A DNA stretch of 64,000 nucleotides, from IMG/VR virus record IMGVR_UViG_3300008261_000018, positions 21,175 through 85,174 of that record. One strand, given 5' to 3'. A program made the position numbers and the translations under genes. This document shows positions 1 through 64,000 of the stretch, one piece after another (positions within the stretch are counted from its first letter, which is position 1; every line of letters begins with the position of its first letter). This DNA comes from a virus. The notes beneath the pieces were generated by a model that saw only the letters and a program-made list of their open reading frames with translations, made no database searches and was not told the origin of the DNA.

Positions 1-153
1 GAAATGATGAAGGGCGGCACCATGCTGGCTCGCCGTCTCCTGGAAGAACTCTCTGCCTACCGCAGCGAGCAGGGCGCACGAGACGTGCTCAGCGACGCCC
101 TCGAGCTCCTTGACGATCCCTGGCAGCGCGATAGCTCCGAGGAGGAGGCATGA
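1..153 (+). CDS. hypothetical protein, 3' end only (truncated by window edge)
   Basis: Frame 1 is open from base 1 to TGA at 151-153 (…DALELLDDPWQRDSSEEEA*), with an ATGA overlap onto the next ORF. Confidence 0.7.
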   Translation, partial: EMMKGGTMLARRLLEELSAYRSEQGARDVLSDALELLDDPWQRDSSEEEA

Positions 154-359
154 CCCCTCTGCGCTTGTTCCGTCAGTGGCGACTGATCACCGATCTCGCC
201 AGCCAGAAGCGTCGCGCTCAACGTGATCTTGACGGCATGCTCGTTGGCCTAGAAGGCAGGCACTATGAGATCACAGCAGAAGGAATGCGCTGGTCACTCA
301 CAATTTCTACACAATCTCCAGCTGCTCTAACTGTCGAAGCACTCGGTACTATTGAATAG
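150..359 (+). CDS. hypothetical protein
   Basis: 69-aa ORF, ATGA-coupled to the upstream gene, GGAGG upstream. Confidence 0.6.
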   Translation: MTPLRLFRQWRLITDLASQKRRAQRDLDGMLVGLEGRHYEITAEGMRWSLTISTQSPAALTVEALGTIE

Positions 360-383
360 TTCTGGATTGCCATAGAGCTGGGC

Positions 384-518
384 ATGCTCTTTGTCGATCT
401 CCCTGTTGATGCCAGCCACTGCTCGGACTATGCGGTGGGCTACGACTGGCCTCTCACCTGCAAGCCAAGGGTCCCGTCGAGGACGTTCGGTAGCTCCTGG
501 GTCGTTGTTCCTGTCTGA
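384..518 (+). CDS. small hypothetical protein (44 aa)
   Basis: MLFVDLPVDASHCSDYAVGYDW…; fills the gap before a terminator; not in the ORF track. Confidence 0.3.
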   Translation: MLFVDLPVDASHCSDYAVGYDWPLTCKPRVPSRTFGSSWVVVPV

Positions 519-560
519 CCGAACGCAAGGTCGACATGGCTTCCAGAATTGTCGCGCTTG

Positions 561-585
561 CCCCGGAAGCCCTCCGGGGTTTTCT
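561..585 (+). terminator. rho-independent terminator
   Basis: CCCCGGA-agccc-TCCGGGG followed by TTTTCT. Confidence 0.7.
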
Positions 586-650
586 ATTGCTTGGCACTCT
601 TTGATACAGACAAGTTGCTCTTCGTTACATTGGATCAAAGCTGTTGATTC

Positions 651-1418
651 ATGCCCGCGCCAACGCGCTTTGAGGTCAACGGCGAACGCCATTACGCCAC
701 CGATAGGCCAGGCAAGGCCTATCCATCGGTCACCACCATCCTTGGCAAGACGGCATCAGCCCATGCCAAGAAGATGCTCAGCAACTGGAACGCCAAGAAC
801 CCAGGCGGCAAGGAGGCTGCAGCCGCTCGTGGTACGGCCATCCACGCTGCCTGCGAGAACTACATTCGTGGCTTGCCCGTTAATGTCCCTGAGGCATACC
901 TCCCATTTTGGGAGGGGCTCAGTCAGCACCTCGATCGCTACGACTACTTCCTGTGGTCCGAAAAGCCGCTCAAGCCTGAATGGAAATTCTGCACTGGCGA
1001 GGACGGGATCTCTCGCGTCTGGTCGCACGAGTACGGCTTCTGCGGCTGCCCCGACCTGATCGGAGTCCGCAACAACGTCATCATCCTGGGCGACTTCAAG
1101 ACTTCCAACCAGCCCTATTGCCGCTACTTCCCCAAGGAAACCGATCGCTCCAACTTCACTGGCTGGAGCAAGATGAACAAATGCGGCTTGCAGCTCGCTG
1201 CTTACGCCCTGGCCGTTGAAGAGACCCTCGGTCTGCACGTCGACTGCGCTCAGATCCTGGTCAGTACACCCGAGATCGATCAGAACTTCTTCATCCACGG
1301 CGACGAGCTTGCACGCTTTCGCATTCGCTGGCTACAGAAGGTCCGCCACTACCGCGAACTCAAGGAGCTTGAGGCTCTCGCGCCTGAACAAGCAGAGCAA
1401 GAAGCTGTTCCTGCCTAG
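651..1418 (+). CDS. PD-(D/E)XK exonuclease (Cas4/RecB-like phage nuclease)
   Basis: YPSVTTILG, RGTAIHAACE, GCPDLIG…DFKTS and QLAAYALA motifs. Confidence 0.85.
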   Translation: MPAPTRFEVNGERHYATDRPGKAYPSVTTILGKTASAHAKKMLSNWNAKNPGGKEAAAARGTAIHAACENYIRGLPVNVPEAYLPFWEGLSQHLDRYDYFLWSEKPLKPEWKFCTGEDGISRVWSHEYGFCGCPDLIGVRNNVIILGDFKTSNQPYCRYFPKETDRSNFTGWSKMNKCGLQLAAYALAVEETLGLHVDCAQILVSTPEIDQNFFIHGDELARFRIRWLQKVRHYRELKELEALAPEQAEQEAVPA

Positions 1419-1442
1419 GCTGTAACCAACAGCGGCATCTAT

Positions 1443-1757
1443 ATGCTGTCAACTCGTGTTCGCCTTAAGGCTGAATTTATCTGCGCTCGCATCGCCAAGC
1501 GACAAGAAGTTCAGCTGGCGGACATGCAGTGGATCCAGAAGTGGGCCAAGAGCAACCACACTGTTGACTCCATGCTGCGCCGTGCGCGACGGCAGGCCAT
1601 CCATGGCGATGAACCGATGAGCGAACTCGACGCGTTCATGCAAGCCATGGACCTGGGGGATCCCGACCCAGCCAATCATCTCAACGGACCGCAGAGCCCC
1701 GTCAACTTGGCGGAGTGGTTCTCGGAAGAACGAAAGTGGTTCCAAGGCAATGACTGA
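1443..1757 (+). CDS. conserved cyanobacterial/cyanophage hypothetical protein
   Basis: MLSTxxRL…ICxRIA…V.L.DM.W..K…LDxFMQAMDLGDPDP pattern recalled from cyanophage genomes. Confidence 0.75.
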   Translation: MLSTRVRLKAEFICARIAKRQEVQLADMQWIQKWAKSNHTVDSMLRRARRQAIHGDEPMSELDAFMQAMDLGDPDPANHLNGPQSPVNLAEWFSEERKWFQGND

Positions 1758-1938
1758 CTCCACCCAGCTCCTCACCGAAGCGCTCCGGCTCCTGGCCACG
1801 CTCGAGGATCTGATGACGACAGCCGACATCCTGGGCGATACGGTCGGCTACCACCGGTATCGCGATGCCGTTCACAACGCCAAGATCCGCTACGCCCGCC
1901 GGCATCGGCGCTACATCAACGAGCGTCAGCAGGCATAA
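1750..1938 (+). CDS. hypothetical protein
   Basis: 62 aa; overlaps the upstream stop and is followed by a terminator. Confidence 0.7.
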   Translation: MTDSTQLLTEALRLLATLEDLMTTADILGDTVGYHRYRDAVHNAKIRYARRHRRYINERQQA

Positions 1939-1967
1939 AAAAAGCTCCCGCTGCGGTGGGAGCTTTG
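1937..1967. terminator. bidirectional terminator between convergent genes
   Basis: A7-AAAGCTCCC…GGGAGCTTT hairpin between the stops at 1938 (+) and 1995 (-). Confidence 0.7.
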
Positions 1968-1994
1968 TCCTTTCTCGTCTTGCAGACTAGCAGC

Positions 1995-2651
1995 TCAGGC
2001 AGCCACTGGCCCCCGCTTTTCAAACGCTTGTCGCACTGCATCAGACGCATAGCCGGTCACCAGGGCAAAACCCTCGACCATCTCGTCGTCATAGATGCCC
2101 TCGGTGGCCAACAGGTTCAGGGCCGACAGCGTCAGACCCAAGCGTTCGCGGATCGCATCGCTCACGCCCGCCTGCTTCAGAGCCACGATCGGCCAGGTGT
2201 ACGGCGCTGATGCGGCAGGTGCATTCTCGTCGCCGGCCATCTTGAGAGCCGCTTCGTGCATGGACTTCATCAGGGCAGGCAGGTCCTGCTGCCCGGCGCT
2301 GCTGCGAATCCAGCTCTCGACGTCTGAGAGGGACACACCGGTCAGATACTCGCCGGTCTCGTAGTACGCCACCAACGCGTCGAGGGTCACGCCCAGCTCC
2401 TTGGCCAGGTGCCGCTGGATACCCAGTCCAACTTTGAACGGCGGCACCACCTGCTTGAGGTATTTCGTCATGGTGCCGATCGTTATACCGATCCGCTCAC
2501 TCAGCTCCCGCTGGGAATAGTTGTTGAGCGTCAGAGCTTGCAGCAGCGCTCGCTTGAAGCGCTCTGTATGCAGCTGGTCTTCCTGACCCCTGAGAACGGA
2601 TGCACTGTCCATAATCGATTCACGGTCTTTGGCTTGCAGTGCGGCAACCAT
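1995..2651 (-). CDS. XRE/CI-like helix-turn-helix repressor
   Basis: YSQRELSERIGITIGTMTKYLK HTH and LAKELGVTLDAL; divergent from the primase; start uncertain (2651 or 2612). Confidence 0.75.
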   Translation of the reverse strand: MVAALQAKDRESIMDSASVLRGQEDQLHTERFKRALLQALTLNNYSQRELSERIGITIGTMTKYLKQVVPPFKVGLGIQRHLAKELGVTLDALVAYYETGEYLTGVSLSDVESWIRSSAGQQDLPALMKSMHEAALKMAGDENAPAASAPYTWPIVALKQAGVSDAIRERLGLTLSALNLLATEGIYDDEMVEGFALVTGYASDAVRQAFEKRGPVAA

Positions 2652-2858
2652 AGGTCGTCGAAATGGCCAAATGGGCAGGCTTTCGATTTGGTCCAGATTC
2701 GTGGACTGCGTCACTGTAAGACCCGTCGGCACTGCAGGCGGCACGTAAGAATCCCTGCACTGCAAGCGCTTTTACGAAATCTTGACGCTGCAGCTTGACG
2801 CCCGTGGCATCATCTGCGTGCGACACGGCGTGCATGGTGCGCGCCAGAATCGCCATTT

Positions 2859-5327
2859 ATGCCTCACACGTCCCGCACTATGACGCTGATTTTCTGCACG
2901 CACCCGGCCATCAAGAACAAGCCGGAGCACTGGGATCCAGCCTTCGCCTCTAACTGGCAGGTCCAGAGCGCCGACCTCGAAGCCCTCAAAGAACACGTTG
3001 CCGCTGGCGGCGCCTTCATTCCAGCGGGCATGACCTCCGCGCATCGCAGCAGCAGCGCATTTGATGCAGCCGACCTCGCCGTTGTCGACATCGACAGCGG
3101 TCTGAGCACCGAGGACTTTCTCGCCCACCCACTCGCACCCTCCGCCTGCTGGGCCTACACGACAGCGAGTCACGCGCCAGAACAGGGCAAGCACCGCTTC
3201 CGTGCTGCCTTCCGGCTCCCGACCCGCCTGCACGATCCTGACCTCTACAAGGCGGTCATCACGCTGCTGTCCCGTGCACTCGGTGGCGACAAGAGCTGCA
3301 CTGACCCCTGCCGCCTGTTCTATGGCAACGACCAATGCACTCATTTGCTTTGGCAGCCGGATGCAGTACTGCCGTTTGAGCTGATCGATGACGCTCAGCG
3401 GGAAGCAGAGCGCCAGCGCCGGCACTACGACCGGCAGACCGCTGACTACGACGAGATCTCGATTGACCGAGCAATCTTTTGCCTCGAGCAGATCATCGAA
3501 CCCACCAACGATGGCGAGCGAGACCGCTTCATCAAAGTCACCGCTGCCGCTCGTTCGGCCGGGGACCGTCTCTTTACCGCCTGGTCCGACTGGGCCTCGC
3601 GCGGTCACCACGGCAAAGGCAAGAACTCCCGCCAAACCTCAGAGAGATTCTTTCGCGGCCTGAACGGCACATCACTCGGCAGCCTGTTCTATCTCGCCAG
3701 CGAGGACGACCCCGACTGGCGCGACAAGCTGCCTGAGGAACTGCGCTCCAGTGGCGGCGAAAGCAAGCTCGGCATCTTCGGTGACGCCTTCGCTGGCTAT
3801 GCCCATGAGGACTTCCTTGGCGAACCCGAGGAGCTGCCGCCCGACGAGGAGACCATGTCGCTCTTCGATGCCGAGCGGCCCTGGACTCGGATCGCTGTGG
3901 TTCAGCAACAGGGCGCTTCCGCCGCAGTGGTAGACGCCCCGCCCCGCATTCAGCACGTTGCCGCGCCCGAGCTCGATGAGGATTACGACGACGACTACGA
4001 CGACGAACTTGGCGCCGATGACGACATGTTCAACCCGCCTCTTGCCGCCGGGCGAGGCAACCTTGACCGGCAGGGGGGCGGACGCCCTGCAGCCGGTGCT
4101 GACCAAGACCAGATCGACCTGATCCGCACCCGTCTTACGCGCCTCTACCCAGGGCTCAGGCTCAATGCCATGAACCAGGAGATGGAGTTCGGCCCCAAAG
4201 AGAACCCCCAGCAGGTCCACGACATCACAACCGCCTACGTCCGAATCTCTCGGGGGCTGCAGCGCGTCCTCCCAAAGATGCTCACGCACGACACCGCCAG
4301 CATCATTGCCTACGAGAACCGCTATCACCCCGTCCGCAGTTACCTCGAGCACTGCGCGTCCTCGGCGGCCCCCTGCCCGTACTTCGACCGACTGGCCTCT
4401 GAGCTGCTTGGCCTGCCGCCCAATGAGATCGACAATCCACGCATGCCCAATGGCAACCTCGTTGCCGACGAGGTCATGCGTCGCTTCTTGATCGGCGCTG
4501 TGGCCAGGGTCTTCCAGCCCGGCTGCACCCATGACTGGATGCCTGTCCTGATCGGTCCGCAGAACGCAGGCAAGACAACCTTCTATCAGTACCTGACACC
4601 GCCCAGCCCGAACGACCCGGGCAGCTATCCATGGGTGACAACCATGCAGCAAGGCATCAGCTACATCAAGGACAAGCCCCACGTCCTGCACTGCGGCTGG
4701 GTTGTCGTCCTCGATGAAGTGGAGCGCTACTTCAAGCGAGCCACCACCGAGGAACTCAAGAACATCGTCTCGGTCAGCAACGATCGCTCTGCCAGGAAGT
4801 ACGAGAACGAACGGTCCTTCCAGCGCGCCTTCGTCCTGGCCGGTGCCACCAACAGCAACGACTTCCTGGTGGATCCCACCGGCAACCGTCGCTTCATGCC
4901 GATCGTCGTGACCGGCAAGGTGCCGAGCCGCGAGAACCCCAAGATCAAGATCATCGACCTTGACCGCCTCAAGGCCGACCGCGACGCCATCTGGTCAGCG
5001 GCTTACCAGGCGTACCTCGATAACCCGGTCCATACCTTCTCCAGCTACGAGCTCTCCCACATTGCCGAGTACGTGGATTGCTTCACCCGCGACAACCCCG
5101 TCGATGATCCATTGGCTCGCGTCCTGGAGCGTAATCACAGCGGCTACCACCAGGGCCAGGTCTACTGGTGCCTCGCCGATATCTTCAAGTGGCTGGAGAT
5201 CTCGATCCGCGACCAGTCATCCATGACCATGGCGATCACCGATTCCCTTAAGCGCTCCGGCCACAAGCAACGTCGTTGCCGCATCGGCGGGCGGGTCCGC
5301 AGGATCTGGGTCAAGGGCGAAGACTGA
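2859..5327 (+). CDS. DNA primase-helicase (AEP-like primase, PriCT-2-like region, VirE/VapE P-loop ATPase)
   Basis: VVDID, YTTASH and HRFR primase motifs; Walker A GPQNAGKTT, Walker B VVLDE, DPTGNRRF typical of the VirE family. Confidence 0.9.
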   Translation: MPHTSRTMTLIFCTHPAIKNKPEHWDPAFASNWQVQSADLEALKEHVAAGGAFIPAGMTSAHRSSSAFDAADLAVVDIDSGLSTEDFLAHPLAPSACWAYTTASHAPEQGKHRFRAAFRLPTRLHDPDLYKAVITLLSRALGGDKSCTDPCRLFYGNDQCTHLLWQPDAVLPFELIDDAQREAERQRRHYDRQTADYDEISIDRAIFCLEQIIEPTNDGERDRFIKVTAAARSAGDRLFTAWSDWASRGHHGKGKNSRQTSERFFRGLNGTSLGSLFYLASEDDPDWRDKLPEELRSSGGESKLGIFGDAFAGYAHEDFLGEPEELPPDEETMSLFDAERPWTRIAVVQQQGASAAVVDAPPRIQHVAAPELDEDYDDDYDDELGADDDMFNPPLAAGRGNLDRQGGGRPAAGADQDQIDLIRTRLTRLYPGLRLNAMNQEMEFGPKENPQQVHDITTAYVRISRGLQRVLPKMLTHDTASIIAYENRYHPVRSYLEHCASSAAPCPYFDRLASELLGLPPNEIDNPRMPNGNLVADEVMRRFLIGAVARVFQPGCTHDWMPVLIGPQNAGKTTFYQYLTPPSPNDPGSYPWVTTMQQGISYIKDKPHVLHCGWVVVLDEVERYFKRATTEELKNIVSVSNDRSARKYENERSFQRAFVLAGATNSNDFLVDPTGNRRFMPIVVTGKVPSRENPKIKIIDLDRLKADRDAIWSAAYQAYLDNPVHTFSSYELSHIAEYVDCFTRDNPVDDPLARVLERNHSGYHQGQVYWCLADIFKWLEISIRDQSSMTMAITDSLKRSGHKQRRCRIGGRVRRIWVKGED

Positions 5328-5373
5328 GTCCCGCAATGAGACCAGTCTCGATCTGGTCTAACTTGATACGCCT

Positions 5374-5399
5374 GCCGCTCCAGTGAGGGCGGCTTTTTT
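5374..5399 (+). terminator. rho-independent terminator
   Basis: GCCGCTC…GGGCGGC + TTTTTT after the primase stop. Confidence 0.7.
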
Positions 5400-5760
5400 G
5401 TGCTTGCTCGTCACGGGGTCACGCCATCAGGAAGACCTGGCGTCACGCTGCATCCCTTGCAGCAAAGTGAGTCTTAGCCCGTGCCGGGGCGTGCTAGGCG
5501 ATTTCTACCCCCTCTTTATTTGATGAGGCGCGACTCTCCCGCTTTATCTCCCTGCTTTTCCCACTTCACGTCGTTCTCGCTACGATGACTCGTGACATCG
5601 GTATGGGTTTTCTTGGTTGTCCCTCTAAACCAAGAAAGGGGAGGAATTTAATTTAGAAGTTGTAGAAATAGCCTGTCACCCCGTACACCCCGTCAGTCTC
5701 ATTCCAGCGCAATGGATTTGCACGTACCGGGGTCTGGCACACCTGCGAGACGCCGTGACA
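5400..5760. other. candidate replication origin
   Basis: Non-coding gap after the primase-helicase with repeated GTCAC(G)/CGTGAC in both orientations and an AT-rich patch (GAATTTAATTTAGAA). Confidence 0.4.
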
Positions 5761-5819
5761 CAGTCTTGCAAAAAGCAAGACAGGGCCTACGATCTGTGCG
5801 ACGTACGCTTCATAGGGCC

Positions 5820-6128
5820 GTGCCTCAGCTGTCTCAAGGCCAGTCTCATCCGCTCTACAAACAAGACAGGGCGATCATTGATCAACTGCTCCAGGCGCCC
5901 ACCCCCGACGCTCAGCACTGCACCGACGCCGGGCGGCTCATGATTCGCTACGACGGCTACCCCGGCTGCTACGACATCCAGCAGGACCTGCAGCGCTGCC
6001 TCGCTCGCTGGCAGATGTCGCGCGATGACCTCAACCGCCGCTGCCGCTCCCTCTGGGCTGGCGGCTGGCGTCCCGCCATCGTCGATGCCATAGAGGTCGG
6101 CTCAGGCGCCGACGTCAACGCCGCCTGA
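5820..6128 (+). CDS. DUF3288 family cyanobacterial protein
   Basis: QSHPLYKQDRAIID.LL…RL.IRY.GYPG..DIQ.DL…W.MSR..LN.R.R.LW pattern; GTG start inferred. Confidence 0.8.
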   Translation: MPQLSQGQSHPLYKQDRAIIDQLLQAPTPDAQHCTDAGRLMIRYDGYPGCYDIQQDLQRCLARWQMSRDDLNRRCRSLWAGGWRPAIVDAIEVGSGADVNAA

Positions 6129-6335
6129 TCAGCGACGCTCCAGCTCTCGCAGCCGAATTTCGTGGTCACCGACGCGGCCTTCCAGGCCCTGGATGTCCTT
6201 TGACAGGTCGGTCCGCAGCATCTGCACTTCGCGCAAGATTGCATCCATGCCGCGCTGCATCTTGCCTTGTTCAAAGGCCATGCGCCAAAGCGCACCTACT
6301 GCAGCAACGCCGATCACGGCTGCGACTTCGACCAC
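6129..6335 (-). CDS. small membrane/coiled-coil protein
   Basis: N-terminal hydrophobic helix and C-terminal DHEIRLRELE; TATACT 25 nt upstream. Confidence 0.7.
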   Translation of the reverse strand: MVEVAAVIGVAAVGALWRMAFEQGKMQRGMDAILREVQMLRTDLSKDIQGLEGRVGDHEIRLRELERR

Positions 6336-6403
6336 GCCACGGCGTCAGAGGCTCTCACTAAGTATAGAAATCTCCGTCTCATTCACGTCTCACATAAGCC
6401 ACG

Positions 6404-6952
6404 ATGGACAACCTCAAACCACCCCGTCCGCCCAAGCACTGGGACCAGCGCTTTCTTGTCATCGCCTCTCACGTTGCCGGCTGGTCGAAAGACCCCAGCA
6501 CCAAAGTTGGTGCCGTCGCAGTTCGTGATCGCCGCATCCTGGCGACCGGCTTCAACGGCCTCCCGGTCGGGGTTGCCGATAGCGAGACACGTCTCATGAA
6601 TCGAGACATCCGTCTCAGCATGACCACCCATGCCGAGATGAACTGCATTGCCTACGCCGCCCGGAACGGCGTTTGCCTCGCTGGCGCCACGATGTACGTC
6701 TGGCCGCTCATGACCTGCGCTACCTGCGCGGCCATGCTCATCCAGGCCGACATCACCAAAGTCGTTGTCCCCGATTTTGTCGAGCCCCTCCGCTGGCAGG
6801 AGAGCTTTGGCCTAGCCCGCGAGATGTTCATCGAGGCCGGCGTTGCCGTGCATCGCATCCCCATCAAGGGCCCGATCAACCCGATCATCGAGGAAGACGG
6901 CGATCACGCCGACGAGCTTGAGTCGTTGGGCTTGCAATGTCTTGCAGAGTGA
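6404..6952 (+). CDS. dCMP deaminase
   Basis: WSKDPSTKVGAV, TGFNGLP, HAEMN and CATCA zinc motifs. Confidence 0.92.
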   Translation: MDNLKPPRPPKHWDQRFLVIASHVAGWSKDPSTKVGAVAVRDRRILATGFNGLPVGVADSETRLMNRDIRLSMTTHAEMNCIAYAARNGVCLAGATMYVWPLMTCATCAAMLIQADITKVVVPDFVEPLRWQESFGLAREMFIEAGVAVHRIPIKGPINPIIEEDGDHADELESLGLQCLAE

Positions 6953-6983
6953 CTACCGTGGCGTGCGTTGATCACTCCTTGGT

Positions 6984-7232
6984 ATGGCTTCTCTCCGTCT
7001 TGGGGAGCGCGTCACGCATGCAGTTGATGGGCGCAGTGCTCTGATCATCGGCAAGGCCGAGGCCGCTGGCTGGAACCGCGCCCTGATCCTGGTCGCCATT
7101 GAAGGCAGTACACGCAATGAGTACTGGCCCTTGCGTCACGTCGTCTCGCGTCCCAAGCGAGAACAGGTGCCCGCCTTGGGTGGTCGCTTTCAACCACCCA
7201 AGGGCTTTCCCTTGATTCCTGCTGCAGCTTAA
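6984..7232 (+). CDS. hypothetical protein
   Basis: 82-aa ORF in operon context. Confidence 0.65.
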   Translation: MASLRLGERVTHAVDGRSALIIGKAEAAGWNRALILVAIEGSTRNEYWPLRHVVSRPKREQVPALGGRFQPPKGFPLIPAAA

Positions 7233-7234
7233 TC

Positions 7235-7528
7235 ATGAGCAAACCCAAAGCGCCGACGCTTCAGATCGGCGATCGCGTTCGCGAGCGCGACTCACTCAAG
7301 ATGTTCATTGCCAAGCCCACCTCTCCGGGGTTCGCGATTGCGCGCGACATCGTTAAATCCGAGCGTCGCGGTGAGATCGTCGCGATCGAGACGCGCAAGG
7401 CGGCGAACGGCAGCGCCTACACCTACGTCAGCGTTCTTTGGGACGGCGATCACCGCCCGAAAACCCATGCACGCCAGCGCATTGAGCTCGCTCCCGTTGA
7501 TTCGGCACCAGCCGATACATTGCTTTAA
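7235..7528 (+). CDS. hypothetical protein (SH3-like beta fold possible)
   Basis: LQIGDRVRER…GEIV…YVSVLWDG pattern. Confidence 0.7.
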   Translation: MSKPKAPTLQIGDRVRERDSLKMFIAKPTSPGFAIARDIVKSERRGEIVAIETRKAANGSAYTYVSVLWDGDHRPKTHARQRIELAPVDSAPADTLL

Positions 7529-7543
7529 GCATGCTTCTTTGCA

Positions 7544-8221
7544 ATGGGGCACTGGCAACTCCCTCCCAATCTTCACGCTCAGATTGAAGGGGGGCCCATT
7601 TGCCCTTTTGCTGATCATTCACTGGGCTCCCGCGACGGCCGCATCCCCCGCTATACCGATAGCCATGCCTGCGTCCGCTGCGTCAGCTCATTGACGGAAG
7701 GGCGCCTCAGCCTGGACGTCCATCGAATCCATAAGTCGTTTAGGCGCCGGTTCCTCGAGTTCTGGAGCTTCGTCGATATCGATGACCCCGAGGAGTGCTG
7801 GGAGTGGCGCGGGCTGATCCATTCCCGCCACGGCACGTCTTATTTCTCATTTCCGCGCTTCTGGACCAGCAATCAACAATGGAGCGCCCCGCGCGTTGCT
7901 GCCTGGCTGACGTGGGGTGACATCGGTCGACTACCCGTCAAGACCGTCTGCGGCAACCCCAACTGCTGTAACCCGCTGCACATCCGAGTCAGGGGCGTTC
8001 CCCACTACTTCCATAACCGCCACATCCAGGCCATCGATCTGGAGTTCAACTCTCACAAGCTCATCAACGAAACCCAGTCGTTCCTGCTAACCACGCGCGA
8101 TCGAGACCCCAAGCGCTTCGAGAAGCTGGAGAAAAGCAATAAGCTCTGGATCGAGTCACGCCTGAACTCAGACGGACCCGTCGATGTACGTGCGCTCGCT
8201 AAGCAAGAGGGAACGGAATAG
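7544..8221 (+). CDS. HNH_3-like endonuclease domain protein with N-terminal Cys/His module (catalytic His apparently lost)
   Basis: ECWEWRG…APRVAAWL…VKTVCGNPNCCNPLHI; N-terminal C-x3-D-H…RY…CVRC. Confidence 0.75.
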   Translation: MGHWQLPPNLHAQIEGGPICPFADHSLGSRDGRIPRYTDSHACVRCVSSLTEGRLSLDVHRIHKSFRRRFLEFWSFVDIDDPEECWEWRGLIHSRHGTSYFSFPRFWTSNQQWSAPRVAAWLTWGDIGRLPVKTVCGNPNCCNPLHIRVRGVPHYFHNRHIQAIDLEFNSHKLINETQSFLLTTRDRDPKRFEKLEKSNKLWIESRLNSDGPVDVRALAKQEGTE

Positions 8222-8269
8222 CGGCAGTTTCTATGATGAACGCATCACATACGGCCTCCTTCTTGCGTC

Positions 8270-9061
8270 ATGAGTAGCTGGGAAAAGGAACTCAGGGACA
8301 AGGCCAAGGCTCAGGCCGAGAAGGTGATCCGCAGGGCCGCCAGGGACGGCAAGATCACGAAGAAGGATTTCAGGGATGTCGCCGAGCGGACCTTCCCCCT
8401 CTCGGGTAGCGCCCTGAACAATACGTACATGGCGAACGAGATCGCCCGTGCGCTCAAGAAAGATCCCACCCTCCGAATTGGCAAGAAGTCAGCCGAGGTT
8501 ACAGGCGTCAGGCTGAACAAGCGCGGGCAGTTGACCCACGAATTCCCGGAAGACCGGACCGCAAATTTCAACGGCAATAGCAGCCCTGTCACCTTCCCCG
8601 GCCGAGGGGGCTACGACAAAGGATCTGCGAACTGGGTCCAAAACTCCAGGGGCTCGTACACCTACATCGGTGACATCCCCAGCCGCACCAAAAAAGAAGA
8701 AGACGCACCCGAGACTCCGGCCGGCACCGATGATCCCCCGCGCGATCCTTTCGCGGGATTGACCGGCGGCGAAAGCGGTAACGACACGAGCTCCGCCGGC
8801 GGCAACTCGAGCTCCGGCGGCTCCGGCAGCATCCACTTCAACCCCGGCGCTGACATGATCCAGGCCGTGGCGGATTACGGGAATGCCGCCACAGACGACT
8901 ATTTCAATCGCTTCCTGCCCGACCTTTACAACAGTGCCAACCTCCAGGCGCGCGAGGTTGGTGCGGCAGGAGCTTTCCATCTGGATCGCTTTGTTGGCAA
9001 AGTCCCTGAGTTGGGTGACGCCAAGGACATGTTTAAGTGGTATAAAAAAAGGATTGCCTGA
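8270..9061 (+). CDS. hypothetical protein
   Basis: 263-aa ORF with basic N-terminus and Gly/Ser linker. Confidence 0.75.
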   Translation: MSSWEKELRDKAKAQAEKVIRRAARDGKITKKDFRDVAERTFPLSGSALNNTYMANEIARALKKDPTLRIGKKSAEVTGVRLNKRGQLTHEFPEDRTANFNGNSSPVTFPGRGGYDKGSANWVQNSRGSYTYIGDIPSRTKKEEDAPETPAGTDDPPRDPFAGLTGGESGNDTSSAGGNSSSGGSGSIHFNPGADMIQAVADYGNAATDDYFNRFLPDLYNSANLQAREVGAAGAFHLDRFVGKVPELGDAKDMFKWYKKRIA

Positions 9062-9144
9062 TCCTGAAGATCAGCAATTACTGAGCGACAGGGCTTGCGC
9101 TGCGTAAGAGCACTCCCTACTCTCTGCTTACCTGCCCTCGCTGT

Positions 9145-9858
9145 TTGGCTGACCTGTTTCGCGCGAGAACCGTTGCGGCTACCGAGATGCCGCAACGCGT
9201 CGCCTACCTTGCGCTGCATACCGACTACTCCGAGGATTTCGCGCCGTCCACGGATCTCAGCGAGGATCGCTGCGGTGAGATCGTTGTTGAACGCTTACTC
9301 AAAGGGAACCGCGGTCATTACGGTCCTCTAGAGCACCCCTCGCTTTCACTGCTGATCTGCGCTGATCACAACACCATTGTCCAGATGCGAACCCATCGCA
9401 TCGGCATGAGCTTTGACGTTCAGTCGATGCGCTACACCGGCGAAAGGATTATGCGCGTCGCTCGCCGGGAAGTCTCACCCGAAGAGGTCTTTTACGTCAG
9501 GCAGCCCGGCATTTACTGGGATCGGCAAGGCGATCGCTACACATGGACCGCCGATGACGCCGAAGAATCTCTTGCTATCGCACTCTCTTCCGCCATCGAT
9601 TACGCCCGACTCCGCGACAAAGGCGTCTCCGAGGAGCACGCTCGGCAGGTCCTGGTGACCTCGTACTACCAGAACGCCATGGTCACCGGCAACCTGCGCT
9701 CATGGTTGCACATGCTTGACGTTCGCCTGAAGAGCGACGCGCAGTCTGAAATCCGCCAACTGATGGACCTTATCTCAACCGAAGTCCAGCGTTGGGCACC
9801 CGAGGTTTACTCCTGGTGGGCCAGCCATCGCAAAGGCAAGGCACAGCTGGCTCCTTGA
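9145..9858 (+). CDS. thyX: flavin-dependent thymidylate synthase
   Basis: GHYGPLEH, RTHRIGMSFDVQSMRY signature, NLRSWLH.LD.R…AQ.EIR. Confidence 0.95.
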   Translation: MADLFRARTVAATEMPQRVAYLALHTDYSEDFAPSTDLSEDRCGEIVVERLLKGNRGHYGPLEHPSLSLLICADHNTIVQMRTHRIGMSFDVQSMRYTGERIMRVARREVSPEEVFYVRQPGIYWDRQGDRYTWTADDAEESLAIALSSAIDYARLRDKGVSEEHARQVLVTSYYQNAMVTGNLRSWLHMLDVRLKSDAQSEIRQLMDLISTEVQRWAPEVYSWWASHRKGKAQLAP

Positions 9859-9859
9859 T

Positions 9860-10108
9860 ATGGACTTCATGACCGGCCAGTCCCTAGCGGATTTCATCAA
9901 CAGCTTTGACGACAAGGATGACCTCCCCGAGCTGGAAGCTCATCACCTGTTCGACAAGCTCATTCAGTCTCACGGCCTACTCAGCGAAGTTGTCGACTAC
10001 CTCCAGCAGGACAACTTTGATCCCGAACTGCAGGGCATGATCAAAGCAGCTGAGCAGCTTACAGATTTCATCGTCATCACCTTTCAACAGCGCATGCCCC
10101 ATGACTAG
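9860..10108 (+). CDS. hypothetical protein
   Basis: 82-aa acidic ORF directly after thyX. Confidence 0.7.
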   Translation: MDFMTGQSLADFINSFDDKDDLPELEAHHLFDKLIQSHGLLSEVVDYLQQDNFDPELQGMIKAAEQLTDFIVITFQQRMPHD

Positions 10109-10544
10109 GCCTTCTCGTTTTGAACTGCTCAGCAAGTTCTTCCCCGAGCTCAAGCAGCCTGGAACCCAAGGAGACAAAGAGGCTTCACTGCGTTTCAACA
10201 CGCTGGCGTGTGAGGCGATCCTTGCCGATCAACTGCATCTCTTTGATATCGGGTTTCGGCACAACGGTCCAGGGCTCCTGTGCGTACGCCTCCGCGATGG
10301 CGCCCAGTGCAGTGAATACCTGCCTGTTGACGACCTGCGCGTCGATCAGGCGGAAGCCAAGCGGACTGGTGACAGCGATGTCGAGCAGTTCCTCGCTGAT
10401 GCCATCTCCCAGATCGGCTCCACCAACTTTGAGAAGTGCGGGCTTGTCCTGCTCATCGATAACAGCTCGATGCAAGTCTTCCCGATTGATCGCGACTATC
10501 CGGCCCGGGCAATCCAGGCCATGCTCGAAGAATTTGCAGCTTGA
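10101..10544 (+). CDS. hypothetical protein
   Basis: 147-aa ORF overlapping the upstream stop. Confidence 0.75.
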   Translation: MTRPSRFELLSKFFPELKQPGTQGDKEASLRFNTLACEAILADQLHLFDIGFRHNGPGLLCVRLRDGAQCSEYLPVDDLRVDQAEAKRTGDSDVEQFLADAISQIGSTNFEKCGLVLLIDNSSMQVFPIDRDYPARAIQAMLEEFAA

Positions 10545-10547
10545 CCG

Positions 10548-11168
10548 ATGGGTGAACAACACAGGGCCCGCCTTGCTCCGCCCCAGGACTTCGTGCTTGC
10601 AGCACGCTCGGTCATGGGCGCCATCGACTTCGATGCCTTCGCGAATTCCGATATCAACAGGCTCGTTCAAGCCAGTCGCTTTCACGACCGTGACAAAGAC
10701 GACCTCGAGCTTCTCCTCGCTCAGCCATGGGATCTGCCAGGAGACAAGCGCGTGCTTGTCGCCCCTCCCATGAGCGCCGTGCTCTCCAGGCGCTTGATCA
10801 ATAAGACTCTGCGCGAGTACCGGGCCGGTCGAGTCAATCAGGCCATGCTTTGGATCTCGCATAACGAGACCATCATCAAAGCTCCATGGCTGTGGGACTT
10901 CCCCGCCTGTATGCCATTTCGCCGCTTGCGCCCCTGCTGGTGGGATGACGAACTGGAAGTCTTCCGCAACGTCGCGCTTTCGGACTGGTCTGCTGTTTTC
11001 TACTTGCCGCCGCCCGATCCCGTCGCCGAATTCCAGAACCGCGTCTCTCGCTTTCACACCGTCTTCAGCGCACTGGGCCGCGTCGTCTTCAACGAGATGA
11101 GCGGCGAAGGTGACTGGGAGAAGTCCTACCAGGCGCTGCAGAAGAAGCCCTACAACTACCGTGAGTAA
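10548..11168 (+). CDS. phage N6-adenine methyltransferase-like protein, degenerate
   Basis: ARSVMGAIDFDAFA (cf. IDLDPAS), VLVAPPM (cf. NPPY), K.L.EY.AG.V.QA. Confidence 0.6.
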   Translation: MGEQHRARLAPPQDFVLAARSVMGAIDFDAFANSDINRLVQASRFHDRDKDDLELLLAQPWDLPGDKRVLVAPPMSAVLSRRLINKTLREYRAGRVNQAMLWISHNETIIKAPWLWDFPACMPFRRLRPCWWDDELEVFRNVALSDWSAVFYLPPPDPVAEFQNRVSRFHTVFSALGRVVFNEMSGEGDWEKSYQALQKKPYNYRE

Positions 11169-11595
11169 GTTTCACGTACCCGGCTCTGAGTGCGCGGCAG
11201 ACGAGTTCCAGGCTCCTGATGGGGCCTGGTTCAGCATCTTCCGCGCCATTGTCTTCGACTCATGGCTGATTTGGCGCGACGCCTTGCCATCTGAGCCGGA
11301 GCTGCGCGAGCAACTCGACGGCTCAGCCTATGAATGCGTCACGGCTCTGGCTAAGCAGCTCCATCTGTTCCACCAGTCATTGCCTTGCTACCGGGGCTTG
11401 ACGATCTCACCCTTCCACGTCTCGCGTTGGTGGGACCCAACCGATACCGATCAAGCGTGGAATTCAGGAGGCTCGGTCCTGTTTTACATGGATGACTACA
11501 GCGCTGCAGACCTGTTGCGCCTCTGCGTTAAACGACCAGGGCTCAAGCTCCGGGCCGTATCGCAACGCTACGTCGAAGCATCCTTAGTGGAGTGA
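11161..11595 (+). CDS. hypothetical protein
   Basis: GTG start overlapping the upstream stop. Confidence 0.65.
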   Translation: MSKFHVPGSECAADEFQAPDGAWFSIFRAIVFDSWLIWRDALPSEPELREQLDGSAYECVTALAKQLHLFHQSLPCYRGLTISPFHVSRWWDPTDTDQAWNSGGSVLFYMDDYSAADLLRLCVKRPGLKLRAVSQRYVEASLVE

Positions 11596-11613
11596 CTACC
11601 CAGTATTGGGTAC

Positions 11614-11901
11614 TCACTCCGGCAAGACCCTGGCTTCGCTGAAAGCTTTGCGGGCACCCAACGCGCCGCTGCCGAAGTCCTTGAACACCTGACGTGCCTG
11701 GGCAATGGACTGCGCGCGCTCCTGCATCACCTCCAGGCCGCGCCCGTTGTCGATACTCCGCAAGCCGCCCGTGCTGCCGCCATAGGCATTGGCCGTGTGG
11801 GCCTGGCTTCTGGCCCTGGCCTGTAGTCGCTTAGCTGTCGCATCACGCTGGGCTTGCCCGCCTAACGAGAAACCTTGAGCTTCTTTGTATCGGCGGTCCA
11901 T
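11614..11901 (-). CDS. hypothetical protein
   Basis: 95-aa ORF filling the gap on the - strand. Confidence 0.55.
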   Translation of the reverse strand: MDRRYKEAQGFSLGGQAQRDATAKRLQARARSQAHTANAYGGSTGGLRSIDNGRGLEVMQERAQSIAQARQVFKDFGSGALGARKAFSEARVLPE

Positions 11902-11976
11902 GGCTGCGCCCTATCGTTCAGACCGCTTGCCACAGCATGGTCCTGTTCTTATCCTACTTCCAATAACAAAGGCGCC

Positions 11977-12408
11977 ATGAAGCCCAAGACGCGGTTCGAC
12001 CTCGTGCCATTCGCCGCGCTCGAGGAGATTGCCGATGTCCTGACCTACGGCGCCGATAAGTATTCCGCCAATAACTGGTGCCGTGGTACGCCCTGGAGCC
12101 GCTATTTCTCGGCGCTCTGCAGGCATATCTTCGCCTGGTGGCGCGGCGAGAATACGGACCCCGAGACCGGGCTCTCGCATCTAGCTCATGCCGGCTGCTG
12201 CTTGATCTTCCTCATGGAATACCAGCGCAATCGCTGGGGGGAAGATGACCGTTTTGTCAGCCCCGACGGCCAGGAATTCATGAAGCACGACGGACGCACA
12301 GACCCGCAAACCATTCGCTCGACCTGCTGGGTTGACGCATCTGGCACGCGGACCTGCCGCGACGTCTCAGTCAGGGACCTTGATCACGATGAAGACGGAT
12401 GCGAGTGA
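11977..12408 (+). CDS. dATP/dGTP diphosphohydrolase-like protein (DUF5664 family)
   Basis: KTRFDLVP..ALEEIA.VLTYGA.KY..NNW.RG…RH..AW..GE..DPETGLSHLAHA. Confidence 0.85.
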   Translation: MKPKTRFDLVPFAALEEIADVLTYGADKYSANNWCRGTPWSRYFSALCRHIFAWWRGENTDPETGLSHLAHAGCCLIFLMEYQRNRWGEDDRFVSPDGQEFMKHDGRTDPQTIRSTCWVDASGTRTCRDVSVRDLDHDEDGCE

Positions 12409-13028
12409 TCTGATCTCTGTACTACTGCATTAAACGCCAGAGACCACCGCTCTCCTTCCCCTTGAAACGGGTTTACTGAATGCGGCTGCCAGGCCGGGAA
12501 GACGAAGTACTCGCCAACCTTCGGCTGGAAATACTGCAGCATCCCCATCTGGAAACGGCTTGGGTCGAAGCATTCCGGGCCGTGGAAACAAATGGCTCCG
12601 CCCTTCCTTTCGCCATCGATCTGCTCAGGGACCTTCAGATACAGAACACCTGAGAAGGCCCCGCCATGGACGTGAACCGGGTTGAAATCTCCTGCAACCT
12701 GTCGGTTCAACCAAATTTCATAGACATCCGCTCTATAGGATCCCGCCGGCCAGAACCGATGCGCCGCCCCGTCCCAGTCACGCGAGGACTCCTGGATCCA
12801 CAGTTCACAGGCTTGCTCGAATTCAGCCTTCAGTGCCTTGGCCACCGGCAGCGTCAAAGGCAGAGCGATCTGCTCGGCTAGCTCGCCTGCCAGCTGCCGT
12901 GACATGTCGATGGCATCTTTACTCCCAAACAGCTTGCCGGCCTGATGCAGGAGCGACTTCAGTAGATCTGGCTCGATCGTGCCCGCCCCGATATTCCGGG
13001 GGAACAGGCGGTACATGCGATCCAGCAC
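12384..13028 (-). CDS. 2OG-Fe(II) oxygenase (TIGR02466-like)
   Basis: W.N….FNPVHVH…SGVLYL…FPAWQPHSV.PF….RWSLAFN. Confidence 0.88.
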   Translation of the reverse strand: MLDRMYRLFPRNIGAGTIEPDLLKSLLHQAGKLFGSKDAIDMSRQLAGELAEQIALPLTLPVAKALKAEFEQACELWIQESSRDWDGAAHRFWPAGSYRADVYEIWLNRQVAGDFNPVHVHGGAFSGVLYLKVPEQIDGERKGGAICFHGPECFDPSRFQMGMLQYFQPKVGEYFVFPAWQPHSVNPFQGEGERWSLAFNAVVQRSDHSHPSSS

Positions 13029-13030
13029 AA

Positions 13031-13372
13031 TCAGCCGATTCCAAACTGGTTGTTGATCGCGCTGATCCGATCACTGAGTGCAGCCAGCTGATCATTGATT
13101 TGCTTGTTCAAGCCAGGGGGCTGCTGCTGCGCGGGGAATGCAGCTGCCTGTCTGGCCTGTTGCTGGCTCTCGGCCATGCGGCGGGCTTCGATGGCAGCTG
13201 CCTGAGCGAACGCGTTTTGCACTTCCGCCCGGGTAATCAGCTCAGGCATGGCCTGCTCGAGGGCACTGATGCGGCCGCTGGATTTCTTGTGCTGCGCTGC
13301 CAGGACCAGCCCCTGGCCGGAGAGCACGCCGATCAGCGCCGCTGCTGCACCGGCCACGAACGATTCGAGCAT
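13031..13372 (-). CDS. hypothetical protein with N-terminal hydrophobic segment
   Basis: 113-aa ORF co-oriented with its neighbours. Confidence 0.7.
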   Translation of the reverse strand: MLESFVAGAAAALIGVLSGQGLVLAAQHKKSSGRISALEQAMPELITRAEVQNAFAQAAAIEARRMAESQQQARQAAAFPAQQQPPGLNKQINDQLAALSDRISAINNQFGIG

Positions 13373-13422
13373 GTCAATGGTGATCAGTCACCAAAATGTA
13401 TCTCGTATCGCGCAGCCCCGCA

Positions 13423-14382
13423 CTACGACATCCGCAAAATCGCGCGCACTCGTCTTGATAACTCCTGCTCCTTGCCGCGTGGAACTTGTGCCGCAGGGAC
13501 ATCAAACGCTTGTCCGCTGTAGTGGTAGGAGTTTGGCGAGTGCCCGCCCACTGCATTCACTCCCTTGAGCTCGGTTGTCTTAATGCCGGCTTGGTTCAGT
13601 AATGACGCAGCGGCCCTGGCTTCTTCCGGCGTGGAGAAGGCCAGGTGCTCGTGGTAGTTCTCCCCGCCGTGGTCGTCTCGATATCCAGCATGGGAGCGAT
13701 CACCTGTCAGATATTCGATGGGCTTGAACCCGCCTGCTGATGTGGCGGGTGTCATTGCATCGAGGCCGCCTGTCTCGACGATCTGCTTGGTCTCCTGCGG
13801 CGTCTCCGGATTCAGTGACGCGATTGCAACCGCCAACGGGCTCTGCGCTGCCATGCGCTGGCCGCTGGAGGTTCGTGCCACCGGTCGGTACTGGTCTCCG
13901 CCAATCAGCGCGAGTGCTGTTGCTGCCACCGGATCCATCGTTTGCTGTGGCGCTGCAGTGCTGGCCACCGGCTGAACGGATGGAAGGCCCCCGATCTCAA
14001 GTCCACCACCGCCAGACAGGCTCGGCATCGGATCTTTGCTGGCCGCGCCGGCGGTTGTCCAGGCATTGATGCCGGAGCTCTTGAGGATCCTGGCTGCGGC
14101 CTGGGCGTTCTTCCAGGGATCCTTGAGATCGTCGTACGAGCGAACACCAATATCAGCAAATTGCCTCAGTCGCTCTTGCCCTAGTTGATAGCCGGGCTGA
14201 TCAATCATGTTGATCTGCCACAAGCCATAACTGTTGTCACCGGTTGCCCGGTTTGGGTTGTGCGCCAACGGGTTTAGACCTGACTCCCGTTTGGCGATAT
14301 TCACCATCAAGGGAACTTTGTCCTCGGGGACCCCAGCGCGCCGCAGAAGCTCAGCTACTTGGCCTTCCGAAAGCGCCGCCAT
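13423..14382 (-). CDS. lytic transglycosylase-like domain plus C-terminal M15-like peptidase domain (probable virion-associated lysin)
   Basis: IAKRESGLNP.AHN…SYGLWQINM…DP..NA.AA; C-terminal GHSPNSYHYSGQAFDV. Confidence 0.8.
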   Translation of the reverse strand: MAALSEGQVAELLRRAGVPEDKVPLMVNIAKRESGLNPLAHNPNRATGDNSYGLWQINMIDQPGYQLGQERLRQFADIGVRSYDDLKDPWKNAQAAARILKSSGINAWTTAGAASKDPMPSLSGGGGLEIGGLPSVQPVASTAAPQQTMDPVAATALALIGGDQYRPVARTSSGQRMAAQSPLAVAIASLNPETPQETKQIVETGGLDAMTPATSAGGFKPIEYLTGDRSHAGYRDDHGGENYHEHLAFSTPEEARAAASLLNQAGIKTTELKGVNAVGGHSPNSYHYSGQAFDVPAAQVPRGKEQELSRRVRAILRMS

Positions 14383-14723
14383 CAGTCTTCAGATTCCAGG
14401 ACAATTGCGTCCATGTCCAGCTCCATTGTGGCATTTTCCCATAGGCCACGCATATAATCTTCTGCTTCTTCGTCACTCGGGACGTAGCCAAAAATCTCAG
14501 CGAAGTCTTCCTCAGTCTCAGGCGCAAACAGCGTCGCCCCCTCGTCCATCCTGAAGATGTAACCAGCTGATCGCGTCGTCGACAGAAAGATCTGCTTCTG
14601 CCGAAATCGCGCCTCCCAGCAATCGAGTAGCGCAGCTTTCAATTCCTCCCTTGAGAGGTCGCTGATCTCGAGTTCGATGCGACGCAGTAGGTACTGCTGT
14701 TCGTGCGTCAGGTTCTCGTCCAT
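14382..14723 (-). CDS. nblA: NblA-like phycobilisome degradation protein with acidic C-terminal extension
   Basis: LTHEQQYLLRRIELEISDLSREELKAALLDCWEARFRQKQIF matches the NblA pattern L(S/T)xEQQF…MS.EQ….L; strong GGAGGA RBS. Confidence 0.65.
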   Translation of the reverse strand: MDENLTHEQQYLLRRIELEISDLSREELKAALLDCWEARFRQKQIFLSTTRSAGYIFRMDEGATLFAPETEEDFAEIFGYVPSDEEAEDYMRGLWENATMELDMDAIVLESED

Positions 14724-15108
14724 GAGCCGATCCTCCGATGGTCCAGGGCTGAGCCACGCCTGGGCAGGAATATGGACGCATCCATTCCTCAATTCTGGCG
14801 GCTCGTTCAGTGCAGTAAAACTCCTGCTCTTGAAACCATTTGCGCCACTCCCGCACCGACCCCTTGGCGAGATTGCAGCGGCGGCAGGCGGGCACCAAGT
14901 TGGAGCGCATGCTGCTGCCGCCCCAGGCCCGTGGCTTGATGTGGTCCAGGGTGAGATTGAGCCGGCTCCCGGCTTCATCGCTATCGCGCCCGCAGTAGGC
15001 GCAGCAGCCCCACTCTTCCTTGATTGACTGCCGGAATCGGCGTCGCGCCGAACCCGGAGACAGATCGATGAGACTGAACACGTAGGTATCCCAGTGTTCC
15101 GGCGTCAT
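14518..15108 (-). CDS. HNH endonuclease
   Basis: CAYCG…LTLDHIKPRAWGG…NLVPACRRCNLAKG. Confidence 0.9.
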   Translation of the reverse strand: MTPEHWDTYVFSLIDLSPGSARRRFRQSIKEEWGCCAYCGRDSDEAGSRLNLTLDHIKPRAWGGSSMRSNLVPACRRCNLAKGSVREWRKWFQEQEFYCTERAARIEEWMRPYSCPGVAQPWTIGGSAHGREPDARTAVPTASHRTRDQRPLKGGIESCATRLLGGAISAEADLSVDDAISWLHLQDGRGGDAVCA

Positions 15109-15291
15109 CGGCGATGGTCCGTCGTGACCTCACCGTAGGCAGAGCGATGCAGGGCGAAATCTGAGCGACCGATCCCGGCTTCCTAGGATTGCAGCTTGCG
15201 AGGCGAAAGCTGTGGCATACTTCGCGCAGCAACGCACGACAGGTCGCGCATGACTGGGCAGGAGGCGCTTGAGCGCATCGCAGAGCGCGCC

Positions 15292-16542
15292 TTAGCGCAA
15301 CGTGATCTCCAGGCTCTCCAGTCCTCCGGGCCAGACAAGTTCGCTGACGAATTGCAGGATCACCGCCCGCAGTTCCTCGTCCGTCGCAAGTTCAAGCGTC
15401 CGCCGGTCTGCAAACAGCTCGACCAGAAGCTCATAGCGAGCTGAGCTATCCACTTGCTGCAGCGCCTGCAGCTGACGATGCAGCGCCGCCAACTTGTCCT
15501 CCAATCCATCGACTCCAGCAGCCTGCGCTGCCTGCAGCGCTGAGATCTGATTGCGAATTGGTCCTGCTTCCGCTGGCTCCTTCTTTTCGCTGATAGCTGC
15601 GCTGGCGAGCTCCGCTGCCTTGGTGGTCAACGCATCAATCACCTTCCTGCGCACAACCTCGACACGGATGCCCTGGCCGTAGCGAGCGCAAATGCGGTTG
15701 TGGCATTTCAGGCGAGGGACCGCCCGATCGCGGATGTTGTGCAGGGACTTGCCGCAGCTCTCGCAGCGCACCAGCCCGGTAAACAGATGCACGGTGTGAG
15801 CAGCTCTACCCCGCATGTTTGATCGGGCCTTGAGCTTGTTTTCGGCTTCCGCCCATTCCTGCCAGCTGATCAACGGCTTGGTCCCGCCGTGCTCACCGCG
15901 CACAATGCCGCGCAGCATCGGATTGGCAATCCAGCTTTTGACGCCCTTCGGGGTCCACTTCGATTGCGTCTTAGCAATCCAGCCAGAGACGTTGAAGTCG
16001 AGCTCCATCAGCTCGTCCCACATCTGGCGCGCGGCATCCCAGTGATCCGGGCATGGCACGACGTACTGCCCGTCGTAGCTGTACCCAAAGGGAACCTTGC
16101 CGCAGGCGTAGTACCCCTGGGCCTTGCGTCGCCTCAGGCCGTCTCTGACCTTGGCCGCCGTGAGCCGGCTCTGCATCTGCGAGAACACGCTCATCATCCC
16201 GGCCTGCACGAAGCCGCCGATCGACTCGGTTTCAATGGTGCCGCCGACCAGGGCCACCACCTTGGTGCCGCGAGCGGCGCAGAGCTCGAGGAATGCCATG
16301 TCATCACCCGAGCGGCTCAGGCGAGACTGATCGGCCACGAGGATCTCGTCGACGCCGCCCCGGCCAACCAGCGACCAGAGCTCATCCCAGCCCGGGCGTG
16401 CGTTGCCCTTGAAGGCTGACCTCCGCTCGGCAATGACCCGCTCACAGCCAGCGCGCTTGAGCTCGACGACTTGGCCCTCGATCGACTTGTCCTGCTCCTC
16501 TTGGGCCGTCGAGGTGCGGGCGTATCCGATTCTCACGACCAT
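15292..16542 (-). CDS. int: large serine recombinase (integrase)
   Basis: GYARTST catalytic Ser, DQSRLSR, GKVPFGY, PLISWQEW, Zn ribbon CESCG…C…C, coiled coil. Confidence 0.92.
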   Translation of the reverse strand: MVVRIGYARTSTAQEEQDKSIEGQVVELKRAGCERVIAERRSAFKGNARPGWDELWSLVGRGGVDEILVADQSRLSRSGDDMAFLELCAARGTKVVALVGGTIETESIGGFVQAGMMSVFSQMQSRLTAAKVRDGLRRRKAQGYYACGKVPFGYSYDGQYVVPCPDHWDAARQMWDELMELDFNVSGWIAKTQSKWTPKGVKSWIANPMLRGIVRGEHGGTKPLISWQEWAEAENKLKARSNMRGRAAHTVHLFTGLVRCESCGKSLHNIRDRAVPRLKCHNRICARYGQGIRVEVVRRKVIDALTTKAAELASAAISEKKEPAEAGPIRNQISALQAAQAAGVDGLEDKLAALHRQLQALQQVDSSARYELLVELFADRRTLELATDEELRAVILQFVSELVWPGGLESLEITLR

Positions 16543-16586
16543 GGTTGACACACGCGCTGCAGGGGGCACACTTGCGCAGACCTCCT

Positions 16587-16630
16587 TTAGGGGTGGTCAA
16601 AGGTACTCCAGAAACGAGTACCACCTAAGA
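16587..16630. other. candidate attP or operator (nested inverted repeats)
   Basis: GGTACTC-N7-GAGTACC (16602-16622) inside the imperfect repeat TTAGGGGTGGT…ACCACCTAA, directly upstream of the integrase. Confidence 0.4.
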
Positions 16631-16653
16631 CACACGACAGATCCTCTGCAGAA

Positions 16654-17067
16654 ATGCAACGCATCACAGAAGACACCGCCCTGTTCGGTTGGACGGAGCG
16701 CGACCTCGCCCAAGAAGCTCACGAGCTCACGATTTGCAGCATCGCAGTCGATGGACTCATGGAGCTCACCGGCGACGAGGACGATGACGAACTCGCCGCG
16801 AAAGTCGACAGCCATCCCGCCGCACGGAGCGCCTCGGCCTTCCAGGAGTTCAAGGACTCCATCGAGCTCAAAATCGAAGAGGCTTTCGAGCAGGCAGCTC
16901 TGGCCTCGCACCCGAACGCATTCAGCGCCGACAAAGTGACAGGTGGGCAGAACGTCACCAGAGTCACAGCCGTGTCCGCTGACGGCGGCAAGCAGGGGGG
17001 GGCATTGGTTGCGATCCAGGTTTGGGTGCCCTGGAGCGCCCTGCCCGATGGCTTCCTTGCGGCCTAG
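16654..17067 (+). CDS. acidic hypothetical protein divergent from the integrase
   Basis: 137-aa ORF with phage-like codon usage. Confidence 0.7.
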   Translation: MQRITEDTALFGWTERDLAQEAHELTICSIAVDGLMELTGDEDDDELAAKVDSHPAARSASAFQEFKDSIELKIEEAFEQAALASHPNAFSADKVTGGQNVTRVTAVSADGGKQGGALVAIQVWVPWSALPDGFLAA

Positions 17068-17094
17068 TCGAGATCCCCTGGCTCCGCCCGCTCG

Positions 17095-18480
17095 TTAGCG
17101 GAAGAACAGGCCGCCTGCCTCTGAGAGGCCCAGCTCGGGAACCGTAAAGGGACCGAGCCTCCATTTGCCGCCACGCCGCCGCGCCGCCTCCGCTCGCAGC
17201 AACTGAGGATTAGCGCTTGGGCCTTGGGCACCGAACGCCCCGGGGTCCAGGCGCTTTTCTTCTGCGCGCTGCCGCTGACTGGGCTTGGCACTGCCGCCCA
17301 GCTGCGACACCACCGCGACGGGATTGCCGATGCGAGCGCCGGTAGCCACTGCCGGCAACACTTGGGCCGCGGCCGCCGGTGCCAGGCGCTGCAGCGCGCC
17401 TGCACCCATGCCAACAACAGGGGCGGCAAGCAGGCCCGTGGCGTATTCCTGCGCTACCCGCTCACCCGCCTTGCGGACATTTCCGGTCTCGACCGCTTGG
17501 CGGAACTCCGGATCGAAGAGCGGAACCGATCCAGCCAGATCGGTCGTGGCATTGAAGCCAGCCCCGACAGCATTCCGCACCCTTTCAAAGGCGCGGCCAG
17601 CGCGGGCGTTCTCCGCGAACTGGATAGCCATGTCCTTCTCGTACGTCGCCGGGATCCTGGCGGGAGGATTCGAGAGGGCGCTGATCTTGTCTTGATAAGG
17701 GAAGATCCCTTCATCAGCCCAACCCCGTCCGATCTCCAGGCTTCCGTCCATGGCAGCGTCTGAGAGATCAGCGGCGTGAATCGAGCCGCCAGCCGTCCAG
17801 CGCTTCGGGGTATAGCGGCCTTCATCGACGGCACGCTGATAGCCCTGAATCAATTCATCGGCGTACTTCTCGCCGCGAATCCGCGCAGTCCCAACATCCT
17901 GATCGGCGATAGCGCGAGTGTTGCGAGTCTGCGGGGTCGGCATGAAGCCTTCGTCCCAATCAAACTCGCCGGCATCCATGAAATCGAGGTCGCCTCTCTT
18001 GAATGAGGGAGCGGCGAGATTGAAGACCCGGGTCAGATTTCCCTGCTTGTCTGTCAGGGAGTCCGCAAGCTTTTGGTCCCAGCTCCCTTCTCCGCCGGGC
18101 GCGAAGTAGCTGGGATCTACGCCCAGTTCAATTTGTTTGAGCTTCCGAACCGTAAATGCATCGCGATCCGGCATGGCGCCGTAATTCACGAAGTTGCTGT
18201 AGTTCGGGGTGCCCGGCCCTCGATCAGGGCCGTACCATCCAGGATTGCCGTGAATCGCGCCTGACGCATACAGCTTGTCGAGCGCTGCGTGATCGGTGAC
18301 GTTCTCGAGAAGCTCGCCATAGACCGTGGCCGGGACATTCGAGAAACGATGGCCCGCGTCATGGATCGCAAAGGGTCCTGACTCCAGCGGCGGCTGGACA
18401 TCGAGGCCATAGGGATTGACGAACTCCTCGCCGAGCTTCAGGACAGAAGTGCGCTTCTGACTTGGATCTCTAGGCGCCAT
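17095..18480 (-). CDS. hypothetical protein (probable virion/ejection protein)
   Basis: TAATG-coupled start at 18480; Ala/Gly-rich C-terminal half; internal HDAGH…GE motif. Confidence 0.75.
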   Translation of the reverse strand: MAPRDPSQKRTSVLKLGEEFVNPYGLDVQPPLESGPFAIHDAGHRFSNVPATVYGELLENVTDHAALDKLYASGAIHGNPGWYGPDRGPGTPNYSNFVNYGAMPDRDAFTVRKLKQIELGVDPSYFAPGGEGSWDQKLADSLTDKQGNLTRVFNLAAPSFKRGDLDFMDAGEFDWDEGFMPTPQTRNTRAIADQDVGTARIRGEKYADELIQGYQRAVDEGRYTPKRWTAGGSIHAADLSDAAMDGSLEIGRGWADEGIFPYQDKISALSNPPARIPATYEKDMAIQFAENARAGRAFERVRNAVGAGFNATTDLAGSVPLFDPEFRQAVETGNVRKAGERVAQEYATGLLAAPVVGMGAGALQRLAPAAAAQVLPAVATGARIGNPVAVVSQLGGSAKPSQRQRAEEKRLDPGAFGAQGPSANPQLLRAEAARRRGGKWRLGPFTVPELGLSEAGGLFFR

Positions 18481-18758
18481 TACCAGCTCCAGTTGCAACT
18501 CCAGTAGCCCGGAGTGGTTTTGTCTTTTTTCTCGTCACAGTTGTGACGACTCTTGAAATCGGCGCGGCGATCTTCGTCGCCATGGCCGCCGCGACCGTTT
18601 GGGCCATTGCGGTAGTTCTCCATCGACGGATCACCGAAGCGCACAATCTTGTCGGTGTCGCCATCTTTGACGACAACCGCAAACTTCTTACTCTCACCCG
18701 GCGTGCGCTTGGGCTTGTTGTAGCCCTCGAAGACTTCTCCGGCTTTGCGGACAGTCAT
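18480..18758 (-). CDS. conserved phage hypothetical protein
   Basis: F.GYNKPKRTP…KK.AV…K.VRFGD…F.SRH.C…YWSC..W. Confidence 0.85.
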   Translation of the reverse strand: MTVRKAGEVFEGYNKPKRTPGESKKFAVVVKDGDTDKIVRFGDPSMENYRNGPNGRGGHGDEDRRADFKSRHNCDEKKDKTTPGYWSCNWSW

Positions 18759-18880
18759 GGCTTGTCCTTCTTCGGCACGCAGTTCGGCACCTTTTTGCCG
18801 TCTTTGACCTTCATGCCGATGGCCTCATAGCCCTTCCAGCACGCGTCTTTGAGTTTGTCGCCTGCCTTGCGGACTGCCAT
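18755..18880 (-). CDS. small basic protein with a CWxGY…K.GK.VPNCV motif (41 aa)
   Basis: MAVRKAGDKLKDACWKGYEAIGMKVKDGKKVPNCVPKKDKP; ATGA overlap; below the ORF-track cutoff. Confidence 0.8.
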   Translation of the reverse strand: MAVRKAGDKLKDACWKGYEAIGMKVKDGKKVPNCVPKKDKP

Positions 18881-18882
18881 GG

Positions 18883-19542
18883 TCAGCGCTCCTTCTTGCG
18901 ACTGCCGTCTTCCTGGCCGCCGCGATCCTGCATCAACATCACCGCCGGCACGGAACCAAGCAGAGCGCCAATGCCACCGCCTCGGATCAGATTGCGACCC
19001 GAGCGAACAACTGCGGACTCGGCGGCGCGGGCAATCGGCACGCCCGACGGCTGCGGACCGTACTTGGTGTAATCGCTGCCAATCTTGCGCAGCACTTCGT
19101 CTTCAATGCGCTGAGCCCTTGCGCTGACCTTACGGGCCGCGTCATCGACGGCCCCGCGGTCAGGCGTGGCTGTCTGGCCACCCGAGAGCATGGTCATTAC
19201 AGCGTCCCCGCCGTACTGGGATGCCACTTGCCTCGCCGCTGCTGTATCGCCAAGTAGGCCGACCATTTCGTTGGCCAGCGGATCTCGAGCCATCACCAGG
19301 CCAACACCGGCCGCGGCGGTACCCAAGGGAATAGCGGTAATAGCAGCATTAGCCAGGTACTCACCACTGTTATTGATCGTGGCATCTCCCATGAAGTAAT
19401 CCAGGAGGTTCACGATCCCTGTTGTTGTCAGGCCTCCCACCCCGCTGAGGGCGGCCAGGGCGGTTACGAAATCAATGGAGTCAAGATCATCGCGTCCGAG
19501 ATCTTGCTTAAGGCGATCGCCAGCGAGTCGGTTCACAGTCAA
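18883..19542 (-). CDS. hypothetical protein (probable virion protein)
   Basis: 219 aa with hydrophobic Gly/Ala segments; TTGA overlap with the upstream gene. Confidence 0.7.
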   Translation of the reverse strand: MTVNRLAGDRLKQDLGRDDLDSIDFVTALAALSGVGGLTTTGIVNLLDYFMGDATINNSGEYLANAAITAIPLGTAAAGVGLVMARDPLANEMVGLLGDTAAARQVASQYGGDAVMTMLSGGQTATPDRGAVDDAARKVSARAQRIEDEVLRKIGSDYTKYGPQPSGVPIARAAESAVVRSGRNLIRGGGIGALLGSVPAVMLMQDRGGQEDGSRKKER

Positions 19543-20012
19543 GCCCTCTTAACAAAGCCTGGCAGGTCTTGGCCGTGATCAGGATTCTTGAGCAGGCGCT
19601 GACGCAGCTTCTCGCGCATCACCGGATCATTGGCATTCGGGATGCCTTCCACGTTCCGGCCAGGGATCTTGGGATAACTCAGATCGAAGCTCGGGCTACC
19701 CGCAAGGATCTCAGGCGCTCCCCCTTCGTCCCACTGTCCGGGGAACGCACGGTTCCGGTAGTCCTCCATCTGCTGGTCGTACAGGCGCTCGTCGCCTTCC
19801 TCCCATGGGATGACAGGCATATTCGAGTAGTCGCCCTCTTGCGGGCCGCCACCAACTGTGTCTACCAGTGTTCCGGCAATGGCCTCAGCAATTTGCTGAT
19901 CTTCCGGTGTCAGGATACGCGGATCGGTGCGACCTTGCTGCGACTGTCTGCCGATGTAATTCACTAGATCAGGCGACAGCCCAAGCCCTTCTCCAGCAAA
20001 CGCTTGTCGCAC
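19539..20012 (-). CDS. hypothetical protein
   Basis: GTG start 25 nt downstream of TAGACT. Confidence 0.7.
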   Translation of the reverse strand: MRQAFAGEGLGLSPDLVNYIGRQSQQGRTDPRILTPEDQQIAEAIAGTLVDTVGGGPQEGDYSNMPVIPWEEGDERLYDQQMEDYRNRAFPGQWDEGGAPEILAGSPSFDLSYPKIPGRNVEGIPNANDPVMREKLRQRLLKNPDHGQDLPGFVKRA

Positions 20013-20060
20013 TGTCCGGCAGTTAAGAGTTAGATCAAGTCTACAAAGACTTGCTTCTTC

Positions 20061-20276
20061 CTATTCCAAGTTCTCCTCCAAGATCGGCCGCAGTTGATCG
20101 GCAATCGGGAAGTGCCGCAGCAGTGCCTTGGCTTCTCGCCTGACTTCCCTTGGGATCCTCGGTGTCACTTTCGCGTTGGTCAGACGCAGCAAGAAGTCGC
20201 GGGTCGCAACCACCGCTGCCACCCGCTGCGTCGTGCTGGAAATCTGAGCCCTAGGCCGCTGCGGAAAATTCAGCAT
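20061..20276 (-). CDS. BPSL0761-like small phage protein
   Basis: R..AVV.TRDFL..L…IPREVRREAK.LLRHFP. Confidence 0.75.
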   Translation of the reverse strand: MLNFPQRPRAQISSTTQRVAAVVATRDFLLRLTNAKVTPRIPREVRREAKALLRHFPIADQLRPILEENLE

Positions 20277-20487
20277 CAGAAATGCGGATCGATTCCTCTT
20301 CTTCGTCGAACCACTGCAACCGGGCTTCGGCTACATCAGCGCCGACGCGCTCAACGTACATCCGGTGTAGCCCTGTGTATGTGAAGCAGTGCTCGGTGGC
20401 AGGGTTGCCGCGATCAAACAACTCGTAGAGATACTCCACGTAGTCCGCTCGGTTCTGATCCTGCTGAACAGCTGCTGTCGTTTTCAT
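20251..20487 (-). CDS. conserved cyanophage hypothetical protein
   Basis: DQ.RADY.E.LY…R……YTGL motif. Confidence 0.7.
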   Translation of the reverse strand: MKTTAAVQQDQNRADYVEYLYELFDRGNPATEHCFTYTGLHRMYVERVGADVAEARLQWFDEEEESIRISDAEFSAAA

Positions 20488-20593
20488 GTCATATCGCATC
20501 GTGCCTTGCAAGGCTAAGCAGTTACCAACCGATTGCCAAGGCTTGCAAAGCGCATGACACGGCCCATAATGGGCCCGACTCATCGCGCTAGCC

Positions 20594-20746
20594 GTGGACC
20601 TGCCGACCCCCGAACAGATCGACGCTCACTACAAGCAGTGGTTCACCGAGAACTACGTCGCCCCCTGCGGTAAGACCCCGCCGACCGTGATCGCCTTCGT
20701 GCAGGACGTGCTCGAGACCTTCATCAAGCCGCAGCTCGAGCAGTGA
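20594..20746 (+). CDS. small hypothetical protein (50 aa)
   Basis: GTG start MDLPTPEQIDAHYKQWFTENY…; upstream TTGCAA-N16-CATAAT; TGATG overlap with the next gene. Confidence 0.65.
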   Translation: MDLPTPEQIDAHYKQWFTENYVAPCGKTPPTVIAFVQDVLETFIKPQLEQ

Positions 20747-20937
20747 TGGATGCATACCGGCTGTCACTGACCCGCAGCTACCCCGATGAGGAGTACTGCC
20801 AGACGATCACAGTTCGCGTCGAAACCGAGGAGATCCACGCCTTGGTGCATGCCTTCTCGGACTTCCTGGAATCCTCGGGATTCCTCAGGGCTTCGATCGC
20901 GGCGTCGCTACAGTCCGCCGCGGCACGCATGCTGTAG
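20746..20937 (+). CDS. hypothetical protein
   Basis: LVHAFSDFLESSGF motif common in small phage proteins. Confidence 0.7.
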   Translation: MDAYRLSLTRSYPDEEYCQTITVRVETEEIHALVHAFSDFLESSGFLRASIAASLQSAAARML

Positions 20938-20984
20938 GCCATGGCAGGCGATGTCTTTACACTGAGGGAAGCATCGCCTGTCTA

Positions 20985-21122
20985 ATGGATCCCACCACTG
21001 CTGCGATTATTGCGATCATCATTGCCGCCGGTAGTGAGATCATTGCCCTGCTGCCGATTCGCAGCAACAGCTGGATTCAGCTGCTGATGCGCGCGCTGAA
21101 GTCACTCTTCCCAAAGCGCTGA
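20985..21122 (+). CDS. small membrane protein (holin-like, 45 aa)
   Basis: MDPTTAAIIAIIIAAGSEIIALLPIRSNSWIQLLMRALKSLFPKR; ends in the slippery sequence C CCA AAG. Confidence 0.75.
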   Translation: MDPTTAAIIAIIIAAGSEIIALLPIRSNSWIQLLMRALKSLFPKR

Positions 21123-21358
21123 AGCCGGGAACGACGTGGCTCTTGCGCTTTGGCGATAAGGACTGGAGGCATCAACTCCAGAAAGCTGCTCAGGACCGCA
21201 AGTTCGAGGCGACGCTAAAACCTCGCTTAGATGCGGCCATCGAAGACTGGCACGCAACGCAACCGCGAACGATTGCTCCGAAAATAAATCAACACGAAGA
21301 CGGCTCTATGGAAATCAGATCACCATGGAGTCATCATTCCGATGAATCAAGAAAATAG
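21110..21358 (+). CDS. -1 frame ORF, probable frameshift extension of the holin-like protein
   Basis: Open -1 frame from the slippery heptamer (PKALKPGTTWLLRFGDKDW…); only a weak TTG start at 21143. Confidence 0.55.
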   Translation, partial: PKALKPGTTWLLRFGDKDWRHQLQKAAQDRKFEATLKPRLDAAIEDWHATQPRTIAPKINQHEDGSMEIRSPWSHHSDESRK

Positions 21359-22483
21359 TCGGGCGTACTGGAGAATCACGAGTCCGGCACCACCGGGAGC
21401 GTCGCCATCGGGATAGTAATTGTAATAGCCAATGCCACCGCCGCCGCCGGCGTTCCCGCCGCGACCGTATGTAGGGGCGTAGGTTGTCGCGCCACCCCCG
21501 CCGCCGAGAATGCCCCCGAGGCCTGTGGACATGTAGCGTTACGGACTAGCGTCACACCCCCCGCAACCGCCGCCACCGCCGCCTGGGCCACCGGCCGTGC
21601 CTTCAATGGTGCGCGAAAGCGTACTTTCGTAATGCCACATTCCGGCCGAGCCGCCACCGCCGCCTAGGTAAATCTCATTTGGACTAATAAGAAAGTCGCC
21701 CCGCCCGGGTGTACCAGATCTGCCTGTAGCGCCACCGTAGCTGACATAGCAATTCACTACTGTTCCTGACGCACCGCCCGGACCAAATAGACCATTGCCG
21801 CCTGGCTCGGGGGTGTAGTTACTCGCCCGACTATTGGAAAACGCAGGCCTGCGCATTGAGCCACCACCGGCGCCCCCGGTGTAGCTGCCATTGTTGCCAG
21901 GGCCACCTATGCCGCCACCACCGCCCGAGGCGTAGGAGGAGCCATTACCGCCAGCAAACCCATCACGAATGCCATAAGGGGCGGGGGCGCTGCCACCACC
22001 TCCGCCGCCGGCGTTAGTGCTCGAAGCATAGTAACCAGTGCCGCCAGTGCCGCCTCGACGGTTGATATCTCCGCCAATGCCTAGGCCACCTACTCCATAA
22101 TTCGCAGTTCCAGCGACTCCGCCATTGCTCCCCGAGTTCGACACCTCGCAGGCGCCGCCATTGCCCCCAGTCGCCGAGCAATGACTGCCAAAGCTAGAGG
22201 TTCCAGACTGAGTTGTTGAGTTGTTGTTTGGGGCGCCAATTGTGATGGTCTCAGTGGAGCCAAGGCTGGCTGGGGTGATGTGCTTTACTGCCAAGCCGCC
22301 GCCGCCGCCGCCATTCGGGGTGACCGCTCTTGTGTAGTAGGAACAGCCCGTACCACCAGCGCCCCAAACATGGACGAGGATGGGTTTCGAGCCATCTAGA
22401 TCAGCGGGTTTGGTCCAGGTAAACGTGCCCTGTGTTCTAAAGATCTCGTAGCAGTTGTAGTTATAGGACTTGAAGTTGGCCAT
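21347..22483 (-). pseudogene. Gly-rich fibre/adhesin paralog B2 with an in-frame premature TAA at 21539-21541
   Basis: …GCDASP*RYMSTGLGGILGGGG…GLVILQYARLFS continues in frame; the paralog at 23739-24875 is intact. Confidence 0.75.
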
Positions 22484-22489
22484 CCCTGG

Positions 22490-23629
22490 TTACACCACCT
22501 TGTACTGAATAATGATCAGGCCGTCCCCACCGTCGCCGGCGTAATTGTCGTTGCCATAGCCACTCCCACCACCGCCGCCGGCGTTGCCGCCATGGCCACC
22601 ACTGCTGTAGTGGCACGCGCCGCCACCGCCAGCGAGAATCCCGCCGCTGCCGGCCACCAGGTATCCGCCGTTAGTGGATACAGCCCCAACCCCGCCGCCG
22701 CCGCCGCCCGGAGCACCGTTGGCGCCGTTGGCAAAGAAAAAGCCGGAGCTTTGATTGAATGCTCCGCCGCCGCCGCCGCCGCCACCGCCAAAGATGATCT
22801 CGTTAGGAGACAGGATCACTCCGCCTTCCCCGGGCTGAGCCGGACCAGCTACGTCGCCGCCATAGCTGACATAACCCAGATACGTCCTGGCCCCTTGGCC
22901 CCCGCCACCGAGAATGCCGGGGCCTCCCTGCCCAGCGCTGTAGTAACCCAAGTTCGAGGAGAAGCCTGGGCCAGCAGAGCCGCCGCCGCCGCAACCCATG
23001 TAATAGCCGTCACCGCCCTCGCCGCCGATGCCAGCACCACCACCAGCGCCGCGCGTGCTGAAGCCGTGCCCTCCGCGGTATCCGTCAGATAACCCGTACG
23101 GGGCAGGAGCAGATCCCCCGCCGCCGCCGCCAGCATTGGTCGACGCTGCGTTGTAGCCATCGCCCCCTGTTCCGCCCCGACGATTGATATCGCCGCCAAC
23201 GCCAAGTCCGCCAACGCCGTAAGTCGAACCGCTGCCCTGATTGGGAGTGCCATTACCGCCACTGTTACCACCAGTTGCTGAGCAGTGAGCGCCGAATGAG
23301 CTCGTGCCTCCTACCCCGTCAAAGGCGGTAGCACCAGTACCAATCACGAGAGTCTCAGTAGAGCCCAGTGCGCTGGTATTGATATATTTCAATGCCAGTC
23401 CGCCACCACCGCCGCCCTTCGCGTACGGCGCGGGTGCCCCTGAGTTCCCGTAGTCGCCAGCACCACCAGCTCCCCAGACGTGCACGAGAATACGGGTACC
23501 GATGAGCCCGGCAGGCTTCTCCCATGTATATGTTCCAGCAATATGGAAGATCTCGTACTGGTTAAATTCACCCGGCAAGCCGCCGCCACCGCCGCCACCG
23601 CCGCTGCTACCCGGAAATCTCCTTCCCAT
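22490..23629 (-). CDS. Gly-rich fibre/adhesin paralog A2
   Basis: MGRRFPG…; ILVHVWGAGG, SSFGAHCSATGG, GDGLIIIQY. Confidence 0.85.
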   Translation of the reverse strand: MGRRFPGSSGGGGGGGGLPGEFNQYEIFHIAGTYTWEKPAGLIGTRILVHVWGAGGAGDYGNSGAPAPYAKGGGGGGLALKYINTSALGSTETLVIGTGATAFDGVGGTSSFGAHCSATGGNSGGNGTPNQGSGSTYGVGGLGVGGDINRRGGTGGDGYNAASTNAGGGGGGSAPAPYGLSDGYRGGHGFSTRGAGGGAGIGGEGGDGYYMGCGGGGSAGPGFSSNLGYYSAGQGGPGILGGGGQGARTYLGYVSYGGDVAGPAQPGEGGVILSPNEIIFGGGGGGGGGAFNQSSGFFFANGANGAPGGGGGGVGAVSTNGGYLVAGSGGILAGGGGACHYSSGGHGGNAGGGGGSGYGNDNYAGDGGDGLIIIQYKVV

Positions 23630-23738
23630 TGAAAACCAGTGTCAGTCTGAGTGGATCAGAGGAGATTCGCGGTTGCGCGAACCCACGCATCTATAGATAG
23701 GTTAGCGCCAACAATGGGCCGCTCAGTCGTGCAAATAA

Positions 23739-24875
23739 CTAGACCAGTCGTGCGTATTGAATGACGACCAGTCCATCCCCACCGCGACCAGGCTGGGTCG
23801 GATCTCCATTCATGTAATACCCCGCACTGCCTCCACCGCCTGCATTGCCGCCCTTCCCGGGGGAGGCGTAATCAGAGCAGCCGCCACCACCGCCAAGCAA
23901 GCCGCCATCGCCAGCGCAGCCATAAAAGCCCGTCGTCGTGTATTTCCCTGTGCCGCCGCCGCCGCCGCCTGGGCCTCCAGGGCTGCCGTTATGCATGGCA
24001 CGAGGGCTTGACGGCAAATCGTTGTACTGCCCTGCGGTGCCGCCGCCGCCGCCCAGATAGATCTCATTGGGTGAGAGCAGGAAATCACCCCCGGCCCTAC
24101 TTGGATTGCGGCCAGCGCTGCCGCCATAGGTGACGTAGCAGACGTAAGTGGTTCCAGAGCAGCTTCCTGGGCCGAACAATCCATTCCCCCCAGGTTCGGG
24201 TGTGTAGCTGCTTGAGCGGGAATACGAGACCGGCCCGCTACGCATGGAGCCACCACCGGACCCTCCGCTGTAGGACCCGCTTCTACCTATTCCACCTATG
24301 CCGCCACCGCCGCCACCGGCATAGGTGGAGCCGTTCCCACCATTGAAGCCGTCCCTGGCACCGTATGGGGCAGGTGCGCTACCGCCGCCGCCGCCGCCAG
24401 CGTTGTCGTAAGTCGAGTAATAACCCGTTCCGCCTTGTCCGCCTCGACGGTTGATATCTCCGCCGATACCTAGGCCACCTACTCCGTAATTTGCAATGCC
24501 ATTCGTCCCGCCATTACTGCCTGCATTCGATGTCGAACAGACGCCGCCGTTTCCCCCCGTAGCCGAACAATGCGAACCAAAGCTCGATGTACCGCCTGGG
24601 AGGTTCGAGCTGTAATCGTAGGCACCGACGGTGATTGTTTCTGTGCCGCCAAGACTGGCTGGGGTGATCAGCTTGACGGCTAAGCCACCACCACCACCAC
24701 CTCTCCAGTTGCTGTCACTGCCGCTGTAGTAATCATTCCCGCTCCCGCCTGCTCCCCAGACGTGCACCAGGATCGGCTTACCGCCGTCTAAATCAGTCGG
24801 TTTTGTCCAGGTGTAACTCCCAGACAATTGAAAGATCTCGACACAGTTGTATAGATACGACTTGAAGTTGGTCAT
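23739..24875 (-). CDS. Gly-rich fibre/adhesin paralog B1
   Basis: MTNFKSY…; same conserved blocks as the other paralogs. Confidence 0.85.
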   Translation of the reverse strand: MTNFKSYLYNCVEIFQLSGSYTWTKPTDLDGGKPILVHVWGAGGSGNDYYSGSDSNWRGGGGGGLAVKLITPASLGGTETITVGAYDYSSNLPGGTSSFGSHCSATGGNGGVCSTSNAGSNGGTNGIANYGVGGLGIGGDINRRGGQGGTGYYSTYDNAGGGGGGSAPAPYGARDGFNGGNGSTYAGGGGGGIGGIGRSGSYSGGSGGGSMRSGPVSYSRSSSYTPEPGGNGLFGPGSCSGTTYVCYVTYGGSAGRNPSRAGGDFLLSPNEIYLGGGGGTAGQYNDLPSSPRAMHNGSPGGPGGGGGGTGKYTTTGFYGCAGDGGLLGGGGGCSDYASPGKGGNAGGGGSAGYYMNGDPTQPGRGGDGLVVIQYARLV

Positions 24876-24878
24876 GGC

Positions 24879-26012
24879 TCAACCCCCCTTCTTGTACTGA
24901 ATGATGATTAGGCCGTCGCCGCCAAAGCCCACGAACGAACTCCCGTAGCCGCTACCGCCGCCGCCGCCGCCGTTGCCGCCGTTGCCGCCATAGCAGTAGT
25001 GAGCTGCACCGCCTCCACCGCCCAGCATGCCTCCACTGCCAGCGCGACCGTAAAAGGATTCTGATGATTGAACCCCCAAGCCGCCGCCGCCAGCGCCAGG
25101 GCCGCCATTGCCACCGTCTTGCATGATGCCGACGGTGCTTTGGGTGTAACAAACGCCACCTCCACCACCACCTCCGCCGAAGACGATCAGATTTGGTTCA
25201 AGGATCATTCGGCCGCCACCATTTTGCGCAAAGTCACCAACGTCATGTGAGTAACTTGCGTACGCCATGTATGCAGTCGCTGCGATTCCGCCGGCGCCGA
25301 GAATGCCTGTACCGCCGTTGCCTGGTTGTCTGTACGAGCTTGTTCCAAATGCTCCTGGGCCCGCACTCCCGCCGCCGCCACCACCAGCGGTAATTCCCTC
25401 GCCTCCTTTGCCACCTATTCCACCACCACCACCACCACCGCGCGTGCTGTAGCCATCCCCGCCACGGAATCCATTTCTGTATCCATAGGGAGCAGGGGCA
25501 GATCCGCCACCACCACCGCTGCCGTTAGTAGACGAGCCGGTGATGCCATCCCCTCCTTGGCCGCCCCGGCGGTTGATGTCACCGCCAATGCCCATACCGC
25601 CGACGCCGTATAAGGATGCGCTCCCCTGATTTACCGCGTTATTGCCACCACTGTTCCCACCCGTAGCGGAACAGTGTGCGCCGAAGGACGAGCTGCCACC
25701 AGTGCCGACATGAGAGGTCGAGCCTGCGCCCACCGTAATGGCGACAGTGCTGGCTAACGAGCCAATCGGGATTGACTTGAATGCTAAGCCTCCACCGCCT
25801 CCTCCTTGCCCTACGGTATAACCGGATCCGCCGTAATCACCGCAGCCTCCGGCGCCCCAGACGTGCACGAGAATACGGGTCCCACTGATATCGCTGGGGA
25901 CGGTCCACGTGAATGTTCCGCTTTCTCGATACATCAAGTAAGCGTTAAATTCGCCGAACGAACCGCCACCACCGCTGCTGGCGTTTCCTGTTCCTGGAAA
26001 CCGTCGTCCCAC
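24879..26012 (-). CDS. Gly-rich fibre/adhesin paralog A1
   Basis: GTG start with AGGAGA RBS; MGRRFPG…. Confidence 0.85.
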   Translation of the reverse strand: MGRRFPGTGNASSGGGGSFGEFNAYLMYRESGTFTWTVPSDISGTRILVHVWGAGGCGDYGGSGYTVGQGGGGGGLAFKSIPIGSLASTVAITVGAGSTSHVGTGGSSSFGAHCSATGGNSGGNNAVNQGSASLYGVGGMGIGGDINRRGGQGGDGITGSSTNGSGGGGGSAPAPYGYRNGFRGGDGYSTRGGGGGGGIGGKGGEGITAGGGGGGSAGPGAFGTSSYRQPGNGGTGILGAGGIAATAYMAYASYSHDVGDFAQNGGGRMILEPNLIVFGGGGGGGGVCYTQSTVGIMQDGGNGGPGAGGGGLGVQSSESFYGRAGSGGMLGGGGGAAHYCYGGNGGNGGGGGGSGYGSSFVGFGGDGLIIIQYKKGG

Positions 26013-26019
26013 GTTCTCC

Positions 26020-26457
26020 TTAGCGACTTTCCGTGATCTTCTGAACTGAAGCTTCGCTCAGTACGCCTGCTGTTTTCAGTCTCTCCAGCAGAGCAATATC
26101 ATCCTGATTGTCCAAGTCAAGATGACCTAGAGCCTCCAGCATCGCCAAAAAGTCCCGCAGCTCTGCGTCCTCGCCTGACAGATCAGTCAGAGCAATGCGC
26201 TCGCCACGAGTCAACGCGCTCATGAACTCCGCCTTTGAAACCAGGCGCTTCTCCACAGGCGCGGCAGGCGCGGGCAGCTCTGCCGGGGCAGGCGCTTTCT
26301 TGAGCTTCCCGTCTTCTACCGTGTCACCCGGCTCGGCACCTTCTGGAGCTTCCTGGAATTCTTTAGCGATATCAGGATGGAAGCACTGAGCAATATCCTC
26401 GCAGCAGCAGACCTCGAGCACCAGGCCTGTTTCACTCAACCGTGCAAAGTGTGCCAT
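26020..26457 (-). CDS. tail fibre assembly-like protein
   Basis: MAHFARL…V.EV…FHPD; C-terminal SK.EFM..LT..ERIA; adjacent to the fibre genes. Confidence 0.65.
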   Translation of the reverse strand: MAHFARLSETGLVLEVCCCEDIAQCFHPDIAKEFQEAPEGAEPGDTVEDGKLKKAPAPAELPAPAAPVEKRLVSKAEFMSALTRGERIALTDLSGEDAELRDFLAMLEALGHLDLDNQDDIALLERLKTAGVLSEASVQKITESR

Positions 26458-26464
26458 GGCTTAA

Positions 26465-26800
26465 TCAGGACTCGAGACCGTATGCAACGAAGGAAATGTT
26501 TCCACTTCCGGAACCAACAAACATCCGCGCTCCAGTTTCAAGCGTGATGCCTGTGCGCTCGTATGCGCTCTTGGAAGACAGCGAATAGTCGTATTCGATG
26601 TAGTACGAATCGGCGATGGCGCCGCTGCTGGCGGTCACCGATGCAGGGACAACCGCAATTCGCACAGTATCAGCTGCGCTGCCCTGATTGCAGATCGACA
26701 GAATCAGCGTGGTTGTTGCTGTTGCCGTGACAATCGGGGTGCTGGCGTAAGTCGGCGCACCACCGCTTGGCTTGACGGCTCCCTTGACTCCCGAGGCCAT
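26465..26800 (-). CDS. small beta-rich tail/virion structural protein
   Basis: ICNQG…VRIAV…YIEYD…ERTGITL…SFVAYG. Confidence 0.8.
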   Translation of the reverse strand: MASGVKGAVKPSGGAPTYASTPIVTATATTTLILSICNQGSAADTVRIAVVPASVTASSGAIADSYYIEYDYSLSSKSAYERTGITLETGARMFVGSGSGNISFVAYGLES

Positions 26801-26864
26801 GTGAAATCAGCGATCAATCGGGCAGTGTGACTGCCACTTCTCTCAAGTATAGAAGCTGCTGACT

Positions 26865-27023
26865 CTATTCGTTCTCGGTTTCAACCCAACGCCTTAATTC
26901 CTCCTTTTCTTCCAAACGCGCCCGACCCTGCTTTTGTCCTGAGCCCGATTCCGGCGCACGAACACGACCGGCCGTGCCCGGAGCGCCGGGGCCCTTCTTG
27001 GGCGCAGCCTTGCGGAAAATCAA
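26865..27023 (-). CDS. small hypothetical protein (52 aa)
   Basis: TTG start overlapping the upstream TGA; MIFRKAAPKKGPG…EEKEELRRWVETENE*; fills the gap; not in the ORF track. Confidence 0.5.
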   Translation of the reverse strand: MIFRKAAPKKGPGAPGTAGRVRAPESGSGQKQGRARLEEKEELRRWVETENE

Positions 27024-27748
27024 GTGCAGTTGGCGTAGAAGAACGCCAATTGACGATCCGCAATCGATGTCGTGTACGTACCAGAGACTAGAAGCTGCCA
27101 GTTGACGACCTCTCCGGGATCCGCAATATTGCCGGCACTGGCCGTGTGATCCGTCAAGCAGAGATACAGATCCAGGTTCGGAGCGACCCCACTGGTTGCC
27201 AGGTCGCCCTTGAAGTAGGCGGTGCCATTGACATAAGCGCCTCGGCTCTGGCTGCCGGAGGCGTACCGCTGCCAGTAGCTGCTGCTCAGGAAATCGGCAA
27301 TAAAGCTAGCGCTAGCGGTGTGATTCACCAGGCAGCGATAGCTCTGCCCCAGATGCACTACAACATCGTCGACTTTATAGGCCGTCGTCGCGGCCCAGGC
27401 GCCCCGCGGGTTGTATGCCTGAGCGAAGACCTCCCAGTAGCTTGCATTGGGCGGCTCGTTGTTCGTGCTGGCAGCCGTGTTGCGATAGTACGTACCGCCG
27501 TGTTTCACCAGGTCGTTCGGCAGATACGCCGTTGCCGAACTCCAAGCACCACGCGGATTAAGGCCGCTAACCATTCGCGACCAGTAAGTCGCGTTGGTCG
27601 GAGCATTCCCGATGGTCGCTAATGCATTGACATAGCAAAAGACGTCACCGCCATAGACGACAACGTCGTTGTATTCGTACTGCGTCGAGGAGACGTACGC
27701 GCCGCGGTACTGGAACCGCAGTTTGCCGAGATCAATAACGGTGCTCAT
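27020..27748 (-). CDS. tail protein with carbohydrate-binding-like (CBM5/12-like) repeats
   Basis: Four repeats of RGA(W/Y)…T.Y..(N/D)D.V…G..Y…W. Confidence 0.8.
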   Translation of the reverse strand: MSTVIDLGKLRFQYRGAYVSSTQYEYNDVVVYGGDVFCYVNALATIGNAPTNATYWSRMVSGLNPRGAWSSATAYLPNDLVKHGGTYYRNTAASTNNEPPNASYWEVFAQAYNPRGAWAATTAYKVDDVVVHLGQSYRCLVNHTASASFIADFLSSSYWQRYASGSQSRGAYVNGTAYFKGDLATSGVAPNLDLYLCLTDHTASAGNIADPGEVVNWQLLVSGTYTTSIADRQLAFFYANCT

Positions 27749-28011
27749 ACGATCTCAACCTGCAGATGCCCGGGGTACAAAGTCGACCAGCTGAATCGAA
27801 GGAGTTTGTCAGACCACACCAGCTGAGCGTAGTCCTCAGTGTTGATTATAGAGTCGTCTCCTAGCTTCACAAAGCTGCCATCGTCGTGACGCACGACGTC
27901 GAGTGCCCCGCTCGCGATGTCGAAATCAAACCCATAGGCCACCTTGCCGCTGGGCTCCGGAAATTCCAGGATCCCAGGGGCTATAACCTCTCTGACCAGT
28001 TGCACAGACAT
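27745..28011 (-). CDS. virion structural protein
   Basis: 88 aa, translationally coupled. Confidence 0.75.
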   Translation of the reverse strand: MSVQLVREVIAPGILEFPEPSGKVAYGFDFDIASGALDVVRHDDGSFVKLGDDSIINTEDYAQLVWSDKLLRFSWSTLYPGHLQVEIV

Positions 28012-28013
28012 GG

Positions 28014-28361
28014 TTAGACGTCCTCATACACCGAAACGACAACCGTAAAGCTGGGTGCACCCGTAGAGACTTCGGGGCCATCAGCCTTGACGAGATCATT
28101 AGCCAGAAGCACCATCTTCTCTGGACCACTTAGCTTCTGCGCCTGACCAGGAGGAACCCGAAGATCCTTGGCGATGTACAGCAGCGTCCCTCCAGAATCG
28201 ATCCAGACGCTGATCGGTAAATCAAACGCCGTCGTATTGACCACGGTCAAGCCAGTAATCACCGACTTCTTCGCGGCCGGCACCGTGTACAGGGTTACCG
28301 GTACTGGGCTGGTTACAGAGCTGCCAACAGAGGCGGAGGCTCCTCTGGTAAAAAAAGCCAT
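28014..28361 (-). CDS. small beta-rich virion structural protein
   Basis: LYTVPA.KKSVI.GL.V.N…K.VL…D. Confidence 0.8.
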   Translation of the reverse strand: MAFFTRGASASVGSSVTSPVPVTLYTVPAAKKSVITGLTVVNTTAFDLPISVWIDSGGTLLYIAKDLRVPPGQAQKLSGPEKMVLLANDLVKADGPEVSTGAPSFTVVVSVYEDV

Positions 28362-28858
28362 TATCCAAATGCCAGGATGTCAGCGATCGAGAGCTGTGAG
28401 CCCATCGGGAGCCAACTGTTGGTTGTGCCTCCGATATACATGCTAAACGTCCCAGTCAAGGGCCTGTACCACATATCACCCTGCTCGATGCCAACCGTCG
28501 GCTGCGTATTGTCGACAAATAATTGCGTTTGGCATGGCACCCAGGACGTGGTTGCGGCCAAGTAAATCTTGAGATATCCCTCTGTTGTGTCGTACCACAG
28601 CAGGCCATTCGTCGCGGGCGACGGCGCTGTTGCAGAGACTCCGACAGTGGAGCTTCCTGTGCCGCCGACAACCACTACCCAGGTAGTACCGTCGAAGACG
28701 CGCAGGCCATTAACCGACGTATTGAACCATAGGTCGCCCTCGACAGGAGTCAGTGGCGCCGTTGCCGATCGGATAACATTTGCGGAGTGGATTATTCGGT
28801 CGCTTTCTGGCAGCTCCTGGGGGATGCCATTGACCAGAACAATTGGATAACGCTGCAT
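28361..28858 (-). CDS. tail fibre-related protein with P…GDLW repeats
   Basis: Three repeats: EGDLWFNT, NGLLWYDT, QGDMWY. Confidence 0.8.
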   Translation of the reverse strand: MQRYPIVLVNGIPQELPESDRIIHSANVIRSATAPLTPVEGDLWFNTSVNGLRVFDGTTWVVVVGGTGSSTVGVSATAPSPATNGLLWYDTTEGYLKIYLAATTSWVPCQTQLFVDNTQPTVGIEQGDMWYRPLTGTFSMYIGGTTNSWLPMGSQLSIADILAFG

Positions 28859-29421
28859 TAACTCAGAAGCAACGGGGTTTCGGTCTGCACGTCTAGCGAC
28901 ACTGCGGACAAGGCCTGGCCAACTCGTGTCAAATACACGCCGCCACCAATTGGCGGCGTGGGACTCACGGCTCCGGCGGTTGTTAAGTAGTACTCCTGGC
29001 CAGTACTCAGTCCGGTGAAACCATCAACACGCCCCCTCGCGATTACCGTCACGCTGGCACCTGCTATCACGCCCTCCCGGCAGAAGCCCAGTACATTTGC
29101 TTGCTGGAACGACCCCGTATTGCGTGCGCGGTAGACGAATCCATCCCCGGCTAGGTACACCGCGTCGCAGGCATTTAGGGCTTCGCCTGCATTCATAGGC
29201 AGGCGGACTGACAGGCCAGATCCGCCGGATCCGCCGCCTAGAGCCCCTTGCAGGTCAATCAGCGCTTGAATGATCCCGGCCGTATTACTTGGGTATGACG
29301 TCACGGTTCCTCCAGCGGCCACAATGCAGGCCGTGATTGCCGCAATAATCCCTGCGGTATTCTCCGCGTATCGACCCTGGAATAAGGGTGTAACAGACGG
29401 ATTAAGAGGCTCTGTTGTCAC
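28858..29421 (-). CDS. virion structural protein
   Basis: AGEAL…DAVYL…LG…G…GL.TG.EYYL…P…VGQA. Confidence 0.75.
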   Translation of the reverse strand: MTTEPLNPSVTPLFQGRYAENTAGIIAAITACIVAAGGTVTSYPSNTAGIIQALIDLQGALGGGSGGSGLSVRLPMNAGEALNACDAVYLAGDGFVYRARNTGSFQQANVLGFCREGVIAGASVTVIARGRVDGFTGLSTGQEYYLTTAGAVSPTPPIGGGVYLTRVGQALSAVSLDVQTETPLLLS

Positions 29422-29460
29422 GGCCGATAGCTGCCTCCACCCTGAATTCTAAACAGCGCA

Positions 29461-30879
29461 TCAAGCAACAATTACCGGCGCCCCCGTGCTGCCGGGTTCT
29501 ACGACCTGAATAAATGGATACGTTGCCGCTCCGATGATCACGTCTGATTCAAACCGAGCTGTTGAGGCGTTGTAGATCCGCAGCTGCTGCGTACCGCGCT
29601 GTAGCCACCAATCGTTCTGCCGGCACCAAATCGCCAACGGTTCGGTTCCGTCATTCCACAGCATTGGGCGAGGATCAGACCTGATCGCGTCACGTACGTC
29701 GGAGCCTGGAAACAATTCAAGGCCGACAACCTCAGCCAGCGACATCGCGTAACGGTCGTAGTTCATCTGCCGCAACGCGAAGTATTCGTTGGCGATCTGC
29801 GCGCTATATCGCCCCTCCGACGCCCCGGCCAACTCGAGGATGTCTCGTTCTTCCTGCGTCGGATAATCCGATGGCTCGTACCACGGAATCCCGCAAGACC
29901 AGCGCAGTGCATGCATGTGCTTGCACTCACGGCGTTGGTCAATCCGGAACGGCAGGGTCCGCCATTGGCGGTAGTACCCCGCGCCCTGCCTCTCCCATGG
30001 CGCCCGCACCGTGCGGTTTGCATTCGGCAGCGGGAACTCGCGCATCGAGGCGGTCGCACCCGCCTCTTCCGGGTATTCCAGGTTGGCAAGCGCTCCGCCT
30101 AGGTGATCCGGGCAGCAGCAGAACATCTTGAATGAGGAGCACAAGTGGCGGCCACTCGCCGTGTTCCAACTCAACGGAGCGTTTGGGTCGTATCCCAGAG
30201 CCTGCCAGTACACCCTCCCATTACGCTCAATACGCCCTTGCGGCTTGGATAGATCAAAGACCAACGTCATTGATCCGGGATTTGCCGCGATGAGTGTCAG
30301 AGCAATGCTCCCGACAGGGCGAGGAATCAAGTCATCCGGATAACTGGGGCCAGAAGCACTGTCCTCGAACTGGTCTCCTATGAACACCGAGAAGATCCCG
30401 ACCTGAGCAGGCGTCAGGACACCTGTCACGTCATACGTCAACGTGTGGTTATTCGGATCGGGATCCGATGTATTCAGCGATATCGCAGCAGCAGCAAGCG
30501 GTTGCGGAAACATAATGCTCCCGCGGGTCCTCATCGCCGCATACCAAGCTCTCTCCGGACTGGTGCCGCTAGGGAAGACCGTGACAATGTCCTTCGACGT
30601 GCCGTCAACAGCCCCGGTAACGAACCTGGCCAGGCTGTAAATCTGATAATCCGCCCAGCTTCGCCCGTTACCGAAGTAGTACTCTTGCCCCAGTTTCCAG
30701 CGTCTGTAATCAGACTCTCGGTTGTATGCCTCGATCACGGACGGGAACGTGACCGAGCCGTATTCGCCCAGTCCGTTGCCTTTCGACGGATAGACACCGT
30801 TCGCCGTCTTGCGCATTGGCTTGGACACTGGGCTCAATCCGAAGCCCTGATCCATTCGCGCGCCCAGGCGTTTAGGCAT
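29461..30879 (-). CDS. hypothetical protein with a split SWIM-type zinc finger
   Basis: FCCCPDH … RRECKHMHAL. Confidence 0.7.
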   Translation of the reverse strand: MPKRLGARMDQGFGLSPVSKPMRKTANGVYPSKGNGLGEYGSVTFPSVIEAYNRESDYRRWKLGQEYYFGNGRSWADYQIYSLARFVTGAVDGTSKDIVTVFPSGTSPERAWYAAMRTRGSIMFPQPLAAAAISLNTSDPDPNNHTLTYDVTGVLTPAQVGIFSVFIGDQFEDSASGPSYPDDLIPRPVGSIALTLIAANPGSMTLVFDLSKPQGRIERNGRVYWQALGYDPNAPLSWNTASGRHLCSSFKMFCCCPDHLGGALANLEYPEEAGATASMREFPLPNANRTVRAPWERQGAGYYRQWRTLPFRIDQRRECKHMHALRWSCGIPWYEPSDYPTQEERDILELAGASEGRYSAQIANEYFALRQMNYDRYAMSLAEVVGLELFPGSDVRDAIRSDPRPMLWNDGTEPLAIWCRQNDWWLQRGTQQLRIYNASTARFESDVIIGAATYPFIQVVEPGSTGAPVIVA

Positions 30880-32138
30880 TACCCGCCAAATCGCCGTGAG
30901 TAGTAGTTAGAGGCGGGGCCGCCGCCGCCGCTCAACCTGCTGGAGCCGCCGTTACCGGAATCTTCCGAGGCGTAGCTCCCGGCGATCATCGAACCACTGC
31001 CGCCGCCGCGCCCAGCTCTGCCGCTTTGGTAGGAAGAGCCGCCGGAGGCGAGACCGTAGCTGCTGAACACACTGCTCCCGCGCCCGGAGCCGCCACTACG
31101 GAGCGTTTGCAGTTCGTACTCGTTAGAACCGCCGCCTGATCCACCCATGGCGAGCAGCTCGTCAAGCTGCTTCTGGTAGCCAGACAGCGTCTCCTCTAAC
31201 TGCTTTTTGTAACTCTCGTCGACATCGCTACCTTTGTTTTGGTATTCAGCTAGCCGACTATTGAAGTCTGACTCTAGCTGGCTGTATCGCGTATTGAATT
31301 CCTCCGACATCCGACTATTCGCGTCCTGGAGACCGCCGATCGTTCCCTCCAGATCTCCGATCGTGTCCTCGTAGCCCGAGACTGCATCGTCTAGGCGTCC
31401 CTGCCATTCTTCGTCCAGGCCGCCAAGACGACTCGTCAGCTCATCGAATGACGTCTTCAGTCCCCCGAGCTCTGTATCTTTACCGCTCAGTGAATCGTTC
31501 AAGGTCTTGATCTGATCTTTGAGCTTGTTGATCTTGTCTTTCTGCTTGTCGTTATTGGTCTTGCCGTTGCCACCTATCTTGCTGGGAGTATTCTTCTTGC
31601 CCCCAGTCAACACGGATTCTTTATTGGTCTTGCTCGTACCCGCATTCTTCCCACTGCCCTTGATCTGATCCTTGACCTGTGTGGCCATTTGATCAGCCTT
31701 TTTCTGCGCCGCGGGGGTCTTGCCTGGCTGCTTGCCGGATCCGCTGCCCTTCGATTCCGTGTATTGAGTGGTCCTAGCTACGGCATTGGCAGCAGCCTTG
31801 CTCCCTGCTGATTGCCCCTTAGTCGGGGTGGAATTTACTTTCTGCGGCGATACGCCTGCGACTGGGCGCGTCGCGGTGGCTGCCGCTGGGGTCTTGGCAG
31901 GTGCCGCACTCTTATTGGCAGCCTTCGCCGGAGCCTGGTTAGGCCTCGGAGCTGGAGCTGGGTTGGGCCTCGGAGCTTGAGCTGGGTTGGGCCTCGGAGC
32001 TGGGGCGGGATTAGGCCTCGGAGCTGGAGCCGGAGCCGGTGCTGGACGCGGCGCTGGGGCAGGGTTAGGCCTCGGAGCCGGAGCCGGAGCCGGAGCCGGA
32101 CGAGGAGCTGGGCTGCCGCCGCCGCCTTTTTTCGCCAT
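30879..32138 (-). CDS. Pro/Lys-rich coiled-coil protein
   Basis: PAPRPN repeats, basic linker, acidic coiled coil, Gly/Ser tail. Confidence 0.75.
   Translation of the reverse strand: MAKKGGGGSPAPRPAPAPAPAPRPNPAPAPRPAPAPAPAPRPNPAPAPRPNPAQAPRPNPAPAPRPNQAPAKAANKSAAPAKTPAAATATRPVAGVSPQKVNSTPTKGQSAGSKAAANAVARTTQYTESKGSGSGKQPGKTPAAQKKADQMATQVKDQIKGSGKNAGTSKTNKESVLTGGKKNTPSKIGGNGKTNNDKQKDKINKLKDQIKTLNDSLSGKDTELGGLKTSFDELTSRLGGLDEEWQGRLDDAVSGYEDTIGDLEGTIGGLQDANSRMSEEFNTRYSQLESDFNSRLAEYQNKGSDVDESYKKQLEETLSGYQKQLDELLAMGGSGGGSNEYELQTLRSGGSGRGSSVFSSYGLASGGSSYQSGRAGRGGGSGSMIAGSYASEDSGNGGSSRLSGGGGPASNYYSRRFGG
31930..32110. repeat. coding tandem repeat (PAPAPRPN units)
   Basis: Repeated GGGTT(A/G)GGCCTCGGAGC and GGAGCC units. 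Confidence 0.85.
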
Positions 32139-32140
32139 GA

Positions 32141-32677
32141 CTAGAAGAAGCCGCCCTGGGCAAACACGTGGACACGCGTCGACGCGCTAGGCGCCGTCAG
32201 CACGGCGTTCACGCCGATATAGATCAGCGCGCCGGAGGGTACATATAGACCTGTGTTTTTCTTGTCGGTTTCCGATGCGAAGGTCGTCGTGGTCGCCGCA
32301 GGCCCCGCCAGGTTGGGTACCGGGACACACAGCGGCGGAAGCGAGATATTAGTGCGCTGACCTGCTGAGCTCGAGGCAATTGCCGCGCTGGCAACACAGG
32401 CCGTGTTACTCGTATTGATCCCGTTGGCAGACGTTGCCACGCTCAGGAACACCAACACCGTCGACGCTGTGGTGCTGGCCTCGTTGGCGACGATTGAGAT
32501 GCTGTCAATGATGCCGCCATCATTAGACGAGCAGTCCACCAGCAGCACGCAACCACCACCGTTGACAGTGTTGAAGTTGGTCGCCGTGTTGAGGCAGGCC
32601 GCGCCGCCAATCGTTGCGAATGAATGCAACGGCCGGTCGACCAGCAGTGGCATCTTATTGCTGGACGTCGTTGCCAC
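32141..32677 (-). CDS. virion structural protein
   Basis: MATTSSNKMPLLVDRPL…; Thr/Ala/Ser-rich; ends AQGGFF. Confidence 0.8.
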   Translation of the reverse strand: MATTSSNKMPLLVDRPLHSFATIGGAACLNTATNFNTVNGGGCVLLVDCSSNDGGIIDSISIVANEASTTASTVLVFLSVATSANGINTSNTACVASAAIASSSAGQRTNISLPPLCVPVPNLAGPAATTTTFASETDKKNTGLYVPSGALIYIGVNAVLTAPSASTRVHVFAQGGFF

Positions 32678-32745
32678 TTACGGCCTCTCTAGTCTTCTCA
32701 GATTGTATCCAGAAACGAACTGCGGCGTTCCAAACGCAAGACGCT

Positions 32746-33198
32746 TCAGTTCATTGGTTCATTGCGACGAGGGCCGCCGCCTACTCCAAACCGAGTACCC
32801 CGCGCCTTACGCGGGCCCTGAATCGGACCATCGCCCGGAGCACTGCCCCAGCCGATATGGCTTTGCACCTCCGCATCGTCCGTCGCACCGCCCCCTTCAG
32901 CGAAGGCGCCCCACTGATCAGGCCGCGTGAATTGCGGCCCCTCCGCGGTTGCATAGCGCTCACCATCGCCATAGGGATTACGGCTATGAACGACATTGCC
33001 CTCTGAGATAAACGACTTTGCGTTCTGCGGATTGTTCGGCACCGTACCGCGAGCGTCCGCAAAGAACTGCTTGGCTTCTTTGTGGCCCTCCTTGTTGAGG
33101 TACCACTCGTTAAAGCGTGTACTGCGCTTGGGTCCTTGCCGATGTTTCCGATCGGCGAGACCTTCTCCCCCCTCGACGGGTTTCTTATCGCTTTTCAT
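32746..33198 (-). CDS. hypothetical protein
   Basis: 150 aa in the late operon. Confidence 0.65.
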   Translation of the reverse strand: MKSDKKPVEGGEGLADRKHRQGPKRSTRFNEWYLNKEGHKEAKQFFADARGTVPNNPQNAKSFISEGNVVHSRNPYGDGERYATAEGPQFTRPDQWGAFAEGGGATDDAEVQSHIGWGSAPGDGPIQGPRKARGTRFGVGGGPRRNEPMN

Positions 33199-33209
33199 TG
33201 TTTAGAACA

Positions 33210-34337
33210 TCAAAAGAGGGACTTGCCGTCGTAACCCGCCAGCTCTAACTTCTTCGCGGCAACAAGCTTGTTCCAGTCCATCCATTCGGGTGTCTCAGTG
33301 GTATCTGGCAGGTTGTATTTGCCAAAATCCATGCCACCCGCATTTGCGCTCAAGACCCCTGGCCATGATGCCGCGGAGCTCTCAGGCTGCATGTTGAATG
33401 CACGCTCGCCCGCGCCGGTGCTTTTCGCCTGTGGCACGATCGCCTGTAGCTCTGCCATCTTGCTGCGATTAACTCCTGCAACAACGCCCGGCTCGTTCCC
33501 GATGGTGACACCAGGAGCCACAGGTGCGCCGTCGTAAAGCGCGTACTTGGCGTTCATCAACGCCTGCTCGCCCACCGTCGGCTTCGCCTGATCAATCGTT
33601 GGTGCCGAGGGTTCACCGGCGCCCATGGTTGGCTGACCAGCTGGGAACTTCTTCATGTACTCGCGCAGGGCCATGCCCTTGTTCGCCCGTGCCCACTCAG
33701 CCATGGCGCCGGTGTAACCCATGCCCTGGATGATCTCGTCGATCGAGCCTTCGCCAAGGGCCCGCTGCGCGGCGTAGTAGCCAGCCAGGTTGTCGCCCTC
33801 GTATTTGTCCTGCAGGGCGAGATCTTTCATCGCCTTGCCCTGCTCGGTATTCCAGTACTCCTTGGAGGCGTACTGCTGCATCATGCGGCGCTGCTCGGAC
33901 TCGCGGGCACGCGCAGCAGGATCGCCGTAAGAGTCAGGACGCTGCAGACCAGGGGCGACAGGCGGCGGCGCCTGATCTTTGGATGGGTCGATGGTCGGCG
34001 GGGCGGAACCCTCCCCCATCTGCGCTTTCCAGATGGCGTTTTGCTTTTCGCCTACGCTGATCGCCTGGTCAGCCTCGGCCTTGAGCCTGGCCTGCTTCGC
34101 CAGCTCTTTATCCATCCAGCCCCCGTAGCCAGGGATCCAGCCCAAGTACTGTTTACCGAGCTGCGCTTGCTGGGCAAGTGCGGACGCGTTCTGACTCAGA
34201 ATTCTCTGACGCGCTAATTCTGCCTCGGTCTCTCGCCTGCTGGCGCGTGTCCGTGAAGCCGCTAGCGCGTCATTGTAATTCTTGTGCGCCTTCCCCTGAT
34301 CATCGACGTATCGACCGTCCGGCAGTTTGTAGCCCAT
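33210..34337 (-). CDS. hypothetical protein (probable internal virion protein)
   Basis: 375 aa; GGAGG RBS. Confidence 0.75.
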   Translation of the reverse strand: MGYKLPDGRYVDDQGKAHKNYNDALAASRTRASRRETEAELARQRILSQNASALAQQAQLGKQYLGWIPGYGGWMDKELAKQARLKAEADQAISVGEKQNAIWKAQMGEGSAPPTIDPSKDQAPPPVAPGLQRPDSYGDPAARARESEQRRMMQQYASKEYWNTEQGKAMKDLALQDKYEGDNLAGYYAAQRALGEGSIDEIIQGMGYTGAMAEWARANKGMALREYMKKFPAGQPTMGAGEPSAPTIDQAKPTVGEQALMNAKYALYDGAPVAPGVTIGNEPGVVAGVNRSKMAELQAIVPQAKSTGAGERAFNMQPESSAASWPGVLSANAGGMDFGKYNLPDTTETPEWMDWNKLVAAKKLELAGYDGKSLF

Positions 34338-34340
34338 TGT

Positions 34341-34826
34341 CTACCTCCAGCTGATTGAGCCTGTTGCCTGGGCGATGCGCGTGCCCACGGCGGTGTCTGC
34401 TGGCCCCGGGATGGCCATGATGAATTCAGCGCCGGCACGCTCAAAGGCGTAACGGCGGACCTCGTCGCGGCGATAGTTCGCCACATACAAGGTCTCAGCC
34501 AGGCGATCTACCTCCCGCAGGTAGACCTCCCGGTAGTCGCGATCAGCCTTCAGCGGATCAGACGAATAGATCGCACGATCCGTATCGCCTGTGATTCGCT
34601 CGATCCGACTGGGCTGAGGCTGATCTTCAACGCGGAAGATCTGCGAGACCTTGTACGCCTTATCGCAGCGATCAAGGTGCTCGAGCACCCGTGCGTAGAA
34701 GTAGCTATCAGGCACCCGCGCCATAGCCTCCTCCAATCTGGCGACATCGCCAGCGGGGAGGTTGGCACCTACGTTGTAGCCCAGGTGAAACCTGCAGCGA
34801 CTTTTGTCGTAGTTGTTAAGTTCCAG
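34341..34826 (-). CDS. putative head-tail adaptor/head completion protein, CTG start
   Basis: Frame is open 30 codons above the listed TTG (ELNNYDKSRCRFHLGY…); GAGG before CTG; located downstream of the capsid genes. Confidence 0.65.
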   Translation of the reverse strand: MELNNYDKSRCRFHLGYNVGANLPAGDVARLEEAMARVPDSYFYARVLEHLDRCDKAYKVSQIFRVEDQPQPSRIERITGDTDRAIYSSDPLKADRDYREVYLREVDRLAETLYVANYRRDEVRRYAFERAGAEFIMAIPGPADTAVGTRIAQATGSISWR

Positions 34827-34863
34827 GGAACCTCAACGCGACCTGGGCCTCATTCTAAGAAGC

Positions 34864-35295
34864 TCAGCCGATGTAGATCAGATCTTCTGCAATCACCTCG
34901 TCCCAATCCACGCGGCCGATCTTGCGCAGTTGCTCGAGATTCTTGAATCGCTCGCCGGGCAGAGACAGGCGCAGCTCGACAATCTTCTTGGCGGTTGCGT
35001 AGCCAATACCCTTGACGTGCTTGGCGATGCCTTCAGCGGTGGCCACGTTGAGGTTCAAGCGGGTATCCGCAGGGATCGCGGATTCGGGCAGCTTGTCCTC
35101 ATCCTCCTTGGGTTCTGCACTTTGGGGCTCGATCGACACCCCAGTGCGACCCTTGCCGGGTTCGTACGAGACAAGATCAGCCAGGGCCACATAGCTCACA
35201 GAGCCAGTGCTGTTCTTGACCATCGCCCACTCCTTGTCGTGGTGGCCGATGAATTCAACGATCTGACCGTTCTTGGTGTTCTGGTACAGCGCCAT
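34864..35295 (-). CDS. helix-hairpin-helix (ComEA-like) DNA-binding protein
   Basis: LNLNVATAEGI…VKGIG..TAKKIVE.R….RFKNLEQL. Confidence 0.85.
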   Translation of the reverse strand: MALYQNTKNGQIVEFIGHHDKEWAMVKNSTGSVSYVALADLVSYEPGKGRTGVSIEPQSAEPKEDEDKLPESAIPADTRLNLNVATAEGIAKHVKGIGYATAKKIVELRLSLPGERFKNLEQLRKIGRVDWDEVIAEDLIYIG

Positions 35296-35302
35296 AAGAC
35301 AC

Positions 35303-35336
35303 AAAAAAGAGGGCGCCTGACTTTGCAGACGCCCTC
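35303..35336 (-). terminator. rho-independent terminator after the capsid genes
   Basis: GAGGGCG…CGCCCTC + T6 on the - strand. Confidence 0.8.
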
Positions 35337-35357
35337 ATTGTAGGGATAAACAACCGA

Positions 35358-35996
35358 TCAGGACTCGGTGATGAACGGCAGGTAAGTGCTGTTCACGTCG
35401 GGCACCACATCTTCGATGTAGTAGCAGACTTCAACCACGATCGGAGTACCGCCAGTGGCGGTGGAGGTCAGGGTGGAGCCAGCGGCGGTGCCGGTGCTGT
35501 CGGTGACGAACACCTTCAGAGTCTCGGCGCCGGTCAGAGCCACGGGAGTGATCAGACCTTTGCTGTTAGCGACGGGAGCCACGGTGCCGCCGGAGACGGC
35601 CACGGCCGAAGAGGTCGTGGAGACTGCGGTAGCGGTGATGGTGTCGTCGTTCGCCAGGGCATCGGCCACCTTCAGGCGGTTGGTGTTGGTACCAACCAGG
35701 CCAGAGAAGGCGGTGCCCACGCCACGGTCCTTGCGCACATCGGGCACGCGGATGCCAACGCGGTAGATGTTGGCGCCAGCGGGCACGGTCAGACCGGTGA
35801 TGTCGGGACGGGGCTTGTCGTCCTGACGCAGGTCGGGGCTAGGGATGGTGATATCGAAGCTGGTACCACCAGTTGCACCCACCAGTGCGTAGCCGATCAC
35901 CTGGTAGTAGGTGCGGCCGGGGAGAGCCACAACAGGCTGACCCTGGTAGCTGCTCAGTTCGGTAACCCAGTTACCGGGGTAGATCTTCTTCGCCAT
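35358..35996 (-). CDS. minor capsid/decoration protein
   Basis: Directly after the major capsid gene; strong AGGAGG RBS; highly biased codons; Thr/Val-rich. Confidence 0.75.
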   Translation of the reverse strand: MAKKIYPGNWVTELSSYQGQPVVALPGRTYYQVIGYALVGATGGTSFDITIPSPDLRQDDKPRPDITGLTVPAGANIYRVGIRVPDVRKDRGVGTAFSGLVGTNTNRLKVADALANDDTITATAVSTTSSAVAVSGGTVAPVANSKGLITPVALTGAETLKVFVTDSTGTAAGSTLTSTATGGTPIVVEVCYYIEDVVPDVNSTYLPFITES

Positions 35997-36012
35997 TGTT
36001 CGTTACCTCCTA

Positions 36013-36737
36013 TCAGTACACGAAGCTGTAGGCGACGGTGATGAAGTCCTTGTTCAGGATCTCAAAACCGGCGAAGAGCGACCAGATCATGATAATAAAA
36101 CGACTGAAATCGTCGTTGTTATTCAACAGGATCTGAGCGTTATTACCACCGATACCCACGCCCACGGCTTGAGGGCCGAAGAACAGCATGGGGGCGGCAG
36201 TAGTCACAGCAGAGGTGATCGACGCATCAGCGATGGTCACCTGCAGAGACTTCTCGGGGAGGTTGGTCGACTCGAACCAGCGGACACCCTCAAAGAGGAA
36301 GCCGGTAGGCATCACGGGCTGACCAGCCACGAAGCCTGCCTGGCCGTAAGCGGGACCCATGCCATAGAAGAAGTTGGCGTTGGGAGCCTGCTCGGGCTGC
36401 AGGGGGTTGACCATACCGTTACCCGCGTAACGAGCGATCTCACGGAACGCGTCGTTCTGGCGCAGGTGCATCATTGCGGTGGGATCCGCGATGCAACGGT
36501 AGTAGCCATCGGCGAAGGTCGGGACATTGCGCTTGCGCATGTCCTTGACCACAGCCAGGAGGTCGGTCTTGACGTCGAACTTCGCAGACTGACCGGCGCT
36601 GTAGCTCAGATAAGGAGCAGCAGAACCTTTGGTCTTGTTCAGGGGGTAGTAGTAACCACCCTGGGTGCTGTCGGCCTTGCCATTGGCTTCGGCTTTGAAC
36701 AGCTCGTCAGCAAACACGCGGTCTCGCCAGCGCCTAT
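36013..36737 (-). CDS. major capsid protein, exon 2
   Basis: Splice restores …TLLDD-Y-RRWRDRVFADELF…; MRKRNVPTFADGYY, FEGVRWFESTN, FFGPQAVG; spliced product 380 aa. Confidence 0.9.
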
Positions 36738-37186
36738 CACTACTGCCCCGGAGGGCTGCGAGGCTCTTTATCCTCGCACTTGCTCTTTGTCATCGAGCAA
36801 GGTCAGACTATATCTTCACCATCCTTGAACATCTGAAGACCCCCTTGAACGCGTTGTCGCGCGAAGCGCTTGAGCTGAGCGCTTACGCCTGGAACGCAAG
36901 TACAGGGTCTTCTTCAGTTGACAAGGTGCAGGTGCGGGGCACTCGTGGGTCCTTTACCGAGTTTCCTCTCGGGACCTAGTCGTTGAACCTGCCGGCTTGT
37001 TGGCCGGATTGGCTGCTGATTACCCATGCAGCGACAGGATTTTTAAGCTTTCACGATTGCCCTTCCGGGCTGCGTTGTAGCTCCTGAGCTTTTTCCGACC
37101 GCTGGCTTGGTCGGGAAGGGCTTCCAGCAATTCACCCCGTGTTGCCCTAGACGTTTCCGACTAGGCGACCACAAGCCTTTGGGCCG
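36738..37186 (-). ncRNA. group I self-splicing intron (449 nt, no ORF)
   Basis: 5' exon ends in U and intron ends in G; P (AATTGCTGGAA), Q (AATCAGCAGCC), R (TCAACGACTA) and S (AAGATATAGTCT) elements in order; P1 UGACU/GGUCG and P10 GCUUGU/AUAGGC pairings. Confidence 0.93.
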
Positions 37187-37604
37187 AGTCATCCAGCAAT
37201 GTCAGGCTTCCAATCGACTGATGGAAGACGTTCAGGTTGCCGGTATCCAGCAGCAGGCGCTGGGCGGTCAGCAGGGTCTCACGAGCCACCTTGAAGGTGG
37301 ACGGAGCGGTGGGATCAAGGGGATCAGCGGGACCGGTGTACTCCTTGAGCGTCACCAGGACCTTGTCCTTGACGATATTGCGGCTAGATGCAGTGCCCAG
37401 CGTTTGATCGGCAGTGCGCTCGCGGGAATCCTTGTTGCCAGGATTGCCCCAGAAGCGGTAACGATCGAGCTGAACAGTCTGGCCCGGCTGCTTGGCGAAG
37501 TCATGCACGACGACGGGCTCAACCGCCATCTCGATGATGTAGCCAGGGTGGGGCCGATAAAGCTCTGCGCCTAGCAGCTTGGGAAAGTCATTATCGATCC
37601 ACAT
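37187..37604 (-). CDS. major capsid protein, exon 1
   Basis: MWIDNDFPKLLGAELYRP…DFAKQPGQTVQLDRY…; AGGAG RBS. Confidence 0.9.
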
Positions 37605-37694
37605 GGGTCGACAGGCTCCTCAGCTGGTAGAAGAAACAGCACGCAGAACGCGCGCTTGCTCTTACTATAAAGTCGATTTGTAGGGTGAAAAAAT

Positions 37695-38408
37695 TTGGAC
37701 GCGGCGGATGTCCGAGGCCTCCTGGGCCTACTCCTCCCTGACGGCAGCCTTGTCCCATATCGCAGTCCAGCAGGGGGTTACATCCAGCTGACGCTGACTG
37801 CTGGGGTTTCTGAGTCCGCATTTCTCGAGGACAAGGTCGCCGAATTTCGGCAATTCATCTCGACTTCGGCCGAAATTATTCCCTACAAGACGCGCCCCCG
37901 CGCCAACGGCAAGACGACCGAGGTGCTGCGCTTTCGGGTCTCGACCAACAAGCTGCGCCCTGTTTACAACCTTCTCTACCCGGGCGGCGAACGGCAAATC
38001 ACTCAGAACGCTCTGGATCTCCTGGGCGCCAAGGCTGCCGCGTGGTGCTGGGCCGAAGGAGCTCGGCTGAACCGTGATGGATCTTCGTGCCTAGCCCGCG
38101 TCGGTAACTCCGTCGATGAAGGACACATGGTGTCGTCGTGGATTGAAGTCCTCACCGGCGCACGCTCCGAGATCGAGGGAGAACTGATCAAGCCAAGGCT
38201 TCGTTTTGATGCCGAACAGACCCGCAAGATCCGGGAGTCCTTGGCTCCCTACGCACCGCCCAGTCGTCAACACCTTTTCACCGGAGAGCAGTGGGATGTC
38301 CACTCAATTCGTAGCGCGCGTACTGAGCTACAGCATCGGCAAGGGGAAAATTGCTCTCAAGGGGAGCCGCAAGAGGCCCTGGCTGGAACTCAAGCGACCC
38401 GAGACTGA
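37695..38408 (+). CDS. free-standing LAGLIDADG_2-like homing endonuclease
   Basis: GLLGLLLPDGSL (motif 1), LYP.G..QIT…LDLLG..AAAWCWAEG (motif 2). Confidence 0.75.
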   Translation: MDAADVRGLLGLLLPDGSLVPYRSPAGGYIQLTLTAGVSESAFLEDKVAEFRQFISTSAEIIPYKTRPRANGKTTEVLRFRVSTNKLRPVYNLLYPGGERQITQNALDLLGAKAAAWCWAEGARLNRDGSSCLARVGNSVDEGHMVSSWIEVLTGARSEIEGELIKPRLRFDAEQTRKIRESLAPYAPPSRQHLFTGEQWDVHSIRSARTELQHRQGENCSQGEPQEALAGTQATRD

Positions 38409-38874
38409 GCGCGCGTATCTCGGTTCCCAGGTCTACCAGCTACGCAAACTCCATCCCGGGGAGCTCGAGATCTTCTGGGACCGAGTGCCAACCGAGGGTT
38501 TCTACGACCTCGATCGAGCCAGGATTCAAAGCGATGAACTCTGGCGCGCCTACGAGCTCCTCTACCCCCGCGACAAATTCACGCTGTCACCGACCGTGCT
38601 CGAGCTCACGGGGCTCCAGGGCGCTTGCGCGCTCTGGCTTGATCACGGCTCCTGGTATGGCCGAGCAGGGGAGATCACAGGGGGCTACAGCCCTCACGAG
38701 AAGAAGCTCATCGGTGAGTGGTTGACCTCTTTGGGTTTCGAGGCCGCGAACAAGCGCGTTGACAGCCGATGCCGCCTTTGCATCTCCCCTGATTCGATGC
38801 GCAAATTCATCCCGGCGATCCGCCCGCTCGTACACGCATCGATGCGTAGCAAGCTTCAACGTAAAAGGACCTAG
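38296..38874 (+). CDS. second LAGLIDADG_2-like protein, degenerate
   Basis: VLSYSIGKGKI (motif 1, D>K), YELLYP…LELTGLQGACALWLDHGS (motif 2), IRPLVH.SMR.KL. Confidence 0.7.
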   Translation: MSTQFVARVLSYSIGKGKIALKGSRKRPWLELKRPETERAYLGSQVYQLRKLHPGELEIFWDRVPTEGFYDLDRARIQSDELWRAYELLYPRDKFTLSPTVLELTGLQGACALWLDHGSWYGRAGEITGGYSPHEKKLIGEWLTSLGFEAANKRVDSRCRLCISPDSMRKFIPAIRPLVHASMRSKLQRKRT

Positions 38875-39167
38875 GCTGAATTCTGCCCCGAAGCAGAACT
38901 ACGTCAGGGGCCTCCAGGAGTTCGAGTTTTTGTAGTTTCCTCGTGGCGATTCCAGATCAGACGGAACAGCAGCAGCCCCCTCCCTCGCCCAATCCGAGCC
39001 AGCGCGGGGAGACCGACTACTGCATTGCCTCCGGCCTCAGGCGGAAGTTTCTCGATTACTGCTACGAAAATCCAGGCGCCGAGGAGTGCCGGATCTATGA
39101 CGTCTAGCCCACCTCGGAGGGCCTGAATCAATCTCTTAGACTGCATTCATCGCGATAGCCTCGCCAG

Positions 39168-39608
39168 ATGGCAGTCTTCAATAAACTGAATGGCTTTGTC
39201 GAGCATCTCAGCCTTGGCGTCCACAACCTGGCGACCAACCAGCTCGTCATCGCTCTAAGCAACGTCAACCCTACCGCCGAAGCGACTCCGCCGACCGGGA
39301 CGACCGCTAACTGCATCCTGGCCAATGTGACGCAGGTCTCATACACCAACCTAAGCAGCCGCAATATCACCACAACAAGCTCCGCGCAGTCGTCCGGAAC
39401 TTACAGGCTCGTTCTCGCAGACTTGACCCTTAATGCGACAGGGACCGTCGGCCCTTTCCGCTATGTCTACGTCTTCAATGACACTCCGACTTCCCCGGCG
39501 GACCCGTTGATTGGTTATTACGACTACGGCTCGTCGCTAACTCTCAGCAACGGCGAAAGTCTCACTATTGACTTCGATCAAGTGAACGGCGCCCTGACCC
39601 TCGCGTAA
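39168..39608 (+). CDS. virion/tail structural protein
   Basis: GPFRYVY.FNDT…[21 protein letters not shown]. Confidence 0.8.
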
Positions 39609-39631
39609 ATCCTGACGCAGGGGGCGGGGCG

Positions 39632-41704
39632 ATGTCTATTTCTTTCATCTCAACTGCGGTTAGTTCCGCCACAACCCTTGCTCTCCCAGCGCATCAGGCA
39701 GGGGACGTCATCGTACTACTTGCCTACAACTCACTTAGTAGCACATATCCAACCATCCCGATCGCCTCGGGAACGGTCCCCGCTTGGTCCAATGTAACCA
39801 ATAATACGAGCGGAACCAGCGCGGGGCGACTGCTTTACGCGGTTGCCAGCAGTAGCTCGCATACCAGTGGCACCTGGACAAACGCTACCAGGCTCCTCGC
39901 AGTTGTTTACAGGGGCGCGTCGCGAATTTCTCAGGGGTCCGTCGCGACCGGCAGCGGGACTAGCCTCTTCCATCCCTCCCTGACCCCATCCGAGGGGGCC
40001 GCTGGGAACAATATTGACGCAGTGCTCCGGGTATCCGCGCACAAGAGCGCAACCAACCTTAGCCAATCAGTTACCGGCTACACCTTCCGGAACGGTACAA
40101 GCAGTAGCACTGGCTCGACCGCCCTTCGTGATCAAGTCCAGTCCACAAGCTCTCTACCCAGCCTGTCCTTAAGTGTTAACGCGTCAAACTCTTATATAGC
40201 CTTTACTGCGATCCTTAGGGATAACAATAGACGGCTAATCGCCGACACGCGTAACTATGTCGCGGCAGGTGCCAATGCGGTCGTATTCAGGCCGCTACCA
40301 CCCTTCCCGGTCGATAGCAGCACGTATGCATTACTTGGTGGAGTCACCGAGTTCTCCCCTGGGGTCTTCTTCGACGGGGCGGCAGGTGTATTCGCGTGCA
40401 CGGGCAGTGACGCAACCCTTCGGTACAATCAAAACCTGCTGCACGCTACTCGGCAACGCTACCAGGCCGAAGGCCCTGCGGCGGTTCTTAACTTTACTCG
40501 CCGAATCTACGCCGATGGCGGCGTTTTCGGATTAAGTGGTGGCGTCGTCACCTACCCACGCGGATACTATCTCGATCCTCTTAGTGTCCCGTATAACGTC
40601 GTAGCCCCCGAAGCCTTTCTAAAGGCGTCACTCCGCTTCATCCTGCTTAGGGGCGCGTTCAGCGTCACTGGCCGCTCAAACGCTTTCTATCGCGGCTACA
40701 TCATTAACTCCAGCCCGGGCGCTTTCGCTGCAACCTGGTACGTCAGTCAGCTATATCTTTACGCTCGTGTCGTTGGTGTCTCCGCCTCCTACGAGGCCAA
40801 CTGGCCTGATACGCCATTAAAGCGTGCCTTAATTGGGCTTATTTCGAGTGGCACCTTTACCTGGACCCTCAACCAAAGCGGCTTCCAATTTACCCCTCCA
40901 GCGCCTGCAAGCGGCCAACCGCGACCACGCGCGCTGAATCCCTACGGCGGCAGTGACGACACCGGCGGATCTTTTGTCCGGCCTCAGTACGTCAAGTACA
41001 ACTCTGCTAGTAAAGCGAAGGATTTCGGCATCGTCAGTAACCTCTTCTCGATAGCGGAGGGTGAGCTGGGCGGTCAGGCGGGCTCGAACACCGCTTTCTA
41101 TAAGGTCGAGACCGATGGTCCCGCCCAGCTCTTTATCCAAAACAACACCGACTCCGCATTCACGAAGAACTACATTTCAGTCGGCGTCCTGGATTCAACC
41201 CGCAAGCCACTATCGCTTACCCCTCAAGGCTTCGCATATCTAAACGACAATGCGGCGACTCCAGCCCTCGAGTCAGCGGAATCCCTCCCGCCTGGGATCT
41301 ATTACTTCACCATCTCCTGCAATCAGTGGCAAGCCATACCTTTCACTGTGACCATGCAGGTCATTCGCTTTAAGCCATTGATCGGTGCGGCAGGTGGAAC
41401 CTTCGCCCCCTATGGACGGTTCGCCCAGGCCAAACTCTTCAGCGTTGCGACGCTGACCGCCCCATTCACGGGTACCATTCCTCCAGATAGCGCTATTGAT
41501 CGGCTGTCTGGCGTGGCAACAGTGACTGCGACTCCCTTGCTGTCATTGGCAATTATGCGTGGCGCCGCAGTTGGAACAATGGTTCCTTACGGCAGGCTCA
41601 AGCAGACTCATCGCATCTCGGGTACTGCAATTGGCAATGGGAACAGCATCGCCACCCTGAGCTCCATACCCCCCTATGGCGGTGGCTATGGCGGCGGCTA
41701 TTAG
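39632..41704 (+). CDS. tail fibre/spike-like structural protein
   Basis: 690 aa, Ser/Thr-rich; LPAHQAGD and repeated beta segments. Confidence 0.75.
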   Translation: MSISFISTAVSSATTLALPAHQAGDVIVLLAYNSLSSTYPTIPIASGTVPAWSNVTNNTSGTSAGRLLYAVASSSSHTSGTWTNATRLLAVVYRGASRISQGSVATGSGTSLFHPSLTPSEGAAGNNIDAVLRVSAHKSATNLSQSVTGYTFRNGTSSSTGSTALRDQVQSTSSLPSLSLSVNASNSYIAFTAILRDNNRRLIADTRNYVAAGANAVVFRPLPPFPVDSSTYALLGGVTEFSPGVFFDGAAGVFACTGSDATLRYNQNLLHATRQRYQAEGPAAVLNFTRRIYADGGVFGLSGGVVTYPRGYYLDPLSVPYNVVAPEAFLKASLRFILLRGAFSVTGRSNAFYRGYIINSSPGAFAATWYVSQLYLYARVVGVSASYEANWPDTPLKRALIGLISSGTFTWTLNQSGFQFTPPAPASGQPRPRALNPYGGSDDTGGSFVRPQYVKYNSASKAKDFGIVSNLFSIAEGELGGQAGSNTAFYKVETDGPAQLFIQNNTDSAFTKNYISVGVLDSTRKPLSLTPQGFAYLNDNAATPALESAESLPPGIYYFTISCNQWQAIPFTVTMQVIRFKPLIGAAGGTFAPYGRFAQAKLFSVATLTAPFTGTIPPDSAIDRLSGVATVTATPLLSLAIMRGAAVGTMVPYGRLKQTHRISGTAIGNGNSIATLSSIPPYGGGYGGGY

Positions 41705-41756
41705 AACTAGCCGGCTTCAAGAACTTGCCAGAATGGTTCAGTAGAGAAGTAAGTCC

Positions 41757-42179
41757 ATGGCGTTCTCGCAGTATTTTGCAACCCAGGTATTGAACTGGGT
41801 CAAGGGATCTCCGTTTCCTACTGCGCTATCGAATGTCTACGTGTCCTTGCACACCGGCGATCCCGGCTCGGCTGGCACATCGAATGATGTAACCGGCACC
41901 ATCAAAGGCAGTGCAACCCGGACTACTGTCTCGAGCGCAGCATTTACCGCCGTCGCATCTGCATCGGGCGGCGGCTTCGAGATCACTAACACTGGCGTGG
42001 TGCAGATCACAACCAGTGCCGTGAATACAACAACTCAGACCGTTACGCATTTCGGTATTTGGGATGCCGCAACTGGCGGCAACTTCCTCGCCTCTGGTGC
42101 ACTGACAACCTCTGTCGGTGTCCAGCTTGGTGACACCGTTCAATTCAATATCGGCGCCATGGCCGTGCGTGTGATCTGA
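41757..42179 (+). CDS. phage tail protein
   Basis: YVSLHTGDPG..GT…VTHFGIWDAATGGNFL..G.L. Confidence 0.85.
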   Translation: MAFSQYFATQVLNWVKGSPFPTALSNVYVSLHTGDPGSAGTSNDVTGTIKGSATRTTVSSAAFTAVASASGGGFEITNTGVVQITTSAVNTTTQTVTHFGIWDAATGGNFLASGALTTSVGVQLGDTVQFNIGAMAVRVI

Positions 42180-42313
42180 TGGCTAAGGTCAAGAAAAGCC
42201 CAACCGGCGCCATCCACAAGGAGCCAGTCGAGAAGATCACGCGCCAGGGAAACGGTCGACGCAGTCGCGCCAGTCACGGCCGCAAGCTGCGTCGCGGTCA
42301 AGGGAAGGGCTGA
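42179..42313 (+). CDS. small very basic protein (44 aa)
   Basis: MAKVKKSP…TRQGNGRRSRASHGRKLRRGQGKG; TGATG coupling. Confidence 0.7.
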   Translation: MAKVKKSPTGAIHKEPVEKITRQGNGRRSRASHGRKLRRGQGKG

Positions 42314-42327
42314 GAGTCTCGCCCTCC

Positions 42328-43494
42328 TTAGTAATTCCAGACAGTCGCCGGCTTCACGCCCGCCCGGGCATGGAAACACCCGCCATTCCTGGTGTCGATA
42401 TGGATAAAGCCCTTGGGGCGCCCATCGCCATACCCGCCACTCCAGCGTTGAATCAGCCAGCGGTGGAAGTTCTCGAGTGATTCACCGATCGGATAAATAT
42501 CGAGCGCCATGCCCTTTGTGTGGTACGAACCAGGGACGCCACCAACTTGTCGATTGATTGGCTCAGGCCTGTAACCGCTAGTCACACCCAATGGTCCGTC
42601 CCAGCTCTTGCGAATGGCGTCGAACTCCTTGCAGATCTTGATGATCTCTTTTTCTTCCTGGCTCCCCGCCTTTGGCTTACGCCTCGCGTCGTACTGAAGC
42701 ACTTCGCCAACGGTGATATATTCGCCAACGCGCGCACCGAAATCTCCCCAGTTGATGGCGGTTGTTGGCGCTAAGCCAGGCTTGGCTGTTTCCTCTCGCC
42801 AGTGAGGCAGGAAGAGCACCCATTTTTCCGTACCTCCATTCAAGGTGACCCAGGCATGGGAATCAGCCGGGATCTCTTCGACTCGACTGATCGCAAGGGA
42901 TTCGCCCTCAGCGAAGCTTCTCTTGCCGAGATCGGACAGATAACGGCTCTCGATTGTGGCTTTCTTTAGGTATGTCTGCTGCGTTGCAATGAATTTCATG
43001 ATCCCATCTGATTCAGCATTCCACAATTTTGCTTCCGCCTTGCGACGGTTGACCAGCCCTGGCAGCGCTCTGCCGCCTGCCTTGACATACAGCTCGAGCG
43101 CATTGCTCATCTGCTGATAGATCTCAGGCCTCGCCGCTCCATCGCGCAATACACGGCTAATCGTCTCGAAGCCCGGAGCGCCGTAGAACGAAGCGCCCAA
43201 GTTCCAAGCAAAACTCAGTAGCGCCGCTTGCCGGTTCGGCCCGAGCTCATTCCAGCGCGGGATCACTTCCAGCTTCGGCAGGAATTCTTTCTCCAGCATC
43301 ACCTGCAAGTAGGACCTGCAGACATCGCCCTTGCAGACATCGCCCATCCTGACCGGTGTTCCGTTTGGATACCGAGTCAATCCAGCGCAGATTGTCGGGA
43401 TCCCCACTGGATCGAGGTAGGCCTCAAGCTCAATTCCCTCGAACCGCTCGATCTCTCGAACGGCTATTGCCATCGTTTCAGGATGGATCGCCAT
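42328..43494 (-). CDS. endolysin: GH24 lysozyme plus M15_3 peptidase
   Basis: FEG…AYLDPVGIPTI, ALLSFAWNLG, GLVNRR.AE; TSGYR…N..VGG..SYHTKGMALD…FIHID. Confidence 0.92.
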   Translation of the reverse strand: MAIHPETMAIAVREIERFEGIELEAYLDPVGIPTICAGLTRYPNGTPVRMGDVCKGDVCRSYLQVMLEKEFLPKLEVIPRWNELGPNRQAALLSFAWNLGASFYGAPGFETISRVLRDGAARPEIYQQMSNALELYVKAGGRALPGLVNRRKAEAKLWNAESDGIMKFIATQQTYLKKATIESRYLSDLGKRSFAEGESLAISRVEEIPADSHAWVTLNGGTEKWVLFLPHWREETAKPGLAPTTAINWGDFGARVGEYITVGEVLQYDARRKPKAGSQEEKEIIKICKEFDAIRKSWDGPLGVTSGYRPEPINRQVGGVPGSYHTKGMALDIYPIGESLENFHRWLIQRWSGGYGDGRPKGFIHIDTRNGGCFHARAGVKPATVWNY

Positions 43495-43717
43495 AGATGT
43501 CCGCGAATCTCTTGGTCACATGCGGAGCCGGCTCGCGCCCCTGCGCAATATCTGTTGCCACCTGCTCGGCCGCGTTGTCGCTGTAGCCCTTTGACTTCAA
43601 TAGTGCATACGCCTGGAAGAATGCATCCAGTGCATCATCTGCCGGGGCCGCCCGATTACCAGCAAAACGCCCTGCCAGCGCAGAGAAAATCTCATCGCTA
43701 CCGGCAAGGCGCATCAA
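43478..43717 (-). CDS. hypothetical protein
   Basis: 79 aa; RLAG and RFAG motifs. Confidence 0.7.
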   Translation of the reverse strand: MMRLAGSDEIFSALAGRFAGNRAAPADDALDAFFQAYALLKSKGYSDNAAEQVATDIAQGREPAPHVTKRFADIYGDPS

Positions 43718-43751
43718 GGTTTATGCAGATGACTACATCGTAGTCAGCAAT

Positions 43752-44096
43752 TCAGCGGTAGATCAGAGCCATCAGATCCTCAGGGCCCATGCCCGTCTTT
43801 TGCATGGTCTGCGCTAGGGCCATCTTGTTCTGACCGAGGCCAGCCATCTTTGATACCTCAGCTGCGGTGTACATCGCCAAGGCGTTTGCCTTCGCTTCAG
43901 CAGTACTTTGATCCATCTCGGTTGCACGAGCACTGTCCTGGATCCCAGCCATCAATTGACGGGGCTCCTCTTCAGCTCGAAGTGCATCCTTGGAGCGCTG
44001 CACCTGCAGTGCCACAGGGACCTGCAAAGTTGCAGATGAGTTAGGTGCCGCATTCAACGCCATCGCGTCGATGTTGGCATGACGAGGCAGCATCAT
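43752..44096 (-). CDS. hypothetical protein
   Basis: 114 aa, Ala/Met-rich. Confidence 0.7.
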   Translation of the reverse strand: MMLPRHANIDAMALNAAPNSSATLQVPVALQVQRSKDALRAEEEPRQLMAGIQDSARATEMDQSTAEAKANALAMYTAAEVSKMAGLGQNKMALAQTMQKTGMGPEDLMALIYR

Positions 44097-44100
44097 GATG

Positions 44101-44122
44101 AAAAGCCCCGCCGTAGCGGGGC
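44101..44122 (-). terminator. rho-independent terminator
   Basis: GCCCCGC-tacg-GCGGGGC TTTT after the scaffold gene. Confidence 0.75.
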
Positions 44123-44131
44123 GCGAATGAA

Positions 44132-45121
44132 TCAGGCTTCCGAGATCAGCAGCTTGCTGCGCAGCGCCTCAGGGGAGGCCTGGCTCAGCATCTGCCACGC
44201 AGCGGCGGGATTGCGCTCGCTAATGGCGGAGAACATGCCCCAGAAATCATCACCCTCGCTGGCCTGAACGCCAGGGGCGGGGATGTCCATCTGAGGGCGC
44301 TGGAACACAGGAGCGCTGCTGTAGCGAGCCTCGTTTGCGTACACCTCGGCGGCCAAACGATCCTCTGCCGTCTCGGTCGGATAGGGACCTTCGGGGCCGA
44401 AGAACTCGTTGACGTACTCGGCCAACAGATCAGGATCGGTCAGCATGGTGTGGTACGCCGCATTGTCTTCTGCGGCGGAGTTGATCACCAGCTTTGCGGC
44501 TTCCAGCGATTCAGCCAGCTGCTCAACCTGCTGCATCACCTGGGCAGTTTGAGTTGCCTGGGCGAGCAGAGCATCCTCTACGACGCAGGCGTAGCGGTTC
44601 AGAAGCGCAGGGGCCTCAAGACCAAAGTGCTCGAGAACCTCAAGACTTTCGTTGCTGACGCTTTCGAGATACCCGTCGCTCGCGCTCGCCGTTGCGGCGT
44701 TGTTCCAAGTCGGCGCCTGTTGATACGTCGCCTGGGAATAAGCCTGCGTTTGAGGGAGCGGCGAAATCGGCGTCCCCGAAACGGAAGGTGCTGCCTGGTA
44801 GCTGGCTGCTTGCTGCCAATAGGCTTCCGGGGAGGGAGCCGCCTGTTGGATCGGCGCCGAGTAAGGCACCTGCGATTGGGAGTTCCGCGTCGCGCTCAGG
44901 CTTTCGCTCAGCCGGTTGAACGCCTCCTGCCAGGGATTGGCCTGCGCCGCCGGAGCCTGCTGGTAAGCCGGTTCCGCTTGTGGCGCCGTAGCTGTCGGGT
45001 ACGAAGCTGGGGCGCTCTGGGCCGGCGCTGGCTGGTAAGCCACGGTCGACGCGGGTACGCTCGACGTCATCGAGGGCTGCGGGGTCACCGGAGCCTGTGT
45101 CATCACTGTACTGTCCTGCAT
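44132..45121 (-). CDS. putative capsid scaffolding protein
   Basis: Pro/Gln/Ala-rich disordered N-terminal half and helical acidic C-terminal half; follows the portal. Confidence 0.7.
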   Translation of the reverse strand: MQDSTVMTQAPVTPQPSMTSSVPASTVAYQPAPAQSAPASYPTATAPQAEPAYQQAPAAQANPWQEAFNRLSESLSATRNSQSQVPYSAPIQQAAPSPEAYWQQAASYQAAPSVSGTPISPLPQTQAYSQATYQQAPTWNNAATASASDGYLESVSNESLEVLEHFGLEAPALLNRYACVVEDALLAQATQTAQVMQQVEQLAESLEAAKLVINSAAEDNAAYHTMLTDPDLLAEYVNEFFGPEGPYPTETAEDRLAAEVYANEARYSSAPVFQRPQMDIPAPGVQASEGDDFWGMFSAISERNPAAAWQMLSQASPEALRSKLLISEA

Positions 45122-46856
45122 AGGTCAGCTCACGTTTCAAGAAGTCCAGGGCTCGGTAGACGTAGGGCGTCAAATCGAGCTGAGGGTCCGCAAGCAGCGG
45201 TAGGTCAGGAGCTTGCGGGTGGGGTGTCTGTCGCATCGTTTGAATGAGCGACAGGAATGTGCCAATGCTTTGTTGCGTGGCTTGCGCCATCCGGAATGGA
45301 TAGCCACTGAGCATTGCGCTGCGCTCTTCATCCGTTTTGTCGGGGAAGAGATACCTGAGGGCCTCGATGCTGTTGACACCGAGTTCCTGCAGGTTGCGCA
45401 CAACAATGCTTGCATTCAGTATATCTTCTGCGGAATCCTCGAAGACTGGCCCCTGCCAACGCCACTCGATGCGTCGATCTCCGTCGGGGATCAAACCAAC
45501 TACACCTGGTGGCAGTTGCCGAGCTTGGACCGCCTCAGCGATACTCGCTTCCAGCTTCTGTTTGTATTCCGCAAGGGTTGCTTCGTAGGCCTGCATAGCC
45601 ACACCGAAGTCTTCACGATTCTGGAATTCCTCCCGAATTGGAGCCTGGGGCTTTTCTATGCCCATAGCCGCTGAGAACGAATCACGGAAGATCTGCTCTT
45701 CGTGATAGATAATCAGGGCCAGCAGCTTGCACAAGCCGTAAGTCAGAAGGCCACGGCAGCGGCGCTTGGCTGTCGTAGCAGCTCGCCCGTAGAGAGATTT
45801 GATCTCATAGGCGGTTGCCCCGGTCGAAACACCGAGCTCGTCAACACCGCCAAGAGCTGTGCGAATCTCCTCGCGGTACTGGCGTGCATACAGATTCTGG
45901 TCACCAGAGACGGCATCGGGCGTGACGTAGAGCAGGCGATCAGTCGGCTCGACATTGGCGATGATGCGCGGCACTTTCAGCCCGCCGCCACCGCCACCGC
46001 CGTACGGCTGGCTGACTCGAGTGGATGGACGGTTGCCGGCATAGAAGCCGCCCTGGGAGCTAATTGTCGGGCGGGTCATTTCTTCGTCGCCCGATTCGAC
46101 CAGGTCCTGCTTGGGACGGCTGGAAACGAGCGTCGGGTTTCCGAAGAAGTGGATATTCGTGCGGATGTTCTTGACCAGATCATCGTGCGTCACGATCTGA
46201 TCAGCCAACCAGTCAAACTCACCCGTGGCATCCATGCCCGTTGAGCGCATCGTGTTGAATGCCTCAACCGCCGGAATAAAGCCCAAGCTGTTGATCAGCG
46301 TCCGGGTTTGCCCGGCCGACAGCATGCCTGCGCTGAATGCGGAATCAAACGACGGCTTTTCCGTACTGATCGTTTCTTTGATTTCGTCTCGCTTAATCCG
46401 CAGCTTGACGTAGCGGGTTGAACCACCATCGGCACCTGGCATTGACAGCACACCAAGTCCGTCCCGCACGGTGAACGAGTAGATCAGCTCGACTTCCTCG
46501 AGTTGACCGCTCGCGTCGTAATACGCCCTGTAGTTCTCCTTGCTGAACCACATCAGCCGATAGGTATCCCTGATCGGCCTGAAATAAAACAATCCCTTGC
46601 CGTCGATCAGAAAATCATCGACGATCCCCTCGAGTCGACAGTCGATTTCGTTCTCGACGATCAGCTGATCGAGGAACTTCTTGCGAAAACCAAACGTGTC
46701 CTGAGACGGGTAGAACTCGACACCTTGACGCAGCATGAACATCTTCATCTGCGAGAGATGACTGTTCACGATCATCGTGTCGGTACCACTCGTACCGTCA
46801 CGCTTGCGCGCGGCTTCCAGGATCCGACGGAAGCGCTCGTTCGTAGCCTGTCTCAT
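44640..46856 (-). CDS. portal protein
   Basis: Directly after terL; size and helical composition fit; overlaps the scaffold gene by 482 nt. Confidence 0.75.
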   Translation of the reverse strand: MRQATNERFRRILEAARKRDGTSGTDTMIVNSHLSQMKMFMLRQGVEFYPSQDTFGFRKKFLDQLIVENEIDCRLEGIVDDFLIDGKGLFYFRPIRDTYRLMWFSKENYRAYYDASGQLEEVELIYSFTVRDGLGVLSMPGADGGSTRYVKLRIKRDEIKETISTEKPSFDSAFSAGMLSAGQTRTLINSLGFIPAVEAFNTMRSTGMDATGEFDWLADQIVTHDDLVKNIRTNIHFFGNPTLVSSRPKQDLVESGDEEMTRPTISSQGGFYAGNRPSTRVSQPYGGGGGGGLKVPRIIANVEPTDRLLYVTPDAVSGDQNLYARQYREEIRTALGGVDELGVSTGATAYEIKSLYGRAATTAKRRCRGLLTYGLCKLLALIIYHEEQIFRDSFSAAMGIEKPQAPIREEFQNREDFGVAMQAYEATLAEYKQKLEASIAEAVQARQLPPGVVGLIPDGDRRIEWRWQGPVFEDSAEDILNASIVVRNLQELGVNSIEALRYLFPDKTDEERSAMLSGYPFRMAQATQQSIGTFLSLIQTMRQTPHPQAPDLPLLADPQLDLTPYVYRALDFLKRELTYAGQYSDDTGSGDPAALDDVERTRVDRGLPASAGPERPSFVPDSYGATSGTGLPAGSGGAGQSLAGGVQPAERKPERDAELPIAGALLGADPTGGSLPGSLLAASSQLPGSTFRFGDADFAAPSNAGLFPGDVSTGADLEQRRNGERERRVSRKRQQRKS

Positions 46857-46865
46857 TGGTCTATC

Positions 46866-48398
46866 TTAGTTCCACTCAACTTGAGCGCCACCACGGCGCA
46901 TCAAGCCCTGGACAACGATATTGAGCGAATCGGCGCAGTCATCATGCGGTGCGTGCCCGAAGTTCACCACCTCATCGACCATGCCGCCGAAGTCGCGGTA
47001 CTTGTTGAAAATGATTTTCTTGGCCTCGAACAGGCCGATAATTCCGCGCAGGCGAGCCAGCTTGTCGCCGCGGAAGCCCTTCACGGGACTGATGCTGATG
47101 TTGTAGAGCTGCCACTCGTTAAACAGGATTCGCTTGAGGTCGCCCTCGAAGCTCTTTTGATACGCCACGACCTCGGGCCAGATCGTCACCGGCGAGCCAC
47201 TCGAGAAGTAATGCCCCTCCTCGTTTACCGCCAACAAGTTCCATTCCGCCAGCAGCTCGCAAAGCGCCTCGACTTTCTCGATGTTCCCCATCGAGCGCAT
47301 GCGCCGGTAGTCAATCACGTAGATCTTGTCGTCTACCCGCCCTGCCAGCGTGAACACAGTCCAGTCGTTGCGCTCGCTCATTCCTGCTGACAGGTCAATG
47401 CCAACGCCGACTGTGTCGTAGGTATCAGGGACCTCTCCCTTAATGAACAGCTCGGGGGAGATGCCTAGCTCCGTCGATCGGACTGGCTGATTGAGGTACT
47501 GATACGAGAACGCCACCTTGTCGTCGCCCTGAAGTCGCAGCAGGTATTTGGTCGACCACATCTCCGGCCAATACGACTTAGGCCTGCCATCGTCGTCGTA
47601 CTGGATGGCTGACTGGGTGATGACCTTCCAGCCCTTCTGCTCCGTGAAGATTGTCGAAAATAGATCGTCGAAGTGGAAGCGGGTTCCCAGTGCGATCGTC
47701 CGACCGCCCTGGAAGATGGTCGGCACGATCACGTTGGTCCAGTTGCTTTCCATTTCCCGGCGGATGTCCGGGTTGGCAATCGACGCCGCACTCTTAATGG
47801 CGTCATCGACCACCACGAGGTTGGCGCGCTTTGAGGTGATGGTGCCCTTGAGGCCAGCGCAGGCGATCGTGAACGCGTCTTCACCGCGCACGTCGATCCC
47901 TGCGAACTCCCAGTCCAGGCTCCACAGTTCGTCAGAGGTCCTTGTCTTGGAAAGCCTCACGGACGGAAAGATTTCCTGGTACTCCCGCGACAGAATCAAA
48001 TTCTTGATAGCTGCGCTCTTGTTGCGCGCCACGTCCACGTTGTACGAGACGTACAGGATGCGCAGCAGCTTCTTGGCTTCTGCGTGACGGCCGATCAGCC
48101 ACCCAAGCAGCATGCCAACCACCGTCGACTTCGCACTGCCACGCGGACTCAAGAGCACCGTGTTCGGGCCAGCGATATCCAAGAGGTGGTCGCTGCTTTG
48201 GCCCGTCAGGAATGCGCGGTGCCATTCCTTCATGTGCCGAGCAGGCTTCTTGCCCATCAGCTCACAGAAGTAGCTGAAGTTGTCCCGCGCCTTCAGCACA
48301 TGAGGCGGGATCTCAACGACCTCAGGCTGCTTCTTGATTGACTGTGCAGCTAGTTGCGCACTACGCCGCCGCGCGAGCGCAATCGAGGCATTGCTCAT
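46866..48398 (-). CDS. terL: terminase large subunit
   Basis: PRGSAKST Walker A, VVVDD Walker B, LGTRFH.DDL, GIDL, HDDCADS. Confidence 0.95.
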   Translation of the reverse strand: MSNASIALARRRSAQLAAQSIKKQPEVVEIPPHVLKARDNFSYFCELMGKKPARHMKEWHRAFLTGQSSDHLLDIAGPNTVLLSPRGSAKSTVVGMLLGWLIGRHAEAKKLLRILYVSYNVDVARNKSAAIKNLILSREYQEIFPSVRLSKTRTSDELWSLDWEFAGIDVRGEDAFTIACAGLKGTITSKRANLVVVDDAIKSAASIANPDIRREMESNWTNVIVPTIFQGGRTIALGTRFHFDDLFSTIFTEQKGWKVITQSAIQYDDDGRPKSYWPEMWSTKYLLRLQGDDKVAFSYQYLNQPVRSTELGISPELFIKGEVPDTYDTVGVGIDLSAGMSERNDWTVFTLAGRVDDKIYVIDYRRMRSMGNIEKVEALCELLAEWNLLAVNEEGHYFSSGSPVTIWPEVVAYQKSFEGDLKRILFNEWQLYNISISPVKGFRGDKLARLRGIIGLFEAKKIIFNKYRDFGGMVDEVVNFGHAPHDDCADSLNIVVQGLMRRGGAQVEWN

Positions 48399-48427
48399 GC
48401 CCCGAGTCTAGGTTGTTTCACCCTATT

Positions 48428-48934
48428 TCAGCGCTCGTCGGTGAGCATTGCCCACACCGATTCGTAGGCCAGCTCTAACGCGTTGGTCACATCATCATTC
48501 CCCTTGAAGATGGCACGCAGTTCCCGCATCACCTTGTCTGCCCCCGCCATCACTAAGCCTCGGCGATCTTGACTTTTGGTTAGGCGCTCGATCTCCATGA
48601 CGTGTCCGCGCAGCTCCTTGGATAAATGCGCGATCCTCGTCGCAGCTGCGTCAGCTTTTATCAGATCGGCTTGCACCTGTTGGCGCAGAAAGTCAATGTC
48701 CGACTCCAGTTTGACGATTTCCGCAAGCATGATTTCGCGACGGTTCAGCTTGGGATACGCCTTGTTAACCCAAGCCTCGAGGTCCGTAAATGGACCGCTG
48801 TAGCCCAGCACCGAGGCGTAGAGCCAGATCTCATAAATCGAGTACGTCTTCTCCGCGTAGGCCAGGAAGCTCTCGCGCCTTCCGCCGTCCAGGGCGACAA
48901 GGAACTGCTCGACTTCCTTGGGGGCTTGATGCAT
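48428..48934 (-). CDS. putative terminase small subunit
   Basis: Helical protein immediately upstream of terL; start taken at MHQAPK. Confidence 0.55.
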   Translation of the reverse strand: MHQAPKEVEQFLVALDGGRRESFLAYAEKTYSIYEIWLYASVLGYSGPFTDLEAWVNKAYPKLNRREIMLAEIVKLESDIDFLRQQVQADLIKADAAATRIAHLSKELRGHVMEIERLTKSQDRRGLVMAGADKVMRELRAIFKGNDDVTNALELAYESVWAMLTDER

Positions 48935-48953
48935 TGACGAACCAGTACCGCGA

Positions 48954-49703
48954 TCAGCCAAAGAAGCGCGAGCCCGTGGAACGGATAGCGCCCCGCGCGT
49001 CACTGCGCAGGCGCAGGGTCTGGGTTCCTTCTTCCTGCAGCTTCTTACGGTCCTCTTCGCCTTGAACTCGGTAGCCCAGGCGATCCTGCTCGCCCTGGGT
49101 CACCCTTGAGAGACGATCCTGCTCGCCTTCTGTGACCTTGAGCTTGCGGGCTTCATTGCCCTGTACGCCAATCAGATCCCGAGCGAGGCCGGCTTCCTGA
49201 GCCATCAGCTTCGAGGTGTTGCCCGTGCGTAGATTCTCAAGCCCTCCCTGGTACTTCCCCAGACTCCCCAGGAACGCGTCGTTGTACTGCACTGCGAGGC
49301 CCATATTGGCCCCTGTTGCGAACGTGTCCGCCAAATGGCCGGCAACCATCCCCCCGATGGTTTCGTTATCGGCGTATTTGTTCCCCAGATCGACCAGATT
49401 GCCGATACCCTCGTTGTACAGGTTCCCAGGGACCGTCTGGAAGTTATATGTCGGGCGGGTAGCTGTCTGAGCCTGAGTCGGCTGGGTAGCAGTGGTCGTT
49501 GCGGCTGTGCTGGGCTGCTCGTTCTTTCCTGAATTCTTACCTTTGCCTTTCTTCTTGTTTACGTCAGCGGCTTTGTTCTTGGCCGTATTCAACACGGTCG
49601 AAGCTTTCTGCTTCGTGGCTGGCGTAGTCGCCCGCGTCGACGGCTTGGCCGTTGTACGGACTTGCGCCTTTGACTTGGCCGCTTTTGCTGCTGGACTTGC
49701 CAT
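48954..49703 (-). CDS. hypothetical protein (internal virion protein candidate)
   Basis: Basic N-terminus; repeated (Q/E)GEQDRL units. Confidence 0.75.
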   Translation of the reverse strand: MASPAAKAAKSKAQVRTTAKPSTRATTPATKQKASTVLNTAKNKAADVNKKKGKGKNSGKNEQPSTAATTTATQPTQAQTATRPTYNFQTVPGNLYNEGIGNLVDLGNKYADNETIGGMVAGHLADTFATGANMGLAVQYNDAFLGSLGKYQGGLENLRTGNTSKLMAQEAGLARDLIGVQGNEARKLKVTEGEQDRLSRVTQGEQDRLGYRVQGEEDRKKLQEEGTQTLRLRSDARGAIRSTGSRFFG

Positions 49704-49724
49704 CGTTCTAGATCCTATTAGGGA

Positions 49725-50291
49725 TTACGCAAACAGAGCGGCCCCGCCAAGAGCCAGGTTAGTGATCAGATTCAAGATATTGGCCGTGTTCTGCTGCCCC
49801 ATTTGCTTTTCAGCTAGAGCGTTCACCTGGTCGTAGTACTGCTTATCGGAATCCAGAATCATCCGCAGGCGATCTGTGGTGCTCGCGTCTAGCGCCTGTT
49901 CGTGACCGTAGCTGGCGCCCAGTAGCGAGCTCTGAGCGCCAACATTGGCGGCCAGCTTCTTGCCATAGGCAGTGGTATCGATATCCGTTTTCTGCTGAAG
50001 CACTGGGATTTGTGCCTTTGCAAAATCCAGGGTTACAGCGTTATCCCTAGCTCTTGCTGCAGTCTGTGCTGCAGTCTGCTGCTCAAAACTGTCGATGGAT
50101 TCACTCGTCGTGCTTGGAACGCTTGAGCTGCTTTGACCACGCTTGGCCCGCTCGGCTTGGAATTGCTGCCAAAGCTTGTCTTTCTGAGGGTCTGCGTATC
50201 CGATCGTGCCGTCTGCCTTGACCCCTGCACCCATGGCTTTGAGCTTTTCGCTCAACTGCTTTTTCAGGAGCTCATCTACTGCGTTAGCCAT
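49725..50291 (-). CDS. hypothetical protein (internal virion protein candidate)
   Basis: 188 aa; C-terminal hydrophobic helix. Confidence 0.75.
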   Translation of the reverse strand: MANAVDELLKKQLSEKLKAMGAGVKADGTIGYADPQKDKLWQQFQAERAKRGQSSSSVPSTTSESIDSFEQQTAAQTAARARDNAVTLDFAKAQIPVLQQKTDIDTTAYGKKLAANVGAQSSLLGASYGHEQALDASTTDRLRMILDSDKQYYDQVNALAEKQMGQQNTANILNLITNLALGGAALFA

Positions 50292-50902
50292 TATTTGGCA
50301 CCTGCCTGCTGGAGGAACTTCTCGAATAACTCCATGTTACTGGCTGTATTCGCTACGTCTGTTAGCGAGGCGGGTTGTGGAGCTGCATACGTCGGTGTTG
50401 CCTGGAATAAGGCACTTGCATTCACGTCACTCCCCGCTGCATCCATGGATGGCAGCGGGCCAATTCCTTTCAACGCAGCAACCAGGCCTCCTGTAGATCC
50501 GGCCATGCGAGTGCCGCGGCTCTGACTAAGCGCATCTTCCGCTTGGGCGACTCCCAACAAGGTGTCGTAAGAATTGCGCTTCTTGGGTACCACGAGGGAC
50601 GCGGCTTGTACGCCTGCACCGCCTGCCAGGTTCGCCAGGTTGGCGATCCGATTACGCTTATCCGCTAGGGCATCGCGCTCGCGGTAGTAGTCGTACTGAG
50701 CCTCATCTCGTTTGTTTGCCGCATATTCGCCCAGCGCCTCTCTGGCGAATTGCATCTCTTGCTTGTACTTCTCTAACGGAATCTTTGCTAGTAGTTCGCT
50801 GAAGCGATCCTCCTTGACATTCTCGAACCCTGGCACAGGGTCTACCTGCCTAAAACCGGCCGCGTAATTACCGGCTGTATTCGGCGAGAAAAGCGCAAAC
50901 AT
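50291..50902 (-). CDS. hypothetical protein
   Basis: Stop-start coupled on both sides. Confidence 0.75.
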   Translation of the reverse strand: MFALFSPNTAGNYAAGFRQVDPVPGFENVKEDRFSELLAKIPLEKYKQEMQFAREALGEYAANKRDEAQYDYYRERDALADKRNRIANLANLAGGAGVQAASLVVPKKRNSYDTLLGVAQAEDALSQSRGTRMAGSTGGLVAALKGIGPLPSMDAAGSDVNASALFQATPTYAAPQPASLTDVANTASNMELFEKFLQQAGAK

Positions 50903-51606
50903 CAGCTGAACAATGCTTGTGTTAGGAGGGCCTGCTGGACCTGAGCGTTCTGCTGCGCATTCAAGGCGGCAGTGTTCATGGTGTTCGCGAAGTTGTAGTC
51001 GCGGTTCACCGCTGCCTGCATCTTCAGCCGCTCGAAATCATCCGCCTGCTTAAGCTTGGCGATCTCGGCCATGATCGGCAGTTGACTCTTGAGCTTCTCG
51101 TTTTCAAGCTCTGTTTGCATCCGGGCCTGCCGCGCTTGTCGCCGCAGCTCGGCATCTTGCGGATCCTCGTTGGTGACCAGTCCGTAGAGGCCGCTCATTA
51201 TCCCTTTGCCTGCAGCGCCACCGCCTGTCGCACCAAGAATCCCGCCAACTACGCCCCCAATCGGGCCGCCCATAAATGTCCCCGCGGCGGCACCTGCTAA
51301 GCCGCCGCCCAGATTTCCGCCTGTTACTCCGAGAGCTTCCGCGATGTTCTTGCTCAGTGGATCGTCCTGGTCAGCCAGTTCTGCAGCACCCGCCAGCAGA
51401 GCAAGCAACCCGCCCGCGCCGGCAAGTTTGAACTTGTTGTTCTTGACGACGTTATTCAATCCCTCTATGAATTGGCTGCTCCCCGCGGCTCGCCCACCTT
51501 TGCCCAGGGCGGGCGCACTTGAAGCGGCATCGATCACGACCTCAACCGGGGAAACTGGGATTGCTTGATCCCGCTGCGTCTGACGACGTCGCTGCTCACC
51601 CTGCAT
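50902..51606 (-). CDS. glycine-zipper protein (ejection protein candidate)
   Basis: GGNLGGGLAGAAAG…GPIGGVVGGILGA; start uncertain. Confidence 0.7.
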   Translation of the reverse strand: MQGEQRRRQTQRDQAIPVSPVEVVIDAASSAPALGKGGRAAGSSQFIEGLNNVVKNNKFKLAGAGGLLALLAGAAELADQDDPLSKNIAEALGVTGGNLGGGLAGAAAGTFMGGPIGGVVGGILGATGGGAAGKGIMSGLYGLVTNEDPQDAELRRQARQARMQTELENEKLKSQLPIMAEIAKLKQADDFERLKMQAAVNRDYNFANTMNTAALNAQQNAQVQQALLTQALFS

Positions 51607-51665
51607 ATATCTCTGGGTAGGAGTCACTTCAGCGCGTATCCACGATCCTTCGATTCTAAAAGGCT

Positions 51666-52472
51666 TCAATCCTGCATATAGCTGAGCTTCTCGGGCTCAA
51701 CCCAAGGCACTTTGTCCGCGACGTTCTCGATTGTCATGCCCAGCTTCGGGCACTCAACGAACTTCGGCGCATCAGGCCTGCTATCTAGGCACCGCGTACA
51801 CGCATGCACGTAGTCAGCATTGACGCGACGATCCGGTCTTTCGCGCCACTTGCCGTTCACTTTCTCGTAGCGCTCAGCGTCATAGGGGACCTGATACTGC
51901 TCTGTATAGGACCAGACATCTTCATGGCTCCAGTCTCTCAGAGGGAATAGCAGTGAAGCTTCTTGCGGAAGCACTCGGGCTTCAACCCTCGTTCCCGCGT
52001 CACCGCCAAGCACCTGGTCCGTGTCGCAACCCTTGTGGCCTATCCATATCGCATCAAAGTGCGGCATCACCAATCCGCGCTGCTTCGGGCGCCTCAGGAT
52101 ATCCAGGGTGCACACCCATGGGAGATCTTCAACTGGCTCAACAATCCCCGTCGGGCAGGTCAGGCGCGTCCTGTTGAAGGCGTAGACATTTTGTACTTCG
52201 TACTCGTCATCGGTCTGTTGCATCGCTGAGCACTCTGGGTGCCAGGTGTGGACCAGCAGTTCCCACTCGCGAATGATCCGCTCTTGAAACTCATACTTCC
52301 GCGGCTGCCATGGCTCACGGAAGAACACCACTTCGGGACTTAACCCAACCTGTCGCAGCAGATGCAACAGCACCATGCTGTCCTTCCCGCCAGACCAGCA
52401 CAGCAGCGTCTTCGGGAATCTTTCAGCTGCGGCGGCTATGCGATTTCGCGTTTCTTCGTACAGCGAATTCAA
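51666..52472 (-). CDS. PAPS reductase-family (PP-loop) protein
   Basis: WSGGKDS, GHKGCD, FPLRDWS.EDVW.Y, C-terminal CTRC…CP. Confidence 0.88.
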   Translation of the reverse strand: MNSLYEETRNRIAAAAERFPKTLLCWSGGKDSMVLLHLLRQVGLSPEVVFFREPWQPRKYEFQERIIREWELLVHTWHPECSAMQQTDDEYEVQNVYAFNRTRLTCPTGIVEPVEDLPWVCTLDILRRPKQRGLVMPHFDAIWIGHKGCDTDQVLGGDAGTRVEARVLPQEASLLFPLRDWSHEDVWSYTEQYQVPYDAERYEKVNGKWRERPDRRVNADYVHACTRCLDSRPDAPKFVECPKLGMTIENVADKVPWVEPEKLSYMQD

Positions 52473-52870
52473 ATCAGAGCGCCGGCCACCGCTCCACCGA
52501 TGCTACCTACTGCTCCAATAATTGACCCCGTTCTTGATGCGCCGGCCTGCGCGGAAGCGGCTGCTCGCTGCGCAGCGGCCATTTCTTCTGCTGCCTTCAC
52601 GCTTGCCCAGGAGTCCAGCGCCCCTCGTGCAAGACCTTGCTCTGCTGCATGCCCCTGCATCGCTCCGCCAAGTATCTGCTCCGTTCCAGTGCTATCGAAT
52701 ACCCCCTCGCCGGGCAGCTCGGGAGTCGCTTCGTAATCCTTTCGCGCGCGGTACGCACGAGAGCTATCCAGGAAATTTCCACCATCCAGGAACGACGACG
52801 CGAATGGACTACTTGAGTCGTCGTCGCTGTCTAGGAAATCCGACTTAAAGCTGCCTGCCTTGAATGCCAT
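52469..52870 (-). CDS. hypothetical protein (internal virion protein candidate)
   Basis: C-terminal Gly-zipper GSIIGAVGSIGGAVAG. Confidence 0.7.
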   Translation of the reverse strand: MAFKAGSFKSDFLDSDDDSSSPFASSFLDGGNFLDSSRAYRARKDYEATPELPGEGVFDSTGTEQILGGAMQGHAAEQGLARGALDSWASVKAAEEMAAAQRAAASAQAGASRTGSIIGAVGSIGGAVAGALI

Positions 52871-52892
52871 GACGAGGTTCCTTGTTGTTAGC

Positions 52893-53387
52893 TCACCAGC
52901 CGGTAAGGCCCCAGCCACTGCTGGGCGCCTTTGCCCAGTTCCCCGAAAAGTCCGTTACTCCAGATGTCCAGCTACTGGGCACTTGCGCTGACCCATTCCA
53001 GAGGTTCTTATTGCTCCAGTCAATGCCGGAGTTCACCTGCCCCCACGCAGACCCGTCCGCGAAAGATCCCACGCCGGAGGCTGATCCGGAATAGCTCGGG
53101 GCTTTGGCGCTATTCGCCGCATTCATTTTGCCAAGGCCGCCGATCACGCCGCTTGCCAAGCCGCTAATACCACTCATGATCCCTCCGAACATCGTGGCGT
53201 TCGCCATTTGCTCTCCCGCAAAGCGCGTTGCGTCGGCTCCTGCTTCTGCAGCTTTGATCTTGCTGCGAGCCGCAAGTGCCGAGCCCGCCATGCTCATCTC
53301 GTCTTGATAATTACTCAGCGCCAGTCCGCCAATCGTATCTCCGACGTTTGACTTGAACCGGCCAAAGCCGCCAATCGGGGCAACCAC
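52893..53387 (-). CDS. hypothetical protein (internal virion protein candidate)
   Basis: Gly/Ala/Ser-rich; loosely similar to its neighbour (S.(I/V)KAAE). Confidence 0.7.
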   Translation of the reverse strand: MVAPIGGFGRFKSNVGDTIGGLALSNYQDEMSMAGSALAARSKIKAAEAGADATRFAGEQMANATMFGGIMSGISGLASGVIGGLGKMNAANSAKAPSYSGSASGVGSFADGSAWGQVNSGIDWSNKNLWNGSAQVPSSWTSGVTDFSGNWAKAPSSGWGLTGW

Positions 53388-53390
53388 TGA

Positions 53391-54770
53391 TTACACCTCT
53401 TCCAAGGATTCTTCTTGAGGCGCGGTGCCTTTCATGGCCCTGCGCAGTGATTCTAAAACGTGTCCAGCCAGGGCCGTTCCGGTCAATGCGCCAGAACTAT
53501 TCATCAGGACGCTCTTGGCGACTTGTGTCTCGTTGGCATCGACTTGATCGCGGTACGCCTTATGAGCGGCTTCGTATTCCGGGCGATGGACTTCTGTCTT
53601 CTTACTGCTCTTTGTCACCCGAGTCAACCCCCTCTTGACGCGCTCCTCTTGCTCGAGGAACTCTCTCTTGAGGTTTTCGTATTCCAGCCCCTTGCGCTGC
53701 GCTTGCTCGTACCCGCCAGCTGATGCGACCTTCTGCGCTCCGACCTTCATGCCACGCCGCGCACCGATCACCGCCGCCACCGCAGGGAGCACCCCAGTAG
53801 CCAAGGGGATGCTCTTGCCCATGAATGTCACTTCAGGGCCGTGAATGCCATCCATGGTGGCCTTGATTGGCAAACTGTTCCCAAACAAATACGACTTGTA
53901 CTCGTCGTATTCCTGCTTCGAGACATCAGGCCGTTCTTTGACGAACTCCTCGTAGGGCAGTAGTGCGCCGCTGCGACCCAAGAAATATCGGCTACCCAGC
54001 TCACCGATCGGATCGGTCGTTTGCCGGGGATCCACCTCACTAGGCAGCACCGCCTTGTATCCCGCTTCGCGGCCAAAGTTGCCAATGCCCATCGACATTG
54101 CAATCCACGCGGGGGCCAATGCCGCCATGCGGGGCGCCCTACGGGTGATTAGCGGTACGTCCTCGCCAATGAACTTCCCCTGCCCGGTCTCTTGCTTGAA
54201 CTTCTGGCCCGCCTGGTGCATCCCGTGCAGCATCGCGACCGTCGTGATCGCTTGCGGGGCATTCAGAAACCACCAGATATTGCGCAGGCCATCCGTGACA
54301 AAATCGTTCGCGGCAACACCGGCCACCTGAGCCGCCTTGGCCCGGTAGTTGCCAGTTCCCGCGTCGATTTCTTCCGGGCCGTCCAGGCTCGGCAGCTTGC
54401 CTAGCTCAACGGTGTAACGGCGCAGCTCAGGGTCGTTAGCTCTCGCCTCTTGGTAAAACTTCGTTTCTTGGTCGCTATAGCCGCCAAGGCGCATGCCGCT
54501 TACGGTGTCTCGCGCCTTCCCTGCGGGCAGCATGTCTGCTAACGCCTTGCCCCACTGGGTATCACCTACCGACTGCGGCAACGCCTGACGTGCGACACCA
54601 AGCAGCGGAGACGAGGCCAGCATCCCGCGTATCGGCGCCACCTCGTAGCCATCACTGCCAGCCAGCCGTGCGAGGTGCTGCTGGTACTCCTTCGAGCTCG
54701 AGTTGAAGGCCTGCTGAAAGACCCGCCCTAGGTCATCCCAGGTCGGCTCACTCGGGTAGCTAGGAGACAT
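53391..54770 (-). CDS. hypothetical protein (virion protein candidate)
   Basis: 459 aa in the late operon. Confidence 0.8.
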   Translation of the reverse strand: MSPSYPSEPTWDDLGRVFQQAFNSSSKEYQQHLARLAGSDGYEVAPIRGMLASSPLLGVARQALPQSVGDTQWGKALADMLPAGKARDTVSGMRLGGYSDQETKFYQEARANDPELRRYTVELGKLPSLDGPEEIDAGTGNYRAKAAQVAGVAANDFVTDGLRNIWWFLNAPQAITTVAMLHGMHQAGQKFKQETGQGKFIGEDVPLITRRAPRMAALAPAWIAMSMGIGNFGREAGYKAVLPSEVDPRQTTDPIGELGSRYFLGRSGALLPYEEFVKERPDVSKQEYDEYKSYLFGNSLPIKATMDGIHGPEVTFMGKSIPLATGVLPAVAAVIGARRGMKVGAQKVASAGGYEQAQRKGLEYENLKREFLEQEERVKRGLTRVTKSSKKTEVHRPEYEAAHKAYRDQVDANETQVAKSVLMNSSGALTGTALAGHVLESLRRAMKGTAPQEESLEEV

Positions 54771-55362
54771 ATTGACCTCCGATGATCTGCCTCGGCTGAC
54801 CGGAGCCCAGGGCCATGCCGCCAGTGCCGAGAGCGCCCGAGGTTAATAGCGCTGCAAGGGCCAGATTCATATCCTCTTCGCTGTCTTGATCTTCCGCCTC
54901 GGACCGCTTGCCACCCTGCTGTTGACTGACGTATTCGTCTAGTTGTGAGTTGTAGAACGCACGCGGCACAAAAAACTGGAGGGGCAAAGCAGCCACGTCT
55001 CCGATATTCATGCCCATGTCGGTCATTTCCCTGAGGTACTGCTCTTTGCTCACTCCTTCCGGGAGGGGTTTGGCGTCAAGGTTGTTCAACCGTCGCGTAG
55101 CCATATTGCGCGCGACACCTCGACCTGCCAAGTTCCCGAGCAGTGATAGGCCGACGCTTGTTGCCAACTCCTCGCCGGCTGCCAACGCCCTGGCTCCCCC
55201 TTCCGTCCCGTCAGGCAGGCTCGAAGCAACCAATCCCGCTCCCAACAGCTCCGGGCCAAAGCGCAGCGCAAGCGATGCGTAGTCCTTGCCGGTCTGTGCC
55301 GGGAAAATATCCTTCAGCGCTCGTGTCAGCGCGGGGATGCCTGCAGCTAAACGGAGTCCCAT
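54760..55362 (-). CDS. hypothetical protein
   Basis: 200 aa; overlaps the next start. Confidence 0.75.
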   Translation of the reverse strand: MGLRLAAGIPALTRALKDIFPAQTGKDYASLALRFGPELLGAGLVASSLPDGTEGGARALAAGEELATSVGLSLLGNLAGRGVARNMATRRLNNLDAKPLPEGVSKEQYLREMTDMGMNIGDVAALPLQFFVPRAFYNSQLDEYVSQQQGGKRSEAEDQDSEEDMNLALAALLTSGALGTGGMALGSGQPRQIIGGQYVS

Positions 55363-55364
55363 TG

Positions 55365-55655
55365 TTATACGTAACCGGCGTCAGGACCGTAGGGGCCGTT
55401 TGCGAAGTACTGAGCCCATTGTCCGACCGCAGCCTGACCATCCGGCTCTTGAATCATTGAGCCAAATTGGCCATTCATACCGAGGCTCCCAGCGATCAGA
55501 TCACCAGCGAACCGCCCTGACGGCCGCTTCACGGGACTACCAGCTTCAAAGCCCAGGCCGCCGGCGATATTCTCTTCTTGATCCTGCTTACTGCGGATCG
55601 CTAGATCGAAAATTCGACCCTGCGTATCAGCATCCTCTGGGATCCTATAAGCCAC
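55365..55655 (-). CDS. hypothetical protein
   Basis: GTG start 23 nt after TAGGAT. Confidence 0.7.
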   Translation of the reverse strand: MAYRIPEDADTQGRIFDLAIRSKQDQEENIAGGLGFEAGSPVKRPSGRFAGDLIAGSLGMNGQFGSMIQEPDGQAAVGQWAQYFANGPYGPDAGYV

Positions 55656-55720
55656 GCCAGCCGCTATAGGTTTTCAACATCCTAGCGATGACGCAGCTTT
55701 CTATTCCTCGCAATCAATGA

Positions 55721-56122
55721 TTAACGGGTGGGATCGTATCCAGGGGTCGGTGCCGGCACAGGCGAAGGTGCAGGCGTTGAAGTCCCCGTCTGCGGCTTGC
55801 TTGCGCCAGAGGTCAACATTGGCTTGCGAGGGCGAGGCTTAGTTTCCGGCCCGGGGCCGCGACCAGGGCGCGGACGGCTCGCCATTTCGTTTGTTTTGGC
55901 TGCTGCCTTGGCGGCATTCTTTTGCTTGGCTTTTTCCTTGCCGGCTCGTACGACCGATTTCTTGCGAGCTTCGGTCTCCTGCTTCTTTTGGTTGCTCTGT
56001 TCGCCGCTCACACTCACGCGACCACCACCGCCCGACTTTGGCGCGCTAGGTGCAGCCTTGCCCTTTCGATACGCGGCGACCTTGGCGACAGCGCTCTTGG
56101 CCTGCTTACTAGCTCTCTTCAT
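55721..56122 (-). CDS. Lys/Ala/Pro-rich basic (histone-like) protein
   Basis: Strongly basic, low-complexity composition. Confidence 0.7.
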   Translation of the reverse strand: MKRASKQAKSAVAKVAAYRKGKAAPSAPKSGGGGRVSVSGEQSNQKKQETEARKKSVVRAGKEKAKQKNAAKAAAKTNEMASRPRPGRGPGPETKPRPRKPMLTSGASKPQTGTSTPAPSPVPAPTPGYDPTR

Positions 56123-56142
56123 TGTTGTATGAGGTTGGCCGC

Positions 56143-56382
56143 CTACTTGGCGATGACGTTCTTGTAAAAGTTCGCCTTCTTAACCATCTTAGAGCTGTAT
56201 TCAGCCTTGTTCCCAAGCACCTGCTCGGCGAATGCTTTACGCCCCTCTGGTGTATCTGCGTGCCCTGCTTTGGTCGCAGCAGCCGTGAACGTGCCGCCGG
56301 TTCCGCCCTTGCTTGCCGGCTTGCTCATCTTCTTGAAGGCCTGGGTCAAACCCTTGGCCTTCTCGCGTTTTTCTTGGCTCAT
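56143..56382 (-). CDS. small basic conserved phage protein
   Basis: GTFTAAA.KAG…FA..VL.N…KKANF..N. Confidence 0.8.
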   Translation of the reverse strand: MSQEKREKAKGLTQAFKKMSKPASKGGTGGTFTAAATKAGHADTPEGRKAFAEQVLGNKAEYSSKMVKKANFYKNVIAK

Positions 56383-59255
56383 CGGCCCATGACGCCCAGT
56401 AAGCGGCGCCGTGTCATTGCCGCACCTTTGTTAATCGGCTCTGACGGGTATTGGCCAGGTGCAACAGCATTCAGGTTGGAGTCCGGCGCTGCTTTGCTGC
56501 GCTGAGCGATCCTGTTGGCCAACAGTGCCATCGCCCGCTCTTGCGACTCACTGCCCACCTCGCTGCCAAGGGCGTTTGCCATGTCGTTGAACGTAGCGCC
56601 AGCAGGGATTCCGGGCACGGGAGCGGTGCCCTCCGGCGACGGCCGGTATGCCATGCGCAAACGATCAGCTGCTACTGGATCAACGCCGCGAGTTCCAACC
56701 TGTACGACATCCATGGCCGGCGCCGCGTACGCGTCAATCTGAGGCAGGAGGTCCAAATTGCTTGCGCGGCGTGGCACGTACATCGCGCGCATCGGGTCAC
56801 CGCTGGCCTCGTCGGCCAGGACGCGCTGAACGATGAATGCGGCTTGGTCACGATCACCGCCGGTGTAGCGCGTGGCGTACTCCACGTATGACTCCATGGG
56901 GTCCGCGGGTCGCTCCGGCTCCGCCAGAACCTGCTGATAGCCGCTGCGCTTGCGAAGGGTTTCAGCGCGATCCAGGTGGTCCTGGAATTCCGTCTCGTCC
57001 ATGCCGCTGGACTGCAGCATCTCGATTAGCTGAGAGGCTTCGTCGGCGTCAAACGTCCGTGGCGCGTCTTCCACTAGGCCTGCGGTGGCTGGTTCTGGGA
57101 ACAGATCCACGCGACGACCACCACTGATCTCCCGCTTCGCCTGCTCAAGCATCTCTGCGGCGTAGCTGCCGGGGGCAAACAGCGGCCTGCCGGGGTCATT
57201 GGCTGGAACAGTCCGCGTAATCGTCCGGCCGCTCTCTCCAGGCAGCGGGATTTCCACCGTGGTCATCTCAGCAGCGGCGCGCAGCGTTGTATTGGCGTCC
57301 ACCTGGAAGCGCGCACCAAACTGCGCGGCTGCATCAAGCGCTTCAGCAGGGGTCAGCGGGCGCGGCGCCTCCTGCAAGAAGGCCCGCAACTGCTTGCCAG
57401 CCGCAACCGCGCGGCTATCAGGCGCGTTGAGGTCGCCACTGCGGCGAGGATTGATGTTCGAGTACAGGCTCTCGACAGTTCCCCGCATGGGGGTCTGCAC
57501 GCCGTACACCTCGGAGCCCTTGGCGACGGGCATTTCCCCGGAAAGCGCTGCTTCGGCGAGGATGTCGCGCAGGGCATTGCGATTTTCGGGCGGAATCTCC
57601 GCCGACAGGTTGCCTAATGCGCGGAAAAACTCTGTCTGGTCTACCTCTCCGTACTTTTTCTCCATTGTTCGCCGAATTCCGGCGTCATCGACCAGAGGAG
57701 CAAGCGTGATATCGCCGCGAACCCCCTTGCGCCGCCGCGAACTCACACCTTCAGAGGCTGTGCGCGCGAATTCACGCGCTTCTGCGTAGTCGCGGTTGAC
57801 CGGAGAGCCCACACGGAAGAGCTTGTCGGTCTCATTGATGACGCCATCGAGCACGTTTCCAGGCTCTGGGACCTGGCGCGTCCCTGACAGCACCTCCGTG
57901 TCGTACACCGGCAGCACTTCTTCGCCGTACTTCACCCCGTCCTTGGTGCGCCGCACGGTCGATTTGGTCAAATATCCAATCAATGAGTCCTTAGATCCTG
58001 TTGCCGCTGCTGCAACCTGACGGGCCGTGTACTCAGCCTTCGATAGTCGCCTGAATCGACCTTCTTGCTCTGCCTGCAGCAGAGCATTACGGCCGATGAC
58101 CGGCGTTTTGTTCTCTTCGTTGATGCGATTGATGACCTCTTTCAGGCGAATTTCTTTCTCTCGCATGAACGAGGCTGTTTTGTCCTCGTCAACGTCGCCC
58201 TCCCGCTCGTATCCAGCAGGCACTCCGACCAGCTGGTTGGGGTCAATGGTCCCAATTGCCCTTTCCCCACCTTTAAGCCACTGACCATCCGGCTGCCGCT
58301 GCGATGCTTCGATCACATAGGGAGGCGAGCCAGCGCCACCTGCGTCTTCGATATAGGTTTTTGCGCCTCGTTTCCTGAAATCTGGCTGCTTCTGGATCGT
58401 CTGAAGGTTCTTGCCAGAACGCTTGGCCTCAAACTCCTCGGGATCCTCTGCTGAATAGCCGGTGACGTCTACATTCCGCCCGGATTCGTCGCGGTCGTAA
58501 CCCTCGACGCGGAGCATGTCCGCCAATTCCACGGCGTAGTCATCCAGGAACGCGCGCTCCTCTTCGCTAGTGCTAGCCCGGCGCATCATCTGCACCGTCA
58601 TGAATGCTTGCTCGCTCTCGCTCAAGGGTTTTTTCGCGCCTTTACTGGCGAGCATCTGCTCGACGCGCTCAGGGGTATCAAGCGCAGCGAAAGAATTGCC
58701 CTCTCTGACCATTGCATCGCGACGCGCAAGCCGCGAATCAGGCCGATACGCCGACCCACTGCGTCGTCCTCTGACACGCGGATCATGTTCCAGGTAGTAG
58801 TTGTCACTCGCAACAGTTCCAGTTGGGAGCTGTTCAAACCCTTGGCGCTGGACTTGAGCTTCGTATGTACCGCTGGCGGGCATCCGCTCGTTGCGCCCAA
58901 CCTCGTACAAGTTGCCGTCTTTGCCTACGTAGGTATCCGGGGCGTCTGCAAGACGAACATTGAGTGAGAGCTGTCCTGAGGGAGAGCCGCTCACTGAGCG
59001 TCCATCGACAAGCATTTCGCTGCTTGGCGGCAGGTTGCGAGCGAGATCGCGTAACACCTGATCGCGCGCTTCAGGCGACGCGGCGGCTTGGCGCGCGAAG
59101 TACCGCTGCACGCGCTCGAGGTCGCCCTGAATACCCGGAACAACAGGAGGCAAGCCAGGGATATTCAGCTGGCTAGGGACTGCGCCCAGACTCCGGCGGG
59201 GGTCATAAGGGTCTTCCCAGCGGAAACTGCCAATTCCGCCAATCCCGAGCGCCAT
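56379..59255 (-). CDS. large hypothetical protein (958 aa), first gene of the late operon
   Basis: Long uninterrupted ORF; no motif recognised. Confidence 0.85.
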   Translation of the reverse strand: MALGIGGIGSFRWEDPYDPRRSLGAVPSQLNIPGLPPVVPGIQGDLERVQRYFARQAAASPEARDQVLRDLARNLPPSSEMLVDGRSVSGSPSGQLSLNVRLADAPDTYVGKDGNLYEVGRNERMPASGTYEAQVQRQGFEQLPTGTVASDNYYLEHDPRVRGRRSGSAYRPDSRLARRDAMVREGNSFAALDTPERVEQMLASKGAKKPLSESEQAFMTVQMMRRASTSEEERAFLDDYAVELADMLRVEGYDRDESGRNVDVTGYSAEDPEEFEAKRSGKNLQTIQKQPDFRKRGAKTYIEDAGGAGSPPYVIEASQRQPDGQWLKGGERAIGTIDPNQLVGVPAGYEREGDVDEDKTASFMREKEIRLKEVINRINEENKTPVIGRNALLQAEQEGRFRRLSKAEYTARQVAAAATGSKDSLIGYLTKSTVRRTKDGVKYGEEVLPVYDTEVLSGTRQVPEPGNVLDGVINETDKLFRVGSPVNRDYAEAREFARTASEGVSSRRRKGVRGDITLAPLVDDAGIRRTMEKKYGEVDQTEFFRALGNLSAEIPPENRNALRDILAEAALSGEMPVAKGSEVYGVQTPMRGTVESLYSNINPRRSGDLNAPDSRAVAAGKQLRAFLQEAPRPLTPAEALDAAAQFGARFQVDANTTLRAAAEMTTVEIPLPGESGRTITRTVPANDPGRPLFAPGSYAAEMLEQAKREISGGRRVDLFPEPATAGLVEDAPRTFDADEASQLIEMLQSSGMDETEFQDHLDRAETLRKRSGYQQVLAEPERPADPMESYVEYATRYTGGDRDQAAFIVQRVLADEASGDPMRAMYVPRRASNLDLLPQIDAYAAPAMDVVQVGTRGVDPVAADRLRMAYRPSPEGTAPVPGIPAGATFNDMANALGSEVGSESQERAMALLANRIAQRSKAAPDSNLNAVAPGQYPSEPINKGAAMTRRRLLGVMGR

Positions 59256-60150
59256 TGAACGCCACGCCGCGCACTGTGTACGACGAGTCTAAAGAATCTC
59301 ACTTTTTGACCCTGCGCCTCGCGTGGATAAACGCGTCGCGATTTTTCAGGAAATTATTGCTCAGCTCTATTTATTTCTGGGCCTAAAAACACCCTCCTCC
59401 GTAGGGCGAAAAAATTGGCCCATTTCGCCATGGGAAAAATCGTTTCACCCTACAGAGCGCGCCTCGCGGGACCCCTGTTGATTTTTGCTGCGGCGCGCGG
59501 TTTACATCAAACACCCCCCGCAAGTTGCGGGAGTCGCCCAACAAAAAAAAGACTGCGCCACGCCCCTGCTTCGTTCGCGGCCAACGCTGTAGCCCCGCGC
59601 CCGCGTGCGCGCTACGCGCGCTTATCGCGTTCGCTGCGTTGCGTTTGTAGCGAGAGAAGCCTGCTTCGTTTGTGAGCAAGCGAGCGAGCGAGCGTTACTT
59701 GTGGATAGCAGATGAGCAGCAGCTGAGCGCACGGAAGCTGCGTGAGCAACAGATGTATACAAGTGCGCGCACACACGAGAGCAGGCGACGCGTTCACGCG
59801 TTGCGTCAGCGTTTCCACACGCAACCACCAGTACCCCGCGCACGCGCTCGGGCGCAATCCGCGCTCCACCGCACCCCCGCGCCTTCGCGACTAGGGGGGC
59901 CTCATCCACTGCGGGTGGGTGTTTTTCTCCCTATGGGAATCATTCTCAACGGTGAATCTCTTGTGCGCTACGCGCACTGATTCGCTGTTCTCTTCGCCCA
60001 TGCGCTCGCTGCGCTCGCTTTGTGCTCCATCTCTCCACGCCTCAATACCCCGGAGCCACCCTCGCCATCCATTCCATTTGTCTCAGCTGAGTCTCATCGC
60101 GTCACGGGACACGACGCCCCGCCGCGCGCGCCGCGATCAGGGGCTCTGCT
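59256..60150. other. non-coding strand-switch region; candidate genome end/packaging site
   Basis: No credible ORF; A/T tracts followed by CGCG/GCGA-rich low-complexity sequence; genes diverge on both sides. Confidence 0.5.
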
Positions 60151-60175
60151 TGTGTCCCTCCGCAGCAGTGCATTC

Positions 60176-60373
60176 ATGCTTGCTCAACTCCGCTCGCTCA
60201 TCCCCGTCACCACCACCGAGGAATACGACTACCTCGAGTGGCTCTACATCGAAGCCACCCGGCTAGGCGATCACCTCGATCTCGCTGCCGAGCTCTTCAG
60301 CTACAGGCAGGGCATCCTCGAGCACGCGATCAATTGCCAAGAGACCTACGACTCTGGCGAGTGCCCCTTCTGA
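60176..60373 (+). CDS. cassette 1: hypothetical protein (65 aa)
   Basis: MLAQLRSLIP…GECPF*; lies between repeats. Confidence 0.75.
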   Translation: MLAQLRSLIPVTTTEEYDYLEWLYIEATRLGDHLDLAAELFSYRQGILEHAINCQETYDSGECPF

Positions 60374-60454
60374 CACCATCCCCCGCTTGGCTCAGCCAGG
60401 TGGGGGATTTTTCGTGTCCCTCACCAGCAGTGCATTTCACGCTGCTTGACTCCG

Positions 60455-60652
60455 ATGACCATCACCCTCAACCACAACTGGATCGACGGCGCCGCAGCTT
60501 GCGCGCTCCGCAGATCCATCGAGGTCTACACCTGGCACGGCATCGAGGGCGACTTCGACTACGACCACGAGGTGATCAACCCCGAGGAATACGAGGCCGC
60601 CAATCTCCTGCTCCGCTCCACTCACCTCCCCGAGAGCGATTGCCCCTTCTGA
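60455..60652 (+). CDS. cassette 2: hypothetical protein (65 aa)
   Basis: MTITLNHNW…SDCPF*. Confidence 0.75.
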   Translation: MTITLNHNWIDGAAACALRRSIEVYTWHGIEGDFDYDHEVINPEEYEAANLLLRSTHLPESDCPF

Positions 60653-60717
60653 CACCATCCCCCGCTTGGCTCAGCCAGGTGGGGGATTTTTCGTGTCCCA
60701 ATACAGCAGTGCATTCA

Positions 60718-60903
60718 ATGTCCTTCACGACGCTGATCACTCCCTCCGGCAAATACGAGTACATCGCCAACGGCGACCAAACTCGCATCACCTTCTGGGC
60801 GCTGCGCGGCAACAAGCGCGAGTGGAGCAGATCCACCTCCGTCCCGACCGAGCTCGCTCGTCGGGACTACGAGTCCCGCAAGCAACGCGCGATCTTCGCC
60901 TGA
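60718..60903 (+). CDS. cassette 3: hypothetical protein (61 aa)
   Basis: MSFTTLITPSGKYEY…AIFA*. Confidence 0.75.
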   Translation: MSFTTLITPSGKYEYIANGDQTRITFWALRGNKREWSRSTSVPTELARRDYESRKQRAIFA

Positions 60904-60980
60904 CACCAAGCCCCTGCTCCCTCCGGGAGTGGGGGCTTTTCTATGTCCTTCCTCAGCGGTGCATCTGCACTGCTTTAGCC

Positions 60981-61283
60981 ATGGCACGCGCCATCCTCTT
61001 CGAGGCCAGGTCTATCGAGCAGGCCCTTGAAGCTGCGCACCTTACCGCCGGCGAAGCCTGGTTCTGCGTCAGCGAAGGCGTCCTCTGGATGCACTTCTGC
61101 CTTGACCGCAGCGACCTGGCGAGCTGGCAGGAGGAGACCGGCCTGGGGGAGTGCACCGATGTGCACGACCCCGAGGTCTCCTTCGATGCCGAGAACCCCG
61201 GCAACTGGTGCTCTCTCAGCTACGCCGCCCTCGGCGATCACAACGGCCTGGTCGACCTGCGCTACATCGTCCAAACCACCTGA
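60981..61283 (+). CDS. cassette 4: hypothetical protein (100 aa)
   Basis: MARAILFEARS…YIVQTT*. Confidence 0.75.
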   Translation: MARAILFEARSIEQALEAAHLTAGEAWFCVSEGVLWMHFCLDRSDLASWQEETGLGECTDVHDPEVSFDAENPGNWCSLSYAALGDHNGLVDLRYIVQTT

Positions 61284-61363
61284 CACCGAACCCCCGCTTG
61301 GCTCAGCCAGGTGGGGGTTCTTTCGTGTCCCTCATCAGCAGTGCATTGACGCTGCTTCCTTCG

Positions 61364-61552
61364 ATGCGCGCTCCCATCCTCGCGATCGCTGCCGGCACCG
61401 CCATCGGTTTCACCCTGGTCGGTGCCATGCACGCCGCTGTCGCTCGCCTCGATCAGGCCACCCGCCAGCAGTGCATCCGCCAGGACTGGCCTGTTCACCA
61501 GCACACCGCCCACACCGAGTTCTGCCGGACCTACATGGTCAAGGCCTTCTGA
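61364..61552 (+). CDS. cassette 5: small membrane-anchored protein (62 aa)
   Basis: N-terminal hydrophobic helix, then QC..QDWP.HQH.AH..FC. Confidence 0.75.
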   Translation: MRAPILAIAAGTAIGFTLVGAMHAAVARLDQATRQQCIRQDWPVHQHTAHTEFCRTYMVKAF

Positions 61553-61635
61553 TCCCACTGATCCCCTCATCGGCCCGGCCGGTGGGGGGATTTTTCATGT
61601 CCTCTCTCAGCAGTGCATTCGCGCTGCTTCCTTCG

Positions 61636-61956
61636 ATGGATATCCGCGTCCTTAGCAAGCGCACGCTCAGCGATCCGCTGCCAGGCATTTATAGGGCCTA
61701 CGTCGGTCGGCCGAGCGCTCTCGGGAATCCATTCCCGATGCGCTCTGAGTCCGATCGCGACGACGTCTGCGAGCGCTATCTCGCCTGGCTGCGCGACAAC
61801 TACAGCGCTGGCGGCCCTGCTCGCGCTGAGCTCGAACGGCTCTACGCGATTGCCCTTGAGCAGCCGCTAGAGCTTGTCTGCTTTTGCGCCCCCAAGCGCT
61901 GCCACGCCGACAGCATCAAGCAAGCCCTGCTGGGCATGCATGCTCAACGAGCCTGA
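61636..61956 (+). CDS. cassette 6: DUF4326 domain protein
   Basis: YVGRPS.LGNPF…R..V..Y..WL…L.CFCAPKRCHAD. Confidence 0.88.
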   Translation: MDIRVLSKRTLSDPLPGIYRAYVGRPSALGNPFPMRSESDRDDVCERYLAWLRDNYSAGGPARAELERLYAIALEQPLELVCFCAPKRCHADSIKQALLGMHAQRA

Positions 61957-62031
61957 TCCCCTCACTCGCTTGCCGGGTGGGGGGATTTTTCATGTCCTCT
62001 CTCAGCAGTGCATTTGCGCTGCCTCACTCCG

Positions 62032-62205
62032 GTGACACACTCCGAGCTCTTCGTTGGTATCGAGCCCTCCGATCCAACAGACCCCAACTCGGCTCCGCTC
62101 GCTCGGATCTACGGCTCCAAGGCCGAGGCCGAGCACCACACCCCCTTCGTTCAAACCTTCGCTGACTTCATGGCCAGCGACGACGACACGACCCTGGTCT
62201 TCTGA
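62032..62205 (+). CDS. cassette 7: hypothetical protein (57 aa)
   Basis: GTG start; lies between repeats. Confidence 0.65.
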   Translation: MTHSELFVGIEPSDPTDPNSAPLARIYGSKAEAEHHTPFVQTFADFMASDDDTTLVF

Positions 62206-62286
62206 CCAAGATCCCCTGCCTGGCTCAGCCGGGTGGGGGATTTTTCGTGTCCCTTCTCATCAGTGCCTTTGGCGCTGACTGCTTCG

Positions 62287-62436
62287 ATGGCCCCTCACGA
62301 AATGACCACCGAGGAACTCCACCTCCTCGCCTGGGAACGCGCCGCTGCCTGCCAGCGCAGAGCCGCAGCTGGGCAGGACGACTCCGACGAATTCGAGGAG
62401 CTCCTGCCTTTGCTCAACGAGCTCTGCTGCCGCTGA
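62287..62436 (+). CDS. cassette 8: hypothetical protein (49 aa)
   Basis: MAPHEMTTEELHLLAW…. Confidence 0.7.
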   Translation: MAPHEMTTEELHLLAWERAAACQRRAAAGQDDSDEFEELLPLLNELCCR

Positions 62437-62537
62437 CCCAAGTACTCCCCTCATCGGCACCGCCGGTGGGGGGATTTTTCGTGCACTCACTCAGCAGTGC
62501 ATTGTTCTTTCTCTCCGGGGACGCCCGGATTTCCGCT

Positions 62538-62801
62538 ATGTCGGAAGGACAACTCTCGAGACTGCTTCGTCGCGTCAAGCTCCTCGCTCGCCGTGACGTC
62601 ATCCTCGATCAAACCGGCCACATGATCGGTGGCGCACTGGATCCCTTCTGGCAATTGCTAGAGATCCAGCTCGACACCATCCACGATCAATTCCTGGACG
62701 GTTACGCACCTATCGGCATCGGCCAATTCCTCGCCTACTGCGAGCAGCTGGTTAACGCTGATTGGCACCTCGTTCGAGACCTCGAACGGCAATACGCCTG
62801 A
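62538..62801 (+). CDS. cassette 9: hypothetical protein (87 aa)
   Basis: MSEGQLSRLLRR…RQYA*. Confidence 0.7.
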   Translation: MSEGQLSRLLRRVKLLARRDVILDQTGHMIGGALDPFWQLLEIQLDTIHDQFLDGYAPIGIGQFLAYCEQLVNADWHLVRDLERQYA

Positions 62802-62912
62802 GCCAAGGTTCAGCACCTCATCCCCTCATCCGCTTGCCGGGTGGGGGGATTTTTCGTGCACTCACTCAGCAGTGCATTTACCTTTCTCCCGGTCGCAAGA
62901 CCGGCTGCATCC

Positions 62913-63425
62913 ATGGCTACCGCCATCACCAAGACCGATCTGGAAGCTCGCATCGCCGAGCTCGAGGCCATCCTCGCCACCAGCTCTGCAGCCAATCCGA
63001 ACCAGGTCGTCCTGGTTGGCATGCTCAGAGCTGTCAAGCCGATCGAGTCCAAGAACCCGGAGGCCAAGTTCCAGGTCACCGCGATCCTCACCAACAACGC
63101 TCGTGAGCTGATCAATGGCCAGGAGACCCGGGTCGATCTCCCCGTCGATGGCCTCATCGCCAGCGACAACGGCAATGGCCCACTGGCTACCCAGCTGCTG
63201 GACATTGCTCGCAGCACCCGCTGGGCACGCGTCCGCGTGACCGGCTTCTGGGTCCGCCGGGGCGAGATCGAAATCCGCAACAACTACCTCAACGCCACCG
63301 GCAAGCAGCTGCGCCTCCAGTCCATCTCGGTCCTCAACTCTGAGCCCGCCGATCAGCCCGCGCTCGATGCCCCCATCGCTGCGCCTTTCGCTGACGGCCC
63401 CACCGGCGAAGAGCCCAGCTTCTGA
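62913..63425 (+). CDS. cassette 10: putative single-stranded DNA-binding protein
   Basis: NQVVLVGML…VRVTGF beta pattern, Pro/Ala linker, acidic-aromatic tail GEEPSF. Confidence 0.6.
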   Translation: MATAITKTDLEARIAELEAILATSSAANPNQVVLVGMLRAVKPIESKNPEAKFQVTAILTNNARELINGQETRVDLPVDGLIASDNGNGPLATQLLDIARSTRWARVRVTGFWVRRGEIEIRNNYLNATGKQLRLQSISVLNSEPADQPALDAPIAAPFADGPTGEEPSF

Positions 63426-63446
63426 TCCGTAGCCACCGGGCTACAC

Positions 63447-63480
63447 CGCCCCACTCGGTCCGCCGGGTGGGGCTTTTTTA
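63447..63480 (+). terminator. terminator related to the repeat hairpin but lacking the downstream motif
   Basis: CCCACTCGG-tccg-CCGGGTGGG followed by GCTTTTTT. Confidence 0.75.
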
Positions 63481-63498
63481 TTGACTCGCCAACACAGC

Positions 63499-63836
63499 AT
63501 GCGTCCTGTCTCTTCCATCACACGACGCCTTGGCGAGTACGACCTATCTTTCGCCCATCGCGCCTGCGCTCCACGGATTATCGCCGCCTGGCGCTGTCCG
63601 CCTGGAGCGCTTTTGTCACCGCCTGCGTTTATGTCTTCATCGCAGGCCAACTGACAAGGCGCGCTTACAACTTCCTTGCCCCACACCTCCTCACATTCCT
63701 GCGCGCAGCTGCACTCACCATCGAATCCACTCTCCCCACTGAGGCTGCTCCAACCACTCCTCCAGTACTTCGACATCCACCTCAGCAAACCAAGCCTCAA
63801 TCCACGCGCCGGCGCAAAGCGACCGCGCAATCCTGA
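63499..63836 (+). pseudogene. probable frameshifted membrane protein gene
   Basis: The ATG frame (MRPVSSITRR…) reads poorly after ~20 codons, while another frame encodes RLRSTDYRRLALSAWSAFVTACVYVFIAG…RRRKATAQS* with no start codon. Confidence 0.4.
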
Positions 63837-63935
63837 ATCTCAAGACCTGAAACGACATCGCCCCTGCCAGCACCGCTGGTGGGGGTTTTTTCGTGCACTC
63901 CTTCAGCAGTGCATTTGTCGTTTCTGGTCAATCGC

Positions 63936-64000
63936 ATGACTGAAATCAAAGACGTCCTCGGTGAGCTCTACCCCGAGATCGCCGACTTCCTGGCCGAGCA
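63936..64000 (+). CDS. next cassette ORF, 5' end only
   Basis: MTEIKDVLGELYPEIADFLAE… runs off the window edge. Confidence 0.7.
   Translation, partial: MTEIKDVLGELYPEIADFLAE

Follow-up and report, generated by a model that had tools for sequence, protein, structure and literature searches.

A candidate PeSL-like cassette array in an S-EIVl-related cyanophage

At the head of the rightward arm of an 85-kb contig, from a phage related to Synechococcus phage S-EIVl, lies an array in which small, unrelated ORFs alternate with 11 joints on the + strand, and related phages differ by whole cassettes whose boundaries fall inside such joints. We propose, with a probability of about 0.6, that the cassettes make up a PeSL-like terminator/promoter array within an early region that is hyperplastic. 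Among the analogs named in a preliminary description of this DNA, we judge the PeSLs to be the right one.

Joints and cassettes

The window, i.e., the whole 64,000-nt stretch analyzed, forms the end of the contig. S-EIVl was the only match in the "phages" collection (51% identity for a portal-like protein using tblastn), and no DNA-level match was found in that collection. The source is best described as a virus of freshwater cyanobacteria, namely an S-EIVl-related picocyanophage and not a T4-type myovirus. As the preliminary description had it, the array begins after a non-coding strand switch, with joint 1 at 60151, and runs past the window; the window and the contig stop at the same nucleotide, and as the two ends of the contig share a 114-nt overlap, the array carries on at the contig start. 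The leftward 958-aa ORF adjoining the array is the longest ORF in the window and encodes an orphan protein with a pLDDT of 47.9, no PDB sequence match, and an Asp-x-Asp-x-Asp stretch that is not conserved. Within the strand-switch region, a 72-nt block (59482 to 59552) is conserved in distant relatives, and a scan of both strands identified no sigma-70-like site. Replication genes also lie on the rightward arm, and a 563-aa PcfJ-like gene comes after c11. The features are as follows:

59256 to 60150, unstranded: non-coding strand-switch region, 895 nt, separating the array from the leftward 958-aa gene
60151 to 60174, + strand: joint 1, box only (TGTGTCC-N5-CAGCAGTGCATT), no T-run terminator upstream
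60176 to 60373, + strand: c1, 65 aa; ATG 1 nt past the box; unrelated ORF in its place in two close relatives
60378 to 60436, + strand: joint 2; predicted terminator 60378 to 60408, T-run, box 60413 to 60436; class I hairpin extends to 60447
60455 to 60652, + strand: c2, 65 aa
60657 to 60715, + strand: joint 3; predicted terminator 60657 to 60687, T-run, box 60692 to 60715; no second hairpin
60718 to 60903, + strand: c3, 61 aa; ATG 2 nt past the box
60908 to 60965, + strand: joint 4; predicted terminator 60908 to 60938; variant box CAGCGGTGCATC with matching changes in the hairpin partner
60981 to 61283, + strand: c4, 100 aa
61288 to 61347, + strand: joint 5; predicted terminator 61288 to 61320, box 61324 to 61347
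61364 to 61552, + strand: c5, 62 aa; hydrophobic N-terminus; in most relatives
61560 to 61619, + strand: joint 6; predicted terminator 61560 to 61592, box 61596 to 61619
61636 to 61956, + strand: c6, 106 aa, DUF4326; missing in L045 and L007; different neighborhood in L043 and L252
61955 to 62014, + strand: joint 7; predicted terminator 61955 to 61987, box 61991 to 62014
62032 to 62205, + strand: c7, 57 aa, GTG start
62208 to 62269, + strand: joint 8; predicted terminator; variant box CATCAGTGCCTT; hairpin kept despite changes on both sides
62287 to 62436, + strand: c8, 49 aa
62446 to 62503, + strand: joint 9, class III; predicted terminator 62446 to 62474, box 62480 to 62503
62538 to 62801, + strand: c9, 87 aa; missing in L045
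62820 to 62878, + strand: joint 10, class III; predicted terminator 62820 to 62850, box 62855 to 62878
62913 to 63425, + strand: c10, 170 aa; in every array whose locus reaches that far
63448 to 63473, + strand: orphan predicted terminator, no canonical box after it
63860 to 63915, + strand: joint 11, class III; predicted terminator 63860 to 63886, box 63892 to 63915
63936 to 64000, + strand: start of c11; crosses the contig end; 54 aa in the circular reading

Allowing up to 2 mismatches, CAGCAGTGCATT had 23 matches in the window compared with 7.18 ± 2.31 in shuffles, and 0 of 100 shuffles reached 23. The nine exact matches, all on the + strand between 60163 and 63915, and two joint copies with 2 mismatches each (60954, CAGCGGTGCATC; 62258, CATCAGTGCCTT) make up the 11 joints, the same number of motif copies as counted previously; another copy with 1 mismatch at 61466 lies within c5, lacks the upstream context, and was not counted as a joint. 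The box comprises 24 nt of the form TG-N-CC-N5-CAGCAGTGCAT. The earlier observation of a constant spacing was reproduced in that YRTG starts exactly 12 nt before the motif in 11 of 11 copies, with TCC next in 8 of them and CAC in 3.

Ten joints consist of a predicted intrinsic terminator, a T-run, and the box, while joint 1 has only the box; this matches the GC hairpin and T-tract described earlier for ten copies. Using a consensus scan of 59000 to 64000, we found 25 terminator-like sites versus 3.2 ± 1.6 in shuffles. Ten + strand hairpins in that scan have 11 to 15 pairs, nine of them in joints and one being the orphan at 63448 to 63473; the hairpin before copy 8 was missed by the scan, yet it is a member of the repeat families D1 and D4. 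Between two ORFs, the joint spans ~100 nt and comprises the stop codon, the terminator, the box 2 to 3 nt later, a short pyrimidine-rich leader without a Shine-Dalgarno sequence, and the start codon. Neighboring joints are most alike, and repeat family D3 extends into the 3' ends of c1 and c2 (80 nt, 94% identical).

The first 10 units contain one + strand ORF each, of 49 to 170 aa, and all ten ORFs end in TGA. That these ORFs are unrelated, as had been claimed, is borne out by their separation into ten families at a blastp E value of 1e-5. Nine of the ten had no Pfam or PHROG family, the remaining one being the DUF4326 protein. The reported lack of Shine-Dalgarno sequences stands for the array, with an SD-like tetramer before 0 of 10 ORFs, but it is not special to the array, as only 7 of 31 other genes have such a tetramer (start coordinates being approximate).

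Conservation of the box and its second hairpin

Of all 12-mers in the non-coding DNA of the genome, only that of the box is over-represented, and every copy of the box is just upstream of a + strand ORF. Three further boxes in the contig each head a larger operon. In four complete genomes, the box occurs 14/0 (13 unique), 11/0, 7/0, and 0/8 times on the two strands, i.e., on a single strand in each, while a reversed control pattern had 0 matches. The 11-mer is invariant or nearly so in 47 distinct instances, which were picked with the pattern itself so that this conservation is partly by construction, and the cassette proteins of these relatives are 26 to 50% identical to ours. Relatives with different terminator and leader sequences around the 11-mer retain it as well. 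Among 301 cyanobacterial genomes, 18 match the box with at most 2 matches per genome; a scan of genome contigs gave no box arrays among the first 120 matches listed, and the cellular genomes searched were not enriched for the box. We regard the box as phage specific and not as a host element.

A second hairpin usually takes in part of the box, and its pairing partner differs between copies. Class I hairpins show 89.4% pairing and, at 2 of their 8 pairs, double changes, a result that 0 of 500 shuffles reached. In classes II to IV, the upstream half of the box is in the stem, and there are flanking stems; in joint 9 (class III), AGTGCAT of the box pairs with GTGCACT upstream of it. C/T-rich tracts come after class II hairpins, and the + strand has recurrent G-T pairs. 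The stem placement in classes II to IV together with these G-T pairs hints at RNA-level structure, which a start downstream of the box would not transcribe. The z-scores of the hairpins are modest (≤−2 in 4 of 14 copies), and 2 of 14 copies have no hairpin. In two cassettes, c8 and the extra cassette of L043, the hairpin is kept while the box decays.

Exchange of cassettes at the joints

Close relatives with a backbone nucleotide identity of 96 to 98% differ by whole cassettes, and the blastn alignments break inside the joints. At two deletions, the alignments overlap by 65 to 75 nt, and the interval 63426 to 63859 is an insertion site in relatives, with insertions of 334, 61, and 1134 nt. The 35 related arrays comprise 29 ORF families and differ in the presence, replacement, and order of cassettes. 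Family 7 precedes family 19 in some arrays and follows it in others, and the order 5, 6, 7, 8, 9 here corresponds to 5, 8, 6, 19, 9 in L252. Amino acid identities are mosaic: compared with our array, L007 has 65% identity in family 2 and 100% in families 3, 4, 7, and 8, whereas in L252, family 6 is 100% identical and families 5, 9, and 10 are 81 to 83% identical. Judged from these alignments, the joints are the places where cassettes are gained, lost, replaced, and reordered. This supports the role in gene gain, loss, and shuffling that had been suggested for the repeat; the opposite case, in which relatives would share ORF order and content without exchange at the repeats, is at odds with the 35 differing arrays and with breakpoints within joints. 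Homologous recombination is the probable mechanism.

Function of the box and comparison with known systems

In the explanation that we propose, the array would be a row of single-gene transcription units. The terminator would end the upstream message, and the box would be this clade's own early/middle start signal, either as a promoter core or as the site of a polymerase-bringing factor. Being near-identical direct repeats, the joints would allow homologous recombination to delete, insert, replace, or reorder whole ORFs, with each unit staying expressible. The preliminary description had the repeat supply both expression signals. For the terminator half, the hairpins fit the intrinsic-terminator pattern and probably act as terminators; for the promoter half, it is position that suggests a probable promoter. 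The first box follows directly on the strand switch, and the gene preceding the box at contig position 10209, a ferritin-like one with Pfam support, lies on the opposite strand, so that a new + strand transcript must start there. With c1 and c3 starting 1 to 2 nt past the box, leaderless messages or a start site within the box would be needed. The array genes are probably expressed early.

The earlier verdict that the box is neither a sigma-70 promoter nor an attC site agrees with our data: it is not attC-like, and scanning and inspection of 59000 to 64000 gave 0 sigma-70-like sites and no box register that fits a −35/−10 pair. In a sigma-54 (−24/−12) promoter, a GG doublet is one helical turn away from a GC doublet. 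The box has such spacing between the G of its upstream TG and the GC of CAGC, but the first doublet is TG in 47 of 47 instances, and cyanobacteria are not known to possess sigma-54. N4-type promoters are short hairpins with a 3-nt loop at a fixed distance to the start and are used by a giant virion RNA polymerase; the box hairpins have loops of 4 to 8 nt or longer and vary in position, no ORF in the window exceeds 958 aa, and the window proteins scanned gave no match to a polymerase family. A T7-type promoter would call for a single-subunit RNA polymerase encoded by the phage; a Pfam scan of 60 ORFs detected no RNA polymerase or sigma factor, the 958-aa protein beside the array being an orphan. 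More tentatively, the box might be the promoter of a cyanophage transcription mode not yet described, a two-part signal with −24/−12-like spacing read by an unrecognized phage-encoded or virion-delivered factor and not by a host sigma-70-type holoenzyme alone, with the partner-swapping hairpin tuning its activity; we think this rather doubtful.

The second hairpin raises the alternative that box and hairpin act in RNA. Transcripts would start upstream, from a few unrecognized promoters or by read-through, and the 11-mer would be a leader element, serving either for processing or for the binding of a phage or host protein that acts on RNA in antitermination, stability, or the control of translation. 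The covariation and partner changes of a hairpin that always involves the box, the tolerated + strand G-T pairs, the C/T-rich tracts after class II hairpins, the decay of the box but not of the hairpin in c8 and the L043 cassette, and the lack of sigma-70-like elements in 59000 to 64000 are consistent with such a role, which we nevertheless consider unlikely, if worth serious attention. The canonical terminator and T-run before each box should mostly stop upstream transcripts there, and two copies stand where no + strand transcript can come from upstream. Moreover, the box keeps a fixed distance to the upstream TG but a variable one, of 1 to ~35 nt, to the start codon, the hairpin is absent from 2 of 14 copies, and PeSLs have similarly variable hairpin placement around proven promoters. 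If the box were instead an operator for a phage regulator, e.g., an early repressor or activator, over a weak unrecognized host-type promoter, it would not itself be the polymerase recognition element. In favor of an operator are an 11-mer far more tightly conserved than ordinary promoters, a GTG-type hexamer that recurs 16 nt upstream of GTGCAT within the box, and small DNA-binding proteins in the early arm (RHH at 2690 to 2971 of L001; HTH at 1995 to 2765 of the window). However, the box is not a palindrome, the position table of the 47 instances has no −10-like element at a fixed distance from it, and a 648-nt segment missing from L043 takes in part of the RHH gene while the boxes are kept there; we consider an operator improbable.

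Integron arrays likewise consist of tandem single-ORF cassettes with hairpin-forming repeats between them and a content that varies among relatives, and the genome encodes a serine recombinase (window 15292 to 16569), as would fit joints that are sites for a recombinase recognizing folded hairpins. We give this integron-like platform very little credence. The serine recombinase gene is 44 kb from the array, absent from one of three complete relatives having the array, and its product is only 37% identical in another, while Pfam scanning of 60 ORFs, a part of those in the contig, identified no tyrosine recombinase and thus no IntI beside the array. An attC core and a common Pc promoter are also absent; each unit carries a terminator of its own, in contrast to the promoterless cassettes of integrons, and the 65- to 75-nt overlaps at the deletion junctions are what homologous exchange predicts. 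Similarly remote is a selfish or neutral intergenic repeat that is spread and homogenized by gene conversion and has no role in expression: the likeness of neighboring joints and the repeat in the 3' ends of c1 and c2 agree with it, but the strictly single orientation, the fixed position from stop to start codon, and the retention of the 11-mer amid differing flanks do not.

Lambdoid-phage morons are genes with their own promoter and terminator inserted between neighboring genes. The cassettes resemble them as self-contained promoter-gene-terminator units with accessory genes; however, morons are scattered single insertions with unrelated signals, whereas here at least 10 tandem units share one repeated joint. 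The PeSL-like reading draws on PeSLs and PmSLs of T4-type phages, which are small composite terminator/promoter repeats before ORFans in a hyperplastic region, with indels and replacements between close relatives that have junctions at the repeats (Arbiol et al. 2010, PMC2839356; Comeau et al. 2014, PMC4122927). As here, the position of the stem-loop relative to the start signal varies by copy, Arbiol et al. (2010, PMC2839356) giving five different positions relative to a promoter of tested activity. For PeSLs, promoter and terminator activity in reporter assays and mini-circles between neighboring repeats are reported. The array departs from PeSLs in that its start-side element does not resemble a sigma-70 promoter, the box has a separate canonical terminator ahead of it and a second hairpin overlapping it, Shine-Dalgarno sequences are lacking, and the source is a cyanophage related to S-EIVl rather than a T4-type myovirus.

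If the two-part promoter were real, the array would be at once a novel transcription system of phages and a natural platform for plugging in early genes. The PeSL-like reading would extend to an unrelated, poorly known freshwater cyanophage lineage the principle that repeated regulatory joints double as recombination sites, such that accessory genes are swapped ready to express, and the 35 natural arrays display their gain, loss, replacement, and reordering. A tightly conserved, phage-specific 11-mer offers a handle on early transcription start in phages whose host uses few Shine-Dalgarno sites, and the ~29 cassette families constitute a defined pool of candidate host-takeover or counter-defense genes.

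The phage genome and its repeated joints

The contig, a single sequence of 85,174 nt of which the window comprises bases 21175-85174, is a tailed-phage genome. Its ends share a 114-nt overlap and the IMG/VR class of the record is direct terminal repeats; thus, the end of the window is the end of the contig, and the array resumes at the contig start.

Genes of the phage genome (window positions unless marked as contig coordinates)
Contig-encoded: large terminase (Pfam/PHROGs scans)
Contig-encoded: VapE-type primase-helicase (Pfam/PHROGs scans)
Contig-encoded: SSB
738-aa virion protein (phrog_20475, E 3e-188)
6404-12408: nucleotide-metabolism cluster with dCMP deaminase, ThyX and a protein carrying the dATP/dGTP diphosphohydrolase N-terminal domain
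15292-16569, - strand: serine recombinase
L001 (the whole contig) 9601-10140, contig coordinates, - strand: ferritin-like gene, inside the rightward arm

Synechococcus phage S-EIVl was the sole match in the 'phages' collection, with 51% identity over the portal-like protein. DNA-level searches of this collection gave no match to the contig, and the S-EIVl genome, when checked for repeats, contained no comparable repeated motif. The S-EIVl record likewise annotates a ferritin-like DNA-binding protein. We infer a picocyanobacterial host for the phage, with which a DUF3288 protein encoded by the contig agrees.

The preliminary description reported small ORFs that each follow the same terminator and motif, and this motif array is real: CAGCAGTGCATT occurs nine times exactly in the window, always on the + strand (60163-63915), and two variant copies have the same context. 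With up to two mismatches allowed, the window contains 23 motif matches compared to 7.18 ± 2.31 in shuffled sequences. The fixed spacing was also confirmed, YRTG beginning 12 nt upstream of the motif in 11 of 11 copies, as was the GC hairpin with T-run, which precedes 10 of the 11. Terminator-like sites in 59000-64000 number 25 compared to 3.2 ± 1.6 expected, and the predicted terminator half of the joint (stop codon, terminator, T-run, 24-nt box and short leader) strongly matches the pattern of intrinsic terminators. A twelfth motif copy with one mismatch (61466-61477) lies inside the fifth cassette ORF, where it has neither the upstream TG context nor a terminator.

In 47 distinct instances, drawn from this contig and related ones, joint positions -23 to -20 hold a conserved G-run that forms the 3' arm of the terminator, positions -18 to -13 are T-rich, positions -10 and -9 are T and G, positions -7 and -6 are C and C, and the 11-mer CAGCAGTGCAT occupies +1 to +11, with position 12 free. 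Because the pattern used to gather these instances required TG and the motif, the invariance of both is partly by construction; an unbiased search for the motif recovered the same context around the copies. In most array copies, the leader, which ends in YCG before the start codon, is also part of the repeat, and therefore the entire stop-to-start interval is repeated.

Genome wide, the box is the sole over-represented 12-mer with the exception of glycine-repeat coding DNA. There are 14 unique copies, i.e., 13 with TG-N8-CAGCNGTGCAT (the end duplicate removed) and one CATCAG variant, and three of these lie outside the array (contig 4025, 10209 and 14751), each heading a larger + strand operon. 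In four complete genomes, the box counts on the two strands were 14/0, 11/0, 7/0 and 0/8, while a reversed control pattern gave 0. The copy at 10209 stands after the ferritin-like gene of the opposite strand and the first array copy stands after the strand switch; consequently, a rightward transcript must begin at each of these two copies. When a covariance model built on class I joints (see below) was run against 91 kb, it returned the known copies only (9 matches at E of 1 or less), with no additional degenerate copies. Box matches were present in 18 of 301 cyanobacterial genomes, with at most two per genome, and most of them resemble one conserved coding stretch. A scan of genome_contigs revealed no arrays among the at least 120 matches listed (119 single matches and one adjacent pair). 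As far as seen, the box thus appears not to be a host feature. Among the papers listed in a literature search, the 11-mer occurred only as primers or in unrelated strings.

Cassette ORFs and their exchange among related phages

As described initially, there is a single ORF of 49-170 aa in each unit, with a predicted start codon and a TGA at its end. These ORFs are unrelated, ten of them falling into ten separate blastp families. A Shine-Dalgarno sequence is indeed missing before the array ORFs; however, this characterizes the genome as a whole and is not specific to the array. Only the sixth ORF (c6) matched a known family, DUF4326 (Pfam, PHROGs). Even at a divergence down to 26-60% identity, cassette families retain open frames and conserved residues; the cassette ORFs are therefore real genes. 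Families 5 (61364-61552) and 19 (in L006, L038, L253 and other loci), which are among the most widespread, encode small proteins that are rich in glycine, very hydrophobic and apparently inserted in the membrane.

We recruited IMG/VR contigs with the same arrays using the box pattern and the 958-aa protein encoded by the leftward gene next to the array. Scanning metagenomes for pairs of 11-mers spaced as in the cassettes, we obtained 106 stretches. Two or more boxes in TG context were present in 28 of them, and 25 of these 28, with a GC content of at least 0.56, were used. Many of the other 78 loci (within L166-L271; GC 0.34-0.65), mostly with a lower GC content, have a pair of 11-mers 250-280 nt apart without the TG and T-run context, and these are presumably unrelated tandem repeats. 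Clustering by blastp (E 1e-4, at least 50% coverage) resulted in 29 ORF families across 35 arrays. Three metagenome loci (L230, L237 and L244) are identical to IMG/VR loci in contig size and cassette string and are probably duplicates of these records; therefore, at most 32 of the 35 arrays are independent.

In blastn comparisons, alignments to two close relatives (nt identity 96-98%) break at joints only. In the first cassette, the replaced segment runs from where the box ends to the stop codon, L043 has an additional cassette between c5 and c6, and L045 lacks c6 and c9, with 65-75 nt of the joint doubly aligned at each junction. Across the arrays, families 5, 9 and 10 are widespread and the remaining families are variably present. 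The order varies as well: family 7 precedes family 19 in L253, L219, L181 and L229, whereas 19 precedes 7 in L038, L247 and L043, and the order 5,6,7,8,9 in this genome compares to 5,8,6,19,9 in L252. Cassettes also differ in their degree of divergence within an array. Between L007 and this genome, family 2 shares 65% identity, while families 3, 4, 7 and 8 are 100% identical; between L252 and this genome, the DUF4326 cassette is 100% identical and families 5, 9 and 10 share 81-83%. The proposal that genes are gained, lost and shuffled at the repeats had been open to refutation by relatives with the same order and content and no exchange; instead, content and order differ across the 35 arrays, and exchange takes place at the joints. 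Because the junctions overlap, we infer that exchange would occur by homologous recombination between joints. In complete relatives with the array, the serine recombinase is 99% identical in one, 37% identical in another and absent from one of three, which speaks against a dedicated site-specific system.

The region 3' of the tenth cassette (63426-63859) contains an orphan terminator (63448-63473) followed by an ATTGAC-type upstream element and no canonical box. In relatives, it has insertions of 334, 61 and 1134 nt, which carry extra ORFs.

Candidate functions of the box

The statement that the box is not a sigma-70 promoter is borne out: no sigma-70-like site was found in 59000-64000, and no register of the box yields a -10 element. 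When every register was inspected, none accommodated a sigma-70 -35/-10 pair, an extended -10 element or a start site within the T-run. The G of the upstream TG and the GC of CAGC meet the spacing of a -24/-12 promoter; we rejected this sigma-54 reading, as the doublet is TG and not GG. Sigma-54 is not known from cyanobacteria. NtcA- or CRP-like palindromes were dismissed by eye.

Pfam scans of 60 ORFs detected neither a polymerase nor a sigma factor nor a tyrosine recombinase, and PHROGs scans of 20 ORFs detected no phage polymerase or sigma factor. The 958-aa protein (56379-59255, - strand) shows conservation across the clade and has 19 homologues, all unnamed, with identities of 32-99%. It had no Pfam or PHROGs family and no usable Atlas match, searching PDB sequences with a profile of it gave 0 matches, and its AlphaFold model is of low confidence (mean pLDDT 47.9). 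An Asp-rich stretch was discarded as a lead, not being conserved. In the strand-switch region, five relatives that are otherwise diverged share a 72-nt block (59482-59552) at 79-86% identity. This block holds a - strand terminator-like hairpin (59533-59515) adjoining an A/T run and may represent a regulatory RNA or the control region of the leftward operon.

A second hairpin is found at the box: in 12 of the 14 copies, the box takes part in a stem of 7 bp or more. The z-scores of this hairpin are -0.76 to -3.02, with four copies at or below -2. Copies 1 and 3 lack the hairpin, and in both, ATG directly follows the box. The pairing partner varies from copy to copy.

Classes of the second hairpin
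Class I: AGCAGTGC pairs with downstream GCGCTGCT
Class II (operons after the array): the flanks pair with each other, leaving the box in the loop; complementarity is preserved in at least five different stem sequences
Class III: upstream GTGCACT pairs with AGTGCAT
Class IV (contig 10209 and 14751): an upstream block pairs with a box bearing the matching A-to-G change

The class I set (31 sequences, 8 pairs) has 89.4% paired cells, compared to 6.9-50.8% with the partner slid. Both sides changed at two pairs, and 0 of 500 shuffles reached the observed covariation score; variation is limited in this class because the 5' arm is the conserved box. In c8 and the extra cassette of L043, the hairpin is kept despite two to four box mismatches. 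A search of 55000-64000 against Rfam gave no family at gathering score and four sub-threshold matches, three of which were to NsiR1 and lay on terminators.

We favor the reading that the box is a start signal, to which we assign a probability of roughly 0.6 based on its position, strand bias and conservation as well as the two obligatory transcript starts; the joints would then be modules of a terminator and a start signal of the same kind as the promoter-early stem-loop (PeSL) elements of T4-type phages. The main rival, that box and hairpin act in RNA, is in our judgment rather unlikely. The covarying, G-T-tolerant stems, which include the upstream half of the box, speak for action in RNA, but a canonical terminator lies ahead of the boxes and the distance from box to start codon is variable. 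Moreover, the PeSL study places the stem-loop at five different positions around promoters with tested activity (PMC2839356), and this published variation weakens the argument from the hairpin for action at the RNA level.

Relation to PeSL cassettes

The analogy to PeSL drawn in the preliminary description is apt, as PeSL/PmSL of T4-type phages are the closest known system (PMC2839356; PMC4122927). As in that system, the repeat is composite, sits before ORFans and is the place of exchange. Unlike PeSL/PmSL, the array has no sigma-70-type promoter and the phage does not have a T4-type genome. Because these two features are not shared, we consider that the array works like PeSL without classifying it as PeSL. 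Among the papers found on PeSL with promoter, stem-loop and phage, T4-type phages were the only ones represented. Particular to this array are the cyanophage lineage, the 11-mer, which is invariant partly by construction and for which no polymerase or sigma factor was detected among the ORFs scanned, and the hairpin that switches its pairing partner. Together with its relatives, the array documents with unusual clarity how cassettes are gained, lost, replaced and reordered in nature.

Follow-up and report, generated by a model that had tools for sequence, protein, structure and literature searches.

Organization of the gene cassettes

The stretch of 64,000 nucleotides analysed here (the window) is part of the 85-kb genome of an S-EIV1-like cyanophage. 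Towards one end of this genome, small ORFs are arranged in cassettes of constant order: an intrinsic terminator, a T-run, the box TGnCC-N5-CAGCAGTGCATT and a small ORF. Eleven cassettes are found in the window and 14 in the whole genome, all on the + strand. All 14 box copies are intergenic, with a terminator before them (except in window cassette 1) and an ORF after them. The nine exact copies of the motif in the window all lie on the + strand, and 23 matches are found at two or fewer mismatches against 7.2 expected, a number reached by none of 100 shuffles. Terminator-like sites are also enriched in the region (25 against 2.9 expected), and one of them is located 4 to 9 nt upstream of the box in 10 of the 11 window cassettes; nine of these terminators were scored computationally; the remaining one, at about 62211-62241, was read directly off the sequence. 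No Pfam family was found for eight of the nine cassette proteins scanned.

Cassette 1 is composed of a box (60152-60174) without upstream T-run terminator and of an ORF (60176-60373). In cassette 2 (60378-60446), the terminator (60378-60408) and the box (60414-60436) precede the ORF 60455-60652; in cassette 3 (60657-60715), the terminator (60657-60687) and the box (60693-60715) precede the ORF 60718-60903. Cassette 4 (60908-60974) has its terminator at 60908-60938, the box variant CAGCGGTGCATC at 60943-60965 and an ORF at 60981-61283. The same elements are found in cassette 5 (61288-61356; terminator 61288-61320, box 61325-61347, ORF 61364-61552), in cassette 6 (61560-61628; terminator 61560-61592, box 61597-61619), whose ORF (61636-61956) contains a DUF4326 domain, and in cassette 7 (61955-62022; terminator 61955-61987, box 61992-62014), whose ORF (62032-62205) has a GTG start. 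Cassette 8 (62211-62278), which contains the terminator read from the sequence, displays the box variant CATCAGTGCCTT at 62247-62269 and the ORF 62287-62436. The last three are cassette 9 (62446-62503; terminator 62446-62474, box 62481-62503, ORF 62538-62801), cassette 10 (62820-62878; terminator 62820-62850, box 62856-62878, ORF 62913-63425) and cassette 11 (63860-63915; terminator 63860-63886, box 63893-63915), whose ORF begins at 63937 and continues beyond the window.

Between the motif and the start codon lie 1 to about 39 nt, a spread that speaks against a signal positioning the ribosome. As noticed in the preliminary description, the ATG follows the motif immediately in two copies, at 1 nt in cassette 1 (copy 60163) and at 2 nt in cassette 3 (copy 60704).

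Conservation and specificity of the box

A set of 44 non-redundant cassettes was picked by hand and by eye from 66 clusters of seven related phage contigs. Among the bases outside those imposed by the search, T(-10) is conserved in 43, G(-9) in 44, C(-7) in 35 and C(-6) in 42 of the 44 cassettes, and box position 14 is a purine in 38. C1 and A2 are invariant in all 44, a value that is partly imposed by the search. In the relatives G001 to G006, exact and one-mismatch matches to the motif number 51 in the forward orientation (a few being chance matches inside ORFs) and none in the reverse one. The same box is found in G006, although the neighbouring 958-aa protein shares only 34% identity. Every array has a box before its first gene as well, and the approximately 100 nt upstream of this box cannot be aligned among G000, G004, G005 and G006. 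Near-identical relatives differ by whole units: the unit of copy 61608 is missing in G001 and G003, that of copy 62258 in G002 and that of copy 62492 in G001, and a different gene stands first in G001 and G002.

A strict 19-base version of the unit recovered 14 single matches, one per contig, from 185,579 bacterial and archaeal species genomes; none of the 14 is cassette-like, and none has an upstream terminator hairpin or T-run. No Rfam family reached its gathering threshold; the only matches, of the terminators to NsiR1, score 21 to 25 bits where 39 are required.

The box had been considered unlikely to be a conventional -10 element, and this is borne out. No sigma-70-like site was found in the region 59200-64000, and the TGnCC sequence is separated from the only -10-like hexamer (TGCATT) by 11 nt and not by 16 to 18 nt. 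Moreover, the ORF of copy 60704 has a single possible start codon, 2 nt downstream of the box, so that transcription cannot start beyond box position 15; a host sigma-70 start 7 nt after TGCATT would miss this codon. A sigma-54 (-24/-12) promoter has a GG and a GC doublet at a distance of ten bases. G(-9) and G3C4 are suitably spaced, but G(-9) is preceded by T in 43 of the 44 cassettes and in none by G, and this candidate was rejected. Cyanobacteria are not known to have sigma-54.

A phage RNA polymerase or sigma factor that could read the box was looked for, as the preliminary description had proposed, and none was found. A search with PF00940, run without positive control, gave no match in G000, G001, G004 to G006 and S-EIV1. 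Sigma region 2 gave no match either, sigma region 4 matched only the CI-like repressor (14.9 bits), and patterns of polymerase catalytic motifs did not match any phage protein. The longest ORF encodes 958 aa and its structure model is uninformative (mean pLDDT of 50.5). The phage encodes a single-stranded DNA-binding protein (SSB), a serine recombinase (Resolvase domain, E-value 1.9e-25) and a helix-turn-helix CI-like repressor (window positions 1995-2765); from this gene content, it looks temperate.

Hairpins overlapping the box

In most cassettes, the box is included in a second hairpin, distinct from the terminator. The 44 cassettes were divided by eye into 26 with a downstream arm, seven with an upstream arm, eight with flanking arms that enclose the box and three without hairpin; in these three, the ATG lies 1-2 nt after the box. 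The class with flanking arms had been overlooked in the preliminary description.

All the downstream pairings described earlier in the window are present: AGCAGTG with CGCTGCT in cassette 2 (60426-60432 with 60440-60446; z-score of -1.66) and in cassette 5 (61337-61343 with 61350-61356; -1.24), AGCGGTGCA with TGCACTGCT in cassette 4 (60955-60963 with 60966-60974; -1.63), AGCAGTGC with GCGCTGCT in cassette 6 (61609-61616 with 61621-61628; -3.89), GCAGTGC with GCGCTGC in cassette 7 (62005-62011 with 62016-62022; -2.81) and TCAGTGCC with GGCGCTGA in cassette 8 (62260-62267 with 62271-62278; -1.61). Two compensatory changes had been claimed for this last copy (62258). One of them, G3:C to U:A, is real, whereas A10 to C creates an additional pair and restores none. 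An exchange of the pairing partner had also been proposed for copies 62492, 62867 and 63904. These indeed lack the downstream arm and have the upstream pairing GTGCACT...AGTGCAT, in cassette 9 (62481-62487 with 62496-62502; z-score of -1.74), cassette 10 (62856-62862 with 62871-62877; -2.82) and cassette 11 (63893-63899 with 63908-63914; +0.13), although the upstream class is statistically weak, with 98.2% of 56 cells paired but a value equalled by 51 of 500 shuffles and a mean z-score of -1.35. Cassettes 1 and 3 have no hairpin (+0.49 and +0.68). Taken singly, the copies fold with modest strength: as RNA, three of the 11 window copies have a z-score below -2, five lie between -1.2 and -1.8 and three (60163, 60704 and 63904) show no excess. 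The evidence for the hairpins therefore comes mainly from the set of 44.

Compared with shuffled flanks, the 26 downstream-arm cassettes have a mean z-score of -2.64, the eight flanking-arm ones of -3.02 and the three hairpin-free ones of +0.11; the upstream mean given above comes from seven. In the downstream class, 89.9% of 208 cells are paired and two pairs are changed on both sides; none of 500 shuffles is as high. The covariation expected in a wider alignment was recovered there by RNAalifold, as the same 6-bp core as in the pairing count. The central U7-G wobble is present in 25 of the 26 copies and the stem starts at A2 in 11, whereas an outer stem is not supported (p = 0.31). The flanking class is well supported: cognate arms fold at -13.1 kcal/mol against -7.6 kcal/mol for non-cognate ones (p = 0.0002), and compensatory and G-U changes keep the pairing, as in the downstream class. 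The stems of the flanking and upstream classes start 9 to 11 bases before C1. The centres of the three registers are about 14 nt apart, with loops of 2 to 14 nt, and no base of the motif is always paired or always free across the three classes. No single consensus structure is common to all copies; covariation backs two alternative helices, downstream and flanking. The downstream- and upstream-class forms constitute inverted repeats. Folding energies are of -12 to -18 kcal/mol as RNA versus -3 to -8 kcal/mol as single-stranded DNA. A role of back-up terminator does not fit the downstream class because no U-tract follows these hairpins.

The idea of a structured element thus stands in part: most cassettes have a hairpin on the sense strand that shows compensatory and G-U changes, but the structure does not define the element, being absent from three of 44 and shifting in register. 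The constant element of the cassette is the box and not the hairpin, and the second hairpins are real but optional, accessory features with a shifting partner.

RNA contigs at the boxes

Eleven assembled contigs from four lake metatranscriptome runs, all of low depth, were placed on the region. Four of them have their low ends at box positions 1, 14, 15 and 17 (P of about 0.001 under random placement), in cassettes 7 (62003), 11 (63917), 4 (60968) and 2 (60441). These ends adjoin the box whatever the hairpin class, and the one at position 1 falls exactly on C1 of copy 62003 and not after the box. Low-depth assembled contigs can neither map a start nor give the strand, and the libraries may contain DNA. 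None of the 11 contigs crosses a terminator-box junction, but assemblies may break there for no other reason than the repeats and the GC-rich hairpins.

Interpretation of the cassettes

Cassettes named PeSL (promoter-early stem-loop) have been described in T4-type phages, where a terminator stem-loop followed by an early promoter is repeated around small genes; their promoters fit the host sigma-70 consensus (Arbiol et al. 2010, PMC2839356; Comeau et al. 2014, PMC4122927). The present cassettes share with them the composite intergenic unit with a terminator stem-loop directly before the putative start signal (in 10 of the 11 window cassettes), the many repeats around small genes of no assigned function and the differences between relatives by whole unit-bounded cassettes (G000 to G003). 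They differ by a box that is not sigma-70-like, by the cyanobacterial host and the S-EIV1-like rather than T4-like phage, and by a second, register-shifting hairpin overlapping the start signal. The best reading is that they represent a variant of known phage promoter-terminator cassettes, the box being probably read by a factor other than the sigma-70 type of PeSL elements.

We tentatively favour, with confidence a little short of even, a box acting as a phage-specific start signal in PeSL-like cassettes of terminator and promoter, the hairpins being accessory features of the sense strand. Each small gene at this genome end would be an insulated cassette in which the 22-base box, the lineage's own promoter core, would fix where the message begins, probably 1 to 5 bases past the box in most cases. 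The two genes with an immediate ATG would then have almost no leader. The box is not a host sigma-70 promoter; it may be read by the polymerase of the host together with a factor from the phage, or else by a phage enzyme that went unrecognised. Covariation rich in G-U pairs implies a folding sense strand that includes the box itself, and the hairpin would most likely form in read-through RNA arriving from upstream, or in RNA initiated before the box. Messages starting past the box, together with a folded box, need such read-through RNA or a second start, which counts against this reading, as do the contig end at box position 1 and the searches that found no polymerase or sigma factor able to read the box. 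The hairpin may be an insulating or stabilising stem over the start signal, using whatever arm is at hand; a stem that only needs to sit there would explain the change of partner. The repeat of terminator and box also constitutes a seam for the gain and loss of whole cassettes, as in PeSL elements.

The roles suggested in the preliminary description (processing site, 5'-protective hairpin or translation signal) are possible but unproven. Stabilising stem-loops occur at the 5' end of bacterial and phage messages, and the downstream-class stem would lie at or one base from such an end if the message started at C1/A2. The box would then be the conserved first 12 bases of the message, the promoter would be formed by the T-run, TGnCC and the spacer, and the hairpin would protect from 5'-end-dependent decay. 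We consider this unlikely. It accounts for the invariance of C1/A2, for the contig beginning at C1 of copy 62003, for the 11 downstream-class stems that start at A2 and hence leave no unpaired 5' base, and for the G-U pairs and stronger folding as RNA. However, most contig ends lie after the box, three of the four being at positions 14 to 17, and the flanking- and upstream-arm stems, which begin before C1, could not form. In addition, TGnCC would occupy the place of the -10 hexamer yet is nothing like one, and the conservation of the leader where no partner exists would be left unexplained.

It is rather improbable that the box is instead cut in a sequence-specific manner by an endoribonuclease of the host or the phage in a long read-through RNA, the terminator-like hairpin protecting the new 3' end and the alternative hairpins hiding the box so as to tune cleavage. 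Masking by interchangeable partners would explain most simply why there are three registers and why the box stays open in the three cassettes without hairpin, and the clustering of contig ends beside the box whatever the hairpin class and the sense-strand wobble pairs suit it too. Against it, about 11 strong intrinsic terminators in series leave little read-through without antitermination, of which no sign was found; a box stands before the first gene of each array too, although there is nothing to cut off at that place and no conserved promoter upstream; and no contig runs from a gene through the terminator to the next box, which is weak evidence.

Mycobacteriophage L5 contains repeated repressor sites called stoperators. 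A box that is, or overlaps, an asymmetric CI-like repressor site of this kind in one orientation, through which a single protein would shut down the 14 early units together in a lysogen, would be compatible with a promoter role and with a temperate phage, the intergenic copies of constant orientation and the inverted repeats. It is nevertheless very improbable: compensatory changes in two arms and variable flanking arms are unexpected for protein half-sites, the near-constant T-G asymmetry of the arms is unlike a symmetric dimer site, and nothing links the repressor to the box.

The promoters of the N4 virion RNA polymerase are conserved sequences in small hairpins before early genes, with variable but complementary stems, and the conserved sequence upstream of early genes described here resembles them in this respect. 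Synechococcus phage S-EIV1 (KJ410740), of the same lineage (portal 51% identical), has its own six-copy intergenic motif in one orientation, 36 to 40 nt before early ORFs. This motif begins with (N)GTCC, to be compared with the TGnCC of the present box, and contains a 4-bp stem with covariation, the closing pair occurring in all four Watson-Crick forms; it differs by its sequence, its AT-richer genome (46% GC), its single fixed register and the lack of a visible adjoining terminator. Recognition of a single-stranded DNA hairpin by an unrecognised phage polymerase or factor, or, as a variant, an integron attC-like structure-specific recombination site moving cassettes, is very unlikely: the stems that vary with complementarity kept, the S-EIV1 motif, the SSB and the cassettes that come and go are in its favour, but the N4 analogy fails on the lack of a giant virion polymerase gene (the longest ORF being of 958 aa), on the variable position and loop size of the hairpin, on the three hairpin-free cassettes, on the sense-strand wobble and on the weak DNA folding, and a crossover in G002 lies at the start codon and not at the box. 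No integron-type tyrosine integrase was noticed among the phage genes.

Returning to the phage-specific start signal, a wider interpretation, which we regard as rather improbable, is that cyanophages of the S-EIV1 lineage may use an undescribed mode of transcription start, in which a factor or polymerase that escaped recognition, either encoded by the phage or delivered by the virion, would read a phage-specific box embedded in a hairpin of the sense strand. The GC-rich branch, to which the present phage belongs, and S-EIV1 would then have differing versions of one and the same combination of hairpin and box. Early transcription of cyanophages is poorly known outside the T4-like and T7-like phages, and the element described here is sharply bounded, testable and present in a widespread freshwater lineage. 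It resembles neither sigma-70 nor sigma-54 promoters, has no cassette-like bacterial copy in its strict version, belongs to a phage in which neither a polymerase nor a sigma gene could be recognised and marks the seams along which early genes are shuffled. Its hairpins illustrate that a constant sequence can recruit differing pairing partners, which warns against taking the hairpin of one copy as the functional structure. If the box is a promoter, it would give a handle on the factor that reads it and a compact insulated expression unit for picocyanobacteria.

Repeated box and anatomy of the cassettes

The 12-mer CAGCAGTGCATT is found nine times exactly in the window, every time on the plus strand, and 23 times when up to two mismatches are allowed (7.2 matches expected; none of 100 shuffles reaches 23). 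Eleven window copies, the nine exact ones and the variants at 60954 and 62258, have a common context, and three further cassette copies are localized beyond the window at genome positions 4025, 10209 and 14751. All cassette copies display the same order: intrinsic terminator, T-run, TGnCC, five bases, motif and ORF. The 22-base unit TGnCC-N5-motif is referred to here as the box (positions are counted from the first C of the motif, upstream bases being negative) and the cassettes are named by the position of their motif. A motif copy at 61466, included in an ORF and devoid of this context, was set aside. The pairings listed in the preliminary description were all found in the sequence, and the ORFs whose ATG lies only 1 nt (60163) and 2 nt (60704) past the motif were both confirmed. 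The element at 63448-63510 may represent a decayed cassette: its terminator (63448-63473) is followed by TTTTTTATTGAC with no recognisable box, and it precedes a doubtful 51-aa ORF (63499-63654).

Several cassettes have features of their own. In cassettes 9 and 10, the leader contains an extra small GC hairpin between box and ATG (CCGGGGACGCCCGG at 62514-62527 and CCGGTCGCAAGACCGG at 62888-62905, respectively). In cassettes 1 and 2, both ORFs finish with the same ...CPF codons, and the two units share an identical stretch across the stop codon and the terminator (60345-60408 and 60624-60687). A Pfam family was assigned to only one of the nine cassette proteins scanned, the product of the cassette 6 gene (61636-61956; DUF4326, E 6.7e-16). 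Upstream of the array, an ORF-poor stretch of ~900 nt separates the first cassette from the gene of a 958-aa protein. It includes a block at ~59466-59545, conserved in the phage under study (G000) and in the relatives G004, G005 and G006, which is composed of a T-run, a GC-rich stretch, ACATCAAACACCC, a hairpin and an A-run. Read on the minus strand, this block is a hairpin followed by a possible host-type promoter directed toward the structural genes.

Conservation of the box in related phages

Relatives were obtained by a pattern scan of IMG/VR and by protein-anchored searches with the 958-aa neighbour protein. Three are near-identical phages (G001-G003) and three are more distant (G004-G006; the 958-aa homologue of G006 is 34% identical), while a metagenome scan added one useful short locus. 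The same box was present on one strand in every relative found, the short locus included. From 95 distinct 132-nt instances, grouped into 66 clusters at 90% identity, 44 cassettes were chosen by eye on the basis of TG at -10/-9 and of either an upstream T-run or a first-cassette context. Left out of all counts were the other 22 clusters, 21 of which lacked this TG or this upstream context (in-ORF or chance matches) and one of which is an oddly spaced copy (cluster 22, L025 position 2418, where a terminator is followed by a box with two mismatches), as well as the box-less terminator 63448-63473. In the 44 cassettes a strong conservation extends beyond the search pattern, with T-10 in 43, G-9 in 44, C-7 in 35 and C-6 in 42 sequences. 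A purine occupies position 14 in 38 of them, and A is never found at position 13.

The hairpins formed with the box

Folding of the 44 cassettes revealed three hairpin arrangements. In class A (26 cassettes), a downstream arm pairs with box positions 2 to 9, and 89.9% of the 208 cells of the tool alignment are paired, a value attained by none of 500 shuffles. Both partners are substituted in two pairs, G3:C becoming U:A (62258 type) and A5:U becoming C:G (one G004 cassette), five more changes preserve a wobble or a standard pair, and five of the eight pairs contain no unpaired cell across the 26 sequences. RNAalifold independently recovered the same 6-bp core. Of the two compensatory changes proposed for copy 62258 in the preliminary description, G3:C to U:A is borne out, while the other creates an additional pair. 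The wobble U7-G is present in 25 of the 26 copies, and the wobble pairs fall on the sense strand. An outer stem between TGnCC and the start-codon region, hinted at by single folds of class A, was rejected, cognate arms being no better than non-cognate ones (p = 0.31).

Class C, overlooked in the preliminary description, is composed of eight cassettes in which flanking arms enclose the box. One family of three homologous cassettes shows substitutions of both partners in four of its seven pairs, with 95% of cells paired; a family of four shows them in two pairs, with 93% of cells paired. The fit is far better with cognate than with non-cognate arms (p = 0.0002). Class B (seven cassettes, among them 62492, 62867 and 63904) corresponds to the proposed swap to an upstream arm. 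The GTGCAC-type arm is indeed present and pairs with positions 5 to 11, with 98% of cells paired and an alternation of A5:U and G5:C, but this pairing is equalled by 51 of 500 shuffles and the mean z is only -1.35, as compared with -2.64 in class A and -3.02 in class C. The three hairpin-free cassettes (z +0.11) are those whose ORF starts directly after the box. Every box position is paired in some cassettes and free in others, and the hairpin centre shifts by ~14 nt between classes. The original observation is real and extends to further cassettes; the box is the constant feature and the hairpin is facultative.

Comparison with known promoters and search for a reading factor

A search of 59200-64000 for sigma-70-like sites was negative, and a conventional sigma-70 promoter was rejected on this ground. 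No -10-like hexamer was seen downstream of TGnCC when all spacings were checked by eye. Moreover, the 60704 ORF has a single start codon, so any start site must be at box position 15 or earlier, and TGCATT cannot then be an ordinary -10 hexamer. The earlier view that the motif is not a conventional -10 box is consequently upheld. The TG of the box is never GG in the 44 cassettes, and the box is thus not a -24/-12 promoter. No Rfam family matches it. A strict 19-base version of the unit occurs 14 times in 185,579 species genomes, each time singly and without cassette context, so that a host-type promoter or prophage copies of the box were rejected. Each array has a box ahead of its first gene, and the sequence immediately upstream of that box is not conserved among four phages.

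A phage RNA polymerase or sigma factor, envisaged in the preliminary description for the rest of the genome, was not detected by any of the searches. Profiles PF00940, PF04542 and PF08281 gave nothing in the genome beyond one HTH match of 14.9 bits, PF00940 recovered no polymerase in five related records including Synechococcus phage S-EIV1 (KJ410740), no polymerase or sigma factor emerged when the larger ORFs were scanned against Pfam and PHROG, and catalytic motif patterns of polymerases had no match. Two candidate proteins were considered, and their structure models were uninformative. The 958-aa protein, which matched no family of Pfam or PHROG, gave no usable result in the Atlas and had an AlphaFold pLDDT of 50.5, was dropped. 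The second, an early protein of 563-585 aa that carries a PcfJ-like domain at its C-terminus (27.8 bits in G000 as well as in S-EIV1), is encoded directly downstream of the repeated motif of its lineage in both phages (286-1977 in G000; 36999-38756 in KJ410740). The 563-aa protein matched no PDB sequence, nor any structure by Foldseek at E <= 0.001 (model pLDDT 71), and showed no sign of being a polymerase; a literature search on the name PcfJ returned only worm plasmid names.

RNA contigs and interpretation of the box

Four lake-water metatranscriptome runs contain small parts of the region, and their contigs were mapped onto it. No terminator-box junction is spanned by any of the 11 contigs. 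The low ends of four contigs fall at box positions 1, 14, 15 and 17 (P ~0.001 for at least four such ends by random placement). We take this pattern as weak hints only on the message start: depth is ~3, starts and strand are not resolvable, the libraries may contain DNA, and repeats and hairpins are able to break assemblies. The shares of 0.06 to 0.12 of sampled words, and the uncovered bins, are evidence neither of habitat nor of silence.

Position, orientation, conservation, phage specificity and contig ends together point to the box as a putative phage-specific start signal. The preliminary interpretation, a structured RNA element or a single-stranded DNA hairpin promoter, is partly supported. 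There is a tension, since the sense-strand wobble covariation places the box in a folding strand, most simply RNA, whereas three of the four contig ends imply a message start after the box. The stems would act in RNA running through the box, owing either to read-through of the terminator or to a minor start farther upstream, which would reconcile the covariation with these ends. That the box is instead transcribed as a 5' leader whose stem is protective, as the same covariation could suggest, is unlikely in view of these ends. A cleavage site masked by interchangeable partners appears still less probable. The stems are far stronger as RNA than as DNA, and a DNA structure serving recognition or recombination is given very little credence; equally improbable is a repressor site.

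Identity of the phage and relation to other systems

The window covers bases 21175-85174 of an IMG/VR virus record that is 85,174 bp long and whose ends overlap by 114 bp, so the record is effectively circular. A search of 50,697 phage records with the portal-like protein (44640-46856, minus strand) gave a single match, a protein of Synechococcus phage S-EIV1 (listed as S-EIVl), with 51% identity across 81% of the portal-like protein. A NblA-like ORF (14382-14723, minus strand) scores 21.1 bits with Pfam NblA, under the cut-off of 25, and lends weak support to a cyanobacterial host. Few genes are preceded by Shine-Dalgarno sequences. Judging from these three sequence traits, the phage is a cyanophage. 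HIP1, considered as a host clue, is represented by five copies, with no enrichment. The gene set includes a serine recombinase, a CI-like HTH protein, a VapE-type primase, an SSB and a 2OG-Fe(II) oxygenase, and a group I intron is found at 36779-37181 on the minus strand (Rfam RF00028, 60.3 bits for a gathering score of 50, E 1.1e-12).

The closest known kind of arrangement is the PeSL of T4-type phages, in which a stem-loop terminator is joined to an early promoter; PeSLs border small ORFans and bring about modular shuffling (PMC2839356, PMC4122927). As with PeSLs, near-identical relatives of this phage differ by entire cassettes: G001 and G003 lack the 61608 unit (cassette 6), G001 also lacks the 62492 unit and G002 the 62258 unit, the first gene of the array is replaced in G001 and G002, and in G002 a chimeric leader is fused at the start codon. 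The start signal of these cassettes differs from that of PeSLs in not being host-like. By this analogy, the box would be part of composite terminator-promoter cassettes in which its promoter role is predicted.

The cassette box is absent from S-EIV1. This phage has its own motif, present in six copies of one orientation upstream of early ORFs (positions 43013, 39529, 38810, 33603, 30514 and 25920 of KJ410740, minus strand). It starts with (N)GTCC and includes a 4-bp stem, closed by T-A, G-C, C-G or A-T depending on the copy, after which comes TTAAA(C/G)T. Its 3' half may resemble the core of T3/SP6-type promoters; the PF00940 search found no polymerase of this type in S-EIV1. As the S-EIV1 motif also bears a hairpin, a bolder reading is kept in play, in which hairpin-plus-box start signals would be a trait of the whole S-EIV1 lineage.
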